A stretch of DNA of 64,000 nucleotides from Lachnospiraceae bacterium (GCA_014804755.1 JAAUZE010000008.1:100109-164108); one strand, 5' to 3'. Numbered from the stretch's first letter, positions 1 to 64,000 are shown. Numbers and translations: made by a program. The notes: generated by a model from the sequence alone, not told the origin.

Positions 1-1
1 C

Positions 2-229
2 TGGGAGGAATATACGGAGCATACGAGAGAATGCTATATTGATCAGGACGAATACATGCCGGAGCGAAAAGCGACGACGATGGAGGAACTCATGGAGGGA
101 ATCTGCGAGGTGCTGAAAGAGGATACTCATAAAGAGCAGCGCCATGTCTCGCGCAGACGGATGTTTGCGAAGACGGACGGCAGGTCGTGTGAGCGGTTGA
201 TCCGAAAGATTAAGGATATTAGGAAGTAA
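2..229 (+). CDS. 3' end of an ORF truncated by the window edge; possibly the C-terminus of a TagF/TarL-type CDP-alditol phosphotransferase
   Basis: Frame 2 is open from the window edge to TAA at 227-229 (...RRRMFAKTDGRSCERLIRKIKDIRK*). The tail resembles TagF-family C-termini and lies just upstream of a cytidylyltransferase gene. No start codon is in the window. Confidence 0.3.
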   Translation, partial: WEEYTEHTRECYIDQDEYMPERKATTMEELMEGICEVLKEDTHKEQRHVSRRRMFAKTDGRSCERLIRKIKDIRK

Positions 230-271
230 GGTATCGGAAATGCCCCTAAAAGCGGGCGGATAGGAGCGGTT

Positions 272-982
272 ATGAATGTTGCAATGCTGATCGCCGGCGG
301 AAGCGGGCAGAGAATGAAGCAGGATATACCGAAACAGTTTATCAACGTAAATGACAGGCCTGTCATCGTATATACGTTGGAAGCGTTTCAGAAACATCCG
401 AATGTGGATGCGATCGCAGTCGTATGTCTGCAGGGCTGGGAGGAGATCTTAAGGGCATACGCAAAGCAGTTTAATATCACGAAGCTGCAATGGATTTTTC
501 CGGGTGGAGAAAACGGTCAGGAATCCCTTCGGAACGGTGTGATGGGATTAAAGGAAGTCTGCGACGGTGAAGATCTGGTGATCATTCATGATGCGATCCG
601 TCCGATGGTATCGCAGGAGATCATTTCGGAGAATATCAGCTGCTGCATGCGTCACGGTTCCGCGATCACAGTGATTCCGTGCGCGGAGGCGATGCTTTTG
701 ACGGATGATAAAAACAGCTCCACGGAAATGATACCGAGAGACCGCCTTGCAAGAACGCAGACGCCGCAGGCGTTTCCGCTGAAGAAGCTGGTGTGGGCGC
801 ACGAGGAGGCTGCAAAGCGGGGAATTAAGGAATCCATTGCGACCTGTACGCTCATGATCGAGCTTGGAGAGCAGATTTATTTTTCGACCGGTTCGGAGAA
901 AAATTTGAAATTGACGACGGCGGAGGACATTGAGATATTCAAGGCGCTGCTGCACTCAAAAAAGGATGACTGGATGAAGTAG
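272..982 (+). CDS. IspD/TarI-family cytidylyltransferase (ribitol-5-phosphate or MEP cytidylyltransferase-like)
   Basis: The N-terminal AMLIAGGSGQRM...IPKQF motif and the 236-aa length are typical of the IspD/TarI fold. The polysaccharide-cluster context fits. Confidence 0.7.
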   Translation: MNVAMLIAGGSGQRMKQDIPKQFINVNDRPVIVYTLEAFQKHPNVDAIAVVCLQGWEEILRAYAKQFNITKLQWIFPGGENGQESLRNGVMGLKEVCDGEDLVIIHDAIRPMVSQEIISENISCCMRHGSAITVIPCAEAMLLTDDKNSSTEMIPRDRLARTQTPQAFPLKKLVWAHEEAAKRGIKESIATCTLMIELGEQIYFSTGSEKNLKLTTAEDIEIFKALLHSKKDDWMK

Positions 983-996
983 CTCACACTGCAGGA

Positions 997-2106
997 ATGG
1001 AGGACATGATGCTGGAAAGCGCCCTGTATCAGGAGGATCTGAAAAAAATAAATGAGGTCGTCTTTTCGGGAGAGGAACTCGAACAGAAAAATGTTTTGAT
1101 CACGGGAGGAACCGGCCTGATCGGTTCCTGTCTTGTCGATGTGTTACTCTTCAGAAATGAACATCTGGGAACGCATATCGGTATCTGGGTGCTGTGCCGC
1201 AATGAGGCGCGCGCGAAAGAGGTATTCGGAACCTATTTGGATAAAGAATACTTTCACCTGATCGTTCAGGACGTTTCCGTACCGCTGCCGCCGGATGCTC
1301 CGAAATCCATGGACTATATCATTCACGCCGCAAGCAAGGGAGATCCGAACAGCTTTGTCACAGATCCGCTCGGTGTGATGAATGCGAATGTATTAGGAAT
1401 GCATTGGCTTTTAGAATATGCGAAGCAGGTAAAAGTAAAAAAAATCCTATATCTGTCCAGCGGGGAGGCATACGGAAAGGTGGATCTGCCGGAGGATCTT
1501 CCAATCTCAGAGACAATGACGGGGCTGCTTGACAGTCTGAAAGTCAGAAACTGTTATGGCATTTCAAAACGGGCGGCGGAGACGATGTGCGTCAGTGCGG
1601 CATGTGAATATCAGGTTCCGGTATGCATCGCAAGATTGTGCCATATCTATGGACCGACCATGACGACGGGTGAAAACAGAGTGATTTTTCAGTTCCTCCG
1701 GAAAGCATTGGATCAGGAGGAAATTGTATTAAAAAGCGAAGGGCTTCAAAGGCGGTCTTACTGCTATGTGGCGGATGCGGCGGCGGCACTGTTTACGATC
1801 CTTTTCCGGGGCGCTCCGGGGGAAGCTTATAATGTGTCGAATGAAAAATCCGTCGTGACGATCCGCGGGCTTGCGGAAATCCTCGGCAGCTATGCGGGAA
1901 GCGGCGTAAAATATGAACAGCAGACAGAGTCAGAGCGCAGAGGAAATTCCGGCATTATGCACGCGGTGCTTGATAATCAGAAGCTCTTAGAGCTCGGCGT
2001 TCGTATGGAATATGATATGGAGGCCGGATTAAAGAGGACGTTGGAAATTATGAAGGAGCAAGAAGATGAAAAAAGAAATCGGGATTGTCATATGCAATTA
2101 CAATAA
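997..2106 (+). CDS. NAD-dependent epimerase/dehydratase (extended SDR)
   Basis: Rossmann motif ITGGTGLIGS, a YxxxK-type segment (CYGISKRAAE), and 369 aa. The start is ambiguous among 997, 1006 and 1009. Confidence 0.7.
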   Translation: MEDMMLESALYQEDLKKINEVVFSGEELEQKNVLITGGTGLIGSCLVDVLLFRNEHLGTHIGIWVLCRNEARAKEVFGTYLDKEYFHLIVQDVSVPLPPDAPKSMDYIIHAASKGDPNSFVTDPLGVMNANVLGMHWLLEYAKQVKVKKILYLSSGEAYGKVDLPEDLPISETMTGLLDSLKVRNCYGISKRAAETMCVSAACEYQVPVCIARLCHIYGPTMTTGENRVIFQFLRKALDQEEIVLKSEGLQRRSYCYVADAAAALFTILFRGAPGEAYNVSNEKSVVTIRGLAEILGSYAGSGVKYEQQTESERRGNSGIMHAVLDNQKLLELGVRMEYDMEAGLKRTLEIMKEQEDEKRNRDCHMQLQ

Positions 2107-3391
2107 ACAGGACTATGTGCTCAAATGTCTGGAATCTTTATTTGCTTCTGATACGGACGATTTTGATGTCTACGTCGTGGACAACGCATCGCAGGATGAT
2201 TCCGTAAAACTGATCAGAGAACAATTCGGGGATCGCGTAACGCTTTTGGTCAATCAGGAAAATCTGGGCGGCTCCGGCGGGTTCAACACAGGACTCAGAA
2301 AAGTGCTGGAGAGCGATTACAAATATTTGATGTGCGTGGATAACGATATTGTATTTGCTCCCGATGCGGTCAGCGCGCTGCGCCGCTTTTTGGAGGAGCA
2401 CGAGGATACGGCGGTGGTAGGCAGCAAAGCGTACTTTATGGACGAGCCGGATAAGATCTGGAATTTCGGCGGGATCATCCGCTTTGATACCTTTATTCAG
2501 CAGGATCAGCATAAAAATTGTATCGATGCGGGACAACTTCCGGAGGTGGTATACGGCGATTATGTTCCCGCCTGCTCTCTGATGGCGCGGGTGGATGCGG
2601 TCAGGAAGGTCGGTATCATGCCGGAGGATAATTTTATTTATTGGGACGATATGGAATGGGGGTATCGATTCCGGCAGGCAGGCTATAAGGTCGCGTCCTA
2701 CGGAAAATCGAAGGTGTGGCACAAGGCCGGGGGCAGGAATGCGGGAAACACCTTTATTCATTACTATATGTGGCGGAATCGGATTCATTTTTTCAGACAG
2801 TTTCTTCCGCCGGAGGACAGGGAACGTTTTGCGGAAAGTCTGCTGACAGAAATGTTCCGAATGATCTATAGCGTCAACCTAAAAGGAGAGACGAATATCA
2901 TACGGACGCTCATGTATGCCTTTGACGACGCCGTACACGGAGTAAGGGGAAAAGCAAAAGAGGGAAGAATTCTGCCAAGGCCTGCCGTGGCGAACCGGTT
3001 AGAGCAGGCATTGTCGGGAAAAGAAAGCGTGCTGATCCGATTTAACGGAAGCTTTGAGGGGATCGGAAACATTATCAAAAATATACGGAAAACCCTGCCG
3101 GATATGCGGATCGCGATTTCCACGGCGGACTGTCCTGAGCAAGTGAAAGAGCTGACAACGCAGTATCCGGACTGTGAAGTCACGGAGCGCTATGAGCCGG
3201 AGAAATTTGCGGCCCATCTGGTCATGTGCGAGCATATTTTTAAGCTGTCACCGGACATGGAAAAGGACTGTTATATCGATCCGTGGTGCAACCTGATCTA
3301 CACGGCAAAAGATTTTATCTATGCCAGCAGCTTTGAGCAGACCAAGGATTTGTTTGTGCTGTGTAAGAAAGAGCTTTTGTGCGGCGATTGA
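2066..3391 (+). CDS. Family 2 glycosyltransferase (paralogue A)
   Basis: IGIVICNYNK, DVYVVDNASQDDS, NLGGSGGFNTGLR, MCVDNDIV and FIYWDDMEWGYR match a GT2 GT-A fold. Its start overlaps the end of the SDR gene. Confidence 0.8.
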   Translation: MKKEIGIVICNYNKQDYVLKCLESLFASDTDDFDVYVVDNASQDDSVKLIREQFGDRVTLLVNQENLGGSGGFNTGLRKVLESDYKYLMCVDNDIVFAPDAVSALRRFLEEHEDTAVVGSKAYFMDEPDKIWNFGGIIRFDTFIQQDQHKNCIDAGQLPEVVYGDYVPACSLMARVDAVRKVGIMPEDNFIYWDDMEWGYRFRQAGYKVASYGKSKVWHKAGGRNAGNTFIHYYMWRNRIHFFRQFLPPEDRERFAESLLTEMFRMIYSVNLKGETNIIRTLMYAFDDAVHGVRGKAKEGRILPRPAVANRLEQALSGKESVLIRFNGSFEGIGNIIKNIRKTLPDMRIAISTADCPEQVKELTTQYPDCEVTERYEPEKFAAHLVMCEHIFKLSPDMEKDCYIDPWCNLIYTAKDFIYASSFEQTKDLFVLCKKELLCGD

Positions 3392-3422
3392 AAGCGGACG
3401 TAAAGTATGGAGGAGGAAAGCG

Positions 3423-4847
3423 ATGGATCCGGTTGTAGTATTTGGCGCAGGAACCGGCGGGAAGATCGTGAAGTGGATGCTGAATGATTTTGGTATTCCG
3501 GTCAGGGCCTTTACGGATAACGGCAAGGATAAGTGGGGTACAATACTGGACGGGATTCCGGTGATTCCTCCGGATTCTTTATATGATGACGAAAGCAGGA
3601 TTGTGATCGCAAGCACCTGGGAGAGTGAGATCAGGAAGCAATTGACTGAAATGGGATTGAAAGACCGTGTGGTTGAGAAAGAGGTCTTTATGTATCAATA
3701 CCTGGAACAAAGCGCGGGGGTATATTCCGACCTTTCCGGGTATCCGATCGACAGCAGTAAAAAGCCAACGTTTTTATTCGGCACGGATCTCGGGTTATAC
3801 CAGGGCGGCGTGGAGAGCTGGACCTATACGGTAGCGGACGAGTTAAGAAAAAGGGGATACGGGATCAAGATTCTGACCAATCAGACCTCGCAGCCTGCAC
3901 CGGAACGGTTTCAAAACGACACCTATTATCTGAATATGCGGGGGCGGGAATATTGCAGTGGTTTACGTGATACAGTCCATGTGATCATGGAAAATGCGCC
4001 CTGCGTGGTCATTGATTCCTGGCAGAGCATGACGATGCTTGCGGCGGCAATCGTGAAAAGGCAGAATCAGGTTGCTGTTCGACAACTGATAGAGATAGTA
4101 CATAATAATCTGCCACGGCTCTTTGGAATCGTGAAGAAATTTGAAGCTGAGATCAATGCCTGTATGGGAGTGAGCAGGGATATTAATCGGAGTCTGGTCG
4201 AAGAATATCAAATGGCGCCGGAGAAGGTGCATTATAAAGAGAGCCCGGTAAAATATGATGCAGGCATAGGGCGGGATTATATGTCTGACGAGAGTCAGCC
4301 GCTTCGGATCGGGTACGCGGCGAGGTTGTCGAAAAGTCAGAAAAGGGCGGATTTACTGCCGGAATTGATGGACAGACTGATGGAACGCAAGGTTCATTTC
4401 CGCATGCAGATTGCCGGAAGCGGAGCTCTGCGCGATATGATTCAAAACCATATCACGGAAAAGGGGTACGCGCAGTTTGTGTCCCTTACAGGCTATATTC
4501 CAAGGGAAGAGATGAATCGTTTTTGGAGCAGTCAGGATATTTTTATTAATCTGTCCGAATACGAAGGCACTAGTCTGTCAATGTTGGAGGCGATGGGGAA
4601 CGGATGTGTTCCGATCGTTACGAAAGTCGCCGGATGCGAGGAGTTTGTCGCAGAGGACATGGGATATCTCTGTGAAATCGGTGATCTGGATGCCATGGCG
4701 GAAAAAATTGCATATCTTGACCGGCATAGAGAAAAGCTTGGGCAGATGGGACAGAAAGCGTGTGAATCCGCTAGAAGAAAATGCAGTGTGGAAGCATATG
4801 TGGATCATCTGCTGGGATTGACGGCTGAGGGCAGGGAAAAGGGATAA
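3423..4847 (+). CDS. GT-B fold glycosyltransferase (GT4-like) with an N-terminal Rossmann-like extension
   Basis: The C-terminal motif EYEGTSLSMLEAMGNGCVPIVT is GT4-like. GGAGGAGG lies upstream of the ATG at 3423. The listed ORF start at 3321 overlaps the upstream gene and is unlikely to be used. Confidence 0.7.
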   Translation: MDPVVVFGAGTGGKIVKWMLNDFGIPVRAFTDNGKDKWGTILDGIPVIPPDSLYDDESRIVIASTWESEIRKQLTEMGLKDRVVEKEVFMYQYLEQSAGVYSDLSGYPIDSSKKPTFLFGTDLGLYQGGVESWTYTVADELRKRGYGIKILTNQTSQPAPERFQNDTYYLNMRGREYCSGLRDTVHVIMENAPCVVIDSWQSMTMLAAAIVKRQNQVAVRQLIEIVHNNLPRLFGIVKKFEAEINACMGVSRDINRSLVEEYQMAPEKVHYKESPVKYDAGIGRDYMSDESQPLRIGYAARLSKSQKRADLLPELMDRLMERKVHFRMQIAGSGALRDMIQNHITEKGYAQFVSLTGYIPREEMNRFWSSQDIFINLSEYEGTSLSMLEAMGNGCVPIVTKVAGCEEFVAEDMGYLCEIGDLDAMAEKIAYLDRHREKLGQMGQKACESARRKCSVEAYVDHLLGLTAEGREKG

Positions 4848-4971
4848 GTTTATACTGCCGTAGGCGGTACGAGTGAAGAATATTGAATAGCCGGGAAATA
4901 TTATGAGGCGTTGCAGGAAGGCATGAGAGAGCATTGATTGTACTGTTAAACGTGTATATAGGAGGCTGCGC

Positions 4972-6294
4972 ATGGGCAAAAAAATTGGTATCGTCATTTG
5001 CAATTATAATAAAAAACAATTTGTATTATCGTGCATCCAATCAGTACTGGATTCAAGCAGAAAGGATTTTGACGTCTATGTGGTGGATAATGCCTCGACG
5101 GACGGCAGTGCGGACGCGGTGAAAGCGGCATATGGAGACAGGGTCATTCTGATTCAGAACGAGCAAAACCTCGGCGGCAGCGGGGGATTCAACACGGGAC
5201 TCCGCGCGGCAAGGCAGACGGGATACCCCTATTACATGTGCGTGGATAATGATATTGTGATGGATGAGCATAATATTGAAAACCTGCTTTGTTTTTTAGA
5301 AGAGCATCATGAGGTGGGAATCGTCGGTTCCAAGATCTGCCGCATGCAGCACCCGGAACGGCTCCAGGAGCTTGGAGCGCGGCTGGATTTTGAAAAATGC
5401 ACACATGTTCCTTATTATAAAGACCATTTAGACAATGAGGATATCCCGGAGGTGCAGGATTGCGATTATGTTCCGGCCTGTTCGCTGATGGTTCGGGATG
5501 AGGTGATCGATAAGATCGGGCTGCTCCCGGAAGAAAACTTCATTTATTGGGACGATATGGAATGGTGCTATAAGGCAAAGCTTGCGGGGTATCGGGTTGC
5601 GGCGTACCGACAGGCGAAGGTGCTGCATGATATGGGAACCAATTCCGGGGATACGTATTTTTCTACTTATTATTTCTGGCGAAACAGAATTCGTTTTTTT
5701 GCGAGGTATACACCGCAGGATCAAAGAGAAGCAGCGATAGGAACCTTGCTGGAAAATGTTTTTCAGACCATGTACGGCTGTTATTACAAGGGGAAGACAA
5801 ATCAGATTTCCATTATGATGCATGCGCTTGACGATGCGATTCATCATCTCACAGGGAAGGCGGCCGAGGGAAAAATCCTGCCGAAGGATGCGATCGAAGA
5901 CCGGGTGGCAGGATTGTTTGAGACCTATCATAATGTGGTCGTTGAATTTAACGGGGATTACAAGCTGCTTCAGGATATTGTGAAAAAGATACAAAAAGCG
6001 GAGACGGAAGTTTCTCTGCGGATTGTCAGTGACGATGCGGAGGAAGTGCAAAGACAATATCCGGAATATCCCGTTATAAAGAGGGATCAGGTGTCAATCG
6101 AAACGGTTGAGGACTTAAGCGTGTTGTGGCTTGCGATGTGTGAGCATGTATCCAAAGTGGAGGATCACAGCCTGAAAAAGGTTTATATTGACCCGTACAG
6201 TAACCTTTTGGAGAATGAGCGGGATTTGCAGCATTTTGCGGGGTATCAATATAATAAGGATTTGTTTGTGCGCATGTGGAAGGTGCTGCTGTAA
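4972..6294 (+). CDS. Family 2 glycosyltransferase (paralogue B)
   Basis: It has the same motif series as 2066-3391 (IGIVICNYNK, DVYVVDNASTDGS, NLGGSGGFNTGLR, MCVDNDIV, FIYWDDMEWCYK) and the same length class. Confidence 0.8.
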   Translation: MGKKIGIVICNYNKKQFVLSCIQSVLDSSRKDFDVYVVDNASTDGSADAVKAAYGDRVILIQNEQNLGGSGGFNTGLRAARQTGYPYYMCVDNDIVMDEHNIENLLCFLEEHHEVGIVGSKICRMQHPERLQELGARLDFEKCTHVPYYKDHLDNEDIPEVQDCDYVPACSLMVRDEVIDKIGLLPEENFIYWDDMEWCYKAKLAGYRVAAYRQAKVLHDMGTNSGDTYFSTYYFWRNRIRFFARYTPQDQREAAIGTLLENVFQTMYGCYYKGKTNQISIMMHALDDAIHHLTGKAAEGKILPKDAIEDRVAGLFETYHNVVVEFNGDYKLLQDIVKKIQKAETEVSLRIVSDDAEEVQRQYPEYPVIKRDQVSIETVEDLSVLWLAMCEHVSKVEDHSLKKVYIDPYSNLLENERDLQHFAGYQYNKDLFVRMWKVLL

Positions 6295-6490
6295 GCAGCA
6301 CAGAGATGTCGAATGAAAATGTGTATATTATCGCCGGATGTGCCGTTCTTGGGAATAAAATAGTACAAACGGGATAAAGTGTAGTGCAAAATAAAATAAA
6401 GTATGATATGATACAAGTTAGGTTAAATATATCGGACGCGTCCGGAGAGGGCGCAAAAATATCACGTTTATCATTAGGAGGAAAGAAAAC

Positions 6491-6967
6491 ATGAAAAAAG
6501 GCGGCGTAGCAGTATTTTCCACATTGGTCGGAGCGATTGCAGGGTTTGCGGGAAGCTCCTATCTGGGCAACAAGCAGGTTGCACAGAAGGCAGAGAAGGT
6601 TGACAAGTTCAAGGGTTATTACAACATGCTTAATCAGTGGCTTGTATTAAAGCAGGAGGGTAAATCCTTAGAGAAGTACTTCACGGACAACGGTTATAAG
6701 ACGATTGCCATCTACGGTATGGGAGAGATGGGAAACCGTCTGTATGACGAGCTGAAGGGGACTTCCGTAACCGTAAAATACGCGGTTGACAAAAATGCGG
6801 CAAGCACTTACTCCGAGTTGGATGTCATTGATCCCGAGGACGATTATGAAGAGGTTGACGCGATCGTTGTCAGCGCGATCTTCGCTTTTGATGAGATTGA
6901 GGAGATGCTGAGCGACAAAGTTGAATTCCCGATCGTATCCTTAGAGGATGTCGTGTACGAGGTATAA
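6491..6967 (+). CDS. Small membrane-anchored protein with a Rossmann-like module; function unknown
   Basis: Strong RBS (AGGAGGAAAG) and an N-terminal hydrophobic helix. The IAIYGMGEMGNRLYDEL segment resembles the N-terminal module of the 3423-4847 protein. Confidence 0.5.
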   Translation: MKKGGVAVFSTLVGAIAGFAGSSYLGNKQVAQKAEKVDKFKGYYNMLNQWLVLKQEGKSLEKYFTDNGYKTIAIYGMGEMGNRLYDELKGTSVTVKYAVDKNAASTYSELDVIDPEDDYEEVDAIVVSAIFAFDEIEEMLSDKVEFPIVSLEDVVYEV

Positions 6968-7038
6968 GCGCGGGAAGCGTTTGCCGGGAAGATCACAGAA
7001 GCTGTGATAGAACGGTTTTGTTTATGATGATAGTGGCA

Positions 7039-7070
7039 GGCGCCCAAGTCATAAGACTTGGGCGCTTTTC
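7039..7070 (+). terminator. Rho-independent terminator closing the polysaccharide cluster
   Basis: GGCGCCCAAGTC-ATAA-GACTTGGGCGC followed by TTTTC. Confidence 0.8.
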
Positions 7071-7449
7071 TTAGCTTATAGGAAACTCTTTTTTACACGA
7101 TTCAACCGTCAGGTGAATTTTTATATCAAAACATCTGGTCATTGTAACAACGAATAGGATATCTGCTCTTGCTTTTTTGCCGATCAGGATTCATAATATT
7201 TGATAAGCAGCGATTGTGAATCGCAGAACATAATATGTGCGTAACTTTGCTTGTGGATAAGAGATAAGGAGGGATGCACGATGCTGTGTCATATGCGCAT
7301 TGACTTAGGATTCAATCTCTGTACAAGGTCTGATCGTTGGGCAATCCTTGTGCAGAGGGAAAACTAAGAGAATATTCATTGCCCGCATCGGATTTTGTAC
7401 TTATAGGGAACCGCAAATATGAAAAAATAACTATAAGGAGAGAAATTCG

Positions 7450-8724
7450 ATGAATCATAATTATAAAAAATATATTGTTTTTTGGTTAAGTCAGGCGGTA
7501 TCGCAGCTTGGAAGTCAGCTCACGGGGTTTGCATTGATTCTGTGGGCGTATTCACAGAACCATTCTGCGATGACGGTTTCTTTGATGTCCTTTTTTAACT
7601 ATGTACCTTACATTTTAGTGAGTCTGGCGGCGGGAGCGTTTGTTGACAGCCATAGCAAAAAGGGGATCATGCTGGTATCGGATACGATCGCGGCGATCTG
7701 TTCCGTGGTCGTACTCTTTTTAAGCATGTCGGGAGGGCTGCGGGTCTATCATATCTATATGGTCAATTTTGTGATCGGGCTGACGAGCGCGTTCCAAGGA
7801 CCCGCGTCCGCGGTGGCGGTCGGAAAAATGGTGCCGGAGGAGAAACTTGCACAGGTGAGCGGGATGAACTCTTTTTCGGGTAATCTGATCATGGTGTTGG
7901 CGCCGGTGCTTTCCGCGTCGTTATTTGCATTTGGCGGATTAACGATGGTATTAGTGGTTGATCTGTCAAGCTTTGTTTTTGCATTTGCGGTGCTGCTGTT
8001 ACTGATATATATTCCCGAAAATGAGCGGTTACAAGACGATAAAAAATCAATATTTGAAGGATGTGCGGAAGGGTTTCGTTATCTGGCGCGGCAGAAGGCG
8101 ATTTTCACGATCATCATTACGATGGCGCTGCTCAATTTTTTCTCAAGGCTTACCTATGAGAATATTTTGTCGCCCATGATCCTGGCAAGGAGCGGAAATG
8201 ATTCTTTGACGCTCGGGATCGTAAATGCGGTGATGGGGATCGGCGGCATTGCAGGCGGAATTTTGGTTGCCGCGGGGAAGTTTTCGAAGAATAGCGTAAA
8301 GATGATTTATTTTTCCGCGATGTTGTCTTTTTTGCTGGGCGATCTTCTGATGGGTATGGGACGCGGCGTTGTCCTGTGGTCGTTTGCGGGACTGATGGCA
8401 AGTCTGCCGATTCCGTTTATCAATGCGGGTCAGAATGTCATTTTTTATCGTACGGTGCCGACGGAAATGCAGGGCCGGGTATTTGCGGTGAGAAACGCCA
8501 TTCAGTTCTGCACGGTTCCGGTTGGCATCTTATTAGGAGGATTTTTGGCCGACTATGTCTTCGAACCGTTTATGGCGGCGGAATACGGTGTGGTTTCTGC
8601 GCTTCAATTGCTCGTCGGGAAAGGCGCAGGAAGCGGTATGGCGGTGATGTTTTTGTGCACGGGGCTGTTGGGAAGCTTTTTCAGTTATGTGTGCTACAGA
8701 ATCTATGAGAGTCATGCGGAATAA
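7450..8724 (+). CDS. MFS transporter (efflux-type, about 12 TM helices)
   Basis: 424 aa, hydrophobic throughout. The N-terminus FWLSQAVSQLGSQLTGFALILWAY is typical of the Mef/EntS-like MFS subfamily. Confidence 0.7.
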   Translation: MNHNYKKYIVFWLSQAVSQLGSQLTGFALILWAYSQNHSAMTVSLMSFFNYVPYILVSLAAGAFVDSHSKKGIMLVSDTIAAICSVVVLFLSMSGGLRVYHIYMVNFVIGLTSAFQGPASAVAVGKMVPEEKLAQVSGMNSFSGNLIMVLAPVLSASLFAFGGLTMVLVVDLSSFVFAFAVLLLLIYIPENERLQDDKKSIFEGCAEGFRYLARQKAIFTIIITMALLNFFSRLTYENILSPMILARSGNDSLTLGIVNAVMGIGGIAGGILVAAGKFSKNSVKMIYFSAMLSFLLGDLLMGMGRGVVLWSFAGLMASLPIPFINAGQNVIFYRTVPTEMQGRVFAVRNAIQFCTVPVGILLGGFLADYVFEPFMAAEYGVVSALQLLVGKGAGSGMAVMFLCTGLLGSFFSYVCYRIYESHAE

Positions 8725-8792
8725 AAAGAAGAATTTAACGTAAGAGAATGTATAGCAGCGGAGCGGCAGATAAGGACTGAAAGGGGAAACGA

Positions 8793-9635
8793 TTGGACAG
8801 ACTGTTACTCATTGACGGAAGCAACCTGTTGTTTCAAATGTTTTTTGGCATGCCGGCAAGAATCGTAAACGGGCAGGGAAAAGCGATTCAGGGGACGCTC
8901 GGCTTTGTGGGCGCCATGTTAAAAATCATCCGCATGGTGGAACCCACGCATATGGCGGTCCTATTTGACGGAGAGCATGAAAATCCCCGATGTGAGCTGG
9001 ATTCCGCTTACAAAGCGAACCGGCCGGATTATAGCACGGTATGTGAGGAAGAAAACCCGTTTTCCCAGCTGCCGGATGTATATAAAGCGTTGGATTTCCT
9101 TGGAATCAGGTACATAGAAACGATGGATTGTGAGGCGGACGATCTGATCGCCGGTTATGCGCTGTCATTCGGTCGGAATGAGGAGGTCGTGATCGCATCG
9201 TTTGACAGTGATTTTTTTCAGCTTATCACGGACAAGGTATCCGTGCTTCGTTATCGCGGTGAAAAAACAATGATCTGCACGCCGGAATATGTCAAGGAGA
9301 AATTTGATATTGCGCCGGAGCAATATGCGGATTGGAAATCGCTTGTGGGCGATACGGCGGACAACATTAAAGGTGCGGAAAAGGTTGGCGCAAAGACGGC
9401 GGCTTCGCTGCTTCATGAGTTTGGCACGCTGGAACAGGTTCTTTTTTATGCGGAAAAGATCGCAAAACCGTCCGTGAGACAATCCATCCTCCGGAATGCA
9501 GACAGGCTTCGGGTCAACTATCAAATGATCAAGCTTGCGGGCGGGGCGGCGCTGCCGTTCAGCGGGCAGGAATTGAAGTACCGCTATGACGGAAGGACGA
9601 CCAATGAGGTGTTGACGGGGATCGGATTGCGGTGA
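8793..9635 (+). CDS. 5'-3' exonuclease (FEN/Pol I N-terminal domain family)
   Basis: LLLIDGSNLLF and the acidic clusters (FDGEH, EADDLIA, SFDSDFFQL) indicate a PIN-like domain. GDTADNIKGAEKVGAKTAASLL is an H3TH (helix-3-turn-helix) motif. The start codon is TTG. Confidence 0.8.
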   Translation: MDRLLLIDGSNLLFQMFFGMPARIVNGQGKAIQGTLGFVGAMLKIIRMVEPTHMAVLFDGEHENPRCELDSAYKANRPDYSTVCEEENPFSQLPDVYKALDFLGIRYIETMDCEADDLIAGYALSFGRNEEVVIASFDSDFFQLITDKVSVLRYRGEKTMICTPEYVKEKFDIAPEQYADWKSLVGDTADNIKGAEKVGAKTAASLLHEFGTLEQVLFYAEKIAKPSVRQSILRNADRLRVNYQMIKLAGGAALPFSGQELKYRYDGRTTNEVLTGIGLR

Positions 9636-9654
9636 TGAGGAAAGCGGGCTTTGC

Positions 9655-10482
9655 ATGAGGAGCGGAGAGATTGTGGAAAGAGACAAGACTGTGAACAGAA
9701 ATCAGACGATGGAGAACAGTGAGATTATTGAAAGCAATAAGGCGTACTGGAATGAACATGCCGATCTGTGGTTTGGGACAACTGCGCTCCCTGTGTATGG
9801 GGTTCGGTTTCCGACAGGGGATGAGCTGCATCTGTTTGGGGACGTTACGGGTAAGAGGATGTTGGAAATATGCTGCGGCAGCGGGCATTCTTTGAAGTAT
9901 CATGCCGAGAGGGGCGCGGGCGAGTTATGGGGTGTTGATCTGTCGCAGAAGCAGCTTGATAACGCCGCGAGGCTGTTAAAGGAGAGCGGATATTCGGCAA
10001 AGCTGATCTGCTCCAAAATGGAAGCGGAACTCGATGTGCCGAAGGATTATTTTGATTATGTTTATTCCATCTACGGGATCGGATGGACAACGGATCTGCA
10101 GGGGACGTTTGATCATATCGCCTCTTATCTGAAAAAGGATGGGATTTTCATTTTCAGCTGGCATCATACCTTGAATTATTGCGTGGGATGGTCGTGCGAC
10201 GAGAGGAAGGACGTATTTGAAGATGATAAGCTGGTGATGACAAAAAGCTATTACGACGAGTCCTGGTTTAAAATGCCGGTGCATGACAGTGAGGTCATTC
10301 TTTGCAACAGAAAAATGTCAACCTATATCAATGCGCTGGCGAAAGCGGGCTTTGCGATTGAACAGCTGGTGGAGGAAACGGATGACGGGTCCCTGCACGC
10401 CGCAGAGGACGCGGATGCAAAAACGAAAAAAGCACAAATGCTGCCGATCTCATTTTGTATGAAGGCGAGGAAAATGCATTGA
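9655..10482 (+). CDS. Class I SAM-dependent methyltransferase
   Basis: Motif I is MLEICCGSGHS. The start is uncertain (9655 or 9709). Confidence 0.7.
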   Translation: MRSGEIVERDKTVNRNQTMENSEIIESNKAYWNEHADLWFGTTALPVYGVRFPTGDELHLFGDVTGKRMLEICCGSGHSLKYHAERGAGELWGVDLSQKQLDNAARLLKESGYSAKLICSKMEAELDVPKDYFDYVYSIYGIGWTTDLQGTFDHIASYLKKDGIFIFSWHHTLNYCVGWSCDERKDVFEDDKLVMTKSYYDESWFKMPVHDSEVILCNRKMSTYINALAKAGFAIEQLVEETDDGSLHAAEDADAKTKKAQMLPISFCMKARKMH

Positions 10483-10622
10483 ATTCGTTAAGTGACTGTG
10501 GTAGGATTTAGGGCGATCATAATGATATAAAAGAGTTTCAGATAAGGCGCGGGTTTAGGCGGATTTGTTGTGCAGAAATATTTAAGATTAAGATGATTCG
10601 TTTCTAAGGGGGTGAAGCAGTT

Positions 10623-10892
10623 ATGATGTATCCTTTTTTGACTTTAGAGGACAACACAGAAATTGTACATTCGGAGCAATTGGAAAATGGGGAGGTAAAG
10701 GTATATGTTGAGACACCTGATGAAAAGGATTGTTTTCACAACATGACCTGTTATCTGCCGTCTTATCGCATGGAGGTTCATGGTTATTCAGAGGAACAAG
10801 TCAAATATTATATGGATATTATTAAATCTACGGCACACCTTATTATGGAATTTTCACGAGAAGGAGGATTTATGAATGCCTCGGGTTTTTAA
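10623..10892 (+). CDS. Hypothetical small protein, translationally coupled to the DUF4160-like gene
   Basis: Good RBS (AAGGGGGTGA). It overlaps the next ORF by 17 nt. No motif was recognised. Confidence 0.4.
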   Translation: MMYPFLTLEDNTEIVHSEQLENGEVKVYVETPDEKDCFHNMTCYLPSYRMEVHGYSEEQVKYYMDIIKSTAHLIMEFSREGGFMNASGF

Positions 10893-11154
10893 AATCGGCT
10901 CCTATTGGGTTTACTTTTGGGCGAATGAAGGAAGACCGAGTGAGCCTGTACATGTGCATGTGTCAGAAGGAAATCCGTCAGCAAACGCTACAAAGATATG
11001 GATTACTGCTTCGGGTAAATGCCTGCTGGCACATAATAATTCCGATATACCACCAAATGCATTGCGGAATATTATGAGAATCATAGAAGCACGCAGTGAG
11101 GAAGTGATTCAGAAATGGATTTTATTTTTTGGGACGGAAACATATTATTGTTAA
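10876..11154 (+). CDS. DUF4160-like small protein
   Basis: The pattern YWVYFWANEGRPSEPVHVHV resembles the DUF4160 signature (xxEHxPPHxHV-type). Confidence 0.5.
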   Translation: MPRVFKIGSYWVYFWANEGRPSEPVHVHVSEGNPSANATKIWITASGKCLLAHNNSDIPPNALRNIMRIIEARSEEVIQKWILFFGTETYYC

Positions 11155-11239
11155 TGTCGTTGCAATTAGTGAGTTTAGCCAATATTGGGCTTTTAAATTT
11201 GTGAAGAGGAGGTTTCTATGATGAAAGGAAAGCAGTTTT

Positions 11240-11998
11240 ATGAATAGAGATCACTTTAAAACCATTTGGAAACAGGAAGAGGAAATAGCGCATATTCACG
11301 GTTGGGATTTTTCGCATATTCATGGGAGATACGAAGAAGAAAATGACTTGCCGTGGGATTATGAAAAGATCGTCAGAAGTCACTTAAAAAGCCACTTGGA
11401 TATACTGGATTATGATACGGGCGGCGGCGAGCTTTTACTATCCTTACATCACCCATATGACAAAACATCCGCAACGGAAGGGTATCCGCCCAATGTGGAT
11501 TTGTGTAAGGAAACACTACTTCCGTTGGGGATAAATTTCAAGGAATGCAATGATCCGACAAACATCCCATTTGCCGATGAGGCATTTGACTTAATGATCA
11601 ATCGGCATGGTGATTTTGACGCAAGAGAAATATTTCGATTACTGCGGCAGGATGGTGTGTTTATCACAGAACAGGTGGGCGAAGATAATGATAGGGATTT
11701 AGTGGAAATGGTATTGCCCGGAACAGACAAGCCGTTTCCTGATCTGAATCTTGCAAAGCAGCGGAAGAACTTTGAAGAGGCAGGTTTTCAGATTATGCAG
11801 GCGGAAGAAGCCTACCGTCCGATCACGTTCTATGACGTAGGCGCATTCGTTTGGTTTGCACATATCATTGAATGGGAATTCCCTGATTTTTCGGTGGATC
11901 GGTGTTTTGAGCGGCTGTTGAAAATGCAGGAGATGATTGAAAAAGACGGAAAAGTGGAAGGAACTATTCATCGTTATTTGATCGTTGCAAAAAAATAA
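11240..11998 (+). CDS. Class I SAM-dependent methyltransferase
   Basis: ILDYDTGGGELL (motif I) and DLMINRHG (motif II-like). Confidence 0.6.
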   Translation: MNRDHFKTIWKQEEEIAHIHGWDFSHIHGRYEEENDLPWDYEKIVRSHLKSHLDILDYDTGGGELLLSLHHPYDKTSATEGYPPNVDLCKETLLPLGINFKECNDPTNIPFADEAFDLMINRHGDFDAREIFRLLRQDGVFITEQVGEDNDRDLVEMVLPGTDKPFPDLNLAKQRKNFEEAGFQIMQAEEAYRPITFYDVGAFVWFAHIIEWEFPDFSVDRCFERLLKMQEMIEKDGKVEGTIHRYLIVAKK

Positions 11999-12001
11999 GG
12001 A

Positions 12002-12039
12002 AATGAGCCGTTGCCCGCCGTGGGTGGCGGCTCATTTTG
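12002..12039 (+). terminator. Rho-independent terminator
   Basis: AATGAGCCG...CGGCTCATT stem followed by TTGG. Confidence 0.6.
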
Positions 12040-12181
12040 GCAGTTTGATGAAAGATTAAGAAGCAAAGGTCAAAAATATTTTTTTTTGAAAAACGAGAGA
12101 AAGTTTTGCGGTTACAAATCGCAAAACGCATTGATTTTGAGAGAGAATAAGGGTATACTTTTCTTGGAGAGGGGTGATTAC

Positions 12182-13393
12182 ATGATAGATAGGCCAATGT
12201 ATATTGATAAAGTGATGGCGTATACGGATGCGCCTTTCGTTAAAATTCTTACGGGTGTCCGTCGATGCGGTAAGTCTACCATACTTAAAATGATCATGGA
12301 GAGGCTGCGCGATGAAAGAGCCATACCGGAAAGTCAGATCGTTAGTTATCGGTTCGATTCGATGGAATATGAAGACATGACTGCAAAGCAGATGTATGCA
12401 GAATTGAAAAGCAGACTCAGCACGAACGGGAGAACTTACTTTTTTTTGGATGAAATACAGGAAGTTTCGGGTTGGGAAAAGGTTGTCAATTCTTTGGTAT
12501 CGGATTTTGATGTGGATTTGTATGTTACCGGGTCAAATTCTAAAATGATGTCTTCAGAGATATCTACGTATCTAACGGGAAGATATATTGCTTTTCGAAT
12601 TTACACACTGTCTTTTCAGGAGTATTTGACATTCAAAGGTCAGCATACTCTGCTAAAAGATACGAGAACGGAACTGGCAGATTATATTCGGCGTGGTGGT
12701 TTTCCGGCCGTTCATCTTCAAGACTATAGTTTGGATGAAATAGATACGATTGTTCGCGACATCTATAATTCCACGATTTTTTCAGATATTGTAAGGCGGA
12801 ATCAGGTTCGCAAGATTGACCAATTAGAGCGCGTTGTGAAATATACATTCCATAATGTAGGAAATACATTCTCAGCAAAATCAATTTCAGACTATTTGAA
12901 GGCGGAGCGCAGGTCTTTGGATAATGAGACGGTATACAGTTATTTGGAGAAACTGGAAAAGGCTTATCTGCTACATCGTTGCTCACGTTATGATTTGCGG
13001 GGCAAGGAAATATTGAAAACACAGGAGAAATTTTATTTGGCAGATACGTCGCTTCGCTATAGTGTTTTGGGATATCAGGCTAATATGACAGCATCTAGTC
13101 TTGAAAATATCGTCTATTTGGAATTATGCCGCCGTGGATATACGGTATATATCGGAAAGACAGACGATGGGGAAGTGGACTTTGTCGCAGTTCGCCAGAA
13201 TGAGAAAGTTTACGTTCAGGTTACGCAGAAGATTGATTCGGAAAAGACAGAGGAGCGGGAATATAAACGGCTGTTGGAAATTCGGGACAATTATCCGAAA
13301 TATGTGTTGCGGACAGATGAATTTGCCGAGGGTAATTATGATGGAATTAAGACGATGCATGTGGCGGATTTTTTGTTAAGTCAGGAATACTAA
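12182..13393 (+). CDS. AAA-family ATPase with a DUF4143-type C-terminal domain
   Basis: Walker A is GVRRCGKST and Walker B-like is YFFLDEIQ. The C-terminal region is typical of the AAA_14/DUF4143 architecture. GGAGAGGGG precedes the ATG at 12182. Confidence 0.7.
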   Translation: MIDRPMYIDKVMAYTDAPFVKILTGVRRCGKSTILKMIMERLRDERAIPESQIVSYRFDSMEYEDMTAKQMYAELKSRLSTNGRTYFFLDEIQEVSGWEKVVNSLVSDFDVDLYVTGSNSKMMSSEISTYLTGRYIAFRIYTLSFQEYLTFKGQHTLLKDTRTELADYIRRGGFPAVHLQDYSLDEIDTIVRDIYNSTIFSDIVRRNQVRKIDQLERVVKYTFHNVGNTFSAKSISDYLKAERRSLDNETVYSYLEKLEKAYLLHRCSRYDLRGKEILKTQEKFYLADTSLRYSVLGYQANMTASSLENIVYLELCRRGYTVYIGKTDDGEVDFVAVRQNEKVYVQVTQKIDSEKTEEREYKRLLEIRDNYPKYVLRTDEFAEGNYDGIKTMHVADFLLSQEY

Positions 13394-13401
13394 TGCCTTG
13401 A

Positions 13402-14316
13402 ATGTGTAAAGGGATCATGTGGTTGGAGGAACTTATGAAAATCGGAGAAGTCAGTCTGCTGACAAATGATATAGCGGAAAGGAACATCCAATTGGACAGC
13501 AAAGACCTTATCCTATCAAAAGTCCATAAGCTGATGGCGGCATATCGGGACGGCCTGCTCGGCGGCGAAAGGCTGAAAGAATGCAATTCTTTCAACCACG
13601 AATCTGTACCGCATAGCACAAATTCACAGGCTGGAAAAGGGGCATGGATCATCAAGATGCCGGAACATGAGAACCCCGGTTTGGACAGGGCCTCGAAAGA
13701 GAACTACTTGTATTTTACGTTGCCGATGGCGTTGAATTATCAAAGAAATTCGTATGTTTTGTGGGAGTGCGCCAATCGGTTATACAAGAATGTGCCGGAG
13801 ATTTTTGACTGCGGACATGTATTGCGGATGGCGGAAGCCGATTTGAAAGATTTGCTGGTTCAATATAAGGTCGCATTGCAGCCGAATAAGCAGTCGGTCA
13901 TTTGGAAAACGCTCTGCGCCACGTTCCACGACAAATACGGTGGCGATGTACGGAGCTTTTTCTCGGCGATGAATTATGAAGTATCTGCCATAAAAGAATC
14001 CATAAGCAGGAATAAAAAAGCATTTCCTTATTTGGGCGGCAGTAAAATATGTAATTACTGGCTGTATGTGATGGAGCAGTACACCGATGCAAAATTTGTT
14101 GACCGCGAACATATTACTGTGGCGCCGGATACGCATGTCATCCAGGCGAGTGAGAAGCTGGGCGTGATCAGTGCGGAAGAGGCAAAAAGAGCAGATGTTC
14201 AGCAAATCGTTGCGGATAGATGGAATGAGCTGCTGCGCGGTACGGAATATGTTCCCATTGATATTCATACGCCGATGTGGCTGTGGAGCAGGGGGAAATT
14301 TAAAACAATATTGTAA
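13402..14316 (+). CDS. Hypothetical protein; possible HhH-GPD/endonuclease III-like fold (tentative)
   Basis: This is a long ORF with an uncertain start. The segment KICNYWLYVM...ITVAPDTHVIQASEKLGVI resembles the helix-hairpin-helix region of HhH-GPD proteins, but no catalytic motif was verified. Confidence 0.3.
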   Translation: MCKGIMWLEELMKIGEVSLLTNDIAERNIQLDSKDLILSKVHKLMAAYRDGLLGGERLKECNSFNHESVPHSTNSQAGKGAWIIKMPEHENPGLDRASKENYLYFTLPMALNYQRNSYVLWECANRLYKNVPEIFDCGHVLRMAEADLKDLLVQYKVALQPNKQSVIWKTLCATFHDKYGGDVRSFFSAMNYEVSAIKESISRNKKAFPYLGGSKICNYWLYVMEQYTDAKFVDREHITVAPDTHVIQASEKLGVISAEEAKRADVQQIVADRWNELLRGTEYVPIDIHTPMWLWSRGKFKTIL

Positions 14317-14393
14317 AGCAAAAGCTAAACAATTGCTTTACAAATACAGAACCGCGTGATAGAATGGAAGGGTAAAAAGAAGGAGCGGTAATT

Positions 14394-14654
14394 ATGGCAC
14401 AGGCAATGATTAATTTTCGGATGGATGAAGAATTAAAAAAGAATATGGAAGAAATTTGCAAAGATTTAGGATTAAGCATGACAACCGCATTTACTATTTT
14501 TGCAAAAAAAATGACAAGAGAAAAAAGAATTCCGTTTGATGTATCGTTAGATCCGTTTTATTCAGAAAGTAATATGTCATATTTGAAAAAGGTAGTAGAC
14601 GATATTGAATCAGGAAAATCGGTTCTTTCTGAGCATGAATTACTCGAGGATTAA
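14394..14654 (+). CDS. Type II antitoxin (RelB/DinJ-type N-terminus)
   Basis: INFRMDEELKKNMEEICKDLGLSMTTAFTIFAKKMTREKRIPF is a DinJ-like ribbon-helix-helix. It ends 3 nt before the YoeB gene. Confidence 0.8.
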   Translation: MAQAMINFRMDEELKKNMEEICKDLGLSMTTAFTIFAKKMTREKRIPFDVSLDPFYSESNMSYLKKVVDDIESGKSVLSEHELLED

Positions 14655-14657
14655 TGC

Positions 14658-14921
14658 ATGAAGATACTTTGGGAGGAGCGCGCCTGGGAAGAATACTTAG
14701 AGTGGCAGATACAAGACAAGAAAACATTAAAAAGGATTAATGCTCTCATCAAAGAGATACAAAGGAACTGCTACGAAGGGATTGGTAAGCCGGAACCATT
14801 AAAAAATAATTTAAGTGGGTGGTGGAGCAGGCGTATTGATGAAGTAAATCGAATTGTTTATAAAGAAAAAGATGGAGCGGTTATTATAGCATCATGCAAG
14901 GGACATTATGAGGATACATAA
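14658..14921 (+). CDS. yoeB: YoeB/Txe-family toxin (mRNA interferase)
   Basis: KILWEERAWEEYLEWQIQDKKTLKRINALIKEIQR...GIGKPEPLKNNLSGWWSRRIDEVNRIVY...HYED is a near-textbook YoeB sequence. Confidence 0.85.
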   Translation: MKILWEERAWEEYLEWQIQDKKTLKRINALIKEIQRNCYEGIGKPEPLKNNLSGWWSRRIDEVNRIVYKEKDGAVIIASCKGHYEDT

Positions 14922-14953
14922 TGTCCCTTGTTGCGGTATGAAGATCATTTGGG

Positions 14954-15820
14954 TTAGAAATTGTTGTGCCGCAAATAGCATCGAAACGCTTCCGCAACAT
15001 ATTCCGCAGAACCGGTGCCGTTTTTGGTGTCAAAAACGGATCTCAAATAGTCAGTGGAATAGAGATCGATGATCAGGCGGCAATAATTGGCCTGATCGCC
15101 GACCAATTCAGATGGGGCGTTTCCCTGTGCGCGGGCGATGATTTCCTGAACGATTTGCTGCACCTCATCTGAGGAAACGTCCTTTTCTTTATTGGCGGCC
15201 AATTTCACAAAAAGATCCTGCTTCATTTCTTCGGGGATTTCGGAAACCCATTTTTCCATGATCTCTGAAAAATGAGCCAGATTTTCTTTCATCGCCGCGG
15301 TATACGCTTCCATGCTGCCGAACTGTTTGATAGCAAGCTTTGCGACGTTCGGTTCGTCGTCCTTGATTTTTTGAATAAACAGATCATAATTCTCTACACT
15401 GCCCCAGTATTTGATCACCTCATTGGTATTGCGATTCTTGAACTCCTCCAACGCATGAATATAATCGGATAAGTCAAATTCCTTGAAACTCATACAGTTT
15501 TCTCCTTTCTCTAAACGGTCAAGGAGCTGTATCAGCCGGTCTGTGCGGTTGCGCTTTAACAGAAGCAGTTCTTTTTGCTTTTTGAAAGCAGCGATCCTGT
15601 CAAAATCGGGCTTCTCCAATATATCCCGGATATCCTTTAGCTTGAAACCTAATTCCTTGAAAAATAAGATCTGCTGTAATGTCTGTAACGCTTCATCATT
15701 GTACAGGCGGTAACCGGACGGCGTTGTTTCGCTTGGCTTGAGCAGTCCGATTTCGTCATAATACTGCAATGTGCGTACACTGACGTTGGTCAATTTCGCA
15801 ACTTGGCTTGTGGTCCGCAT
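14954..15820 (-). CDS. MerR-family transcriptional regulator with a TipAS-like C-terminal domain
   Basis: The HTH is MRTTSQVAKLTNVSVRTLQYYDEIGLLKPS. The start was moved to the ATG at 15820, which has a GGAG RBS. Confidence 0.8.
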   Translation of the reverse strand: MRTTSQVAKLTNVSVRTLQYYDEIGLLKPSETTPSGYRLYNDEALQTLQQILFFKELGFKLKDIRDILEKPDFDRIAAFKKQKELLLLKRNRTDRLIQLLDRLEKGENCMSFKEFDLSDYIHALEEFKNRNTNEVIKYWGSVENYDLFIQKIKDDEPNVAKLAIKQFGSMEAYTAAMKENLAHFSEIMEKWVSEIPEEMKQDLFVKLAANKEKDVSSDEVQQIVQEIIARAQGNAPSELVGDQANYCRLIIDLYSTDYLRSVFDTKNGTGSAEYVAEAFRCYLRHNNF

Positions 15821-15977
15821 GGGAATCAACTCCTTGCCGATCAGGATTGCGGAATGGTTTCGCAATCACTTGTGGGTTTATAGCCAATCAAAACAGGCTT
15901 AACATATCGTAGGAAGCAGGAAGGAACTGCCGGCCGGTATCATTACTGCTCTCCTGAAAAAAGAATACCGTATCACG

Positions 15978-16790
15978 TTACGTTGAAGTCAAGAGTTTTT
16001 TTGCCACAAAGAGAAAATGATTTGTCTTTCCAAGGTGCTCCGGTTTTTCACAATAAAAGAGGTGCAGTTTCAAATATTGCGCATATCCGGCATCATCAAG
16101 CTGATTGATTCGATCCTCCAATAATTCACTCATGCCGTCTGAGGCGATTTCGTGAATGATAGTAAGATCATTACGGGTGAGCATTTCACGACATTGATTT
16201 AGGTTAAAAAATACAAATGGGAAATTAACTGTTTTGAACGTTTCCCTATCATACTCACCGGTCAGAAGATAGTCCGGGTTATAGCCCCATTCCGTGTAGT
16301 GGAGCATGTCATTATTAATAAAAGCGACAAACAGGGTACCGTCTTTTTTCAACACTCGTTTCGCTTCCCTAATTGCTGTGTTCCGATCCTTTTCATCGTG
16401 CAAATGATAAAGCGGACCGAATAACAGGACAATATCAAACGTTTCATCGTCAAAATCGGATAGGTCGAGAGCGTTTCCCTGTCTGAGATCAATCGTAAGA
16501 CCGTCAGTTATCTTTTCACGGAAATCCGCCACGTTTTTATCCGCAAGTTCAACCGCATTCACGTGGTATCCCTTATTTGCAAAATAAAGACTGTACTCCC
16601 CGGCGCCTGCTCCGAGATCAAGAATTTTCATGCCCTGTTTTAGATATTTTTCAATATATGTGATCGTAGTCGTAAACTCAACTCTGGCTGCATTACTGCA
16701 GTTTAATCTGGATTTTTCATCAAAAAAATGGTAAACAGCATTCACGAGTTCCGCATCGTTCTTGATTTTTTTCAGTTCATTCAGATCCAT
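15978..16790 (-). CDS. Class I SAM-dependent methyltransferase
   Basis: ILDLGAGAGEYSLYFA (motif I) and FDIVLLFGPLYHL. Confidence 0.7.
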   Translation of the reverse strand: MDLNELKKIKNDAELVNAVYHFFDEKSRLNCSNAARVEFTTTITYIEKYLKQGMKILDLGAGAGEYSLYFANKGYHVNAVELADKNVADFREKITDGLTIDLRQGNALDLSDFDDETFDIVLLFGPLYHLHDEKDRNTAIREAKRVLKKDGTLFVAFINNDMLHYTEWGYNPDYLLTGEYDRETFKTVNFPFVFFNLNQCREMLTRNDLTIIHEIASDGMSELLEDRINQLDDAGYAQYLKLHLFYCEKPEHLGKTNHFLFVAKKLLTST

Positions 16791-16831
16791 TTTCGGTACC
16801 TATCTGAGTTGTTTTGGGGGTAATAGGAATG

Positions 16832-17248
16832 TTATTCTCTCCGAATAATCTTTCTCATACCGCAGCCGCAATATTCGTGCGGTATTTTTTTGAAACCGAG
16901 AGATTCGTAAAACGGTTCTTTTCCCGGCTCCGCAATGAGTTGAATACTTGACCTGCCGCCTGCGGGCGTGTGATCGGATACATAGGTTAACAGCATATTC
17001 AGAATGGTGGTGCCGATTTTTTGCTTTTGAAAATCAGGGCGCACGATGACATCCGCGATCAGATCATATTGTCCGTCGCCGATCAATCTGCCCATGGCGA
17101 TCGTTTCATTATGTTCAACCGCGGTTGCGATATACAGGCTGTTTCGGATCGCATTCTCTGATTGCTCCTTTGAAAAGTTGAGCCATCCGACACTTTCGCG
17201 CAGTTTCGCGTAGTCTTCATAAGATAAGGTATTTTCTTTGTATTCCAT
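16832..17248 (-). CDS. GNAT-family N-acetyltransferase
   Basis: RPDFQKQKIGTTILNMLL is the acetyl-CoA-binding motif A. The internal ATG at 17248 has an RBS, and the longer listed ORF adds an implausible N-terminus. Confidence 0.7.
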   Translation of the reverse strand: MEYKENTLSYEDYAKLRESVGWLNFSKEQSENAIRNSLYIATAVEHNETIAMGRLIGDGQYDLIADVIVRPDFQKQKIGTTILNMLLTYVSDHTPAGGRSSIQLIAEPGKEPFYESLGFKKIPHEYCGCGMRKIIRRE

Positions 17249-17255
17249 GCTGTGT

Positions 17256-17516
17256 TCATCCTTTCCGATTATTCGGGGTGAAAAAGCCCCAGACACAATT
17301 GCTGAATTCTCCGGCGGCAAATGTATGCTGCTGACCATGAATCTTAGCAGTATAAATAGGAAACTTGTATTCCTGACCGTATAAGGGGTCATGAACCGTT
17401 GCGGATTCATGGGTCGGTTTCCATTTGTACTTAAATATATTGACGCCAAATAGGTTTGTATCTCCATCGACACCGGTTACTTCATGCTGCCATGCTTGTT
17501 CTTTCGGGGATTCCAT
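17256..17516 (-). CDS. Hypothetical small protein
   Basis: RBS AAGGAAAGGA. It stops 7 nt before the GNAT start, so the two are probably co-transcribed. No motif was recognised. Confidence 0.4.
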   Translation of the reverse strand: MESPKEQAWQHEVTGVDGDTNLFGVNIFKYKWKPTHESATVHDPLYGQEYKFPIYTAKIHGQQHTFAAGEFSNCVWGFFTPNNRKG

Positions 17517-17713
17517 ATCGTCGGTTCCTTTCCTTGATAAGCCCTGTCAATCTGGTCTGTTTCATAAAATCATAGCATACTCGCGTTCATATTTCTATAA
17601 CAGTATTGATAAACTGGAATTTTCATGGTATTTGATCGTGAAAGAAATCAGATGGACAACCAGTGTGCGCAATTGCATAATGATTAAAAAACAAAAGAGG
17701 AGCGTGTCTGATT

Positions 17714-18640
17714 ATGAATACGTTACATTGTTGCATGAGGGAATATTTGGAATATTGTCATTATCGGAAGCGGTTGGATTCCAAGACATTGAAGGCTTAT
17801 CGTATTGACTTAAAACAGTATGAGGATTTTTGCGCCGGGGTATCTGATTGTTTTTCCCAAAATGCGGTGGACAATTTTATCACCTGTCTGCACAAACGGT
17901 ATAAGCCCAAAACGGTCAAGCGGAAGATCGCAAGCTTAAAAGCCTTTTTTCATTACATGGAATATAAAGAAATATTGCATGAAAATCCGTTCGTAAAGCT
18001 GGACGTCCGTTTTCGGGAAGCGAAGCTCTTGCCTAAGACCATTCCGTTTCATTCGATACAGGCATTTCTCTCTGCCATCTACACACAAAAAGAACAGGCA
18101 AAATCAGAATATCAGCGGCGATGCTGCGTCAGAGATATTGCCGTGATGGAGTTATTGTTTGCGACAGGAATGCGGATATCGGAGTTGTGTTCGTTAAAAC
18201 CCGCGGATATAGACCTTGAGAGCAATAACATTTTGATATACGGAAAAGGTGCAAAAGAGCGGATGATCCAGCTTGGTAATCGGGAGGTAATCGCTGCGTT
18301 GGTACAGTATCGGGAGACATTTAGAGAGGACATAGAGGTTTGCGGGTATTTTTTTGTGAATCGGTTACAGCATAAGCTATCCGATCAGTCGGTCCGTTTT
18401 ATGATCAATCACTATGCGGAGCTTGCGGGCATCACGCAGCACATCACGCCGCATATGTTCCGGCATTCTTTTGCCACACTTTTATTGGAGCAGGACGTCG
18501 ATATCCGCTATATTCAAAGGATGCTTGGGCACAGCTCCATTAGCACGACGGAGATTTATACGCATGTGTCGAACGCAAAGCAGAAGGATATTTTGGTGCG
18601 CAAGCATCCGAGGAATTTGATGGAGGTGAATGGAGGATAA
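17714..18640 (+). CDS. Tyrosine site-specific recombinase (XerC/D-integrase family)
   Basis: N-terminal SAM-like core-binding domain (FCAGV...KPKTVKRKIASLKAFFHYM). Catalytic signatures are ATGMRISEL (Arg), HMFRHSFATLLL (HxxR) and LGHSSISTTEIYTHV (Tyr). The last 7 nt of the CDS, through the stop codon at 18638-18640, lie inside the left inverted repeat. Confidence 0.9.
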   Translation: MNTLHCCMREYLEYCHYRKRLDSKTLKAYRIDLKQYEDFCAGVSDCFSQNAVDNFITCLHKRYKPKTVKRKIASLKAFFHYMEYKEILHENPFVKLDVRFREAKLLPKTIPFHSIQAFLSAIYTQKEQAKSEYQRRCCVRDIAVMELLFATGMRISELCSLKPADIDLESNNILIYGKGAKERMIQLGNREVIAALVQYRETFREDIEVCGYFFVNRLQHKLSDQSVRFMINHYAELAGITQHITPHMFRHSFATLLLEQDVDIRYIQRMLGHSSISTTEIYTHVSNAKQKDILVRKHPRNLMEVNGG

Positions 18641-18700
18641 TAAGAAATTATCTATTGAATAATGATTTGTATATTGTGAAAAACACCAATTTATCGGAGG
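18634..18700. repeat. Left 67-bp inverted repeat (IRL) of the candidate invertible cassette
   Basis: AGGATAATAAGAAATTATCTATTGAATAATGATTTGTATATTGTGAAAAACACCAATTTATCGGAGG is the exact reverse complement of 20587-20653 (67/67, checked base by base). Confidence 0.95.
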
Positions 18701-18705
18701 TTGAT

Positions 18706-19383
18706 ATGCATGTTCCTAAAGACGCTATTTTAATGCTATCTGGAGTATCATGTGTTGGAAAAACAACTGCAGCGTATGAGATAGTGAAGAATTATCCTGA
18801 ATTTAGAAGAGTAAGTGAATATGATTTGCTGAGAACAGTTGTGCGAACCGCATATGAATGTTTGGCTGAAGAAGCTTATATAGACAAGGATGAATTAATA
18901 AGTAAATATCATGCGTTGTTTGAGTCTATTACAAATAGCAATTTTGAAATTACCAAGTTACAGTCAGAACAATTACTTCCCTACGTTAAGGAGATAATTC
19001 TCAGACAACAAAGGCGACGGATACCAACTATAATAGAAGGTACTGGTATTATACCAAGCGCATATTTTCCTAATAATCAGCCATTAGCATGGTTATCAAA
19101 ACACGTAGTATTTATTAATCTATATATCTCTGACGAGGAAGATCACATTTCCCGAAGACAATCGCGTTCGGAGGAACGTGATTATCATGAATCGGCCAGT
19201 AAAACAGAAATAATTATTTCCCAATCTAGAGCAGGAAAAAATCAGTTATTACATATGCAGGCAATTAAGTTGCAGCAAAAATTTAAAAATGTGTTTAGCT
19301 TGGATGTTTCAAATTATACTCCAAGTCATATGGCAAGCAAAATAATGGAACTTGTTTTTGATTATTTTGATACCTATAACTAA
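18706..19383 (+). CDS. P-loop NTPase/kinase-like protein; function unknown
   Basis: Walker A is LSGVSCVGKTTAAYE. The ATG at 18706 lies 5 nt after the GGAGG that ends IRL. The listed TTG start at 18655 lies inside the repeat. Confidence 0.6.
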   Translation: MHVPKDAILMLSGVSCVGKTTAAYEIVKNYPEFRRVSEYDLLRTVVRTAYECLAEEAYIDKDELISKYHALFESITNSNFEITKLQSEQLLPYVKEIILRQQRRRIPTIIEGTGIIPSAYFPNNQPLAWLSKHVVFINLYISDEEDHISRRQSRSEERDYHESASKTEIIISQSRAGKNQLLHMQAIKLQQKFKNVFSLDVSNYTPSHMASKIMELVFDYFDTYN

Positions 19384-19392
19384 CAATATGAC

Positions 19393-20580
19393 TTATATAT
19401 CGTACAATTCGTTGTAGAGCTTTTCGGTCAAGGGAACCGCTTGTTCCCATACGTTTAAAAATGTATCATAAAGATGTTTTCCACGGCTTTGTATATCATT
19501 TTCGGAAATTTCTATTATTTCAAATGAAGAATTAGTAATTTGGAGAGGGTATCCTTCGCTGTCACATATTATTGGACTATAAAGCACGGCGTTATCACTT
19601 ATGATTATAGATTCTTTGCGTGGGCATTTGTATAGCCTAATCATTTCGCTTATAGGCAAGTGAAATCTATTTTGCATCCTAACAGCCGCTTCCAAACAGG
19701 TTTGTAAATCTGCTAAGAATCTCCTCTCTTTGTCTTTGCTTACAGCTTTGGTCATAGCTTCGCTTTTTGGATGTGGAAATAGACATTTAAAATCCACCCC
19801 ATTATTTATTCCTTCAATGGCTAGATACTTAAAAAAATCATCATTTTCACCTGTAAATATTTTTTTATTCCTTCTGCCATAAAACCATAAACGTTTGCCT
19901 TGATAATCAATTACATTTCGAATAAGTATTTTCGTAAGAACGCTGGTTGAAAATCCTTTATGAAAAAGAATATGCTCCTTGGTTATTTCAGGACTAACTA
20001 TTGTGAAATTTCCATGGTTGTCCTTCATAATTTGCTCAACCAAATCTCTGCAAGTGTCGGGAATCATTTGTTCACGTTGCAAGATCATTTTAACTTCTTT
20101 TATATATGCATTCCAGTGACTATTGAAGTTTTTGATATCTGTATTAGAATCTTTTGCCAATTCTTGTAAAAAACGTTTGAATTCCTCTCGTGATTTCTTA
20201 AAATTATCATTTTCATTATTTAAACGTATAGGGACATAACGATTTAGAGGTTTATCTACCCATGATGACCAATCGGGAATATGTTCAAATAATATTGGTA
20301 TAACTATACTTCCTCCTGGCTCTGCAAAATGTGCACCATACACTACACCTGCTTCATACATTAACCAAGGATTCTTAAAATTATCTGATGTTATACAAAC
20401 GATACATTTATCACTTCTCAAAAGATTATTATGTATTTCATTATCAACGGATGTCCCTTTATACATATCGGGAGAAAAAAACACTTCAATTTTATTTTCT
20501 AATGTATTCAAGATGAATTTTTTTGTTTCTAATGCTAATAATTTACTTTTATCTTTTGACCAGCTAATAAATATTTCCAC
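19393..20580 (-). CDS. TIR-domain protein with an uncharacterised C-terminal domain of about 250 aa
   Basis: The N-terminus IFISWSKDKSKLLALETKKFIL...VFFSPDMYKGTSVDNEIHNNL...CIVCITSDNFKNPWLMYEAG matches the bacterial TIR pattern (FISWS...S.DI..G......L.....I.......S.W...EAG), including the conserved Glu. The GTG start lies 6 nt after the GGAGG that ends IRR. Confidence 0.7.
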   Translation of the reverse strand: MEIFISWSKDKSKLLALETKKFILNTLENKIEVFFSPDMYKGTSVDNEIHNNLLRSDKCIVCITSDNFKNPWLMYEAGVVYGAHFAEPGGSIVIPILFEHIPDWSSWVDKPLNRYVPIRLNNENDNFKKSREEFKRFLQELAKDSNTDIKNFNSHWNAYIKEVKMILQREQMIPDTCRDLVEQIMKDNHGNFTIVSPEITKEHILFHKGFSTSVLTKILIRNVIDYQGKRLWFYGRRNKKIFTGENDDFFKYLAIEGINNGVDFKCLFPHPKSEAMTKAVSKDKERRFLADLQTCLEAAVRMQNRFHLPISEMIRLYKCPRKESIIISDNAVLYSPIICDSEGYPLQITNSSFEIIEISENDIQSRGKHLYDTFLNVWEQAVPLTEKLYNELYDI

Positions 20581-20586
20581 TTTGTT

Positions 20587-20653
20587 CCTCCGATAAATTG
20601 GTGTTTTTCACAATATACAAATCATTATTCAATAGATAATTTCTTATTATCCT
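20587..20653. repeat. Right 67-bp inverted repeat (IRR)
   Basis: Exact reverse complement of 18634-18700. Confidence 0.95.
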
Positions 20654-20771
20654 TTATCTTTAGAAACTACATCAACAGATACCGTTGAATACTTATTCGT
20701 CCAGCCCGTCAGACGACCTTTTATTACCCAATAACAAATGATCCAGTAGCATCCCATCTACCTAATTTTGT

Positions 20772-20800
20772 ATTGTACTACACGATTGTGCGTATTTCAA
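20772..20800 (-). promoter_or_regulatory. Putative sigma-70-type promoter firing leftward into IRR
   Basis: The minus strand reads TTGAAA, a 17-nt spacer, then TACAAT (plus strand ATTGTA at 20772-20777 and TTTCAA at 20795-20800). It lies about 120 nt outside IRR. Confidence 0.4.
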
Positions 20801-21025
20801 CATCTTTCTCAAATATTCAGTAAATACATACAAGCATTCTTAACTGCTGTCTTTTGCCATGAATATTAAGTTTGCTAATCTCGCCGCTTTACACTATCCA
20901 AGATTTATGAGAAAATGGTTCTGAATTAAGTCAAAACAGTTGAATAAAGTTGCGCAAAGCCCAACTTGCCAATATATACCCATTAACACAGTCTCCGTTG
21001 CTGGAGTATGCGAAAGGAGTCCATC

Positions 21026-21559
21026 ATGTTCTACACCCTCAAAAACGGAAAATCAGTCACTATCAGAAAACCAATCACCAAGGACGCGCAGGACATCGTC
21101 TCCATCATTTCCACCGCAGATGTGGAGACGTTGTTTTTGGCGCGTAATCCGGGCGAGTTCCGCACGACCGCGGAGCGAGAAGAAGCGGTCATTGAAGGCG
21201 TCTTAGCCGATGATGACAGCACATGGTTTGTGGCAGAATACGAGGGCAGGCTGGTAGGTCAATGCTCTGTGGGACTTGTGAGGCGGTATCAGAGATATCG
21301 GCATAGAGCTGAGGTTGCGTTTGTGATCCTGAAAGATTATCAAGACTTAGGAATCGGTGGGAAGATGATGGAGGAATGCATCAAGTGGTGCAGGGAGAAA
21401 GAAGTCACGCAGATCGAACTGGATGTGGTCACAGCCAATCAAAAAGCGCTTTCCATGTATTTGGGCTTTGGATTTGAAGTGACAGGGACCTTGCCGAATG
21501 CATTGCGCTATATGGACGGGACATACGCAGACGAATATAAAATGGTAAAGCGTCTGTAG
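21026..21559 (+). CDS. GNAT-family N-acetyltransferase
   Basis: ILKDYQDLGIGGKMMEECIKW is motif A. The RBS AAAGGAG precedes the ATG at 21026. Confidence 0.7.
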   Translation: MFYTLKNGKSVTIRKPITKDAQDIVSIISTADVETLFLARNPGEFRTTAEREEAVIEGVLADDDSTWFVAEYEGRLVGQCSVGLVRRYQRYRHRAEVAFVILKDYQDLGIGGKMMEECIKWCREKEVTQIELDVVTANQKALSMYLGFGFEVTGTLPNALRYMDGTYADEYKMVKRL

Positions 21560-21703
21560 AAAAAAGATTTCATATCCAATGAAAGATGTTGCAAGCGATT
21601 TTGAGGCATAACGGCTGAAAGGACACGCTCTTTTTAAAATGGTGTGTCTTCAGAAAAGCGCGTATTCTTGTTTATCAAATTGGAGTTAGAGGAGAAAATC
21701 TGT

Positions 21704-22564
21704 ATGGCAGATGACGCACTTACCTGGTTGTTGGAGACAGGAAATCCGGCGGTAAAACATAGGACAAAAATAGAATTACTTGGGCTGGAGGATGACCCAG
21801 CTGAAGCATTCACATGGATTGTGTCAAAACTGCCTGACGATTGGTACAGAGTAAAAGGTTTGTGGTATGCATATTATATCAATGCTCTGGCAGAATGTGG
21901 TCTGAATCAATCCATGATGCCGTCCGAATGGTTCGAAACAGCAATGGACAGAATTCGGGCAGGCTTTGACTTTGGCTGCGAAGCATTCATGCTATTACAG
22001 GCAATGGTTGCCCTTGGATTTGGTGGAAATCCTGATGTGCAGAAAATATTTGCGCTGTTGCATGATAATCGCTTACCGGACGGAGGTTTTCTTTGCGAAA
22101 GACGAAAAGGCAGACTAAAGTATATTCCTAAAAGTTGTTATAAAGCAGATTATTATGCGTTAAGATTATGCTCATGTTGCCGCAAAAAGGGAATCATTCT
22201 CGATATAGAACAGGAGTTAATTCGTTATTTTCTGAGCAGAAATTTATTATTTAGACGGGATAATTTGGATAAATTAATACTTGGGGATAATGAGAAAGAA
22301 GGCTCGCGCAATTCAGATGTATTCTATCCGTTTGAACCGATGCGAATGGGAATTCAAAACATTATGGAAACGATTTCCTCACTTGGGTACGGAAATGATC
22401 CTGCAACTGCAGCCGGTTGGAATTGCTTGAATTCAGCAAAAGATGATATAGGGCGGGTAATTCTGGCCGGTACACTTACGAAGTCTTGGTTGCCAAAGGA
22501 AAAAGTAGGAAAACCAAGTGCGTGGGCAACGTTTTATGCGCTATTGGCTGAAAAAGAACGATAA
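21704..22564 (+). CDS. Hypothetical protein (helical-repeat; possibly prenyltransferase/terpene-cyclase-like fold)
   Basis: RBS GAGGAGAA before the ATG at 21704. Aromatic-rich helical repeats are present, but no catalytic motif was verified. Confidence 0.35.
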   Translation: MADDALTWLLETGNPAVKHRTKIELLGLEDDPAEAFTWIVSKLPDDWYRVKGLWYAYYINALAECGLNQSMMPSEWFETAMDRIRAGFDFGCEAFMLLQAMVALGFGGNPDVQKIFALLHDNRLPDGGFLCERRKGRLKYIPKSCYKADYYALRLCSCCRKKGIILDIEQELIRYFLSRNLLFRRDNLDKLILGDNEKEGSRNSDVFYPFEPMRMGIQNIMETISSLGYGNDPATAAGWNCLNSAKDDIGRVILAGTLTKSWLPKEKVGKPSAWATFYALLAEKER

Positions 22565-22687
22565 ATCTTGAATTGCTGGACGTGACACCACAATTATAAC
22601 CACGAAAATGATACTTCCTTTTTGGAAGCGTTTGCCTTCTGAAAATAGCTTATACTGATTCTCAATACATCCGAATTGAGGGGAGAA

Positions 22688-23362
22688 ATGATAAAGGCGA
22701 TATACTTTGATTTGTTTTTTACATTGATTGTTCCGGCATACGAAAAAATAAATAATGAATTTGATATATTAAATTTGTCTGTTGGCGAGTGGGAACAGTA
22801 CGCCGAAAATGATATTTTATATCGTGAAAGGGCTTTGGGTTTCGTTAAAAATGAAAGAGAGATAATAGATAATATCGTGTCTCTTATGCCGTTTGAGGTT
22901 AGTATTGTTCAAAAACAGCAAGTTTTGAATGCTCGTGAAAAGAGGATGCAAAATGCCCTAAAAATGGTATCAAAAGAAATATTAGACGTTTTACAAAAAT
23001 TAAAAGCAGAGAATATCAAATTAGGGCTGATAAGTAATGCAGACTGCATTGATTGTAAATATTGGAACCAATCACCGTTATCTCCGTATTTTGATGATGC
23101 CATCTTTTCGTGTGACGTCGGATTGCTAAAGCCTGATAGACAGATTTATGAGTTAGCAATGCAGCGTTTGCATGTATCTCCGGAGGACAGTCTGTTTGTT
23201 GGTGACGGAGGTTCAAATGAATTATGCGATGCAAAGGAGGCAGGTATGGGTACTGTTTTTTCAGAAATGCTTGAAACGAAAAACGATGAGCAGAAAAAAA
23301 CAATTATCAAATATGCAGATTATCATATTAAGCATATGAGCGAACTGTTTTATTTGCTGTAA
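22688..23362 (+). CDS. HAD-superfamily hydrolase
   Basis: IYFDLFFTL (motif I-like), LISNAD (motif II) and FVGDGGSNEL (motif IV). Confidence 0.6.
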   Translation: MIKAIYFDLFFTLIVPAYEKINNEFDILNLSVGEWEQYAENDILYRERALGFVKNEREIIDNIVSLMPFEVSIVQKQQVLNAREKRMQNALKMVSKEILDVLQKLKAENIKLGLISNADCIDCKYWNQSPLSPYFDDAIFSCDVGLLKPDRQIYELAMQRLHVSPEDSLFVGDGGSNELCDAKEAGMGTVFSEMLETKNDEQKKTIIKYADYHIKHMSELFYLL

Positions 23363-23452
23363 AGAAAAACTTCCGCTTTATCCAACAGCCAATCAAAAGC
23401 GCTTTCTATGTATCCATGAGTCAGAATATAAATTTAGTAGGAGGATTTCTGC

Positions 23453-23929
23453 ATGCCAATACAAATATCAGCCCAAGAGACAATCAATGCACTAAATGCA
23501 ATTTTTGAGAAACATAAAATGGAGCGTATTTGTGTTTTGGGAACAACATGTTGTGGTAAGACAACCTTGTTAAAACAAATTCCTGGTTGTGTAGATTTGG
23601 ATGATGAATTATGGCCGCAATTAACCAAAGAAGAAGCAGATTTTATCAGCCAAAAACCATGGACAAATGAAATTGGTGACTTTATAGATAAACTGGTTTA
23701 TGAAAAAATATCAGTAAAAGTTGGTCATCCGTTGTTCACTACAATCATTGTAGATTGCGATGTAGTAATATATTTGGATATCAGCGATGAGTTATTGGCT
23801 GAACATTGTAAGAAGCGGGGAAATGATTTTAAAGATTCCATAAATGTAAAGAAATCTATAGAAGGAGATTGGAATAATCACAGAAAAAGTGGTGGAAAAA
23901 CTTTTTATTATTTAACCGTCAATGAGTAA
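23453..23929 (+). CDS. Small P-loop NTPase/kinase-like protein
   Basis: Walker A is VLGTTCCGKTTLL. The RBS is GGAGGA. Confidence 0.55.
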   Translation: MPIQISAQETINALNAIFEKHKMERICVLGTTCCGKTTLLKQIPGCVDLDDELWPQLTKEEADFISQKPWTNEIGDFIDKLVYEKISVKVGHPLFTTIIVDCDVVIYLDISDELLAEHCKKRGNDFKDSINVKKSIEGDWNNHRKSGGKTFYYLTVNE

Positions 23930-24007
23930 TAATCATGAAAAGAGAACTATAAAAAATAGCATCGCAGGGATACAACAGCATACCACCCGATGAGGAGCCA
24001 AAACCAT

Positions 24008-25162
24008 ATGGAACATAAAGGGACGGTCAGAAAAGAAACAGAAAGCTTGATCTTGCCGGAAATAAAAGAAAATAAACAGATCAAAGGCCTGAAACTGTGC
24101 GAAGACTTTTTCAACGATTGCGCAAAAGCAATTCTTGATGAAAACTTTCCTGAATTAAGATATTCAGCAGGGCTGATCGGCTATGGTTCCGATGTGTTAG
24201 GGTATGATGATGCCGTATCAACAGATCACATGTGGGGACCGCGGTTTTATCTTTTTTTAAGTAAAGAGGATCTGTCAAAAAAGAATGACATCCTTTCGGT
24301 ATTATCCGAAAAGCTCCCTTATACATACGAGGGTTATAGCGTGAATTTCACAGAACCCGATCCGAATGACTGCGGCGTGCAGCATCCCAAACTGATCAGC
24401 GAAGGAAAAGTGAATCCGCTGATCTTCATTTACACATTTGAGGAGTATTTGACGGAACAGATTGGGAAGTCCGATTTAGATCATATCAGTCCGCTAGAGT
24501 GGCTTGCGTTTTCGGAACACAGATTGTTATCATTGGTTTCGGGAAAATTCTTTGTCGATCAGCTAAATTGTGTCGGGACGATCTCCAAGCTGATATACTA
24601 TCCGAAGGACGTAAAGCTGTATCTGATCGCCTCCAATTGGGAATGCATCGCATCGGAGCAGGCTTTTATGAAACGTTGCGGCGCATGCGGGGACGAGATC
24701 GGTTCACGGATCATCTGCGCCAGAATTGCGGAGCGCCTGATGAGGTTATGTTTTTTGTATCAGGACACGTACGCGCCGTATAGCAAGTGGTTCGGAACGG
24801 CATTCAGTAAACTGCCGATTGCTGAGAAAATAAAGCGGGCGATAGAAGGCGCGCTGACTGCGAATTGTTTGACAGAACGGGAAGACCGACTCATCGAAGC
24901 ACAGGCGTTGGTCGCGGATATGCATAATGCAAGCGGGCTTACCGAGTTTGTTGCTTATCAGATCGAAAGCTATTTCGGCAGAAATATCAAGGTGATCTTT
25001 GCCGACAAGTTTGTTGAGGCAACAGTTAAAGAACTGAAAGGAACGGTATTTGAGAACATGCCGTTGATCGGGACATTCAGTCAGATCGGCGGACTCGCGG
25101 GATTTGCCGATGAAAAGGAATCTTACGGGCGGATGGCGAGATTATACTGCGGTGATGAATGA
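24008..25162 (+). CDS. Hypothetical protein, DUF4037-like (tentative)
   Basis: The pattern GLIGYGSDVLGYDDAVSTDHMWGPRFYLFL is remembered from the DUF4037 family. The start is 23990 or 24008. Confidence 0.35.
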   Translation: MEHKGTVRKETESLILPEIKENKQIKGLKLCEDFFNDCAKAILDENFPELRYSAGLIGYGSDVLGYDDAVSTDHMWGPRFYLFLSKEDLSKKNDILSVLSEKLPYTYEGYSVNFTEPDPNDCGVQHPKLISEGKVNPLIFIYTFEEYLTEQIGKSDLDHISPLEWLAFSEHRLLSLVSGKFFVDQLNCVGTISKLIYYPKDVKLYLIASNWECIASEQAFMKRCGACGDEIGSRIICARIAERLMRLCFLYQDTYAPYSKWFGTAFSKLPIAEKIKRAIEGALTANCLTEREDRLIEAQALVADMHNASGLTEFVAYQIESYFGRNIKVIFADKFVEATVKELKGTVFENMPLIGTFSQIGGLAGFADEKESYGRMARLYCGDE

Positions 25163-25270
25163 GATGGTTAGATGATTGTAAAACGCTAACAACTTCACTA
25201 GTTCATATTGAGTTTTCTGGCCGCCTATGATAATATTCAGAGCAACAAATCGGGACCTGCGGAGGACAAT

Positions 25271-25747
25271 ATGGAGATTTATTCCAATCAGGTTGATGAA
25301 GCAATTAGGATTATGAAGGAAGTTGCTATGTGGGGGCGGAATAAGGGCTTTCGCATATGGCGGGATGAATGGCTGACAAAAGAAGAACTGATTACAATAG
25401 ATGCGCAGCCGGAGAACTTTTATATTGGTAAAATGGATGGTGTTGCAGTCTGTGCGTTTATTTTACAATGGAGGGATTCAGAGTACTGGCCTGATGCGGA
25501 AAATGAAGCTGTGTATTTGCACAAGCTTTGTGTAAGACGTGAATTTGCCGGTAAAAACATGACGCGCTTCATCATAGAAGCAATCAAGCAGCTTTGCAAA
25601 AAGAAGGGAATAAGGTATATACGGTTAGATACAGCACTTGATGAAAAGGTTGTAAGAAAGATATATTTAAAATTGGGATTTAAAATTGTGGATATTATAG
25701 ATTACCCCAATGGACGCTCTATGGCATTGTATGAGTTAGAGGTATAA
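25271..25747 (+). CDS. GNAT-family N-acetyltransferase
   Basis: VRREFAGKNMTRFIIEAIK is motif A. GGAGG lies 5 nt upstream of the ATG at 25271. Confidence 0.65.
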   Translation: MEIYSNQVDEAIRIMKEVAMWGRNKGFRIWRDEWLTKEELITIDAQPENFYIGKMDGVAVCAFILQWRDSEYWPDAENEAVYLHKLCVRREFAGKNMTRFIIEAIKQLCKKKGIRYIRLDTALDEKVVRKIYLKLGFKIVDIIDYPNGRSMALYELEV

Positions 25748-25831
25748 ATATCTGTTTATCGGGTTGCTATCTGTTATGGCTGGCAACCCTAATCTGAAAA
25801 GGGAGAACACAAAAACCAAATGGATGGGTGA

Positions 25832-26404
25832 ATGATTCACATGAGTTCTTTATTGCAATCAACAAGAAACACGCGGGTGCTGCCGACAGGTACGATGCGA
25901 TATATTAGGAGCGATGTTCCGGAAAATTTGACTGGTCAGGAAATTCAGTGGCTGCTGGATCAGCATGTAACAACGATTGTGGATTTAAGGTCGGAGGAAG
26001 AATGTGTGAGAAGACCATGCTGTCTGAAAGGACAGGATGGTTTTAAGTATTTTCATCTCCCGGTTACCGGCGGTGGCGATACGCCCAAATCACTGGAACA
26101 TCTTCATGTGGTATATCGACAGATGATAGATGAAAAAATGGACAAGATCATCGATACAATCATGGGTGCGGAATCGAACGTGATGTATTTCTGTACAGCA
26201 GGCAAGGACCGTACCGGCGTCGTATCAGCAATGATCTTGAAACGGCTGGGATTCAGTAATGAAGTGATCATCAATGATTATATGGAGTCAAAGGATAATT
26301 TAATGGAGATGCTCACGGCATATGTGACTGAGCATCCGGAAGTGGATATCGAAATCATCATACCGCACAGGGAAAATATGGAACAATTGTTGAAACGTTT
26401 ATAG
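25832..26404 (+). CDS. Protein-tyrosine phosphatase-like protein (CX5R)
   Basis: The catalytic P-loop is FCTAGKDRTGV. Confidence 0.7.
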   Translation: MIHMSSLLQSTRNTRVLPTGTMRYIRSDVPENLTGQEIQWLLDQHVTTIVDLRSEEECVRRPCCLKGQDGFKYFHLPVTGGGDTPKSLEHLHVVYRQMIDEKMDKIIDTIMGAESNVMYFCTAGKDRTGVVSAMILKRLGFSNEVIINDYMESKDNLMEMLTAYVTEHPEVDIEIIIPHRENMEQLLKRL

Positions 26405-26513
26405 AGTTCAGAACGGTCACGTTATCAGGAACATACAAACGTGATGGAATTTTTTTGATGTAAATGCAAATGGCTTGTAATGGAGCAGAAAAGTCGGTAC
26501 GAGGTGACGAAAC

Positions 26514-27044
26514 ATGAGAAAAATCAGTTTATTTATTGCAATGAGCCTCGATGGGTATATAGCGGATAGTAAGGGCGGTGTCGATTGGCTGAAAGGACAA
26601 AGTAGCGATGAAGAGAATATTGACACCTATTCCGAGTTTGTAAAGAATATTGATACAATATTGATGGGGTGGAATACTTATCATCAAGTAGTTACAGAAC
26701 TTTCTCCCAATGAGTGGGTGTATAATGATTTTACAACTTATGTAATTACGCACAATGAGTATACTTCTTCAGAAAAAATTCGATTTACAAGCACAAATCC
26801 TGTTGATTTGATAAAAAGCTTAAAAAAAGAAAACGGAAAAGGTATTTGGATATGCGGTGGAGCTAATCTTATTCAGCAGTTAATAAATGAGGACTTAATT
26901 GACTGCTATTATATTACTATAATTCCAACACTTTTAGGCTCTGGTATTCGGCTTTTTGAAAATGCAAAATCTGAAATTAAGCTAAGATTGCGTAATATAC
27001 AGTCATATAATGGTATGGCAGATTTGATCTATACACGAAGATAA
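26514..27044 (+). CDS. Dihydrofolate reductase-like protein (RibD C-terminal domain family)
   Basis: MRKISLFIAMSLDGYIADSKGGVDWL and IWICGGANLIQQL. Confidence 0.7.
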   Translation: MRKISLFIAMSLDGYIADSKGGVDWLKGQSSDEENIDTYSEFVKNIDTILMGWNTYHQVVTELSPNEWVYNDFTTYVITHNEYTSSEKIRFTSTNPVDLIKSLKKENGKGIWICGGANLIQQLINEDLIDCYYITIIPTLLGSGIRLFENAKSEIKLRLRNIQSYNGMADLIYTRR

Positions 27045-27169
27045 CTTGGCATTTATAGAGGGGATGGATATGACGGAAAAAGCTTTATTGTGGAATAGAT
27101 TTATTGAGGGAATTTGTAAAAAGTGCGTGGAGAAAATTTTTCGGGAGATTAGGGCGTAAGTGAGCAGCA

Positions 27170-28165
27170 TCATGTGGAAACCTGTCTTTGCAGTCTCGCT
27201 TTCAGACTGTTCAGGAATCTTTCATTTTCGAGCACAGTAAGCATAGGCCCAAAGGACATGACTTCAATCAGCAGTTCGGTCTCCATATTCCGGTTATAAT
27301 AGATGACGCATTCATAGGTATCCTCATCTATTTTTGTAGTATTTTTTTCATAGTTTGCAAAGTGCAGCATGGCACGCTCAAGGGCATTGCGTTTGTTGAC
27401 AATGCGCAGTTTAAGAGGTTCTTTATAGTAAGAACGCTGAATCATCGCGTCTAAGTCCACAGGGGAGGATAGCGTTTTTGGCATCAGTTTTACGCTCTGA
27501 ATACGGGAAACATTCAGAATTTCCAGCTTCATTCTTCCGTCCGCTTTAGCTTCATGGTGCGAATCTGAATCAAAAGCCGGACGGCAAGGTTTCAAGGCGA
27601 GAATCCGGAATTTGTCATTTTTGACCGAGTATTCCAGACGGGCGGGGATATAGTGGTGATGTACGCGGTTCCCGTTGGGCGCGGTGTAGTCGATGTCCAC
27701 GTACTGTTTCTGTTTCTGTGCCTGAAGCAGAGTCCGAAAGCAGTGGCGGTAATTTTCATCCTCGTAAGGGTCGCTGTCGGCGAACCGATCGAAATAATAG
27801 AACTGTTCCGGTCTCCAAAGCGGAGCAACGGAAGCCAGCATTTTATCCAATGTTTCCAGCTGATCCTGTTCCAGGAACAACCCTATGCGCGGGTCGGACA
27901 GCAGTGCCTTAAGATAGGACTTCTCAAGGCTGGAAACAGGGGTGATAAAGGAGGATGAGAGACGGGAATGGTATAGCTTCCCATCCTTTTCAAATAAATT
28001 CCATGTCCCGTCTTCCAGCCTGGGGATTATGGAGAGCAGGCTCTCCTCAAAACCTTCGTCGCAGATCCGGCGGCGGATGTCTTGCATGGTCAGTGCGTCC
28101 TGACTGCACAGTAAATGTCTTAATACCTGGTAGTAACAGCTATATATTTCTGAGAATACTTCCAT
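27170..28165 (-). CDS. WYL-domain protein (WYL plus WCX-like C-terminus), partner 2
   Basis: The WYL-like core is VDIDYTAPNGNRVHHHYIPARLEYSVKNDKFRILAL...LEILNVSRIQSV. The C-terminal LKLRI...LIEVMSFGPMLTVLENERF is typical of the WCX extension. Confidence 0.55.
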   Translation of the reverse strand: MEVFSEIYSCYYQVLRHLLCSQDALTMQDIRRRICDEGFEESLLSIIPRLEDGTWNLFEKDGKLYHSRLSSSFITPVSSLEKSYLKALLSDPRIGLFLEQDQLETLDKMLASVAPLWRPEQFYYFDRFADSDPYEDENYRHCFRTLLQAQKQKQYVDIDYTAPNGNRVHHHYIPARLEYSVKNDKFRILALKPCRPAFDSDSHHEAKADGRMKLEILNVSRIQSVKLMPKTLSSPVDLDAMIQRSYYKEPLKLRIVNKRNALERAMLHFANYEKNTTKIDEDTYECVIYYNRNMETELLIEVMSFGPMLTVLENERFLNSLKARLQRQVST

Positions 28166-28180
28166 AGGTCTTCTTCCTTT

Positions 28181-29425
28181 TCAAGAGTTGTCCTTTATTT
28201 GGTACATCCGGCACATTGTCTGTAGATCCCGATAAAAGCGATGTTCCACGGATTTGTCCGTACATTCCAGAGACAAGATCCTGCCTATGAAGGTGCGGAT
28301 CCAGGGCAGCATCTCATTGCAGTCGAATACTTCTATTTCGTACTGATAAACATTACGTTCTATTCTTGTGACCGTACCGCCTCTGCCCTCACGCTTTAAA
28401 CGTTCCACAATATATTGTTCGGAAGGTTCCAGAGCCTGTATTGTCATAGTCAGCCGGTTAAGGTGGTGTCGGGCATTCCCCTGAAAGGATACGCCCCACA
28501 GATGGCAGCGGTTCCGATCCAGCTGTGCCAGCAGTTCCTCATATTTCTCCGATTGGTCTAAGAGAGTGACGGTTTTGACGGTATCCAGGCGGTAGCAGGT
28601 GAAACGCTTACTTTTTTTCGCATATCCGCATAGAAAACGGCGGCCGCTTCTGGTGCTGGTGAAAATCTGCAGGGGCGTACAGTCGGCGGTATTCAGTGCT
28701 CCGTTTTTGGAGCTTTTTATTTCCAGACGTACATCTGTCTTATGGTTCATGGCATTCAGAAGGTCGAAAAGGATTTCCTCCTCCAAAGTATGTACGCAGA
28801 AGCTGTGTTTCACCCGGAAGGTCCGGTTGTGATGATCAAACTGTTCCGAAAGGTGGTTTCCGATGATCCCGAAGCTCCCTGCCATCTGGTAAAATGCAAG
28901 GGCGTCCAGCATGCTCTCATTGGATTTTATCCAGACAGCCAGAGAATTATCGATGGAAAAAACGATGGTTTTCCCAGATTTCTTTTTATGTAACAGCCCT
29001 TCTTTTTCATAGGCGTTGCATTTTCGGCGAACGGTCTGTATATCGAACAGCGCCTCATATTTCTCAAGCAGGCCGCCTGTTATTTCCTCCGCAGTCAATT
29101 CTGCGCCGTCCTGAAGCAGATCAAGTATCAGAAAATGGAGCACGATATCGTTGTCGGTGAAGCTTTTCGTCTTCCATACCCGAAACAGAGGGTTGGTATC
29201 CAGCAGGTTACTGTCTATGGCGAGAGAAATGTTGGAGCCGTTAGACACATGGTCTTTCCGCACATGATTCCCAAGCCAGCTTTCCAGTCGCCTCCGTTCA
29301 TTGTCGTAGGTTCGGGGGCTTTTGTCCTTGAATTCATCTCTGGTCTTGAAGCCGTAGACAAAAAAATCACGCACATATTCTCTTGTTTTGGGAAAGCTTT
29401 TGACCAGCTCCTGAAAATCAGACAT
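28181..29425 (-). CDS. wHTH-WYL-WCX transcriptional regulator (PafBC/BrxR-like architecture), partner 1
   Basis: N-terminal winged-helix region. The WYL core is VRLEIKSSKNG...PLQIFTSTRSGRRFLCGYAKKSKRFTCYRLDTVKTV. The WCX-like tail is LTMTIQAL...MLPWIRTFIGRILSLE. Confidence 0.6.
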   Translation of the reverse strand: MSDFQELVKSFPKTREYVRDFFVYGFKTRDEFKDKSPRTYDNERRRLESWLGNHVRKDHVSNGSNISLAIDSNLLDTNPLFRVWKTKSFTDNDIVLHFLILDLLQDGAELTAEEITGGLLEKYEALFDIQTVRRKCNAYEKEGLLHKKKSGKTIVFSIDNSLAVWIKSNESMLDALAFYQMAGSFGIIGNHLSEQFDHHNRTFRVKHSFCVHTLEEEILFDLLNAMNHKTDVRLEIKSSKNGALNTADCTPLQIFTSTRSGRRFLCGYAKKSKRFTCYRLDTVKTVTLLDQSEKYEELLAQLDRNRCHLWGVSFQGNARHHLNRLTMTIQALEPSEQYIVERLKREGRGGTVTRIERNVYQYEIEVFDCNEMLPWIRTFIGRILSLECTDKSVEHRFYRDLQTMCRMYQIKDNS

Positions 29426-29632
29426 ATTGCCTCCGAATGACCGCCGTTTATGGCAGTTAGTTTTTATTTAGGAATAAATATAACACACTTCGCAACATTT
29501 TTGAAATGATTATTTGGAAAATGTTTCATATACTGATTTTAGTTCATCAAGCAAAACCATATAAAATGCGGCTTTGCATCAGGGAACGGAAGATGAACCA
29601 TATACAAGATAGGAAGAAAGGATGGAGAGGAT

Positions 29633-30865
29633 ATGTTCGTATTGTATAACGAGAATACAAGATTTCCGGTAAAGGTGTGGCTGAAAGATGAGAGTGGGCT
29701 GGAGGGAAAATGTCTGGAGCAGGCATACAACCTGTCGAAGCTTCCTTTCATACATAAATGGGTATGTCTGATGCCTGATACCCATGCGGGTAAGGGAATG
29801 CCCATCGGCGGAGTGATCGCCACAAAGGATGTGATCATCCCCAATGCGGTTGGGGTAGATATCGGATGCGGTATGGATTTTATTCCTACCAATATTCGCG
29901 TGGAGGACATAAAAGGCATTCAGACCGGAAACGGCACCCTGATCCAGTCCATCATCGGAAGCATCATGCGGACGATTCCGCTAAATACAGAGAGATACAA
30001 GGTTCCGCAGGAGTCGGAAGTGCTGGATCGTGCACAGCGGGAAATGGAAAAATATGAGGAGGATGCAGAGCTGGTGCCATTGATTGAGGACGGATATTTT
30101 CAGGTGGGAAGTCTGGGCGGCGGTAATCATTTTATCGAGCTTCAGGAAGATCAGGAAGGATATCTCTGCATTATGATCCACTCCGGAAGCCGTCATCTCG
30201 GAAAGGCAATCTGCGATTACTTCCATAAGAAGGCGGGAGAGCTGAACAGAATGTGGCACAGCGAAGTCAAGGATGAGTATCATTTGTCTTTCTTGCCTGT
30301 CCAGACAAAAGAAGGGCAGCAGTATATCAACTGGATGAATCTGGCGCTGGATTATGCCTTCGAGAACCGCGCCCGTATGCTGGATAAGACCTGTGGCATT
30401 GTGAAAGAGCAGATTGAGAAGCACACGGACCTCACAGTGGAATTCGGAGAGGAGATCAACTGCCATCACAACTATGCGGCATTGGAAAATCATTATGACG
30501 CTAATGTCTGGGTACATAGGAAAGGCGCTACCAGAGTGAGGGAAGGAGAAATGGCTGTGATACCGGGAGCCATGGGATCTTACAGCTATGTGGTGGAAGG
30601 AAAAGGAAATAAGGAATCCTTCTGCACCTCCTCCCACGGTGCTGGCAGAAGATACTCCAGATCCGGCGCCATGCAGGCATTCAGCACAGAGCAGGTCATG
30701 GTGGATCTGAAGGAACAGGATGTTGTGCTGGGAAAGCGCAAGAAAAATGATGTTGCCGAGGAGTGCCGGTTTGCCTATAAGGATATTGACCAGGTTATGG
30801 CACAGCAGCTGGACATGGTCACGCCGGTGAGGAAGTTAAAGACAGTGGGCGTGGTGAAAGGATGA
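29633..30865 (+). CDS. rtcB: RNA-splicing ligase RtcB (3'-phosphate/5'-hydroxyl RNA ligase)
   Basis: VGVDIGCGM, GGGNHFIEL, NCHHNYA, VHRKGAT, IPGAMGSYSYVV and SSHGAGR form the full RtcB metal/GTP-binding motif series. Confidence 0.9.
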   Translation: MFVLYNENTRFPVKVWLKDESGLEGKCLEQAYNLSKLPFIHKWVCLMPDTHAGKGMPIGGVIATKDVIIPNAVGVDIGCGMDFIPTNIRVEDIKGIQTGNGTLIQSIIGSIMRTIPLNTERYKVPQESEVLDRAQREMEKYEEDAELVPLIEDGYFQVGSLGGGNHFIELQEDQEGYLCIMIHSGSRHLGKAICDYFHKKAGELNRMWHSEVKDEYHLSFLPVQTKEGQQYINWMNLALDYAFENRARMLDKTCGIVKEQIEKHTDLTVEFGEEINCHHNYAALENHYDANVWVHRKGATRVREGEMAVIPGAMGSYSYVVEGKGNKESFCTSSHGAGRRYSRSGAMQAFSTEQVMVDLKEQDVVLGKRKKNDVAEECRFAYKDIDQVMAQQLDMVTPVRKLKTVGVVKG

Positions 30866-31049
30866 GCTCAGCGGGGGTCAAATACCCCGCAGTATACTGA
30901 ACAGAAAAGCTGATATGGTGTCAGTATACTGTGGGATATTTGACAAGGCACGGGTATTGGAAGTCACTTCCTGCCCGGCGGTGCCGACAGCGTGCTGTGC
31001 GGTATTCCACGAATATTCCAACCGGCTTAACGTGGTGTTAAGTGAAGGT

Positions 31050-31112
31050 TTGTGGTGTCGAGGGTTCGAATCCCTCCCGTGTAAACGGTAGCTCAGTGGG
31101 TAGAGTGCACAA
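31050..31112 (+). ncRNA. Circularly permuted tRNA-like module (YrlA/Y-RNA-like tRNA mimic candidate)
   Basis: Read 5' to 3': TTGTG, GTGTC, T arm GAGGG-TTCGAAT-CCCTC, CCGT-GTAA-ACGG, TA, D arm GCTC-AGTGGGTA-GAGT, G, CACAA. The terminal 5-mers are perfectly complementary. Confidence 0.5.
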
Positions 31113-31122
31113 CATTATGGCA

Positions 31123-31152
31123 AGACCTGTAAAGTCTGCGGTTCGAATCCGC
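31123..31152 (+). ncRNA. Second partial tRNA-like module (anticodon-arm-like hairpin plus T arm)
   Basis: AGAC-CTGTAAA-GTCT has a 7-nt loop of the form CU-GUA-AA. It is followed directly by GCGG-TTCGAAT-CCGC. Confidence 0.4.
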
Positions 31153-31447
31153 CCAAAGCAATACTTTTATCCCGATTTCAGGCAAATTCTGCATCTCTGT
31201 GAAGCGCAAAGGATTGCGAAGCAGGGAAAGCGTGAGGGCGCCAAATCAGTCTGCGGCCTGAAGGCCGGGGATACCGCAGATCGGAAGGAGGAACAACACT
31301 CTGTAAAGAATATTGAGAAACGGTGATGATATCCCTTTACAGAGTGCCCTTCCTCCCCACGGTCTGCTGAACCGGGCTTCCGCTTCAGACTGATGAATGA
31401 GGGATATCAGTATTACTAAAACAAATTAAGATCAGGAGGAGTAAGTT

Positions 31448-32554
31448 ATGAAGTATATTATCAGAGATAATCAGGCAGGGTTTGTATTGAAGAATGGCGT
31501 ATTTCAAAAGATGATCACCGCGGGAACCTGGCATTTTCCTAAGATAGCAGGTTACACGGTCGAGATTGAGGAGATGTCGAATGAACTGGATTATCAGGAG
31601 GTTCCCTATCAGGTGCTTTCCGGAGATGCTGCATTCCTTAATGCCACTGTACATACGGAAATACCGGATGGCTCTGTGGGTTTCATCTACATGAATGGCA
31701 AGCTGACAGCCTTTGCGAGCAGGAAGGATTATGTATTCTGGAATGTGTTTGATACGTATGAGGTCAAAGTTGTGTCCATGGCGGAGACGTTCATCGGAGC
31801 AGAAGTGACGAAGCAGATGCTTTCGCTGGTGCCGAAGCACCTTTATACGGAGGTGTCGGTGGGAGAGGGAGAAATCGGTCTGGTATACTATGACAACGTC
31901 ATGCAGACCCCACTTTCCAAAGGCGTATATCGTTTCTGGAATTACCATCATGTCGTTTCCTGCTGCGTGATTGATATGAAGCAGAAAGAACTGGATATCG
32001 TGGGTCAGGAAATTCTGACCAAAGACAAGATAGGCATCAGAATGAACGTTGCATGCATGTATAAAATACGGGATGCAGTAGAATTCGTTGCAACGATCTC
32101 GGATCTGAAAGGACAGCTTTACCCTGCGGTACAGCTTGTGATCAGAGAGGTCGTGGGCAATTACAAGCTGGACGAGATACTGGAGGCAAAGGAGCAGATC
32201 TCCGGGGAAATCTACGAGGCGCTTAAGGGGCGGGAAGAGATGTTCTGTGTGAATTTCCTCACCGCGGGAATCAAGGATATCATACTGCCCGGCGAGATCA
32301 GGGAGATCATGAATTCTGTCCTTGTGGCGGAAAAGGCAGCTCAGGCAAACGTGATCGCCAGAAGGGAGGAGGTGGCCTCTACCAGATCTCTGCTCAACAC
32401 GGCGAAGCTTATGGACGAGAACCAGACACTCTACAAGCTGAAGGAGCTTGAGTATCTGGAGAAGATCTGTGAGAAGGTAGGCGACATATCTGTCAATGGC
32501 AATGTGGGAATCATGGAGCAATTGGGGAAAATGATGGGGACGAGACAGGGATGA
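31448..32554 (+). CDS. SPFH/band-7 (slipin-like) domain protein
   Basis: The RBS is AGGAGGAG. The SPFH core is IREVVGNYKLDEILEAKEQISGEI, followed by a coiled-coil tail, AEKAAQANVIARREEVASTRSLLNTAKLM. Confidence 0.65.
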   Translation: MKYIIRDNQAGFVLKNGVFQKMITAGTWHFPKIAGYTVEIEEMSNELDYQEVPYQVLSGDAAFLNATVHTEIPDGSVGFIYMNGKLTAFASRKDYVFWNVFDTYEVKVVSMAETFIGAEVTKQMLSLVPKHLYTEVSVGEGEIGLVYYDNVMQTPLSKGVYRFWNYHHVVSCCVIDMKQKELDIVGQEILTKDKIGIRMNVACMYKIRDAVEFVATISDLKGQLYPAVQLVIREVVGNYKLDEILEAKEQISGEIYEALKGREEMFCVNFLTAGIKDIILPGEIREIMNSVLVAEKAAQANVIARREEVASTRSLLNTAKLMDENQTLYKLKELEYLEKICEKVGDISVNGNVGIMEQLGKMMGTRQG

Positions 32555-32596
32555 TCTAATTAGTTCTTCATGTTTTGGTTATATTGTGTTAAAATA

Positions 32597-32629
32597 ACAG
32601 ATATGGCTCCGGCGGGGAGCCATATCTGT
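32597..32629. terminator. Strong GC-capped hairpin, probably a terminator
   Basis: ACAGATATGGCTCC-GGCGG-GGAGCCATATCTGT is a 14-bp perfect stem. The T-tract is weak on the plus side and better on the minus side. Confidence 0.5.
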
Positions 32630-32728
32630 GTTATAAATTCAAATTTGTTTAAACAACCATTACTACAACTGAATAAATAACACAACGTCAGAGCGAAATC
32701 CCAATCGTAATTCACGGAGGAACATAGA

Positions 32729-33163
32729 ATGATAAAACAGGCAGAACAAGCAGATGCGTTAACCTTGGCAGAATTGGCAATCCAGATGTGGGAAGACAAT
32801 ACCATATCGGAGCTGGCATCCGAATTTGCGGAAATGATTGGCAGCGAGGATGCGGCTTGCTTTATTCAATATGCGGAGGACAAGCCGATCGGATTTGCGC
32901 AGTGTCAGCTTAGGCATGACTATGTCGAGGGCACGGAGACATCACCGGTCGGTTATTTAGAAGGAATCTTTGTTCAGGACGAGTTTCGCCATAAAGGCTA
33001 TGCAAAAGAACTGCTGCAGGAATGCGAAAAGTGGGCAAAGGGAAAAAACTGTTCTGAATTTGCAAGTGATTGTGAATTAGACAATGTGAATAGTCTCAAA
33101 TTTCATTTGGCAATGGGGTTTGAAGAAGCCAATCGGGTTATTTGTTTTCGAAAAGACATTTGA
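32729..33163 (+). CDS. AAC(6')-I-like aminoglycoside N-acetyltransferase (GNAT)
   Basis: IGFAQCQLRHDYVEGTETSPVGYLEGIFV...GYAKELL...ASDCELDNVNSLKFHLAMGFEEANRVICFRK closely parallels the remembered AAC(6')-Iy/Ic-type sequence pattern. Confidence 0.6.
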   Translation: MIKQAEQADALTLAELAIQMWEDNTISELASEFAEMIGSEDAACFIQYAEDKPIGFAQCQLRHDYVEGTETSPVGYLEGIFVQDEFRHKGYAKELLQECEKWAKGKNCSEFASDCELDNVNSLKFHLAMGFEEANRVICFRKDI

Positions 33164-33201
33164 GCAAGGTTAATTGATGCGGGACGAAAGGAATATATAA
33201 A

Positions 33202-33633
33202 GTGGAAAAGCTGAATCAGGAAACAAAAAAGATCATGGAAGAACGGTTCGGAAAAGACAATATTATCGCATTGGCGACGTTGGAAGGCGATATGCCCAGC
33301 GTCCGCAATGTGGACGGATTTTATGAGGATGGGGCGTTTTATACGATCACGTATGCGCTTTCCGACAAAATGAAGCAGATCGAAAAAAATCCGAATGTGG
33401 CGATTGCGGGAGAATGGTTTACCGCGCATGGGAAGGCGGTCAGTCTCGGTTATTTTGGCAGGGCGGAGAATGAGGACATTGCCGGAAAGTTGCGGACGGC
33501 TTTTGCAGAGTGGATTGATAACGGACACAACAATTTTGAAGATGAAAACACAGTCATCCTCTGTGTGCAGCTGACGGACGGTGTTCTTTTTTCACAGGGA
33601 GCAAGATACGAAATTGATTTTAGTGCGGATTGA
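33202..33633 (+). CDS. Pyridoxamine 5'-phosphate oxidase-family (general stress protein 26-like) protein
   Basis: IIALATLEGDMPSVRNVDGFYEDGAFYTIT...NPNVAIAG is a PNPOx-like split barrel. The start codon is GTG. Confidence 0.55.
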   Translation: MEKLNQETKKIMEERFGKDNIIALATLEGDMPSVRNVDGFYEDGAFYTITYALSDKMKQIEKNPNVAIAGEWFTAHGKAVSLGYFGRAENEDIAGKLRTAFAEWIDNGHNNFEDENTVILCVQLTDGVLFSQGARYEIDFSAD

Positions 33634-33650
33634 GGAGGGAATAGAAGACC

Positions 33651-34091
33651 ATGATTCATTTTGAAGCGATAACGGAAGAAAATTTTGATGCGGTCATCCA
33701 AATGAAGCGTCCACCGGAGGAGCATTTTGTAGCGTCAAATGCGTACTCTCTTGCGCAGGCGTGGCTGTATCGGGATGCGGGCGATGTGTATCCGTTTGCG
33801 ATCTGCAATAGCGGCGTATCGGTCGGTTTTATGATGCTGGATGAGGATTTGGAAGAACGCTGCCTCATCATATGGAGGATCATGTTCCCGCCGGAGCATC
33901 AGAACCAGGGTTATGGAACACAGGCCATCCAAGAGATTATTCGCATGGCCAAGGAATCCGGGAAATATGATTTTTTGCTTCTGAACTGCGCGCCCGAAAA
34001 TCACATTGCGGCGCATGTTTATGAAAAGCTGGGATTCAAACCGACCGGCGTTGTCAGTCACGGAGAGACGGAGTTAAAGCTGCTTTTTTGA
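33651..34091 (+). CDS. GNAT-family N-acetyltransferase
   Basis: PPEHQNQGYGTQAIQEIIRMAK is motif A. Confidence 0.7.
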   Translation: MIHFEAITEENFDAVIQMKRPPEEHFVASNAYSLAQAWLYRDAGDVYPFAICNSGVSVGFMMLDEDLEERCLIIWRIMFPPEHQNQGYGTQAIQEIIRMAKESGKYDFLLLNCAPENHIAAHVYEKLGFKPTGVVSHGETELKLLF

Positions 34092-34148
34092 AGCTATATA
34101 ACATTTTTAAGAGGCAGAATGTTTCTGATGACAAGGAGGAGTACGCCT

Positions 34149-34685
34149 ATGAAAAGATGCAGATTATCCTATGATGAATGGAAATGTATCCTGTCAAAAG
34201 AGATGACCGGCAAAAGAGTGGTTGGGGACTTTTTTGAGGGATATATTGGTCTGATCGACATTCGACAGGTAAGTGAAGTGCAGAAATGGAAATTGGGCGG
34301 GGAAGAGATCGTGGTCTGCGACGGAGGCATCAAATGGCTGAGTATTTTGCCGCAGAATGATTTTTATTGTATCACTGCCATGATGAATGAAAAAAGCGAT
34401 ATATTGTTATGGTACATTGATATGATCGCGGGTCAGGGAACGGATACGGACGGTATGCCGTGGTTTGACGATCTGTACTTGGATCTGGTGGTTTATCCGA
34501 ACGGAGAAATTAAAGTGGATGACATGGATGAACTGGAAGAAGCGCTGCGGCAAAAAGACATCACGCAGGAACAATTTGATCTTGCGCTTCATACGGCCGA
34601 TCAATTGAAAAAAGGATTGTTAAAGGACATCCATTCTTTTAAGGACTATACATATGCATGCTATGAGCTCCTATGCAAAGATTGA
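34149..34685 (+). CDS. DUF402-domain protein (nucleoside di/triphosphatase-like)
   Basis: WYIDMIAG...FDDLYLDLVVYPNG...DELEEAL is the DUF402 pattern. AGGAGG precedes the ATG at 34149. Confidence 0.6.
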   Translation: MKRCRLSYDEWKCILSKEMTGKRVVGDFFEGYIGLIDIRQVSEVQKWKLGGEEIVVCDGGIKWLSILPQNDFYCITAMMNEKSDILLWYIDMIAGQGTDTDGMPWFDDLYLDLVVYPNGEIKVDDMDELEEALRQKDITQEQFDLALHTADQLKKGLLKDIHSFKDYTYACYELLCKD

Positions 34686-34793
34686 AAAATCAAAGATTTT
34701 TCTAAAGCGAACAAGTTCGCTTTGCAAATTTGTGCTGACGCCCAAATTCGCGGGCTGTTGGCAGCATGGAGGATTAGTTTGAAGGGAAAAACA

Positions 34794-35396
34794 ATGAATA
34801 TAGGCTTTCAGATCATAGCGATCGTGATATTACTCGTTTTTTACGGGTGCTATTTTACAAAAATGATATTGCAGAGAAAAAAGGGTATACAGACCAATCA
34901 GATGGGAAAAGGGAAAACGGGGCTTGTGAAGCGCATTGAGATTACAATGAAAATCACGTCACTCCTCGTCCCTGCGGCGGAGATTGTCAGTATTGTTTTG
35001 GACGTATCGCCCTTGCCGCTATGGGCAAGAATAGCGGGCGTGCTGATCGGAATCTGCGGAGCGGTGGTTTTTATTTTGGCGGTGGTGACGATGCGGGACA
35101 GCTGGCGTGCAGGCGTTTCGGAAATGGAGCGCACGGAGCTTGTCACAGGCGGTATTTATCAGATCAGCCGCAATCCGGCTTTCCTTGGATTTGACCTTGT
35201 TTACATAGGGATTGTGCTGATGTTTTTTAACTGGGTTCTGCTTGCGGTATCGGTATTTGCCGGTCTGATGTTCCATTTGCAGATCGTGAATGTGGAGGAA
35301 GATTTTTTGGTCCGAACGTTTGGACAAGCTTACCTTGATTATCGAAAAAAGGTGAACCGATATTTGGGGAGAAAGATTGGCAAACAAAATGGGTGA
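34794..35396 (+). CDS. Isoprenylcysteine carboxyl methyltransferase (ICMT)/phospholipid methyltransferase-family membrane protein
   Basis: Multi-TM protein with TGGIYQISRNPAFLGFDLVYIG and HLQIVNVEEDFL. Confidence 0.65.
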   Translation: MNIGFQIIAIVILLVFYGCYFTKMILQRKKGIQTNQMGKGKTGLVKRIEITMKITSLLVPAAEIVSIVLDVSPLPLWARIAGVLIGICGAVVFILAVVTMRDSWRAGVSEMERTELVTGGIYQISRNPAFLGFDLVYIGIVLMFFNWVLLAVSVFAGLMFHLQIVNVEEDFLVRTFGQAYLDYRKKVNRYLGRKIGKQNG

Positions 35397-35436
35397 GATT
35401 TGGGATTCTGTTTGAGCAGAATCATGGAGGATTAAC

Positions 35437-36159
35437 ATGAACATACACGAATTGGGAACGTGGGAACAGCTTCAGAAAAAATTGACATGGGAGCAGCTCG
35501 GGGGATTTTCGGGAAAACGGATTCTGGAGTTCGGCTGCGGAAACGGCGTGATGGGCGCGCATTATGCAAAGGATAACACTGTGATCGCGATAGAGCCGAA
35601 TGCGCAGGTTTTAACGGAGAATCCGTATGAAGATGTGGAGCAGATCTGCGGGGATTTCAAATTATTATCCCGATATGAGGACGAATCGTTTGATGTGATT
35701 TTTTGTCATAATGTACTGGAATACGCCGCAGAGCGCGCGGAAATCTTAAAGGAATTCCAACGACTGTTAAAAAAAGACGGACTTCTTTCCGTATTGAAGC
35801 ATAACCGTCCGGGGCGCGTCATGCAGATGACGGTACTGCTGAACAATTTTGAACATGCGAATGAATTGCTGGACGGAGCATGTGGCGTGAGTCCGCAGTT
35901 TGGGGAAATTCATTATTACGAGGACGAGGATCTGATCAAATGGGCACCAAAGCTGCGGATTGAAAAGATCCTGGGTATGCGGACATTTTGGGATTTACAG
36001 CAGAATCAGGACATACAGAAGGAAGAAGAATGGCAGCAAAAGATGATGCGTTTGGAGCAGCGGGTTTCCGGCATGGAAGAATATCGGAACATCGCGTTCT
36101 TTCACCATGTTTTTTTGAGAAAAGGGAACTGTTCAGAAAGTGCATCTTCAAAGCTGTGA
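35437..36159 (+). CDS. Class I SAM-dependent methyltransferase
   Basis: ILEFGCGNGVMG (motif I) and FDVIFCHNVLEY. Confidence 0.7.
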   Translation: MNIHELGTWEQLQKKLTWEQLGGFSGKRILEFGCGNGVMGAHYAKDNTVIAIEPNAQVLTENPYEDVEQICGDFKLLSRYEDESFDVIFCHNVLEYAAERAEILKEFQRLLKKDGLLSVLKHNRPGRVMQMTVLLNNFEHANELLDGACGVSPQFGEIHYYEDEDLIKWAPKLRIEKILGMRTFWDLQQNQDIQKEEEWQQKMMRLEQRVSGMEEYRNIAFFHHVFLRKGNCSESASSKL

Positions 36160-36302
36160 GGAACGAGGTTTTGAACACTTACGAAGAAATAAAGTCAGCA
36201 TGAGCGAGGGAATACAAGCATGGACTTGTTCTCTATACGAATATGGCGCCTGTGGCATGAACGCATGCGCGTCGCGGTTTGCAGAAAGGCAGGGGGACTT
36301 TT

Positions 36303-37070
36303 ATGATCTTAACAGAGTTTGATTCGATAAAAAAAGCAGTCATCAATCCGGAAGATATTATCAAGCCGGTGGAGGGCATGCCGGAGGTGGCGGTCGCCTG
36401 CTATTCTCATATGACGTTTGAAAGAATGGTCGAGGAATTGGATGCAAAGATCTTTGCGGAGACAAGTACCGCAAATGGTGTGAAACCGGTTTACAAGGCA
36501 GTGTACAAGGGCATGGATGTTGCGCTGTTTATGGTCGACGTGGGCGCGCCTATGAGCGTGGGGATGTTGGAAGATGTATTTATGATGGGCGTTAAGAAAG
36601 CGATCATTTTCGGAACCTGCGGCGTGCTTGACAAAAGCATCGACGACTGTTCTGTCATTATTCCTGATTGCGCGGTGAGGGACGAGGGAACAAGCTACCA
36701 CTATGCGCCAGCATCGGATGAGATCGAAGTAAATAGGAAGTATCTGGAAGTGTTTACCGGTATGCTGGATGAACTTCAGGTGAAATATACGGTAGGGAAA
36801 ACATGGACGACGGATGCGTTTTATCGTGAGACGCCGGAAAAAGTCAGGCGCAGAAAAGAGCAGGGCTGTATCTGTGTGGATATGGAATGCTCGGCGGATG
36901 CGGCAGTCGCGCAGTTTCGCGAAAAAGACCTGATCCAGTTTTTCTATGCGGCGGATAATCTGGATGCGGAGGAATGGGATGTGCGGAGCTTAAGCAATCA
37001 TTCCAAATTGGAGGAAAAAGACCGGATCGCCATGATCGCGCTGGAGCTGGCGGCGCGGGTTTCGCGTTAG
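36303..37070 (+). CDS. Nucleoside phosphorylase (PNP/UDP-1 family)
   Basis: GVGAPMSVGMLEDV, FGTCGVL, WTTDAFYRET and VDMECSA. Confidence 0.65.
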   Translation: MILTEFDSIKKAVINPEDIIKPVEGMPEVAVACYSHMTFERMVEELDAKIFAETSTANGVKPVYKAVYKGMDVALFMVDVGAPMSVGMLEDVFMMGVKKAIIFGTCGVLDKSIDDCSVIIPDCAVRDEGTSYHYAPASDEIEVNRKYLEVFTGMLDELQVKYTVGKTWTTDAFYRETPEKVRRRKEQGCICVDMECSADAAVAQFREKDLIQFFYAADNLDAEEWDVRSLSNHSKLEEKDRIAMIALELAARVSR

Positions 37071-37130
37071 GAGACGGTCCGGCCAAGAAAAGCGGTGCGG
37101 ACGATTGAAACGGTGAGGAAGGAGAGAAAT

Positions 37131-37760
37131 ATGAACGCGTATTGGAAGAAAAATCTTTTTCCGCTGGCGGTAGAAATTGCTTTTATCATTTCGTGCTTTG
37201 TGATTCCGGCGGAGTATTTTATCTATACGAATTTTCTGTTTTATTTTGTGCTGCTCCTTTATTTCGTCGCGGTAAAGGATTTCTCGGTAAAGGAGTGGGG
37301 AAGAAGCTTAAAAGCTGGGAAAGCGTTTTGGAAGCCCGTGGGGATCACCGTATTCTTTTTTATGCTGGCGTTTGCGGCAACCATGATATTGGAAAGCACG
37401 TTTCCGCAATGGGATACGGGAATGATCGGATTAAGGCGTGACAATTGGTTCACGCTTGTATTGTTTGCCATTTCGACGATCGTTCTGCCGCCCGTTGTAG
37501 AGGAGACCTTTTATCGGAAAAACCTGATTTTGACGGGAAATAAAAACGTGATGGCGGCGACCGTGATATGCAGCATGCTTCTTTATGCGGCGGAGCATTC
37601 CCTGACGCCATGGGGGATTTTTCTCACGATGCTCTGGGCGCTGCCGCTCAGCGTTTCCTATGTAAAAACCAAGAATGTATTTATCCCGATGACGGCGCAT
37701 TTCATGGTTAATTTCGTGGGAAACGGCGCGGACGTGGTATTTACGATCATCGGCATGTGA
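37131..37760 (+). CDS. CPBP-family intramembrane glutamic endopeptidase (CAAX protease-like)
   Basis: VVEETFYRKNL (EExxxR motif), AAEHS and HFMVNF, plus multiple TM helices. Confidence 0.7.
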   Translation: MNAYWKKNLFPLAVEIAFIISCFVIPAEYFIYTNFLFYFVLLLYFVAVKDFSVKEWGRSLKAGKAFWKPVGITVFFFMLAFAATMILESTFPQWDTGMIGLRRDNWFTLVLFAISTIVLPPVVEETFYRKNLILTGNKNVMAATVICSMLLYAAEHSLTPWGIFLTMLWALPLSVSYVKTKNVFIPMTAHFMVNFVGNGADVVFTIIGM

Positions 37761-37799
37761 TAGTCGGCACGGATGGATCGCAGAAAAAGGAGGAATGGC

Positions 37800-38018
37800 A
37801 TGTTCGGAAAAAAGAAGCTTCAAGTGGAATACTATGACAAAGAAAATGTAAAGCCGGTCATCCGCGCCAGCATCTGCACGGGAGAGCAGGTTGCCGGATT
37901 TAAGAATATTCATACCGGAAAGTTTGAGGAGATCATGCTGATCCGGGACGAGCGGGATAAAGAAGTATTTTTGAGCAGGTACGGCATTTCGGCGGGGGAA
38001 ATCACAAAGGAATATTAA
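37800..38018 (+). CDS. Conserved small hypothetical protein
   Basis: AGGAGG RBS; 72 aa; contains the CTGEQVAGFK segment. Function unknown. Confidence 0.45.
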   Translation: MFGKKKLQVEYYDKENVKPVIRASICTGEQVAGFKNIHTGKFEEIMLIRDERDKEVFLSRYGISAGEITKEY

Positions 38019-38043
38019 TTGCTGCAGAGAAAGAGAGATAAAT

Positions 38044-38787
38044 ATGCAGATAGATTTTTATTATTGGGGCGGCATGTGTCCTATTTCAGACGAAATCATT
38101 CAAATGCTGTCACGTTGGGATAACAAATTTGATATTCGGTTGCATGACATAACAAATGATTTTGATCTGGCAAAAAATAAAAGCATGTTCTTTCCGTTCC
38201 TCACGATTGTGAATCATAAAGAAAGATATTATGGCCCTGTTTCAGAAGCATTCTTACAAACGTTAAGTACGGGAATGCTGCCAAAAGAAACTCCATATAG
38301 AATTACGATGGGAACAGTCGAAAAAAGCGAGGTCATTCAGCCGATACATAAGGATAATTATTTTCTTGCGTCACAGTGTACCGGTAGAAGGAATTGTTCA
38401 GGATGTAGTTCAAAGGTTAAAATGTATCAGGATTTTCCGGATGGAATAATCGGGTTTATGAATATGGATAACGAAACATTGTTGGGGGGCGCGGAGTACG
38501 TTCCATCTTTGTACGTCCCATATGATATTCCTAAGGGACAGGAAATTGCATTTATTACCTGTGTTTATTTGTCAGATGAGACTTTTGATTATAAATCAGC
38601 ACCATTGAGGGCATTAGAACAATATCTGTCAAAGCGGTACAAAAAAGCGATTGTTATTTCAGATGAAGAAGGTACTTTTCCGAATGGGGATTTACAATTT
38701 TTCGAGAAAAACGGATATCATGATGAGAAAGTGATTTTTGAGGATCGTTATTGCAGACTGCATCTCTTAGTGAAAGATTTAATTTAA
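38044..38787 (+). CDS. Hypothetical protein (thioredoxin-like N-terminal region; tentative)
   Basis: This is a long ORF with coding-like composition. The N-terminal YYWGGMCPIS...FFPFLTIVN suggests a Trx-like fold, but this is not verified. Confidence 0.35.
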   Translation: MQIDFYYWGGMCPISDEIIQMLSRWDNKFDIRLHDITNDFDLAKNKSMFFPFLTIVNHKERYYGPVSEAFLQTLSTGMLPKETPYRITMGTVEKSEVIQPIHKDNYFLASQCTGRRNCSGCSSKVKMYQDFPDGIIGFMNMDNETLLGGAEYVPSLYVPYDIPKGQEIAFITCVYLSDETFDYKSAPLRALEQYLSKRYKKAIVISDEEGTFPNGDLQFFEKNGYHDEKVIFEDRYCRLHLLVKDLI

Positions 38788-38802
38788 TAAATAAAAATTT
38801 GA

Positions 38803-38831
38803 TTGACATAGTTGAACTCCATTTATATAAT
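38803..38831 (+). promoter_or_regulatory. Consensus sigma-70/SigA promoter
   Basis: TTGACA (38803-38808), a 17-nt spacer, then TATAAT (38826-38831). Both hexamers are perfect. Confidence 0.7.
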
Positions 38832-38837
38832 ACTAGT

Positions 38838-38956
38838 ATAGATGAGCAATCATCAGGTGAGTCCTACCGATAAGTGGAATCGATAAGAGAGTATTTCCGT
38901 TGCGACGGATACTACCGAAAGGCTATGCTTTGGCGTAGCCTTTTCTATTATTTTTT
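38838..38956 (+). ncRNA. Orphan small RNA candidate (about 115 nt) between a consensus promoter and an intrinsic terminator
   Basis: No ORF with an RBS. Internal hairpins are GATGA-GCAA-TCATC (GNRA loop) and GTAT..CCGT-TGCG-ACGG-ATAC (UNCG-type loop). The terminator is GGCTATG-CTTTGG-CGTAGCC followed by TTTTCTATTATTTTTT. Confidence 0.5.
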
Positions 38957-39072
38957 AACACAAACATGACACACAGATGTCATGTTTTGCGTTCTATGAT
39001 AAATAAAAGCGGAGACAGAAGCGATAAAAGCGATGTGCCGCGGGCGAGGGTGCGGCATACAGGAGGACCGCC

Positions 39073-39987
39073 ATGAAAATAGACAGACTGATCGGAATTT
39101 TGTCCATATTACTGCAAAAGGATACCGTGACCGCGCCTGACCTGGCGGAGAAGTTTGAGGTTTCCAGACGAACGATCAACCGGGATATTGAAGATCTGTG
39201 TAAAGCGGGCATTCCCATTGTGACGCGGCAGGGAGCGGGCGGCGGCATCTCGATCATGGACAACTATAAGATAGACCGGACACTAGTGAATCACGCGGAG
39301 ATGCAGGATATTCTCGCGGGGCTTCGCAGCTTAGACAGCGTAAACGGAACCAATCGGTACGGACAATTGATGGAAAAATTATCGGTCGGTTCCTCGGATT
39401 TTTTAGTCGGAAATCAGTCAGTGCTGATCGATCTCTCCTCGTGGTATAAAGAATCACTTGCGCCCAAGATCGAATTGATACGCGCCGCGATCGATGTGAA
39501 AAAAGAACTGCTGTTTACCTACTATTCTCCGAGCGGTGAATCCGTCCGGCGCATCGAGCCGTATTATCTGATCTTTCGATGGTCAAGCTGGTATGTGTGG
39601 GGCTTTTGCAAAATGCGGGAGGATTTCCGGCTGTTCAAGCTAAACCGCATGGAGGATGTGCGCGTGTCGGAGGAGGTGTTTGTAAAGAGGAAAGCAGATG
39701 TGCCGGATTTAAATGATGAGGGTATCTTTCCCGGCGGAATCAAGGTGAAAGCACTTTTTGAACCGGAATGCAAATGGAGACTGGTCGAAGAGTTCGGGAC
39801 GGAATGCTTTCGGGAAACGGAGAACGGGAAGCTGCTTTTTCAGGCGGATTATACAAACAGGGAAAATCTGATCACGTGGCTCATGACGTTTCGGGAAAAA
39901 GTGGAGCTTTTGGAACCGGAGGAGATCCGGGCGGAGCTTATCGCGTGTTTTGAGAGGATACGCAGAAAATATGATTCGGGCAGCTAG
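39073..39987 (+). CDS. YafY-family transcriptional regulator (HTH plus WYL domain)
   Basis: The HTH_11-type segment is MKIDRLIGILSILLQKDTVTAPDLAEKFEVSRRTINRDIEDLCKAGIPI. The WYL core is LLFTYYSPSGESVRRIEPYYLIFRWSSWYVWGFCKMREDFRLFKLNRM. Confidence 0.8.
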   Translation: MKIDRLIGILSILLQKDTVTAPDLAEKFEVSRRTINRDIEDLCKAGIPIVTRQGAGGGISIMDNYKIDRTLVNHAEMQDILAGLRSLDSVNGTNRYGQLMEKLSVGSSDFLVGNQSVLIDLSSWYKESLAPKIELIRAAIDVKKELLFTYYSPSGESVRRIEPYYLIFRWSSWYVWGFCKMREDFRLFKLNRMEDVRVSEEVFVKRKADVPDLNDEGIFPGGIKVKALFEPECKWRLVEEFGTECFRETENGKLLFQADYTNRENLITWLMTFREKVELLEPEEIRAELIACFERIRRKYDSGS

Positions 39988-40088
39988 AGAACGGCGGTTC
40001 GGGGGTAAATGGTACAGGCGATGGAGAGAAATAGGATACCTTGTGCATATACTTAAACGCATAGATGGAGTAAGATAGGAGGACAAAG

Positions 40089-40841
40089 ATGAGATATACA
40101 TGGATCGATGAATTTTTGTTAAGCAAACCGGGAGTGACGAAGGATTTGCAGAATGATTGGAATTGGCTTCGCTATCAGATCGGCGGCAAGATGTTCGCGG
40201 CCATCTGCATGGGGGAAAACGATGAGCCTTACTATATCACATTGAAACTGGAACCGATGGAGGGGGAGTTCTTCAGACAGCAATATGAGGACATTGTTCC
40301 CGGCTTTTATATGAATAAAGTGCATTGGAATTCCGTGAAGCCGGACGGCGCAGTACCGGATGAGCTGTTAAAAGATATGCTGGACAAGTCGTATCAGCTG
40401 GTACTTGGCGGACTGAGCAAGAAAAAGCAGAAGGAGATATTGGAAGGCGCGGCTTGCGGTCAGATTGCGGACAGCGAAAAAGGAGCATCGGGCGGAAGCG
40501 GGGATTATGGCAGGGAGGCTGCGCACGAAGCCGGAAACACTTGCGGCGGTACTGCGCACGAAGCACTCAGCTGCTGCGGTACGCAGTGCAGGGAATGCGC
40601 CTGCTATGGAACGATGTGCAAGGGCTGTAATGAGAGTGCCGGAAAAGTGTTCCACGCGCCGGAGGGACAGGCCTGCCCCATTTATGAATGCTCGGTTAAT
40701 CAAAAAAAGCAGAAAAACTGCGGCGGCTGTCAGAACCTTCCGTGCGATATTTGGAGAAACACGAAAGACCCGTCCATGTCGGATGAGGAATTTGAAAACA
40801 ATATCCGGCAGCGAGTCGAAAATGTGAGAAAAACTTGTTGA
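40089..40841 (+). CDS. MmcQ/YjbR-family domain fused to a Cys-rich DUF3795-like domain
   Basis: The N-terminus has GKMFAAI...YITLKLEP...PGFYMNKVHWNSV (YjbR). The C-terminus has CGTQCRECACYGTMCKGC...CPIYEC...CGGCQNLPC. Confidence 0.55.
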   Translation: MRYTWIDEFLLSKPGVTKDLQNDWNWLRYQIGGKMFAAICMGENDEPYYITLKLEPMEGEFFRQQYEDIVPGFYMNKVHWNSVKPDGAVPDELLKDMLDKSYQLVLGGLSKKKQKEILEGAACGQIADSEKGASGGSGDYGREAAHEAGNTCGGTAHEALSCCGTQCRECACYGTMCKGCNESAGKVFHAPEGQACPIYECSVNQKKQKNCGGCQNLPCDIWRNTKDPSMSDEEFENNIRQRVENVRKTC

Positions 40842-40955
40842 ATTCGCGCTAATGATCGCAAACGCAGGAGAAACGAAAAAACCTAGGGCGGTATGCGTTT
40901 ACGGCGGAATGTTCGAAAACATGCAAAAGTAGAAAGAAAAGAGGAAGGAAAGCAC

Positions 40956-41591
40956 ATGGCATTTGATTATAAAAAAGAATACAAGCAATTTTACATGCCC
41001 AAAAACAAACCGGGTATTGTGGAAATACCGCCCATGAATTATCTGGCGGTTCGCGGCAGCGGAGATCCGAATGAAGAAGGAAGCGAGTACAAGCAGTCCA
41101 TCGGACTGCTCTACGCGATCGCGTTTACAATCAAAATGAGCAAAATGGGTGATCACCGGATCGAGGGATATTTCGACTATGTTGTTCCGCCGCTGGAAGG
41201 CTTTTGGTGGCAGGATGGTGTAAAGGGAATCGATTATAGCCATAAAGAAAATTTTCAATTTATTTCCGTTATCAGACTGCCCGATTTTGTGACAAAAGCA
41301 GATTTTGACTGGGCAATCGGGGAAGCGGAGCGGAAAAAGAAAGCGGATTTTTCAAAAGTGGAATGGATGACCTACAATGAGGGTCTGTGCGTGCAATGCA
41401 TGCATATCGGCGCATATGACGATGAGCCGAAAACGGTCCGACTGATGCATGATTTTATGGAGGAGCAGGGTTATGAGCTTGACATTACGGAAAGCCGTTA
41501 TCATCATGAGATTTATTTAAGCGACGCAAGAAAGGTGGCGCCTGAACGGCTTAAAACTGTTTTAAGACATCCAATCAAAAGCGCACTGTGA
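40956..41591 (+). CDS. GyrI-like small-molecule-binding domain protein
   Basis: FDYKKEYKQFYMPKNKPGIVEIPPMNYLAVRGSGDPN...PLEGFWW...CVQCMHIGAYDDE. Confidence 0.6.
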   Translation: MAFDYKKEYKQFYMPKNKPGIVEIPPMNYLAVRGSGDPNEEGSEYKQSIGLLYAIAFTIKMSKMGDHRIEGYFDYVVPPLEGFWWQDGVKGIDYSHKENFQFISVIRLPDFVTKADFDWAIGEAERKKKADFSKVEWMTYNEGLCVQCMHIGAYDDEPKTVRLMHDFMEEQGYELDITESRYHHEIYLSDARKVAPERLKTVLRHPIKSAL

Positions 41592-41712
41592 TGAAAGGAT
41601 TGACATACGGGAGAGCAATTATAGTCTTATTCTTTTTACGGAATTGTGCACCCGTTTATAATTGGTTATAATTGCAATAACAATAAGAATTATACGGAAA
41701 AGGAGACTGAAA

Positions 41713-42135
41713 ATGCAGATCGTACCTACGCTAAGTTTTGGAGGAAATTGTCGGGAAGCCATTCATATGTATGAAAAGGCATTTAATGGGAAGATTAGTT
41801 GTCTGATTACATATGGAGAAGCGAATGATCCCGAATATAATCCGTTGCTTAAAGAAAATCAAAAAGAGTATATATACCATTCGGAACTTGTATTGGGCAA
41901 TCAAAGAATCATTATGAGCGACCATGTGGATATTGAATTTCAAACGTGCTATTCAAATTTCCTCACTGTTATGTATGATACAAAAGAAGAAGTGCAAAGA
42001 GCATATGAAATCATGAAAGAAGGAAGTAAGACAATATATCAACTGGAAGCGACTCCATATAGTTCTTGTCGAGTTGTTTTTGTTGATAAGTTTGGAATTC
42101 GTTGGGGAATTATGACCGAGCAAACAGCGGAATAA
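41713..42135 (+). CDS. VOC/glyoxalase-superfamily protein (PhnB-like)
   Basis: MQIVPTLSFGGNCREAIHMYEKAFNG...DKFGIRWGI. Confidence 0.6.
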   Translation: MQIVPTLSFGGNCREAIHMYEKAFNGKISCLITYGEANDPEYNPLLKENQKEYIYHSELVLGNQRIIMSDHVDIEFQTCYSNFLTVMYDTKEEVQRAYEIMKEGSKTIYQLEATPYSSCRVVFVDKFGIRWGIMTEQTAE

Positions 42136-42159
42136 AGCAGAGATGCGGGAGAGTCAGTT

Positions 42160-42873
42160 ATGTGCGGACGCTACTATATGGAGGATGATACTGCAAAAGA
42201 GATCGAGAAAGTCATTCGCTGGGTGGATGAAAAACTGCGCGCACAGCGGACTGTGCAGGAAGCAACGCGGAAACAGGAGGCAGGAATTACGCAGGAGAAG
42301 AACCCTTGGAATGAAGGAAAAGGGAACGTTGCGGCAGGAATCGGGAAGGCGGGAGACATTTACCCTGCGGCACTTGCACCCGTGCTCGGCGCCGGGATGG
42401 AAACCGCCGGATACAGAACCTTAGATTGCCGCATGCTGCGCTGGGGACTGCCGGGATATACGCTGAAGGGAAACGGCAAAAAAGGACAGGTTATTTTTAA
42501 TGCACGGAGCGAAACTGCGATGGAGAAACCGACCTTTCGGGAGGGGATAAAAAACCATCGCATTGTGATCCCGGCGGCGGGCTTTTATGAGTGGAACCAC
42601 AAAAAAGAAAAATATCGTTTTCGCAGAACCGATTCGCCCGTACTTTTTATGGCGGGATGTTTTCGGCGTTATGAGGACGGCGATCGGTTTGTCATCCTGA
42701 CAACGGCGGCGAATGCATCTATGGAACCGGTGCATGACCGCATGCCGCTTATTTTGGAACCGGACGAGATCGCGGATTGGATATGGGACGGGGAGCGGAC
42801 GAAAAATCTGTTGGAAAAACAACCCTGCCTTTTAGAGCGCACGACGGACTATGAGCAGATGACGCTCTTTTAA
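42160..42873 (+). CDS. SOS response-associated peptidase (SRAP/YedK family), abasic-site processing protein
   Basis: It begins MCGRY, giving the catalytic Cys2. Also present: FNARSETAMEKPTFR, PAAGFYEW and HDRMPLIL. Confidence 0.85.
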   Translation: MCGRYYMEDDTAKEIEKVIRWVDEKLRAQRTVQEATRKQEAGITQEKNPWNEGKGNVAAGIGKAGDIYPAALAPVLGAGMETAGYRTLDCRMLRWGLPGYTLKGNGKKGQVIFNARSETAMEKPTFREGIKNHRIVIPAAGFYEWNHKKEKYRFRRTDSPVLFMAGCFRRYEDGDRFVILTTAANASMEPVHDRMPLILEPDEIADWIWDGERTKNLLEKQPCLLERTTDYEQMTLF

Positions 42874-42892
42874 GCGCATGGAAAAAAATACC
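42823..42892 (+). repeat. Left direct repeat (covers the last 51 nt of the SRAP gene plus 19 nt downstream)
   Basis: About 64 of 70 positions match 45547-45616 by hand alignment. Confidence 0.85.
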
Positions 42893-43257
42893 CACAACGT
42901 GCATTTTAGATATATTCCTGAATTGTAAAGTTAACTTCCATATGAAACGGTAAATTCTACATGCACTTTGAAAACGCCATAAATTTTAAAGTTTTTAGTT
43001 ACGATAACTTCCGAAATGTGGTATACTCATCTCAAATTTATGCTAAAAATCGTGTTTAGAAGCATGGCAAACAGGCCTCTGGAAGATGGGTGTGTCAGAC
43101 TAACTTCTACAGGCCGTTAGAGATATGTTTGATTTCTGACCAGCGGCGGTTTTGCATAAGTTTATAAAGCTACTTAAGCAGCTTCGGGGACAGCTTTACT
43201 TCATCGGGTGCGATGTACCGGAGCTGCAGCTTTTGTAGCGTCTCCAGATCTGAGAGG

Positions 43258-43503
43258 ATGGTTCCTTTAAAAATAGTTAGTGCATTATTAATTGTTTCAC
43301 CAATTATTGTACCCATTTCTCCAATTAACAACATTGATATTATATTATCTATTCCGCTAGCATTTTTGGGATTGGCAATTATTGTTGCATGCTCTGTTAA
43401 TGATTATGAGAGCAAAGAACCTTTAGAGTTGAAAGATAAAATTGACCATAATAAATGTACAATAGGTTCTTGTAATCAACTAATTAATTATTTATCAAAA
43501 TAA
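43258..43503 (+). CDS. Small two-TM membrane protein
   Basis: RBS GAGAGG before the ATG at 43258. It has two hydrophobic helices (IVSALLIVSPIIVPI and LSIPLAFLGLAIIVA). Confidence 0.4.
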   Translation: MVPLKIVSALLIVSPIIVPISPINNIDIILSIPLAFLGLAIIVACSVNDYESKEPLELKDKIDHNKCTIGSCNQLINYLSK

Positions 43504-43736
43504 GCATTTAAGTCAAACACATAGTCGTAAGTAACAGGTAGTAAAATTTGAAATACTTAAAGCATAATATAGTGTTACAAAAGAAATAAGACATCAACTA
43601 ATGTGTTTTTATTGTACGACTACCCTTTCATATTATGCAAAAATATGTTCTGTATAGTATTGACACGCAATATGTAGTATAATGTCAATATTGGTATTTT
43701 ATTATAAAACCATTGACAATTGCGAGGAAAATATTA

Positions 43737-44480
43737 ATGAAATCGATAGGAACTTCAATGCATGAAGATTTATCACTATTTATAGATGAATCTGGCAGCA
43801 TAACTAAAACTAATATATCTTTTAATAGGTACTTTATTATTGCCATTCTATTTACACGGAAATATAGTAGATTGCAAAGATATTTTCAAAAGGGAATTGC
43901 GTCTTTATTGCAAAACCCCAAATATAAAATAATGCTGGAAGAAAATGGAGAAATAAAGGGAAGTAAGTTATCGGAAACAAAAAAGAAACCTATTTACGAT
44001 CGTATTATAAGAAATTGCTCAGAAGATTTTGAATTGGGAATAATTGTTTTAGATAATACATATACTACAGATGAGTTTATAAAAAATCATGCTAGAACAT
44101 TCAATTATATATTGCAACTCTACTTAGATAATATGTTTAGACATTGTAGTAAGTATTCTAAAAATACAAGAGATATGAGAATATTGATAGATGAACAAAA
44201 TATTTCTACAGATGCTAAGTATACATTGGATGATTATCTAGAACAGCATTTTACTGTTATGAATCCATTATGTCGCACGGTAGATGTTAAATATACAGAT
44301 TCTAAAAACCACCCTATGATTCAATTAATTGACTTTATATCTAACACTTTTTATCGAAACCTTGAAAAACATGATAAAACAAGTATAGAAACTGTAAAAA
44401 TGTTACTTCCCTATGTTTGTGGCGGAAAAATATTTGATTTTTCAACTAATCATGACACAAGATTAATGTTGGATGAATAA
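43737..44480 (+). CDS. DUF3800-family protein
   Basis: The N-terminal LFIDESGS motif and the C-terminal LIDFISN-type motif are characteristic of DUF3800. The start could be 43713, 43737 or 43758. Confidence 0.6.
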   Translation: MKSIGTSMHEDLSLFIDESGSITKTNISFNRYFIIAILFTRKYSRLQRYFQKGIASLLQNPKYKIMLEENGEIKGSKLSETKKKPIYDRIIRNCSEDFELGIIVLDNTYTTDEFIKNHARTFNYILQLYLDNMFRHCSKYSKNTRDMRILIDEQNISTDAKYTLDDYLEQHFTVMNPLCRTVDVKYTDSKNHPMIQLIDFISNTFYRNLEKHDKTSIETVKMLLPYVCGGKIFDFSTNHDTRLMLDE

Positions 44481-44659
44481 TATAGAATGTACTTGACAAC
44501 ATTATTATGGTATGTTATATTTACTTCACCAAGTAATTTCCCTTATACGGTGCATGAGGATGTAAGGCGGCTGTAATGTCGTCCACCATAGGGTTTTGGT
44601 AGAAAGACATTCCAGATATGGGATGTTTTTTCGCTTTATAAGTAAATATTTTCATATAT

Positions 44660-44692
44660 AAAAGAGACGGGATTGATCACCTCGTCTCTTTT
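44660..44692. terminator. Bidirectional-looking intrinsic terminator
   Basis: AAAAGAGACG, a 13-nt loop, then CGTCTCTTTT. The A and T tracts are built into the stem ends. Confidence 0.6.
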
Positions 44693-44970
44693 ATTACAAT
44701 GCCCTTTTATTAATTTTAGAAAGGATGTGATCTGATCAATCTAATACTACCACATAGTCCTACAATTAGATTGTGTCAATCACCAAAGCTGTTAACCAAG
44801 CTTTTACAGACTCAGGAGAAACTTAAGAAGAATGTTGTGAAAAAGCAAGAAATGTTGACGTGTGTTTGCTGTTCTTATTTATGTTGAACTGCAGGCCTTT
44901 TTCGGGTATAATTCATTCATGGCAGGAAAATAGGTTTCCGATTGGTTCGATCATGAGAGGGGGATTTCCC

Positions 44971-45213
44971 ATGAGCACTTTAGATGCAACAGTTTCCATG
45001 CTGGAAGCAATGCCGGAGGAGGCAAGAATCAAGGTTTTGGAATTTACGAAGCAGTTGTTCAACTCCAGAAAGCCGGCCAATCCGTTTGTCCCGGTCAGTC
45101 AGAGGCAGGTTCATTCCGACCTTACGGAATCACGTCAGCAGATTGCTGCCGGACAGGGATTGAATATGGAAGACGCTTTAGACAGAATGGGAAAACAGCA
45201 TGAATTCATTTGA
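44971..45213 (+). CDS. Type II antitoxin (partner of the RelE/ParE toxin)
   Basis: 80 aa with RBS GAGAGGGGG. It overlaps the toxin start by 14 nt. Confidence 0.55.
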   Translation: MSTLDATVSMLEAMPEEARIKVLEFTKQLFNSRKPANPFVPVSQRQVHSDLTESRQQIAAGQGLNMEDALDRMGKQHEFI

Positions 45214-45523
45214 TGTAATTATTTCACCAAAAGCATTGTCTCAACTGAACAGTTATGTTGATTATCTGCAATATACGCTGCTGAATGATCAGGCAGCTCG
45301 TAATGTGTGGCAGGATGCCATGGAAACACGGGATCAGCTTTCAAAAGCTGTCGAGGGTCTGAAACCCTGTTCTTATCCTCTGCTAAAAAAGAACGAATAC
45401 TGTGTCATCCATTTCATGCGGCACCGCTATCTGATGCTTTATCGGATAGAGGGATCGACCATTTATGTGGATGCGATATATCATCAGCTTCAGGACTATG
45501 AAAATATTTTTGCAGATGAATGA
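45200..45523 (+). CDS. RelE/ParE-family type II toxin
   Basis: 107 aa. The pattern ISPKALSQL...YLMLYRIEGSTIYVDAIYHQLQDY is typical of ParE/RelE-fold toxins. Confidence 0.7.
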   Translation: MNSFDVIISPKALSQLNSYVDYLQYTLLNDQAARNVWQDAMETRDQLSKAVEGLKPCSYPLLKKNEYCVIHFMRHRYLMLYRIEGSTIYVDAIYHQLQDYENIFADE

Positions 45524-45546
45524 GGCCGGTCAAAGCACAAAGGCGG

Positions 45547-45616
45547 CCCTGTCTTTTAGAGCGTACGACGGACTATGAGCAGATGACGCTCGTTTAAACA
45601 TATGGAAAAAAATACC
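45547..45616 (+). repeat. Right direct repeat (relic copy of the SRAP gene 3' end)
   Basis: It still reads in frame as PCLLERTTDYEQMTLV*, compared with PCLLERTTDYEQMTLF* in the intact gene. Confidence 0.85.
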
Positions 45617-45618
45617 GG

Positions 45619-45647
45619 TTGAAAGCAGAACGTATGTTTGCTATAAT
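45619..45647 (+). promoter_or_regulatory. Promoter with an embedded LexA (Cheo/DinR-type) box upstream of the Y-family polymerase
   Basis: TTGAAA (45619-45624), a 17-nt spacer, then TATAAT (45642-45647). The spacer contains AGAACGTATGTTTG (45627-45640), compared with the Firmicutes SOS-box consensus CGAACnnnnGTTCG. Confidence 0.6.
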
Positions 45648-45661
45648 GTGTCACACAGGAG

Positions 45662-46936
45662 GTGAACACACGTTTGAAATCAGTGATATTTCATATTGAT
45701 GTGAATGCAGCCTTCCTTAGTTGGGAGGCTGTTTATCGTCTGTATCATAAAGGAGGGACAGTGGATCTTCGCGAGATCCCTTCAGCGGTAGCGGGAGATG
45801 CAAGTCTGCGCCACGGCATTATTCTTGCCAAGTCCATACCGGCGAAGCGATATGGCATACAGACGGGCGAGAGCATACCGGAGGCAAAAAGAAAGTGTCC
45901 GGGGCTCACGCTTGCCGCGCCGAACTATAACCTGTATGAGCGCTGCTCTGCGGCGGTGATGGAGATCCTGCGGGAATACTCGGACACCGTGGAGCAGTAC
46001 AGCATTGACGAGGCATTTGTGGATATGACGCAGACCTGCCATTTGTTCGGGGAGCCGGAGCAGACTGCGGAAATGATAAAGGATCGGATTCATCGTGAAT
46101 TGGGATTTACGGTGAATGTGGGGGTGTCGGAAAACAAGCTGCTCGCTAAGATGGCGTCTGATTTTCGGAAGCCGGATAAGGTGCATACACTGTGGAAGTC
46201 GGAAATACAGAGGAAAATGTGGCCGCTCTCCGTATCGGAGCTGTTTTTTGTGGGAAGGGCGACCGCGAAAAAACTATTTTCTGTCGGGATCAGGACGATC
46301 GGGGAGCTTGCGCAGGCGGATCCGGCATATATCAAGAGCATACTCAAAAAGCAGGGAGAGATCGTGTGGGCATTTGCGAACGGGCTGGATTCTTCCCCGG
46401 TGATGAAGCAGGCTCCGGCCAACAAAGGATACGGGAACAGCACAACCACTCCTTTTGACGTGACGGATGCGCCGACAGCCAAAAAAGTGTTGTTGGCGCT
46501 GTCGGAAACGGTGGCGGCAAGGCTTCGCGCAGATGGCGTGCAGATCGGTGTGGCTGCCGTGGGGATCAAAGGAACGGATTTCTCCTACTGCTCGCACCAG
46601 CGTGTACTGCCGGTTTCCACCAATATTACGCTGGAGATTTATCAGGCGGCGTGCGGGCTGTTTGACGAGCTTTGGGGCGGGAGTCCGATCCGGCATCTGG
46701 GCGTGCATACCTCCGGCGTATGCAGAGAGAACTTCACAAGACAGATGAGCCTGTTTGACGGGGCGGACTACGAAAAGCTGGCACGACTGGATACGGCGGT
46801 GGACGCTGTTCGGGAACGGTTCGGCGCGGATGCGTTGATGAGGGCAGCCTTTTTAAATCAACCGATTGACCATATGAGCGGAGGAATCTCAAGAGAAAAG
46901 AGAGAGGCGGATTACAGCGGAATGAAACCGGAATAG
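45662..46936 (+). CDS. Y-family DNA polymerase (DinB/UmuC-like translesion polymerase)
   Basis: IFHIDVNAAFLSWE, YSIDEAFVDMT, VNVGVSENKLLAKMASDFRKPD and FFVGRATAKKL. The start codon is ambiguous (GTG 45662 or TTG 45674). Confidence 0.85.
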   Translation: MNTRLKSVIFHIDVNAAFLSWEAVYRLYHKGGTVDLREIPSAVAGDASLRHGIILAKSIPAKRYGIQTGESIPEAKRKCPGLTLAAPNYNLYERCSAAVMEILREYSDTVEQYSIDEAFVDMTQTCHLFGEPEQTAEMIKDRIHRELGFTVNVGVSENKLLAKMASDFRKPDKVHTLWKSEIQRKMWPLSVSELFFVGRATAKKLFSVGIRTIGELAQADPAYIKSILKKQGEIVWAFANGLDSSPVMKQAPANKGYGNSTTTPFDVTDAPTAKKVLLALSETVAARLRADGVQIGVAAVGIKGTDFSYCSHQRVLPVSTNITLEIYQAACGLFDELWGGSPIRHLGVHTSGVCRENFTRQMSLFDGADYEKLARLDTAVDAVRERFGADALMRAAFLNQPIDHMSGGISREKREADYSGMKPE

Positions 46937-46946
46937 GAGGTGCGCG

Positions 46947-47258
46947 ATGGCATTCGGGGCAGGAAAAGAACATCAGGACGGGCATGCAGGGCAGATACGC
47001 GGGAGGCAGCAGGAGGTTGCCTGTGAGTGCTGGTTTACCAGTACCGGGAGGCTGATACCATTGATGCTGAAGTTAAAAGACGAGGACGGAATGTGCCGAA
47101 CCGTCAGACCGATCATGGTGCATTCCGCTGAGAAAAAAATGTATGCGGGCACGCCCTTTATCGAGTTTGACTGTGAGATTGTGGTGAGGGAACAAAGGAT
47201 ACGCGTATGGCTGATCTATTATCAGAGTGAGAACCGCTGGGTGTTGAACTTCCGGTGA
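46947..47258 (+). CDS. Hypothetical protein co-transcribed with the Y-family polymerase
   Basis: AGGAGG lies 6 nt before the ATG. 103 aa; no motif recognised. Confidence 0.4.
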   Translation: MAFGAGKEHQDGHAGQIRGRQQEVACECWFTSTGRLIPLMLKLKDEDGMCRTVRPIMVHSAEKKMYAGTPFIEFDCEIVVREQRIRVWLIYYQSENRWVLNFR

Positions 47259-47277
47259 CGGTGGGAACTGTCACCGG
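47252..47277. terminator. Hairpin between convergent genes (shared terminator candidate)
   Basis: CCGGTGAC, a 10-nt loop, then GTCACCGG. It overlaps both stop codons. Confidence 0.5.
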
Positions 47278-49178
47278 AAATTTTCTTTCTTAATAAATTC
47301 AATAAATGCCTTTGCTTCCAGGGGCTTTGAGAAATAATAGCCTTGGATATAGTCGATACCCAGCTCTTCAAGCACGGTCAACTGCTCTTTTGTCTCCACG
47401 CCCTCAGAGACGACCTTTAAGTGCATATCGTGGATCATGTTCATGGCGGCGCGCAGGACGAACTTTGCTTTTTCACCCTTAAAGTATGACTGCGTCATAT
47501 CGCGGTCGAATTTCACGATCTGAACCGGCATGTCCACGATATAGTTTAAGTTCGACTGCCCGCTTCCGAAATCATCCAGCGAAAAGGACACGCCGTAATC
47601 GATTAAGCACCGCATGTTTTCAAGCAGCGTCTTTCGCGTGTTGATCGATGCGGATTCCGTGATTTCCAGATTGATGGATTCGGGAGCGATATGATGTTTT
47701 TGCATAATACTGATGTACGTGTTTGCGAGGGCCTCGCTGTCGCACTGTATGACGGAGAGGTTTGCCTCAATATATTGAATGCCGTAGTCGTTCAGATTCT
47801 GCTCTTTTATAAAACGGCAGGTTTTGTCGAATAGGATCTCGCCGACCTCGCTGATAAGCCCGGTCTCCTCCGCGATGGGGATAAAAAGTCCCGGCGGGAT
47901 GATGCTGCCGTCTTCCCTGCGGATACGCGCCAATGCCTCTGCGGATACGAATTTCTTTTCTTTTGTGGAGTAAATGGGCTGATAAAACACCTCAATCCGG
48001 TCTTCCTTTATGGCGCGCACAAGCGTGCCGAGCATTTCGTCATGCTCGCGTCGTTTTTTCACACTGTCTTCATCTATCGTTATGACAGAGTCCTCCGATG
48101 ATTCCGCACAGTGAGAACGGAAATATTTGAGAACGCCGAGCATTTCCTCTGCATTTTCTGCCACCTTGCAGGAGGGAATGAGGATGTAATTCGGCTGTAA
48201 AAATACCGGCTCCTCATCAGCGTGGTCTGTAAGCCAGCTGCGTCGAAAACGGTCGTAAATGATGCCGCAGGCGTGATAGAGTGCCTCTTTCTCTTCAAAT
48301 TCCAGTGAAAACTCCCGATCGTCCGTCTTGAACACCCGGACTTTCGGAATCCGGCGGATAAACTGTACGATCTCCGCCATGGCTTTCTCCATTTTGGCAG
48401 GCGTCATATTGTTGATGACATGCACATTTTCAAGGGAAAGAAGGATGCCGCAGCAGTCAATGTCCATGTGGTAGCGCTGTTTGATAAATTCAACAAATGC
48501 ATAGCTGTTAAAAAAACCGGTGCTCCTGTCAATGTAAATTTCAGGATTTTCAAGCTCGAAAAATAAAATGACCATTCCCATAACGCTCGCGAAACCGACC
48601 AACAAAAGCTTGCTGTTTAAGAATTGGGTCAGGGCAGCCACAATCCATATCAGCAGCCACAGACGGATGGCGCTGCGGCGTTTGGGGTTCATTGTTTTTC
48701 CGTGCAGAAAAATCTTGAGCAGCGTTGCCAGAATCAAGAGCAGCGCGCCTGCATAGGTGGCGGAGCACGCCAGACCGTGTGTGTATACAATATTGTGACC
48801 GTCATAATAAGTAGAAATGGGAAGCGCAAAGATCAGGATGCCGATCACAATGACCACAACTCCCAGTCTGCGGGTAAACTTGTCCGCCTTGACTAAATGA
48901 TGAATATCGGCGCTTGCGTAGGCAAATGCGATATAACCGGTAGTGATGAGGGAGACGAGATACGCCTTGCATTCGGTTTTCACCAGCCATATCGGGAGAT
49001 GCGCCTGATTGATGATGAGAACGATCGATAAAATATCCAGGATCAGACAAGCGATCGTAATGTAAAGCGCACGCAAAAAGAGTCTTCCGGTATACAGCCC
49101 GATGGTATGCTGGCGTTTGTAGAAATAAAGCAGCAGTAATAGAATGAATACGCCGCCTGTTTGCATCTGAATATTCAT
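47271..49178 (-). CDS. Membrane-anchored EAL-domain c-di-GMP phosphodiesterase with a degenerate GGDEF-like middle domain
   Basis: About 6 N-terminal TM helices. EAL motifs: EVFYQPI, EALARI, IEANLS, LEITES, SLDDFGSGQSNLNY, VKFDR, VVSEGVET and QGYYFSKP. No GG(D/E)EF motif was seen. Confidence 0.8.
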   Translation of the reverse strand: MNIQMQTGGVFILLLLLYFYKRQHTIGLYTGRLFLRALYITIACLILDILSIVLIINQAHLPIWLVKTECKAYLVSLITTGYIAFAYASADIHHLVKADKFTRRLGVVVIVIGILIFALPISTYYDGHNIVYTHGLACSATYAGALLLILATLLKIFLHGKTMNPKRRSAIRLWLLIWIVAALTQFLNSKLLLVGFASVMGMVILFFELENPEIYIDRSTGFFNSYAFVEFIKQRYHMDIDCCGILLSLENVHVINNMTPAKMEKAMAEIVQFIRRIPKVRVFKTDDREFSLEFEEKEALYHACGIIYDRFRRSWLTDHADEEPVFLQPNYILIPSCKVAENAEEMLGVLKYFRSHCAESSEDSVITIDEDSVKKRREHDEMLGTLVRAIKEDRIEVFYQPIYSTKEKKFVSAEALARIRREDGSIIPPGLFIPIAEETGLISEVGEILFDKTCRFIKEQNLNDYGIQYIEANLSVIQCDSEALANTYISIMQKHHIAPESINLEITESASINTRKTLLENMRCLIDYGVSFSLDDFGSGQSNLNYIVDMPVQIVKFDRDMTQSYFKGEKAKFVLRAAMNMIHDMHLKVVSEGVETKEQLTVLEELGIDYIQGYYFSKPLEAKAFIEFIKKENFR

Positions 49179-49270
49179 AGCCTGAGTAACTCTCCTCTCC
49201 GATATGACCTCATTTTACCATATTTTACATTTAGATGACAATTCCTGTCAGAGTTATTTTTATGCTGTTT

Positions 49271-49309
49271 ATGACAGGAAAAAATAACTGTGGTAGATTT
49301 TCCTGTCAT
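49271..49309. promoter_or_regulatory. 12-bp perfect inverted repeat (operator candidate) in the divergent EAL/tmk intergenic region
   Basis: ATGACAGGAAAA (49271-49282), 15 nt, then TTTTCCTGTCAT (49298-49309). A related TGACA-ATTCC-TGTCA lies at 49236-49250, and TATAAT at 49314-49319. Confidence 0.4.
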
Positions 49310-49392
49310 ACGTTATAATGAATTACATGGAGCAGCACAGATGCTGCATGTAAAAATGTTCTGACAAAGAATAGCAGGAGAACGAAACACAT

Positions 49393-50049
49393 ATGGGGAA
49401 GGTAACTGATAGCAGGGAAAACACAGGGCGGGGCAGTCTGATCGCCCTAGAGGGCATTGACGGGAGCGGAAAGAGCACACAGGCGGCGTATCTTTATGAG
49501 CGGTTAAAAAAAGAAGGCGTCTGCTGTGAGCTGACAATGGAGCCGACTGCTTCGCCGATCGGGGCGTTGATCCGGCAAATTTTGAAGGGGGAGTTTCGGA
49601 CGGACAACCGTGTGATCGCGGGGTTATTTGTTGCGGATCGTTTAGATCATTTATTAAACGAAGCGGACGGGATCGCGGCGAAGGTGGAATCCGGTACGAC
49701 CGTGATCACGGACAGATACTATTTTTCTTCCTATGCCTATAACAGTGTGGATATGCCGATGGACTGGGTCATTCAGGCAAATAAGCCGAGCAGCGCGATC
49801 CTAAGACCCGCCGTGAATCTGTTTATTGACGTTGATCCGGATGTCGCGTTGGAGAGAATCGCGAAGAACCGCCGTCATGTGGAGCTGTTTGAGACAAAGG
49901 AAAGACTGAAGCTTGTGCGGGAAAATTACAGGAAAGCGTTTCAGATGCTGGAAAATGAGGAGCGTTGTGTGATCATTGACGGAAACCGCCCACAGGAGGA
50001 GATTGCGGAGAGCGTATGGGAAGCCGTACGGGAGATCCTGTCTAAGTAG
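49393..50049 (+). CDS. tmk: Thymidylate kinase
   Basis: LIALEGIDGSGKSTQ (P-loop), DRY motif (ITDRYYFSSYAY), and about 218 aa. Confidence 0.85.
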   Translation: MGKVTDSRENTGRGSLIALEGIDGSGKSTQAAYLYERLKKEGVCCELTMEPTASPIGALIRQILKGEFRTDNRVIAGLFVADRLDHLLNEADGIAAKVESGTTVITDRYYFSSYAYNSVDMPMDWVIQANKPSSAILRPAVNLFIDVDPDVALERIAKNRRHVELFETKERLKLVRENYRKAFQMLENEERCVIIDGNRPQEEIAESVWEAVREILSK

Positions 50050-50119
50050 ACCTCTCATTGGATCAGCGATTCCCAGAGTAAAATATATAGAAACCCTGAT
50101 TGAATCCGTGTTTCCGTAA

Positions 50120-50166
50120 AAAACAGACCGACCTGGTACAATGGTGTATCGGATCGGTCTGTTTTT
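50120..50166. terminator. Rho-independent terminator (A-tract and T-tract flanked, so possibly bidirectional)
   Basis: AAAAACAGACCGA...TCGGTCTGTTTTT. Confidence 0.7.
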
Positions 50167-50269
50167 ATGTATCGGAATTTTCGTGCGCTCATTTTTTTTA
50201 TCAACAGAAACTTTCGTGCACGCGAGTTTTGCGTAGCAAAATCTCGCAAAGAATGCCTTGCATTCTTTT

Positions 50270-50701
50270 TTATTCTATCGTGGAAATCTCTTCCTGCTCC
50301 GCTGCCTTTGCCTTTTTGCGGTCAAAGGGTTTGGTTGACGGATCAGCCTGAGCGGTCGTCATGGTACACTTGCCGTCAAAGCATGCATCCTCGTCCACGA
50401 TCAAAGAGCGCGCGGTAACATTGCCGGTAACTTTTGCGGTGGAGAAAAGCTCCAGCCTGCCCTGCACGTGAATATCGCCCGTTACCCTGCCTGAAAGTGT
50501 GACATTCAGAGCCGATATATTGCCGATGATCACGCCGTCCGTGCCGAGTATGACATTTTCCTTACACGTACAGTCGCCGTTTAAGCTGCCGTCAATGCGG
50601 ATGGTTTCGGGGGCGTTGATGTTTCCGTCAAAAACGGCTCCGGCGCCGATCAGTGTGCCGACTGTCTGTGTTTTTCCAACGTCAGTATTTTTTTTTCTCA
50701 T
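50270..50701 (-). CDS. Bactofilin (polymer-forming cytoskeletal protein, DUF583)
   Basis: Repetitive beta-helix pattern: IGAGAVFDGNI...IRIDGSLNGD...VILGTDGVIIGNI...VTLSGRVTGDI...LELFSTAKVTGNV. GGGAGG RBS before the ATG at 50701. Confidence 0.8.
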   Translation of the reverse strand: MRKKNTDVGKTQTVGTLIGAGAVFDGNINAPETIRIDGSLNGDCTCKENVILGTDGVIIGNISALNVTLSGRVTGDIHVQGRLELFSTAKVTGNVTARSLIVDEDACFDGKCTMTTAQADPSTKPFDRKKAKAAEQEEISTIE

Positions 50702-50767
50702 AAATTTGTTCCTCCCTTTAGTGCATTGCATTTTGCGATGCCTGTGTTAATGTACGAAGCTCATTTT

Positions 50768-51541
50768 TTAGCCCTTGGTATCCATAATGGAGAGCGGATC
50801 GATCCATTCTTCTCCAAACAGTACCCCATAATCTAATTCCGTGCCTTCAGAAGTGATCGTGAACAGGGAATCTCCTTTATTTACCTGTGCACCTTCTTCC
50901 ACCTTCAATTCGGCATTCTGGCGGTAGAGATAGTAGGTCGTATAGCCGCTTTCATGCACGATCTCGATCATGTAGCGGTAGGTGTCATCCGAATTGATCG
51001 ACCTGACCGTGCCGTTGCCGGCTGCGATAACATCGGTTCCCGACTCAACGGTAAATGAGGTGTACGGGTGTTCATTAGAAAAGGTGGAAGTGATTACTCC
51101 CACGCCGGAGGATGGATATAAAGTGGGAACCAATGCCTCCGCCGCTTCGCGTTCCGCCGCTTCCGCCGCTTCCCGCTCGGCATCTGCGATCGCCTGCAGC
51201 TCCTGTTCCCGCAAATCCAAATCTGAGCGAACTGCAGCCAGTTCCTCCTCCAATGCCTGTTTTTCCTGTGTCCAATTATCTTTTTCGTCTTCCCATTCCG
51301 AAACAAGCCGTTCTTCCGCAAGCTGTTGTTCACGAAGCTGCTGCTGCAATCCGCTCTCGTGCTGTATCTGGGTCAGCGCCTGATAGCTGAGCCATCCGGC
51401 AGCGGCAAGGATCGTGAAAAAGAGAACAAACAACAGACGCAGCGTAGAGCGTGCAATGCGAAAACGCCGATTGCGTCTGTCTATGTTGGAGACAAAAAGT
51501 ACGGAATAGGATTCCTTGCGTTTATGTCGTCGGTTCTTCAT
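50768..51541 (-). CDS. M23/LytM-domain protein with an N-terminal TM helix and coiled coil; catalytic residues appear degenerate
   Basis: The C-terminal GTDVIAAGNGTV...IVHESGYTTYYLY...VEEGAQVNKGDSLF...WIDP follows the M23 fold pattern. The HxxxD and HxH positions read EHPYTSF and LDYGVLF. Confidence 0.65.
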   Translation of the reverse strand: MKNRRHKRKESYSVLFVSNIDRRNRRFRIARSTLRLLFVLFFTILAAAGWLSYQALTQIQHESGLQQQLREQQLAEERLVSEWEDEKDNWTQEKQALEEELAAVRSDLDLREQELQAIADAEREAAEAAEREAAEALVPTLYPSSGVGVITSTFSNEHPYTSFTVESGTDVIAAGNGTVRSINSDDTYRYMIEIVHESGYTTYYLYRQNAELKVEEGAQVNKGDSLFTITSEGTELDYGVLFGEEWIDPLSIMDTKG

Positions 51542-51821
51542 ACGCAAAACCTCCCTCGGAGTCCTGTAAGTACTCGGTACGCATATTATAGTAGCAAATC
51601 GCAAGAAAAGCAAATGGAAAATGCGTTTTAGGGGGTAGAAATTACCGCGTTTTGGTAAAATAAAGCGATGGAAAGCACTTTGCAGCGATTTTTGCTCTTG
51701 TTTTTACCGGGGAGGCACACTATAATGGGAATGCAGGAATCCGGCGTGCGGGGGCATAAAGAGCGTGTGCCGGAAAAAGAAAACCGGATTTGCGGGCAGC
51801 AGAAAGGCATGAGTATCGGTT

Positions 51822-52916
51822 ATGAAAGTAGTTTTACAGAATTTGACAAAAAAATTTCCGAACCGCAATAAAAAAGCGGGCGGCGAGGTCGTTGCAGTGG
51901 ATGATTTTTCCTTTGAAATTCCGGACGGGAAGCTTGTCGGGCTGCTCGGACCCTCGGGCTGCGGAAAAAGTACGACGCTTTTTATGATATGCGGGCTGCA
52001 AAAGCCGACAAGCGGTAAAATCTTTTTCGGCGAGGACGATGTGACGGATTTACCGCCCGAAAACAGGGGGGTCGGTGTGGTGTTCCAAAATTATGCGCTC
52101 TATCCGCATTTGACAGTCAGACAGAATATCACGTTTCCGCTGGAGAACCTCAAGGGTGAGGACAAGCTCACGAAGCAGCAGATGCAGGACAAAGCGCATG
52201 AAGCGGCAAAGCTCGTGCAGATCGAGGAATTGATGGACAGAAAGCCGAACGAGCTTTCCGGCGGTCAGCAGCAGCGCGTTGCGATCGCGCGTGCGATGGT
52301 GAAGATGCCGAAGGTGCTTTTGCTGGACGAGCCGCTTTCGAATCTCGATGCGCGCCTGCGCTTACAGACGCGGGAGGAAATTCGGCGCATTCAGCGGGAG
52401 ACGGGCATTACGACCGTGTTTGTGACGCATGATCAGGAGGAAGCGATGAGCATTTCCGATGTGATCGTCGTTATGAAGGACGGCGTAGTGCAGCAGATCG
52501 GAAAGCCGCAGGAGGTGTATGACGATCCGGTCAATTTATTTGTTGCCAAATTTTTAGGCACGCCGCCGGTCAATCTCTTTGACGGCGAGGTCAAAGCGGG
52601 AATGCTCCATATCGGTGACGACGCCGTACTGTCTGTTCCGGGCGCAGCGGACGGGGCAGTGGATGTCGGCATCCGTCCCGAGGGCTTTCTTTTAAAAGAA
52701 GACGGGGTATTATGCTGTGCGCTGACGGGAGTAGAGGTCATGGGACGCGATATCAGCGTCGTATCGACGAATCCGCATGCGCAGAGCAAGGCGATCCGCT
52801 CCATTATCAACGCGGAGAACAAGGTGGACACGGATGCAAAGGACGTCCGGTTTGCGTTAAAACCGAATAAGGTGCTTCTGTTTCAGAAAGAGACGGGAGA
52901 ACGGATTTATTTTTAA
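51822..52916 (+). CDS. Sugar ABC transporter ATP-binding protein (MalK/MsmX/UgpC-like)
   Basis: GPSGCGKST, LSGGQQQRVAIARA and LLLDEPLSNLD, plus a C-terminal regulatory (TOBE-like) domain. Confidence 0.85.
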   Translation: MKVVLQNLTKKFPNRNKKAGGEVVAVDDFSFEIPDGKLVGLLGPSGCGKSTTLFMICGLQKPTSGKIFFGEDDVTDLPPENRGVGVVFQNYALYPHLTVRQNITFPLENLKGEDKLTKQQMQDKAHEAAKLVQIEELMDRKPNELSGGQQQRVAIARAMVKMPKVLLLDEPLSNLDARLRLQTREEIRRIQRETGITTVFVTHDQEEAMSISDVIVVMKDGVVQQIGKPQEVYDDPVNLFVAKFLGTPPVNLFDGEVKAGMLHIGDDAVLSVPGAADGAVDVGIRPEGFLLKEDGVLCCALTGVEVMGRDISVVSTNPHAQSKAIRSIINAENKVDTDAKDVRFALKPNKVLLFQKETGERIYF

Positions 52917-52937
52917 TACTCAGGAAGGCAGACTAAC

Positions 52938-53708
52938 ATGTCGAAGATTAGTTCCTATGACGAATATATCGAAAAGTTGGATGGGCGGGGCGATGTCATT
53001 GTGTTCCGAGGACAGGCAAACAGCGAGTTTGTGCTGATCCCGTCAGGGCTTCGCGGGGATCACATCCACATTGCGGACAGTCAGATGTTCCGCTTTGTTG
53101 ATGAAATGAAGCAACTGTTTAATTTTGATGAGCTGACCTGTATTGAGATCGCGCAGCATTTTGCACTTCCGACGAGAATGCTGGATTTTTCCTATTCCTT
53201 TGACGTGGCCTTGTTTTTTGCATGCCATGACGCCAAGGGGCGGTACGCGGAAAATGACGGCAAGGTGTTCATTTTTAATAAGAGTAAATATGAGCAAGCG
53301 CTCAGGGAAAGAAGAAAGCTTTCCAGCGAGGTCATCCGGAATAATAAATTTCTGTATGAATGGCTGCAAAAATACATAGATAAGGAATCAACGCTCATGG
53401 GAAACGAGGGCGTTGATATGCCGATCTTTGTGGATGCGACGCAGCAGTTCGACCGGTTGTATATGCAGAAGGGATTGTTCCTGCTCTGGGGGCGGGACGA
53501 GTGCTCCCTTGAAAAAATACTGGAAAATGAACGAATACCGATGTCGCAGCTCATCGATACGATCACGATCGACGCGTGCGCCAAGCCGCGTATTTTGTCC
53601 GAGCTTGCAAAAAAACACATCAGTGAGGATACACTGTATATGAACATCGGAAAGATCAAGGATTTGGTTTACCATATCAAGTATGGAGATAAACCAAAAC
53701 AGGAATGA
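52938..53708 (+). CDS. FRG-domain protein
   Basis: VIVFRGQANSEFVLIPSGLR...AQHFALPTRMLDFS...RLYMQKGLFL matches the FRG-domain pattern. Confidence 0.6.
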   Translation: MSKISSYDEYIEKLDGRGDVIVFRGQANSEFVLIPSGLRGDHIHIADSQMFRFVDEMKQLFNFDELTCIEIAQHFALPTRMLDFSYSFDVALFFACHDAKGRYAENDGKVFIFNKSKYEQALRERRKLSSEVIRNNKFLYEWLQKYIDKESTLMGNEGVDMPIFVDATQQFDRLYMQKGLFLLWGRDECSLEKILENERIPMSQLIDTITIDACAKPRILSELAKKHISEDTLYMNIGKIKDLVYHIKYGDKPKQE

Positions 53709-53716
53709 GGAATTGT

Positions 53717-54610
53717 ATGGAAAAAAATAAATTGAAGGGTTGGCTGTATCTGCTGCCGGCTATTTTGTTTTTGGGATGCTTTATGGTATATCCGCTCATT
53801 GACGTATTTGTGTATTCGTTCGAGGAAAGCTACAATTTTGCTTCCCAGACCTATCAGGGAACCGGTGGCTATAATTTTGCGTATGTTCTGCATGACACGT
53901 ATTTTTTGCAGGCGGTAAAAAATACCTTCCTCATGGTGGTCATCACCGTGCCGCTCTCAACAGGCATCGCGCTTTTGATCTCCGTGGGTTTAAGCTCCAT
54001 CAAACCGCTTCGCAGGCTTTTTCAGACGGTTTATTTTCTGCCGTATGTGACGAATACGCTTGCCGTCGGTCTTGTCTTTATGATCCTGTTCAAAAAGACG
54101 GAGTATACGGACGGACTCGTGAACCTGCTCATTCATTGGTTCGGCGGAGAGTCGGTCGATTTTATTTCCGGACCGTACTGGGCGAAAATGTTTGTCATGT
54201 GTTTTTATATCATATGGGTCGTTATGCCGTTTAAGATCCTGCTCCTCACAAGCGCGCTCTTATCTGTGGATCAGAGCTATTACAACGCGGCAAAGGTGGA
54301 TGGCACGTCGGGCGCGCGTATTTTTAGAAAGATCACGCTGCCGATGATTTCGCCTACGATCTTTTATCTTGTCATCACGGGCTTTATCGGCGCGTTCAAG
54401 GAATACAGCGACGCTGTCGCATTATTCGGGACGAACTTAAATGCGGCGGGAATGAATACGATCGTCGGATATGTGTACGACATGCTTTACGGGGACAGCG
54501 GCGGCTATCCGTCGTATGCCTCGGCGGCGGCGATCATATTATTTGTGATCGTCTTGACGATCACCTGTATCAACCTGCTCATCAGCAGTAAGCACACGAC
54601 GTACAATTAA
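53717..54610 (+). CDS. Carbohydrate ABC transporter permease (MalF/UgpA-like)
   Basis: Six TM helices. The EAA-loop is YNAAKVDGTSGARIFRKITLPMISP. Confidence 0.8.
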   Translation: MEKNKLKGWLYLLPAILFLGCFMVYPLIDVFVYSFEESYNFASQTYQGTGGYNFAYVLHDTYFLQAVKNTFLMVVITVPLSTGIALLISVGLSSIKPLRRLFQTVYFLPYVTNTLAVGLVFMILFKKTEYTDGLVNLLIHWFGGESVDFISGPYWAKMFVMCFYIIWVVMPFKILLLTSALLSVDQSYYNAAKVDGTSGARIFRKITLPMISPTIFYLVITGFIGAFKEYSDAVALFGTNLNAAGMNTIVGYVYDMLYGDSGGYPSYASAAAIILFVIVLTITCINLLISSKHTTYN

Positions 54611-54623
54611 GGAGGAATCCTTC

Positions 54624-55499
54624 ATGGCAAAAACGGATACTTATAAGGAGATTGAGCGCACGGCGGCGCGGCGCAAAAAAGGTGTGCGCACGGTCACTTA
54701 TATCCTGCTCACATTGTGGGCGCTCATCGTGCTGTTTCCTTTTTACTGGATGCTGCTGACGAGCATCAAAAGCTACGGCGCGTACAACTCAGAATATATT
54801 CCGCAATTTATTACCCTGTCGCCGACGCTTCAGAACTATGCGGATGCGTTCAGCGCCGTTCCGCTCGGCAGATACCTGCTCAACACGTTTATTTTTACGG
54901 TGGCGACGACCGCGATCATGATGGTGGTCATCACATTGGCGGCGTTCGCGTTTGCGCGTTTGAACTTTCGGGGAAAAAATCTCGTGTTCACGCTGTTTCT
55001 GGCGCTGATGATGATACCGAACGAGCTTGTCATCATTACGAACTTTGCGACGATCACAAACATGAACATGCGCAATTCGTTTTTGGGACTGATCTTACCG
55101 TCCGTCACATCCGTTTTTTATATCTATTTGCTAAAAGAGAATTTTGCGCAGGTGCCGGATTCGCTTTATTATGCGGCGAAAGTGGATGGTACCTCCGACT
55201 TAAAGTATCTGTGCAAGGTGATGGTGCCGATCTGCCGCCCGACGCTCATTACGATCGTGATCTTAAAGGTGATCGAGTGCTGGAATTCCTATGTGTGGCC
55301 GCGCCTCATCACCGACGACGAGCGCTATTTTCTGGTGTCGAACGGCATTCAGGAGATCCGGGAGAACGGTTTCGGCCGTGAAAATATCCCCGCGATGATG
55401 GCGGCGGTCGTTGTGATCTCGCTGCCGCTCATCGTGCTGTTTCTCATTTTCCGCGAAAAGATCATGGCGGGTGTATCAAGAGGGGGGACAAAAGGGTGA
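54624..55499 (+). CDS. Carbohydrate ABC transporter permease (MalG/UgpE-like)
   Basis: The EAA-loop is YYAAKVDGTSDLKYLCKVMVPICRP. Six TM helices. Confidence 0.8.
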   Translation: MAKTDTYKEIERTAARRKKGVRTVTYILLTLWALIVLFPFYWMLLTSIKSYGAYNSEYIPQFITLSPTLQNYADAFSAVPLGRYLLNTFIFTVATTAIMMVVITLAAFAFARLNFRGKNLVFTLFLALMMIPNELVIITNFATITNMNMRNSFLGLILPSVTSVFYIYLLKENFAQVPDSLYYAAKVDGTSDLKYLCKVMVPICRPTLITIVILKVIECWNSYVWPRLITDDERYFLVSNGIQEIRENGFGRENIPAMMAAVVVISLPLIVLFLIFREKIMAGVSRGGTKG

Positions 55500-57097
55500 C
55501 GAAAAAAAGAAAGACCGTTCGTTTTTTGCTGTTATCTCTGCTTTTTGCATTTGCCGCGCTGCTTGCAGGCTGTCACGGGTCGAAGGGGCTTGACCCGTTC
55601 GGGATGCCGGAAGAATTCGACACCTCAAGGAATTATACGATCACGTTTTGGGCAAAAAACGATACGAACAAGACGCAGGCGGACATTTACGAGCGGGCGA
55701 TCGCTGAGTTTGAACAGCTGTATCCGAATATCAAGGTGAATCTGCGTTTGTATACGGATTATGGAGTGATCTATAATGACGTCATTACGAATATTTCCAC
55801 GAATACGACGCCGAATGTCTGTATCACTTATCCGGATCACATCGCAACTTATCTGACCGGAACAAATGTCGTGGTTCCTCTGGACGAATTGTTTGCCGAT
55901 GAACGTTATGGTTTCGGAGGGAGCGAGGTGCGTTTTGACGCGGTGGCACAAAACGAGGTCGTTTCCCGTTTCTTGGAAGAGGGTGCGTTTGACGGGCACT
56001 ATTACGCGATCCCGTTCATGCGTTCCACCGAGGCGTGCTATGTGAATAAAACCTATGTGGAAGCGCTGGGTTATACACTGCCCGATGTGCTGACATGGGA
56101 TTTTGTGTGGGAGGTATCCGAGGCGGCTCTGGCGGCGGACGCGGACGGAAATTATATCGTCAACGGGCAGAACGTGCTGATCCCGTTTATCTACAAATCC
56201 ACGGATAACATGATGATCCAGATGCTTAAGCAGACGGGCGGCGACTATTCCACGGATGAGGGGGACATCCTTCTTTTTAACGATACGACGAAGGCGCTTC
56301 TCTATACGATTGCGGAGCATGGAAAGACCAAAGCGTTTTCCACATTTAAGATATCGAGTTATCCCGCCAATTTCCTCAATGCGGGACAGTGTATTTTTGC
56401 GGTCGATTCCACGGCGGGCGCGACATGGATGGGAACGGATGCGCCGCTTCGGGACATCAGCGATGAGAAACTGGTGCAGTTTGAGACCGAGATCAGGATG
56501 GTCCCGCAGTTTGACACGGATGCGCCGCAGATGATCTCGCAGGGACCGTCCGTGTGCTTGTTTAACAAGTCTGACCCGCAGGAGGTATTGGCGTCATGGC
56601 TGTTTGCGCAGTATCTTCTGACGAACAACGTGCAGATCGCGTATGCCGAGACGGAGGGTTATATCCCCGTGACAACGAGGGCGCAGAATGCGGCGGAGTA
56701 TACGGACTATCTGGCGAGGGGCGGCGAGGACAACGCTCTGCACTATGACATCAAGATCAAGGCGGCGAAGCTCCTGATTGACAATATTGACAATACTTTT
56801 GTTACGCCGGTGTTTAACGGCTCGGCATCCTTGCGCAATGCCGCAGGGCAGTTGGTCGAGGAGACAGTGAAGGCAGTCAGGAGGGGGCAGACCGTGGATG
56901 AGGCGTTTATAGAGACGCTCTATGCCGACACGACATCACTGTACCGCTTAGATCAGGGCGGGTCATCCGCGACGGGAAAAACAGACTTAGGTCCGCTCCC
57001 GAAAACGGCGGTTGTTCTGCTTGTTTCGCTGGCGGTCGTATGGATTTTGATCATACTTTATGTCATTTTGCAGGCAAAAAAGCAGAAAAGCTATTGA
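55496..57097 (+). CDS. Extracellular solute-binding lipoprotein with an additional C-terminal TM helix
   Basis: The lipobox is LLAGC. The body is SBP-like. The C-terminus LPKTAVVLLVSLAVVWILIILYVILQAKKQKSY is hydrophobic with a basic tail. Confidence 0.7.
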   Translation: MTKKRKTVRFLLLSLLFAFAALLAGCHGSKGLDPFGMPEEFDTSRNYTITFWAKNDTNKTQADIYERAIAEFEQLYPNIKVNLRLYTDYGVIYNDVITNISTNTTPNVCITYPDHIATYLTGTNVVVPLDELFADERYGFGGSEVRFDAVAQNEVVSRFLEEGAFDGHYYAIPFMRSTEACYVNKTYVEALGYTLPDVLTWDFVWEVSEAALAADADGNYIVNGQNVLIPFIYKSTDNMMIQMLKQTGGDYSTDEGDILLFNDTTKALLYTIAEHGKTKAFSTFKISSYPANFLNAGQCIFAVDSTAGATWMGTDAPLRDISDEKLVQFETEIRMVPQFDTDAPQMISQGPSVCLFNKSDPQEVLASWLFAQYLLTNNVQIAYAETEGYIPVTTRAQNAAEYTDYLARGGEDNALHYDIKIKAAKLLIDNIDNTFVTPVFNGSASLRNAAGQLVEETVKAVRRGQTVDEAFIETLYADTTSLYRLDQGGSSATGKTDLGPLPKTAVVLLVSLAVVWILIILYVILQAKKQKSY

Positions 57098-57213
57098 TTT
57101 CAAAAGAAATCTATTGATTTCTTTGCGATTGTTGAGTACAATGTCAACGTGTGATTGTTGAAGGGAGCTCTGAAAGGGACTTCCGCGCATAAAGAAAAAG
57201 AGGAGAGAAAAAA

Positions 57214-57939
57214 ATGAAAAAAAGTGTGGCATTGATTTTAACGTTTTCCCTGATGCTTGCGCTCGCAGGCTGCGGTGGAAAGGGTGATGCAGGAAGCGAT
57301 GTAAAGTCCGAGGGTGTCATGACCCATGCGGAGTACGTGGCTGCGGCAGTGGACGCGCAGGTCGTCGTAGAGACCTATGTACAGGCAAAGCAGGCTTGGT
57401 GGGATAATAAGGCGACGATTTATACGCAGGATAAGGACGGCGCATATTTTATTTACGAGATGGCTTGCTCCGAGGCGGACTACGATAAGCTGACGCCGGG
57501 TACGAAGATCAAGGTTACGGGCTATAAGGCAGAGTGGTCAGGCGAGGTTGAGATTATTGACGCAACGTTCGAGATCGAGGATGGCAATTATGTTGCATCA
57601 GCGCTTGACGTAACGAGCATGCTCGGATCGGATGACCTGATCGCACATCAAAATGAATTTGTATCGTTCAAGGGGATGACCGTGGAGGATGCGGGCAACG
57701 GCGCTGCATTCATGTATAAGTGGGACAATTCCGGTACGGACGGCGACGATCTGTACTTCAATGTTTCCTTAAACGGACAGACCTATACGTTTACGGTAGA
57801 GTCCTATCTGTGTGATAACACGACGGATGTTTACGCGGCAGTCAAGAATCTACAGATCGGCGATGTAGTCGATATGGAAGGTTTCTTATACTGGTATGAG
57901 GGCGTGAATCCGCACATCACATCCGTGACTGTAAAGTAA
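57214..57939 (+). CDS. Lipoprotein of unknown function
   Basis: The signal peptide and lipobox are LMLALAGCGG. Strong RBS. Confidence 0.5.
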   Translation: MKKSVALILTFSLMLALAGCGGKGDAGSDVKSEGVMTHAEYVAAAVDAQVVVETYVQAKQAWWDNKATIYTQDKDGAYFIYEMACSEADYDKLTPGTKIKVTGYKAEWSGEVEIIDATFEIEDGNYVASALDVTSMLGSDDLIAHQNEFVSFKGMTVEDAGNGAAFMYKWDNSGTDGDDLYFNVSLNGQTYTFTVESYLCDNTTDVYAAVKNLQIGDVVDMEGFLYWYEGVNPHITSVTVK

Positions 57940-58039
57940 TCGGACAAAAGGATCATAGCACGTAAAATGAGCGATACATTTGCCAAAACGGCGGGGTACC
58001 GCTCATTTTGTTATCATTGGCGTAAAGAGGAAGCACATT

Positions 58040-60169
58040 ATGAGGTATCAGATACGGCATGCGCTGGTGCAGTACGGCGCGGACACGATTATAGAGGATG
58101 TAAATTTTGAGATTCACGACCATGAGAAAATTGCGGTGGTCGGACGGAACGGCTGCGGAAAGACAACGCTCCTAAAGCTGATCAACGGTGACATTACCAT
58201 GAATAATTTGGACAGCGACGAGACGTGCGGCATTACGATGGCGGGAAAGCAGGAGATTGGTTTTTTACATCAGATCAGCTTTCCGGACGCGGACCTCAGC
58301 GTGGAAGAGGAGATCAAGAAAACCTTTGCCGCGGTGTTTGCCTGCGAGGCGCGCATGAAAGAGATTGAGTGTCAGTTGGAGAGCGGCACGGCGTACAGAA
58401 ACGGCAGCGAAGAGGAAGCTGACGGGATGCAGGACGCAGAACCGCAGAGCGAAGAACAACGGCGGCTGCTCGGCGAATACAATGCGCTGCAAAGGCGGAT
58501 GGAGGCGCTCAGAGGATATAGCTGGCGCAGGGACATGGAGATCATGTTTCAGCAGTTCGGTTTTGCGCTTGCGGACTTACAGCGTCCGATTGGGAGCTTT
58601 TCGGGCGGGCAGCAGACGAAGATCGCGTTTATTAAGCTGCTGCTCTCAAGACCGGACATCATGCTATTGGACGAGCCGACCAACCACCTTGACCTGCAGA
58701 CGATCGAATGGCTGGAAGATTATTTGAAAAAATATGACAAAGCTGTCGTTATTGTATCGCATGACCGCATGTTCCTGGACCGCGTGATCGACGTGACCTA
58801 TGAGATCGAGTATCACCGCATCAAGCGTTATCCGGGCAATTACAGCGCATTCATGAAGCGCAAGGAGGAAGACCTGCAGAAGCAGGAGAAGGATTATGAG
58901 GCGCAGCAGAAGGAGATCAAGCGTCTGACGGAGTGGATCGAAAAGTGGAAGAACACGCCGACAAAGGTGGCGTCCGCGCATTCCAAGCAGATGGCGATCG
59001 AGCATATGGTGAAGATCGAGAAGCCGAGGCGGTTTGACACAAAAACCTTCCGCGCCATGTTTATGCCGCGCATCGAAAGCTATACGGAAGTATTGAATGT
59101 CAAAAACCTAAAGATCGGTTATGACAAAGAGCTTGCGGAGGTTTCTTTTTTATTGGAAAAGGGGCAAAAGCTGGCGATTCTCGGGGAGAACGGTATCGGA
59201 AAATCGACGCTGCTCAAAACGCTTGTCGGGTTGATCCCGCCGCTTTCGGGGAGATTCTCATTCGGTCACAATGTGGAGTGGGGGTATTTCGACCAGCAGG
59301 AAGCGGTCATGAAAGACGCGCCGCCGGAGCAGACGATATTGGATAATTTTTGGGAGGAATATCCGAAGCTTTTGCGCGAGCAAGTGCGGAGCGCGCTCGG
59401 TGCGTTTCTTTTTTCGGGGGAGGATGTCATGAAGCAGATGGGGCAGCTTTCCGGAGGGGAGAAAGTGCGCCTGGAGCTCTGTAAAATGTTTTATCGTAAG
59501 CCGAATCTGCTCATTTTGGATGAGCCGACCAACCATATGGATATGGCGGGAAAGGATGCGCTGGAAAAAATGCTGGGGGATTTTCCGGGGACGATCCTGT
59601 TTGTTTCGCATGACCGCTATTTTGTCAGCCGGATCGCGACGGGCGTGCTGGAATTTGACTTGGGCGAGGTGCGGCAGTATCGGGGCGGTTACGAGGAATA
59701 TTTAGAGGAAAAACAGAAGCGCATGAGCGGGGTCGTGAAGGATACCGTGCGGGAGAACGGAACCGCCGCGCAGGGAAAAAAGAATGCCGCCGGAGAGAAA
59801 GCGGGCGGTGCGGGAACGAATGGCAGTCCGGTACAGGCCGGGCAAAGTAATGCAGGGATGAACGGCAGCGGGAACGCCGCAAAGAATCCGACGCTGGACG
59901 ATGTATTTGACAAGAAAACATATTATAATCCGGGAAAGGTTCTGTCCCGGCTCAAAAAGCAGCTGGAAAAGTATGAAAAGCAGCTTGAGGAGAGCGAGGC
60001 GCGGGCGGCGGAGCTGTCTTTACGCCTCATGGAGCCAGAGCTTGCCTCGGACTATCAGAAGCTGATGGAGCTGCAGGAGCAGTTAGACGGCGAGGAGCAT
60101 TTGCAGGAGACACTGTTGGAGCGGATGATGGAGACCGAGACCGAGTTGCAGGAGATGGAGCAGGCATAA
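58040..60169 (+). CDS. ABC-F family ATPase (two ABC domains, no TM domain; translation-factor/ARE-like class)
   Basis: Walker A motifs GRNGCGKTT and GENGIGKST, signature motifs FSGGQQTK and LSGGEKVR, an inter-domain linker, and a C-terminal coiled coil. Confidence 0.8.
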   Translation: MRYQIRHALVQYGADTIIEDVNFEIHDHEKIAVVGRNGCGKTTLLKLINGDITMNNLDSDETCGITMAGKQEIGFLHQISFPDADLSVEEEIKKTFAAVFACEARMKEIECQLESGTAYRNGSEEEADGMQDAEPQSEEQRRLLGEYNALQRRMEALRGYSWRRDMEIMFQQFGFALADLQRPIGSFSGGQQTKIAFIKLLLSRPDIMLLDEPTNHLDLQTIEWLEDYLKKYDKAVVIVSHDRMFLDRVIDVTYEIEYHRIKRYPGNYSAFMKRKEEDLQKQEKDYEAQQKEIKRLTEWIEKWKNTPTKVASAHSKQMAIEHMVKIEKPRRFDTKTFRAMFMPRIESYTEVLNVKNLKIGYDKELAEVSFLLEKGQKLAILGENGIGKSTLLKTLVGLIPPLSGRFSFGHNVEWGYFDQQEAVMKDAPPEQTILDNFWEEYPKLLREQVRSALGAFLFSGEDVMKQMGQLSGGEKVRLELCKMFYRKPNLLILDEPTNHMDMAGKDALEKMLGDFPGTILFVSHDRYFVSRIATGVLEFDLGEVRQYRGGYEEYLEEKQKRMSGVVKDTVRENGTAAQGKKNAAGEKAGGAGTNGSPVQAGQSNAGMNGSGNAAKNPTLDDVFDKKTYYNPGKVLSRLKKQLEKYEKQLEESEARAAELSLRLMEPELASDYQKLMELQEQLDGEEHLQETLLERMMETETELQEMEQA

Positions 60170-60175
60170 GGCAGT

Positions 60176-61081
60176 ATGGATGAGAAGCTATTTAGGATAC
60201 TAAAAAAGGTATATTATAAAAAAGACTATATCAAAGATGAAAAAGGAAATAAAATACGAGTCAAAACGGGGGATGTATTTGATCTGAAATCGAATACCAG
60301 ACAGTATTCTATAGAAAATCTTTCACCAGAAGAGGTCCTGTATTTACAGGAAAGCGGATTTGTTGTAAATGACATCGTCTATGATACACATGACGATAAC
60401 ATTCATAAGTTAAAGGAAATAATCGGTAATTCAAATCTGACATTGCATAATGTGCTTTCTGCCTATATTGCTGGGTTTGGGAGTTTCCCAAGGGGACGGC
60501 AGCCGATTATGAGCTATTTGTTCGCGCGTGCAGTGCCGCTTCATCATTTTTGCAATTCGCAGGGGAGAGATATATGCGAAATCTGCACAATAAAAAGGGA
60601 TTTTTGGTCCGAAAGGGGAAAGGAAATATTTCGCAGATATTGGGGATATTCCTGGAATGAGTTTGTCGATCGGTTTTATATTGATTTAGAAGAATTTGTG
60701 AAATTGCCCCCACGGACAGCTACGGAAGAAGATTTGCAGATTTTCCGCTCTGTAATTGATATGATACGGAATGCGCCGGAGGATGAAACACCCGGACAGT
60801 TGGAACAACGTATCAAAAAGTCAAAACTGATTCCAAACTGTGAAAAATATAGGTTGCGGGGGCAGCTCATGACATTAGCAGAGCTTGGTGTTATGTATAA
60901 TCCATTTATCAAACCATTGTTTGATGGTTTTACGAATTTTAATACCCGCTGCGAGATAGGACGGAAAGTGCCGGGAAGCAGCCGTTCAGATATAATCCTT
61001 CCGCTAAGCGGTTGGCGTGGCAAATATGGAGTCTGTGAAGAACGGTTTGAGGAACTCTTCGGTTCGTTCTATCGCGAATGA
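60176..61081 (+). CDS. Hypothetical protein
   Basis: 301-aa ORF starting 6 nt after the ABC-F stop. No motif recognised. Confidence 0.4.
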   Translation: MDEKLFRILKKVYYKKDYIKDEKGNKIRVKTGDVFDLKSNTRQYSIENLSPEEVLYLQESGFVVNDIVYDTHDDNIHKLKEIIGNSNLTLHNVLSAYIAGFGSFPRGRQPIMSYLFARAVPLHHFCNSQGRDICEICTIKRDFWSERGKEIFRRYWGYSWNEFVDRFYIDLEEFVKLPPRTATEEDLQIFRSVIDMIRNAPEDETPGQLEQRIKKSKLIPNCEKYRLRGQLMTLAELGVMYNPFIKPLFDGFTNFNTRCEIGRKVPGSSRSDIILPLSGWRGKYGVCEERFEELFGSFYRE

Positions 61082-61137
61082 GGATCAAATGATACAAGAT
61101 GCATTTTATAAAGAGCTCAGAAAGTAGGAGAACCGGC

Positions 61138-61998
61138 ATGGACGTGCAATGTCTGATCGTGGACGATGAGGTGGAACTTGCGCAGATGACCTGCGAGTAT
61201 TTTGAGATGTTCGGCGTAAGCTGCAAGTATGTGGAGTCGGCGCGGGAGTGCCTTGCTTTTTTAGCCGAAAACACGGTGGGGCTCATTCTGCTTGACATTA
61301 ATCTGGTGAACGAGAGTGGTTTTTCTCTGTGTAAAAAAATAAGGGAAACCTTGGATATTCCTATCTTATTCATCAGTGCGCGCGATAGCGACAGTGATGT
61401 GCTGATCGCCTTAAACATCGGCGGGGACGATTATATCAAAAAGCCCTATTCTTTAAGCGTGCTGCTTGCGAAGGTACAGGTGGTCTTAAAACGCATGGAA
61501 GCGGGGAGGCGGGCGGCAGCGTGTATAAAAGAAGAAGCATTGCAACAGGAAGCCGGCAGGATGGATGGGACAGGAACGGTGAATGATGCAGAGATGGACG
61601 GCGGAGCGGACAATGTCAAAGGAGCCGGAAGCGCTGCGGGAAGCGGGACGGATCAGGGCGGCGCGGACGCGGGGGAACAGGACGGTCCGCTCCGCCTTGC
61701 GGAGGAAAAGCTGTGCGTGTACCTGAAAAAGAATAGGACCGGAGCAACGAGCAGCGCGGAGGAACAGGAGATTCCCTTAAAGGCGAAGGAGTTTGCGCTG
61801 CTTAAATGCTTATATGAGCACCGCGGAACGATCGTGACGAAGGAGCAGTTGTTTCTTTCGGTGTGGGGCGATGCGTTTTACAGTGACGGCACCCTGAACG
61901 TTCATATCAGGAGGCTGCGGGAAAAGCTGGAGGAGGATCCGTCCGATCCCAGGCTCATCAAAACGATCTGGGGAACGGGATATATGCTGGAAGGATGA
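61138..61998 (+). CDS. OmpR-family response regulator with an unusually long low-complexity interdomain linker
   Basis: The receiver domain has LIVDDE...ILLDINL...DDYIKKP. The wHTH has LNVHIRRLREKLEEDPSDPRLIKTIWGTGYMLE. About 90 Gly/Ala/Asp-rich residues lie between them. Confidence 0.8.
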   Translation: MDVQCLIVDDEVELAQMTCEYFEMFGVSCKYVESARECLAFLAENTVGLILLDINLVNESGFSLCKKIRETLDIPILFISARDSDSDVLIALNIGGDDYIKKPYSLSVLLAKVQVVLKRMEAGRRAAACIKEEALQQEAGRMDGTGTVNDAEMDGGADNVKGAGSAAGSGTDQGGADAGEQDGPLRLAEEKLCVYLKKNRTGATSSAEEQEIPLKAKEFALLKCLYEHRGTIVTKEQLFLSVWGDAFYSDGTLNVHIRRLREKLEEDPSDPRLIKTIWGTGYMLEG

Positions 61999-62083
61999 TC
62001 AGGATGCCCGCCCGCAAGATGGAAAGTGCAGGCTTTTGGGGGGCGGCGTTGTCGGTACGACGTAATCAGGGAGAGGAAATTTC

Positions 62084-63349
62084 ATGACGAAACTGCGGTA
62101 TTGGCTTTTCTGTTATCTGGCGGTCATGCTTTTGCTTTTACTGTTCATCGGATACGGTTTTGAGCGGACGGATGCGGAAGGCAGAGACATGGTTTTTTAT
62201 CATGAGCAGCGCACATTGGCACAGCAGGCGCTGAGGCGGGGGGAGAACCGGGAGCGCGTGGAACGGGAATACGGCTGCCGGATTCTTCTTTTTTCTGATG
62301 AGGATTATGAGATTGCGCTTGGCAGCGCATACCAAAGTGAGGCGCTCATCATGGATTTGATGTGGGAACAAGAGCCGGAGACAGTCCGGCAGGATGGGGA
62401 GTGCGCCGGCAAGATCGTTTGGAATGTGTCTGAACAACGTTATCGGAGCATGGAGCGGATATTATACAGGCGCATGCTGATCATGTGGGGGATTCTTTTG
62501 GCTGGCGGTCTGCTGCTATTCGGTTTTTTCTATGTGCGCTTTATCCGTCCGTTTACGCAATTGCAGACATTTGCGAGGCAGATCGCAAAGGGGAATCTCG
62601 ATTTTCCGCTGCCGATGCGGAAACGCCAGTATTTCGGCGCATTTACGGAAAGCTTTGACCTGATGCGCGAGGAGCTGAAGCGGGCGAAGGAGAGCGAGTA
62701 TCAGGCGAACCGAAGTAAAAGGGAGCTGGTCGCGGAGCTGTCGCACGATATTAAGACGCCGATCGCCACGATCCGGGCAACCTGCGAGGTATTGCAGGTT
62801 AAGGAACAGAATCCCGATACAAAGGCAAAGGTTGCGGTCATTCATGCGAAGGCGGGTATGGTGGATGCGCTGGCGAACAATCTGTTTCAGGCAAGCTTAG
62901 AGGAGCTGGAGGTTCTGAAAGTGGAACCGGCGGAGGAGCAGTCCCCGTGTATCCGCGAGATGTTTGAAGAGTTACAGGATTACAGCGAGATTCGTATAGA
63001 GGGGGATGTGCCGCACTGCCTTGTGTGGATGGACAGGCTCAGGCTTCGTCAGGTCATTGATAATGTTGTCAGCAATTCGTGGAAATATGCGGGTACGCCC
63101 GTGACAGTTACTTTTTTTGAGACGGATCAAAGGCTCGGAATGCGGATCCGGGACGAGGGTGCGGGCGTGGAGACGGACGAGCTTGTCCTGCTCGGCGAGA
63201 AATTTTACCGGGGAAGCAACGCGAAGGGAAAGAGCGGTTCGGGACTCGGGCTGTATCTGGCAAAGCTGTTTATGGAGCGGATGTACGGAGAAATTCATTT
63301 TTGGCAGGAGGGAGGCTTTGTTGTGGAGCTTTCCCTGAAAAAAGTATAA
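62084..63349 (+). CDS. Sensor histidine kinase (TM, HAMP, HisKA, HATPase_c)
   Basis: The H-box is LSHDIKTPIATIRA, the N-box DNVVSNSWKY, and the G-box GSGLGLYLAK. Confidence 0.85.
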   Translation: MTKLRYWLFCYLAVMLLLLLFIGYGFERTDAEGRDMVFYHEQRTLAQQALRRGENRERVEREYGCRILLFSDEDYEIALGSAYQSEALIMDLMWEQEPETVRQDGECAGKIVWNVSEQRYRSMERILYRRMLIMWGILLAGGLLLFGFFYVRFIRPFTQLQTFARQIAKGNLDFPLPMRKRQYFGAFTESFDLMREELKRAKESEYQANRSKRELVAELSHDIKTPIATIRATCEVLQVKEQNPDTKAKVAVIHAKAGMVDALANNLFQASLEELEVLKVEPAEEQSPCIREMFEELQDYSEIRIEGDVPHCLVWMDRLRLRQVIDNVVSNSWKYAGTPVTVTFFETDQRLGMRIRDEGAGVETDELVLLGEKFYRGSNAKGKSGSGLGLYLAKLFMERMYGEIHFWQEGGFVVELSLKKV

Positions 63350-63358
63350 AAGACAAAA

Positions 63359-63400
63359 GAAACAGCATCGAAGCCATAAACGGTTTCGATGCTGTTTTTA
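63359..63400 (+). terminator. Rho-independent terminator
   Basis: AACAGCATCGAA, a 12-nt loop, then TTCGATGCTGTT followed by TTTA. Confidence 0.75.
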
Positions 63401-63507
63401 GGCCCGGATGAATAGTCTTGCCATTCCTTCGATAAAGGAATTTTCGTAAAAGGCCGCACATTCCGCATGGCGAAAACGTTATACATGATGAGAGGAGGTT
63501 ATAAGCG

Positions 63508-63957
63508 GTGAATGATCTGGCTGACATTTATGATAAAATATACCGTTTTTGCTTTTATAAAGTGAGAAATTCCTTTGTCGCCGAAGACATCACGCAGGAA
63601 ACCTTTCTCAAATATTTCGGGCAGCAGTCCAAAATACGTCGCGGTCAGGATATGGCTTATCTGTACACGATCGCCAAGAACCTGTGTGTCGATCACTTCC
63701 GGCGAAAGCAGGCTTTGGGATTGACCGAAGATTACCCTGCGGAGGATTTCGCGGAGCAGAGAGAAATCAAGGTAGCTGTCCGAGGCGCGCTCGAAAAGCT
63801 TGACGAGCGGCAGCGCGAGATCATTGTTTTACGATATATCGGCGAGTTGTCAGTGAACGAAACCGCATGCGCGGCGGGAATTTCAAGATTCGCGGTATAT
63901 CGTCTTGAGAAAGCTGCCTTGAAAGAATTGAAAAAACTGATGGAGGGAGTGTTGTAG
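63508..63957 (+). CDS. ECF-type sigma-70 family RNA polymerase sigma factor
   Basis: Region 2 is EDITQETFLKYF...AYLYTIAKNLCVDHFR. Region 4 is REIIVLRYIGELSVNETACAAGISRFAVYRLEKAALKEL. GTG start with a GAGGAGG RBS. Confidence 0.8.
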   Translation: MNDLADIYDKIYRFCFYKVRNSFVAEDITQETFLKYFGQQSKIRRGQDMAYLYTIAKNLCVDHFRRKQALGLTEDYPAEDFAEQREIKVAVRGALEKLDERQREIIVLRYIGELSVNETACAAGISRFAVYRLEKAALKELKKLMEGVL

Positions 63958-63959
63958 TA

Positions 63960-64000
63960 TGAAAATCAGGGAGGCTCTGCGAGGCGCTTTTACACCGCCC
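63960..64000 (+). CDS. 5' end of an ORF running off the window (possible anti-sigma factor by position)
   Basis: The ATG lies 2 nt after the sigma-factor stop. Only 13 codons are visible. Confidence 0.25.

What the first reader, a model, noticed from the sequence alone, without database searches (positions are those of the whole stretch)
42823..45616. A 2.7-kb AT-rich island inserted at the 3' end of the SRAP gene, flanked by 70-bp direct repeats, splits an SRAP and Y-family polymerase module
Seen in sequence:
- 42823-42892 and 45547-45616 align at about 64 of 70 positions.
- The right copy still encodes PCLLERTTDYEQMTLV*, almost the same C-terminal peptide as the intact gene (…MTLF*).
- The right copy is followed immediately by the promoter of the polymerase gene.
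- The sequence between the repeats is visibly AT-rich. It carries a small membrane protein, a DUF3800 protein and a RelE/ParE toxin-antitoxin pair, but no integrase.

Established knowledge: integrative elements that target the 3' end of a gene duplicate that end as attL/attR and restore the reading frame.

Inference: this is a decayed or satellite-like integrated island. Its integrase is lost or supplied in trans, and the toxin-antitoxin pair may be stabilising it.
Basis: partly seen in the sequence, partly recalled or inferred. Interest (0 to 1): 0.55.

Follow-up and report, generated by a model that had tools for sequence, protein, structure and literature searches.

The report
Two nested insertions, not one island
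The DNA between a DNA-repair gene and its partner polymerase gene is not one integrase-type island. It is an old toxin-antitoxin insertion flanked by a 104-base duplication, later interrupted in this strain by a patchwork of foreign AT-rich DNA; this is ordinary genome plasticity.

Summary
The 70-nt repeats are real (64/70; chance about 1e-19). Relatives have an empty site, so DNA was inserted between the SRAP gene and the Y-family polymerase promoter. It is not one AT-rich island bounded by attL/attR. Comparison with more than 25 related Lachnospiraceae loci shows at least two nested events.

1. An old insertion of a 0.65-kb ParE-type toxin-antitoxin cassette. It is flanked by a 104-nt duplication running from the last 56 nt of SRAP into the polymerase promoter. 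At least six lineages share it (dS 0.11-0.41) and carry no AT-rich DNA. The two copies have decayed in complementary ways.

2. A strain-specific 1.97-kb insertion (42893-44857) that interrupts the left copy. It is a mosaic of:
- a 330-nt 3' remnant of an IS30-family element;
- orphan AT-rich DNA;
- a portable DUF3800 gene (RNase H2-like fold) with a DUF3800-I-like small RNA. Its nearest relatives lie in 25-30% GC, defence-island-like DNA.

No integrase occurs in any relative. The SRAP-polymerase spacer is a recurrent insertion site: seven other lineages carry unrelated cargo there, one of them another ParE-like pair flanked by a 27-nt duplication. How the 104-nt duplication arose is unresolved. 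Interest is low to moderate.

The parts
42160..42873 (+). SRAP (SOS-response-associated peptidase) gene, intact
   Evidence: Pfam PF02586, 135.5 bits. Orthologues in L004-L009 and others.
42815..42892 (+). Left copy of duplicated block D, first part: last 56 nt of SRAP, the stop codon, and the spacer up to ...AAATACC
   Evidence: It continues uninterrupted in the TA-only relatives L005, L096 and L105.
42893..42916 (.). 24 nt of unclear origin at the left junction. The first 10 nt (CACAACGTGC) may still be D sequence (compare L105: CACAAC[AT]GTGC).
   Evidence: Boundary uncertain by about 12 nt.
42917..43246 (-). 3' terminal remnant of an IS30-family insertion sequence: the terminus CCTGAATTGTAAA at 42917, the 3' untranslated part, and codons for the last ~26 residues of the transposase (43170-43247)
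   Evidence: 79% nt identity over 333 nt to the 3' end of the IS in L139-L143. Peptide 85% identical to P0245. P0245 is ~40% identical to annotated IS30-family transposases. The L139 transposase carries HTH_38.
43213..43503 (+). It spans the junction of the IS remnant and the AT-rich DNA and is probably not a conserved gene.
   Evidence: Only a self hit. No Pfam, NCBIfam or PADLOC family.
43247..43736 (.). AT-rich DNA (22-33% GC) of unknown origin upstream of DUF3800
   Evidence: No similarity to any fetched locus, phage or plasmid. GC values.
43737..44480 (+). DUF3800 gene (247 aa from ATG 43737), RNase H2-like fold with DE and QxxD motifs
44493..44521 (+). Promoter-like site of the small RNA (TTGACA-17-TATATT, with TG)
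   Evidence: 11/12. Conserved in L084, L090, L091, L121, L123 and L131.
44527..44635 (+). DUF3800-I-like structured small RNA with an intrinsic terminator
   Evidence: Rfam RF02969 full-length match, 26.3 bits, below the gathering score of 44.2. 90-92% conserved where the ORF is 85%. RNAalifold: 37 pairs, 5 with compensatory changes. Single-sequence z-score -2.4.
44656..44692 (.). Hairpin (two-way terminator-like) that ends the portable DUF3800 + RNA module
   Evidence: Homology to other DUF3800 loci stops at 44696-44731.
44697..44857 (.). Right tail of the strain-specific insert, unknown origin, no IS end
44858..44872 (+). Left copy of D, second part (ACGTGTGTTTGCT...): a degenerate copy of the polymerase LexA-like box
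   Evidence: Homology to TA-only loci resumes at 44858. Alignment A1.
44884..44912 (+). Toxin-antitoxin promoter-like site (TTGAAC-17-TATAAT)
   Evidence: Same layout in the TA copy at an unrelated site (L114).
44971..45213 (+). Antitoxin gene (80 aa, no recognised family); overlaps the toxin gene by 14 nt
   Evidence: Conserved as a pair in L004, L005, L094, L096-L120. dN/dS 0.03-0.17.
45200..45523 (+). ParE/RelE-family toxin gene (107 aa)
   Evidence: Pfam PF05016, 30.9 bits against a cut-off of 23. More than 300 protein clusters found, the 120 listed at >=71% identity. dN/dS 0.11-0.42.
45539..45642 (+). Right copy of D (104 nt): pseudo 3' end of SRAP (45547-45597), spacer, polymerase -35 (45619-45624) and LexA-like box AGAACGTATGTTTG (45627-45640)
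45662..47258 (+). Y-family DNA polymerase gene (45662-46936) and conserved 103-aa partner ORF (46947-47258)
   Evidence: Pfam IMS and IMS_C. NCBIfam DNA polymerase IV models. SRAP-polymerase-orf103 order conserved in about 40 loci.

Best explanation
The 2.7 kb between the SRAP gene and the polymerase promoter is a composite of nested insertions at a site that repeatedly accepts foreign DNA.

Step 1 (shown by comparison). In the common ancestor of this strain and at least five sister lineages, a minimal 0.65-kb ParE-type toxin-antitoxin cassette (own promoter, antitoxin, toxin; no mobility gene) entered the short spacer between SRAP and the SOS-type polymerase promoter. A 104-nt stretch of the target was duplicated, so a complete SRAP 3' end lies to the left and a complete promoter lies to the right.

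Afterwards each copy kept only the half that is needed. The SRAP half of the left copy is conserved and the promoter half of the right copy is conserved. The redundant halves drift or are deleted.

Step 2 (shown). Only in this strain, 1.97 kb of foreign DNA landed inside the redundant promoter half of the left copy. It consists of:
- a truncated IS30-family element;
- orphan AT-rich DNA;
- a portable two-part module, a DUF3800 RNase H2-like gene followed by its own promoter-driven DUF3800-I-like small RNA. This module came from a low-GC organism, where it sits among defence genes.

Inferred:
- The 104-nt duplication arose from a one-off, recombinase-independent insertion, for example a staggered break that was filled in, or template switching. 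It is not an integrase att site.
- The IS30-family element, or illegitimate recombination at it, delivered the AT-rich DNA.
- The toxin-antitoxin pair disfavours loss of the region by recombination between the repeats.
- The insertions are tolerated because neither SRAP nor the polymerase promoter is damaged.
For: Empty site:
- L006 has the same synteny with 67 nt between SRAP and the polymerase gene. L007-L009 and about 20 further loci are also empty.

TA-only intermediate with the same junctions:
- L004, L005, L094 and L096-L113.
- Their repeats are 96-104 nt and uninterrupted.
- Alignment A1 shows the left copy running through the LexA-like box exactly where the window is interrupted.

Phylogeny and age:
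- The window nests among the TA-only lineages (4.7-6.8% nt distance in polymerase + orf103). The empty L006 is 7.5-8.2% from all of them.
- TA genes have dS 0.11-0.41 and dN/dS 0.03-0.42.

Complementary decay of the two copies:
- Promoter half: right copies 95% identical to each other, left copies 67%.
- The right-copy stop codon is lost in L096 and L105.
- The right copy is partly deleted at different end points in L004 and L005.

IS remnant.

DUF3800 + RNA module:
- Homology of 84-86% is limited to 43751-44696/44731, in contigs of 25-30% GC with differing neighbours (ToxN, GmrSD/Mrr_N, HARE-HTH).

Recurrent insertion site:
- L030, L032, L035, L040, L046, L050 and L061 carry unrelated cargo in the same spacer.
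- L040 carries a ParE-like toxin (PF15781) flanked by a 27-nt duplication of its native spacer.

The same TA cassette occurs at an unrelated site without repeats (L114-L120).
Against: - No demonstrated mechanism accounts for a 104-nt target duplication. A long-lost integrase cannot be excluded for step 1.
- L006 could be a precise deletion between repeats rather than the ancestral state. The distance margin is small, and my bootstrap values were unusable.
- The junctions of the AT-rich insert are uncertain by about 12 nt. It shows no target duplication and only one IS end, so whether it arrived in one piece or in several steps is unknown.
- All sequences are metagenome assemblies. The right junction (44857/44858) is seen only in the window and L001, which may derive from the same reads. 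L002 confirms the left junction.
- Nothing here tests toxin activity or stabilisation.
Confidence: 0.7

Rival explanations
1. One integrative island (42893-45546) entered the 3' end of SRAP by site-specific recombination. The 70-nt repeats are attL/attR, and the integrase has been lost or acts in trans.
For: - Repeats at 64/70 restore the SRAP reading frame.
- An empty site exists.
- Part of the insert has foreign base composition.
Against: - More than 20 related contigs carry the repeats around the toxin-antitoxin pair alone.
- The AT-rich part splits the left repeat instead of lying beside it.
- The DUF3800 module and the TA cassette each occur elsewhere independently and with different neighbours.
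- There is no integrase at this site in any relative.
- The repeats are diverged and partly deleted in relatives.
Confidence: 0.04
2. Two events as in the best explanation, but step 1 was a genuine integrase-mediated integration. A larger element targeted the SRAP 3' end with a ~104-nt att site, and everything except the toxin-antitoxin pair was later deleted.
For: - A long repeat that covers the 3' end of a gene and restores it is typical of tyrosine-recombinase islands (established knowledge).
- Toxin-antitoxin pairs are common survivors of decayed elements.
- The repeats exchange sequence by gene conversion (L097 left copy shares ACGGCGGA with the right copies), so they can recombine.
Against: - Every lineage that carries the insert has the same two tight junctions around a 0.65-kb cassette, so any deletion must predate all of them.
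- No recombinase remnant lies between the repeats.
- An independent TA insertion in L040 has a different duplication (27 nt) a few bases away, which would need a second unrelated integrase.
- The same TA cassette at another site has no repeats.
Confidence: 0.2
3. The AT-rich DUF3800 segment is ancestral to the whole insert and was lost from all TA-only relatives.
For: Deletions do occur in this region: the right copy in L004 and L005, and the left copy in L106.
Against: - It needs several independent losses that each restore an uninterrupted left repeat copy.
- The window is nested among TA-only lineages.
- 27% GC in a 47% GC genome shows no amelioration, yet the TA genes have dS up to 0.4.
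Confidence: 0.03
4. The AT-rich segment is an assembly chimera that joins a low-GC organism's DNA into a Lachnospiraceae contig.
For: - All data are metagenome assemblies.
- L003 is a separate 1.2-kb contig holding only the AT-rich part.
- L002 ends 53 nt into the insert.
Against: - Two assemblies (the window or an NCBI MAG contig of 446 kb, and the ENA contig L001 of 444 kb) span both junctions identically.
- A Logan assembly crosses the left junction.
- The IS remnant at the left junction is about 40% GC, unlike the 27% GC of the segment's low-GC part.
- No repeat at the junctions would cause a misjoin.
Confidence: 0.03

Closest known systems
Chromosomal type II ParE/RelE toxin-antitoxin cassettes that occur as small stand-alone inserts
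   Same: - Two small overlapping genes with the antitoxin first and their own promoter.
- The toxin matches Pfam ParE_toxin.
- The family is abundant and found at unrelated chromosomal sites without mobility genes.
   Different: - Here the cassette is bracketed by a 104-nt duplication of its target.
- The antitoxin matches no described family.
- Activity is untested.
Integrase-type genomic islands that target the 3' end of a gene (attL/attR)
   Same: Direct repeats that include the 3' end of a gene and keep it intact; an empty site in relatives.
   Different: - No integrase anywhere.
- The simplest form of the insert is only 0.65 kb.
- The repeats have decayed.
- The AT-rich DNA is not bounded by the repeats.
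IS30-family insertion sequences
   Same: The 330-nt 3' end has a terminus and transposase C-terminus homologous to an IS whose transposase carries HTH_38.
   Different: It is a one-ended remnant: about 1.25 kb, including the catalytic domain and the other inverted repeat, is missing. No intact copy occurs in the window.
DUF3800 genes with DUF3800-I RNA motif (Weinberg et al. 2017, PMC5737381; Rfam RF02969)
   Same: - A structured RNA next to a DUF3800 gene, with a multistem core, conserved UAAG and CUGUAA loops, and a 3' intrinsic terminator.
- Covariation supports two stems.
   Different: - It scores 26.3 bits, below Rfam's gathering score of 44.2.
- The 5' hairpin of the model is replaced by a long-range ACCAA/UUGGU stem.
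- The function of the family is unknown.
Variable 'hotspot' spacers between conserved core genes that collect defence and addiction genes
   Same: The same spacer holds different cargo in different lineages: two kinds of ParE toxin, a YhcG/DUF1016 nuclease, a methyltransferase and transporters.
   Different: The site is a very short spacer (60-150 nt) inside an SOS-linked gene trio, and no recombinase is involved.

Membership tests
Integrase-type integrative island (attL/attR) | Encodes, or lies next to, a site-specific recombinase | tested here: not met
   No such ORF between the repeats. None at this site in L004-L009 or L096-L113.
Integrase-type integrative island (attL/attR) | Direct repeats bound the whole inserted unit, and the empty site has one copy | tested here: inconclusive
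   True for the toxin-antitoxin cassette. False for the AT-rich segment, which splits the left repeat.
Integrase-type integrative island (attL/attR) | The same element is found at the same att site in other genomes, or as an excised circle | not testable with these tools
   Only the TA-only form recurs. Circles would need reads or PCR.
Type II ParE/RelE toxin-antitoxin system | Toxin matches the family model above its curated cut-off | tested here: met
   PF05016, 30.9 bits against 23.
Type II ParE/RelE toxin-antitoxin system | Small antitoxin gene directly upstream, co-oriented and overlapping; the pair is conserved together | tested here: met
   14-nt overlap. The pair is conserved at two unrelated sites. 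Both genes are under purifying selection.
Type II ParE/RelE toxin-antitoxin system | Antitoxin belongs to a recognised antitoxin family | tested here: not met
   No Pfam, NCBIfam or PADLOC match.
Type II ParE/RelE toxin-antitoxin system | Toxin is toxic and the antitoxin neutralises it | not testable with these tools
   Needs expression experiments.
IS30-family insertion sequence | Complete transposase (HTH plus DDE domain) between two terminal inverted repeats | tested here: not met
   Only the last ~26 codons and one terminus remain. It is a remnant, not a functional member.
Rfam DUF3800-I RNA (RF02969) | Score at or above the gathering threshold | tested here: not met
   26.3 bits against 44.2, E = 0.42 on 3.1 kb. 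Homologues in seven other loci do not reach E <= 1.
Rfam DUF3800-I RNA (RF02969) | Lies next to a DUF3800 gene, has conserved secondary structure, and is followed by an intrinsic terminator | tested here: met
   Starts 47 nt after the DUF3800 stop codon. 37 predicted pairs, 5 with compensatory changes across 7 sequences. Terminator stem plus U-run.
DUF3800 (PF12686), RNase H-like | Pfam match above cut-off, N-terminal DE and C-terminal QxxD motifs, RNase H2-like fold | tested here: met
SOS-regulated SRAP + Y-family polymerase module | SRAP and IMS/IMS_C domains, conserved gene order, LexA-type box in the polymerase promoter | tested here: met
   - Domains.
- Gene order conserved in about 40 loci.
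- GAAC-N4-GTTT lies between -35 and -10 in nearly all loci.
- The box occurs twice in the window against 0.19 expected.
- LexA binding itself is not tested.

The most novel reading that the evidence does not exclude
The short spacer in front of the SOS-controlled polymerase promoter is a recombinase-independent capture site. Small addiction cassettes enter it by a break-and-fill-in or template-switch process linked to SOS or translesion activity, and this leaves long target duplications of variable length (104 nt here, 27 nt in L040). That would be a distinct route for toxin-antitoxin mobility.
Probability: 0.12. Interest if true: 0.6.

Novelty: new member of a known kind. Interest (0 to 1): 0.3.

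Why it matters
- **A caution for island calling.** Direct repeats that restore a gene's 3' end do not by themselves identify an integrase-type island. Here they are the scar of an older, much smaller insertion.
- **A time series of one site.** The locus shows an empty spacer, a toxin-antitoxin pair with a 104-nt duplication, and then a further mosaic insertion. It also shows how the duplicated halves decay in complementary ways once each function is needed only once.
- **Two leads with wider use.** One is a recurrent insertion site inside a conserved SOS gene trio in Lachnospiraceae. The other is a compact, portable DUF3800 + small-RNA module with its own promoter and terminators. That module would be a convenient form in which to test what the unexplained DUF3800 RNAs do.

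Tried and rejected
- **DNA searches.** Searching the AT-rich segment against phage and plasmid collections gave no match. A viral-contig scan with DUF3800 found no relative.
- **Rfam and tRNA.** Rfam at gathering thresholds and a tRNA scan found nothing in the window. So the insert has no tRNA target and no annotated RNA.
- **PADLOC.** It gave only a weak, partial CARF_HEPN match for DUF3800 (17 bits), which I disregard.
- **Orphan parts of the insert.** The 'membrane protein' ORF has no homologues. The left 860 nt and right 170 nt of the insert match none of the 140 fetched loci by blastn or tblastx. The exception is the IS remnant, found only through a 76-aa minus-strand peptide.
- **Second IS end.** I looked for one at the right boundary; scores were within shuffled controls. 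There is no intact transposase in the window.
- **Flanking repeats elsewhere.** The same TA cassette at its other genomic site (L114) has none, so long duplications are not a general property of the cassette.
- **Bootstrap.** Support values for the polymerase tree were unusable because of a rooting mismatch. I rely on the distance matrix only.
- **Literature.** A search for TA cassettes flanked by direct repeats gave nothing pertinent.


Full report
**1. The observation**

The repeat is real. The tool finds 42823-42892 and 45547-45616 as the only long direct repeat in 41.5-47.5 kb, at 64 of 70 positions. The mismatches are at positions 6, 18, 46, 52, 54 and 55, and the longest exact run is 27 nt. 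About 1e-19 such pairs are expected by chance in 6 kb.

In the SRAP frame the left copy ends ...PCLLERTTDYEQMTLF* and the right copy reads PCLLERTTDYEQMTLV*.

Pfam confirms these genes:

| Gene | Coordinates | Pfam result |
|---|---|---|
| SRAP | 42160-42873 | PF02586 |
| DUF3800 | 43713/43737-44480 | PF12686 |
| ParE-family toxin | 45200-45523 | 30.9 bits, cut-off 23 |
| Y-family polymerase | 45662-46936 | IMS, IMS_C |

An 80-aa gene overlaps the toxin gene by 14 nt and is the presumed antitoxin. A near-consensus promoter (45619-45647) follows the right copy.

The composition claim holds only in part. GC is 25-33% between about 43250 and 44860, but 42-48% (300-nt windows) over the toxin-antitoxin genes. 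The window as a whole is about 47%.

There is no tRNA and no Rfam family at curated thresholds.

**2. Relatives give an empty site and an intermediate**

A scan of one genome per species with the SRAP protein returned 80 loci, nearly all Lachnospiraceae. I located the window's proteins in them and read the junctions.

- **Empty site.** L006 has the same neighbours (YjbR, GyrI-like, SRAP, polymerase, orf103, EAL) and 95% polymerase identity. Its SRAP stop is followed after 67 nt by the polymerase start. It has one copy of the repeat sequence, running straight into TTGAAT-ACAGAACGTGTGTTTGT-TACAAT. L007-L009 and about 20 more distant loci are also empty.
- **Intermediate.** L004 and L005 have SRAP | antitoxin-ParE | polymerase and no DUF3800 or AT-rich DNA.
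- **More intermediates.** The toxin's close relatives (96% and 90% identity) gave 18 more contigs from two sample series (L096-L113). All are TA-only. One JGI metagenome contig (L094) is also TA-only.

**3. The true repeat is 104 nt and the AT-rich DNA interrupts it**

In L105 the pair is flanked by a 96-nt repeat (1649-1744 and 2422-2517, 82% identical). In L096 the repeat extends 8 nt further left.

BLAST of the window against these loci aligns the right copy at 45539-45642 with their left copies. It also shows that collinear homology to the TA-only loci resumes at 44858.

The duplicated block D therefore covers:
- the last 56 nt of SRAP;
- the stop codon and a spacer;
- the polymerase -35;
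- a GAAC-N4-GTTT box, up to GTTTGCT.

In the window the left copy is 42815-42892. Then come 1.97 kb of other DNA, then 44858-44872.

**4. Age and order of events**

Nucleotide distances in polymerase + orf103:

| Comparison | Distance |
|---|---|
| Window to TA-only lineages L005, L096/L099, L105, L004 | 4.7-6.8% |
| Empty L006 to every TA-bearing locus | 7.5-8.2% |

The simplest history is one TA gain after L006 split off, followed by one gain of AT-rich DNA in the window's lineage. My bootstrap values were unusable, and a precise loss in L006 cannot be excluded.

The TA genes have dS 0.11-0.41 and dN/dS 0.03-0.42 between lineages. So the insertion is old and the genes are maintained.

The two D copies have decayed in complementary ways:
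- The promoter half is 95% identical among right copies and 67% among left copies. In the left copies the GAAC half-site has become CAAC, AAAC or GAGC.
- The SRAP half is 91% identical among left copies.
- In right copies the SRAP half has lost its stop codon (L096, L105) or has been partly deleted at different end points (L004, L005).

This is what a redundant duplication does. It is not what functional att sites do.

**5. What the strain-specific 1.97 kb is**

It is a mosaic.

(a) *IS30-family remnant.* A full-library search with a 76-aa minus-strand peptide found P0245, which is 85% identical over the last 26 residues.
- P0245 is the frameshifted C-terminus of a transposase whose N-terminal part carries HTH_38.
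- It is about 40% identical to annotated IS30-family transposases.
- Window 42917-43246 is 79% identical at the DNA level to the 3' end of that IS, down to its terminus CCTGAATTGTAAA.
- The rest of the IS is missing. No second end lies at the right boundary.

(b) *Orphan DNA, 43247-43736.* This AT-rich stretch matches nothing.

(c) *DUF3800 + RNA module, 43751-44696.*
- Proteins 87-92% identical occur on contigs of 25-30% GC.
- DNA homology (84-86%) starts at the ORF and ends at a hairpin (44656-44692).
- Neighbouring genes differ from contig to contig and include ToxN, GmrSD/Mrr_N, HARE-HTH and HTH regulators.

(d) *160-nt tail* of unknown origin.

The insert shows no target duplication, and its ends are uncertain by about 12 nt. 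CACAACGTGC at 42893-42902 may still be D sequence.

The segment has no match in the phage, plasmid or viral collections.

**6. The DUF3800 module**

The 250 nt after the ORF are better conserved (90-92%) than the ORF itself. They contain:
- a TTGACA-17-TATATT promoter;
- a GC-rich core;
- a terminator.

Rfam's DUF3800-I model matches 44513-44638 end to end, but at 26.3 bits, below the curated 44.2. Homologues in other loci do no better.

An alignment of seven distinct sequences folds into 37 pairs, five of them with compensatory changes in the two core stems. The single-sequence z-score is -2.4.

Weinberg et al. described eleven RNA motifs tied to DUF3800 genes, function unknown (PMC5737381). 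DUF3800 has been modelled as an RNase H-like nuclease in type VII retrons and Cas12a2-linked systems (PMC7736814, PMC10910872).

I regard the RNA as a divergent DUF3800-I-like member by architecture and context. It does not pass Rfam's own threshold.

**7. The site is used repeatedly**

Seven other lineages carry unrelated DNA between SRAP and the polymerase promoter:

| Locus | Cargo |
|---|---|
| L030 | YhcG/DUF1016 nuclease |
| L035 | methyltransferase |
| L046 | 5.6 kb of transporter and regulator genes |
| L061 | racemase and NUDIX genes |
| L032, L050 | small ORFs |
| L040 | 1.65 kb with a ParE-like toxin of a different family (PF15781) and antitoxin-like genes |

The L040 insert is flanked by a 27-nt duplication (26/27) of sequence that is single-copy in its empty relatives, such as L077. 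The other five show no repeat of 20 nt or more.

The window's TA cassette also occurs at 77% nt identity at an unrelated site (L114-L120). There homology covers only the promoter and both genes (44906-45521), with no flanking repeat.

The GAAC-N4-GTTT box between -35 and -10 is conserved in nearly all loci. It occurs twice in the window against 0.19 expected. This fits SOS control but is not a binding test.

**8. Mechanism**

*Shown:*
- nested insertions;
- a duplication that preserves both flanking functions;
- complementary decay of the duplicated halves;
- a foreign, portable DUF3800 + RNA module;
- an IS remnant.

*Inferred:* the origin of the 104-nt duplication.
- I favour a one-off recombinase-independent event: a staggered break that is filled in, or template switching.
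- The reasons are that the cargo is minimal, that no recombinase is seen in any lineage, that a second independent TA insert nearby has a duplication of different length, and that the cassette elsewhere has none.
- I cannot exclude an ancient integrase element reduced to its addiction module (about 0.2).

The IS30-family fragment suggests how the AT-rich DNA arrived. The truncation inside the IS means at least one illegitimate join.

The repeats retain a 27-nt identical run, and there are signs of gene conversion: the L097 left copy shares ACGGCGGA with the right copies. Rare RecA-type deletion of the whole 2.7 kb is therefore conceivable, and the toxin-antitoxin pair could penalise it.

**9. 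Verdict**

This is a well-resolved example of ordinary genome plasticity at a small hotspot. It has two side leads: long target duplications around TA cassettes, and a compact DUF3800 + RNA module.

Caveat: all sequences are metagenome assemblies. The right junction of the AT-rich insert is seen only in the window and L001. The left junction is also seen in L002.

Noticed in passing
window 44493-44635: A promoter-driven, terminator-ended structured small RNA lies directly after the DUF3800 gene. It has DUF3800-I-like architecture (Rfam 26.3 bits, below threshold) and compensatory changes in two stems across seven loci.
   Followed up: yes
window 42917-43246 (minus strand): Truncated 3' end of an IS30-family insertion sequence, 79% identical to an IS in L139-L143. 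It is the only mobility-related sequence in the insert.
   Followed up: yes
L040 7927-9693: An independent 1.65-kb insertion in the same SRAP-polymerase spacer of another lineage. It carries a ParE-like toxin (PF15781) and antitoxin-like genes and is flanked by a 27-nt duplication (7969-7995 / 9619-9645). A 35-nt copy of internal SRAP sequence (7690-7724 / 9018-9052) lies inside the insert.
   Followed up: partly
L030, L032, L035, L046, L050, L061 (between SRAP and the polymerase gene): Other lineages hold unrelated cargo in the same spacer: a YhcG/DUF1016 nuclease, a methyltransferase, 5.6 kb of transporter/LysR genes, racemase + NUDIX genes, and small ORFs. None has flanking repeats of 20 nt or more.
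   Followed up: partly
window 41662-42135 and the GyrI-like to SRAP spacer in L004, L005, L006, L096: The spacer upstream of SRAP also varies. The window has a low-GC (35%) PhnB/3-dmu-9_3-mt-like gene there and L096/L098 have an esterase gene. In L005 the PhnB-like gene lies before the GyrI-like gene. L004 and L006 have other DNA of 0.9-1.8 kb.
   Followed up: no
L097 803-905 versus L096 5570-5672: Two otherwise near-identical strains (0.7% apart in the polymerase gene) differ in the left repeat copy. L097 carries ACGGCGGA, as in the right copies, which suggests gene conversion between the two repeat copies.
   Followed up: no
L084, L085, L131-L138: Close DUF3800 relatives often lie within a few kb of a ToxN (type III toxin) gene and GmrSD/Mrr_N restriction-type genes, in 25-30% GC DNA. 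L091 has two different DUF3800 genes 1.9 kb apart, and the second has a different downstream sequence.
   Followed up: partly
window 45520-45597: A 25-codon mini-ORF (MRPVKAQRRPCLLERTTDYEQMTLV) starts at an ATG that overlaps the ParE stop codon and runs through the pseudo SRAP 3' end. It is probably meaningless, but it is open in this strain.
   Followed up: no
window 46947-47258 and about 40 related loci: A 103-aa ORF with no Pfam, NCBIfam or PADLOC match always follows the Y-family polymerase gene (42-95% identity across Lachnospiraceae). It is a conserved uncharacterised partner of the SRAP-polymerase module.
   Followed up: no
window 19001-21000, 22001-24000, 38001-39000: Further low-GC patches (32-37% GC against about 47%) occur elsewhere in the window. 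I did not examine them.
   Followed up: no
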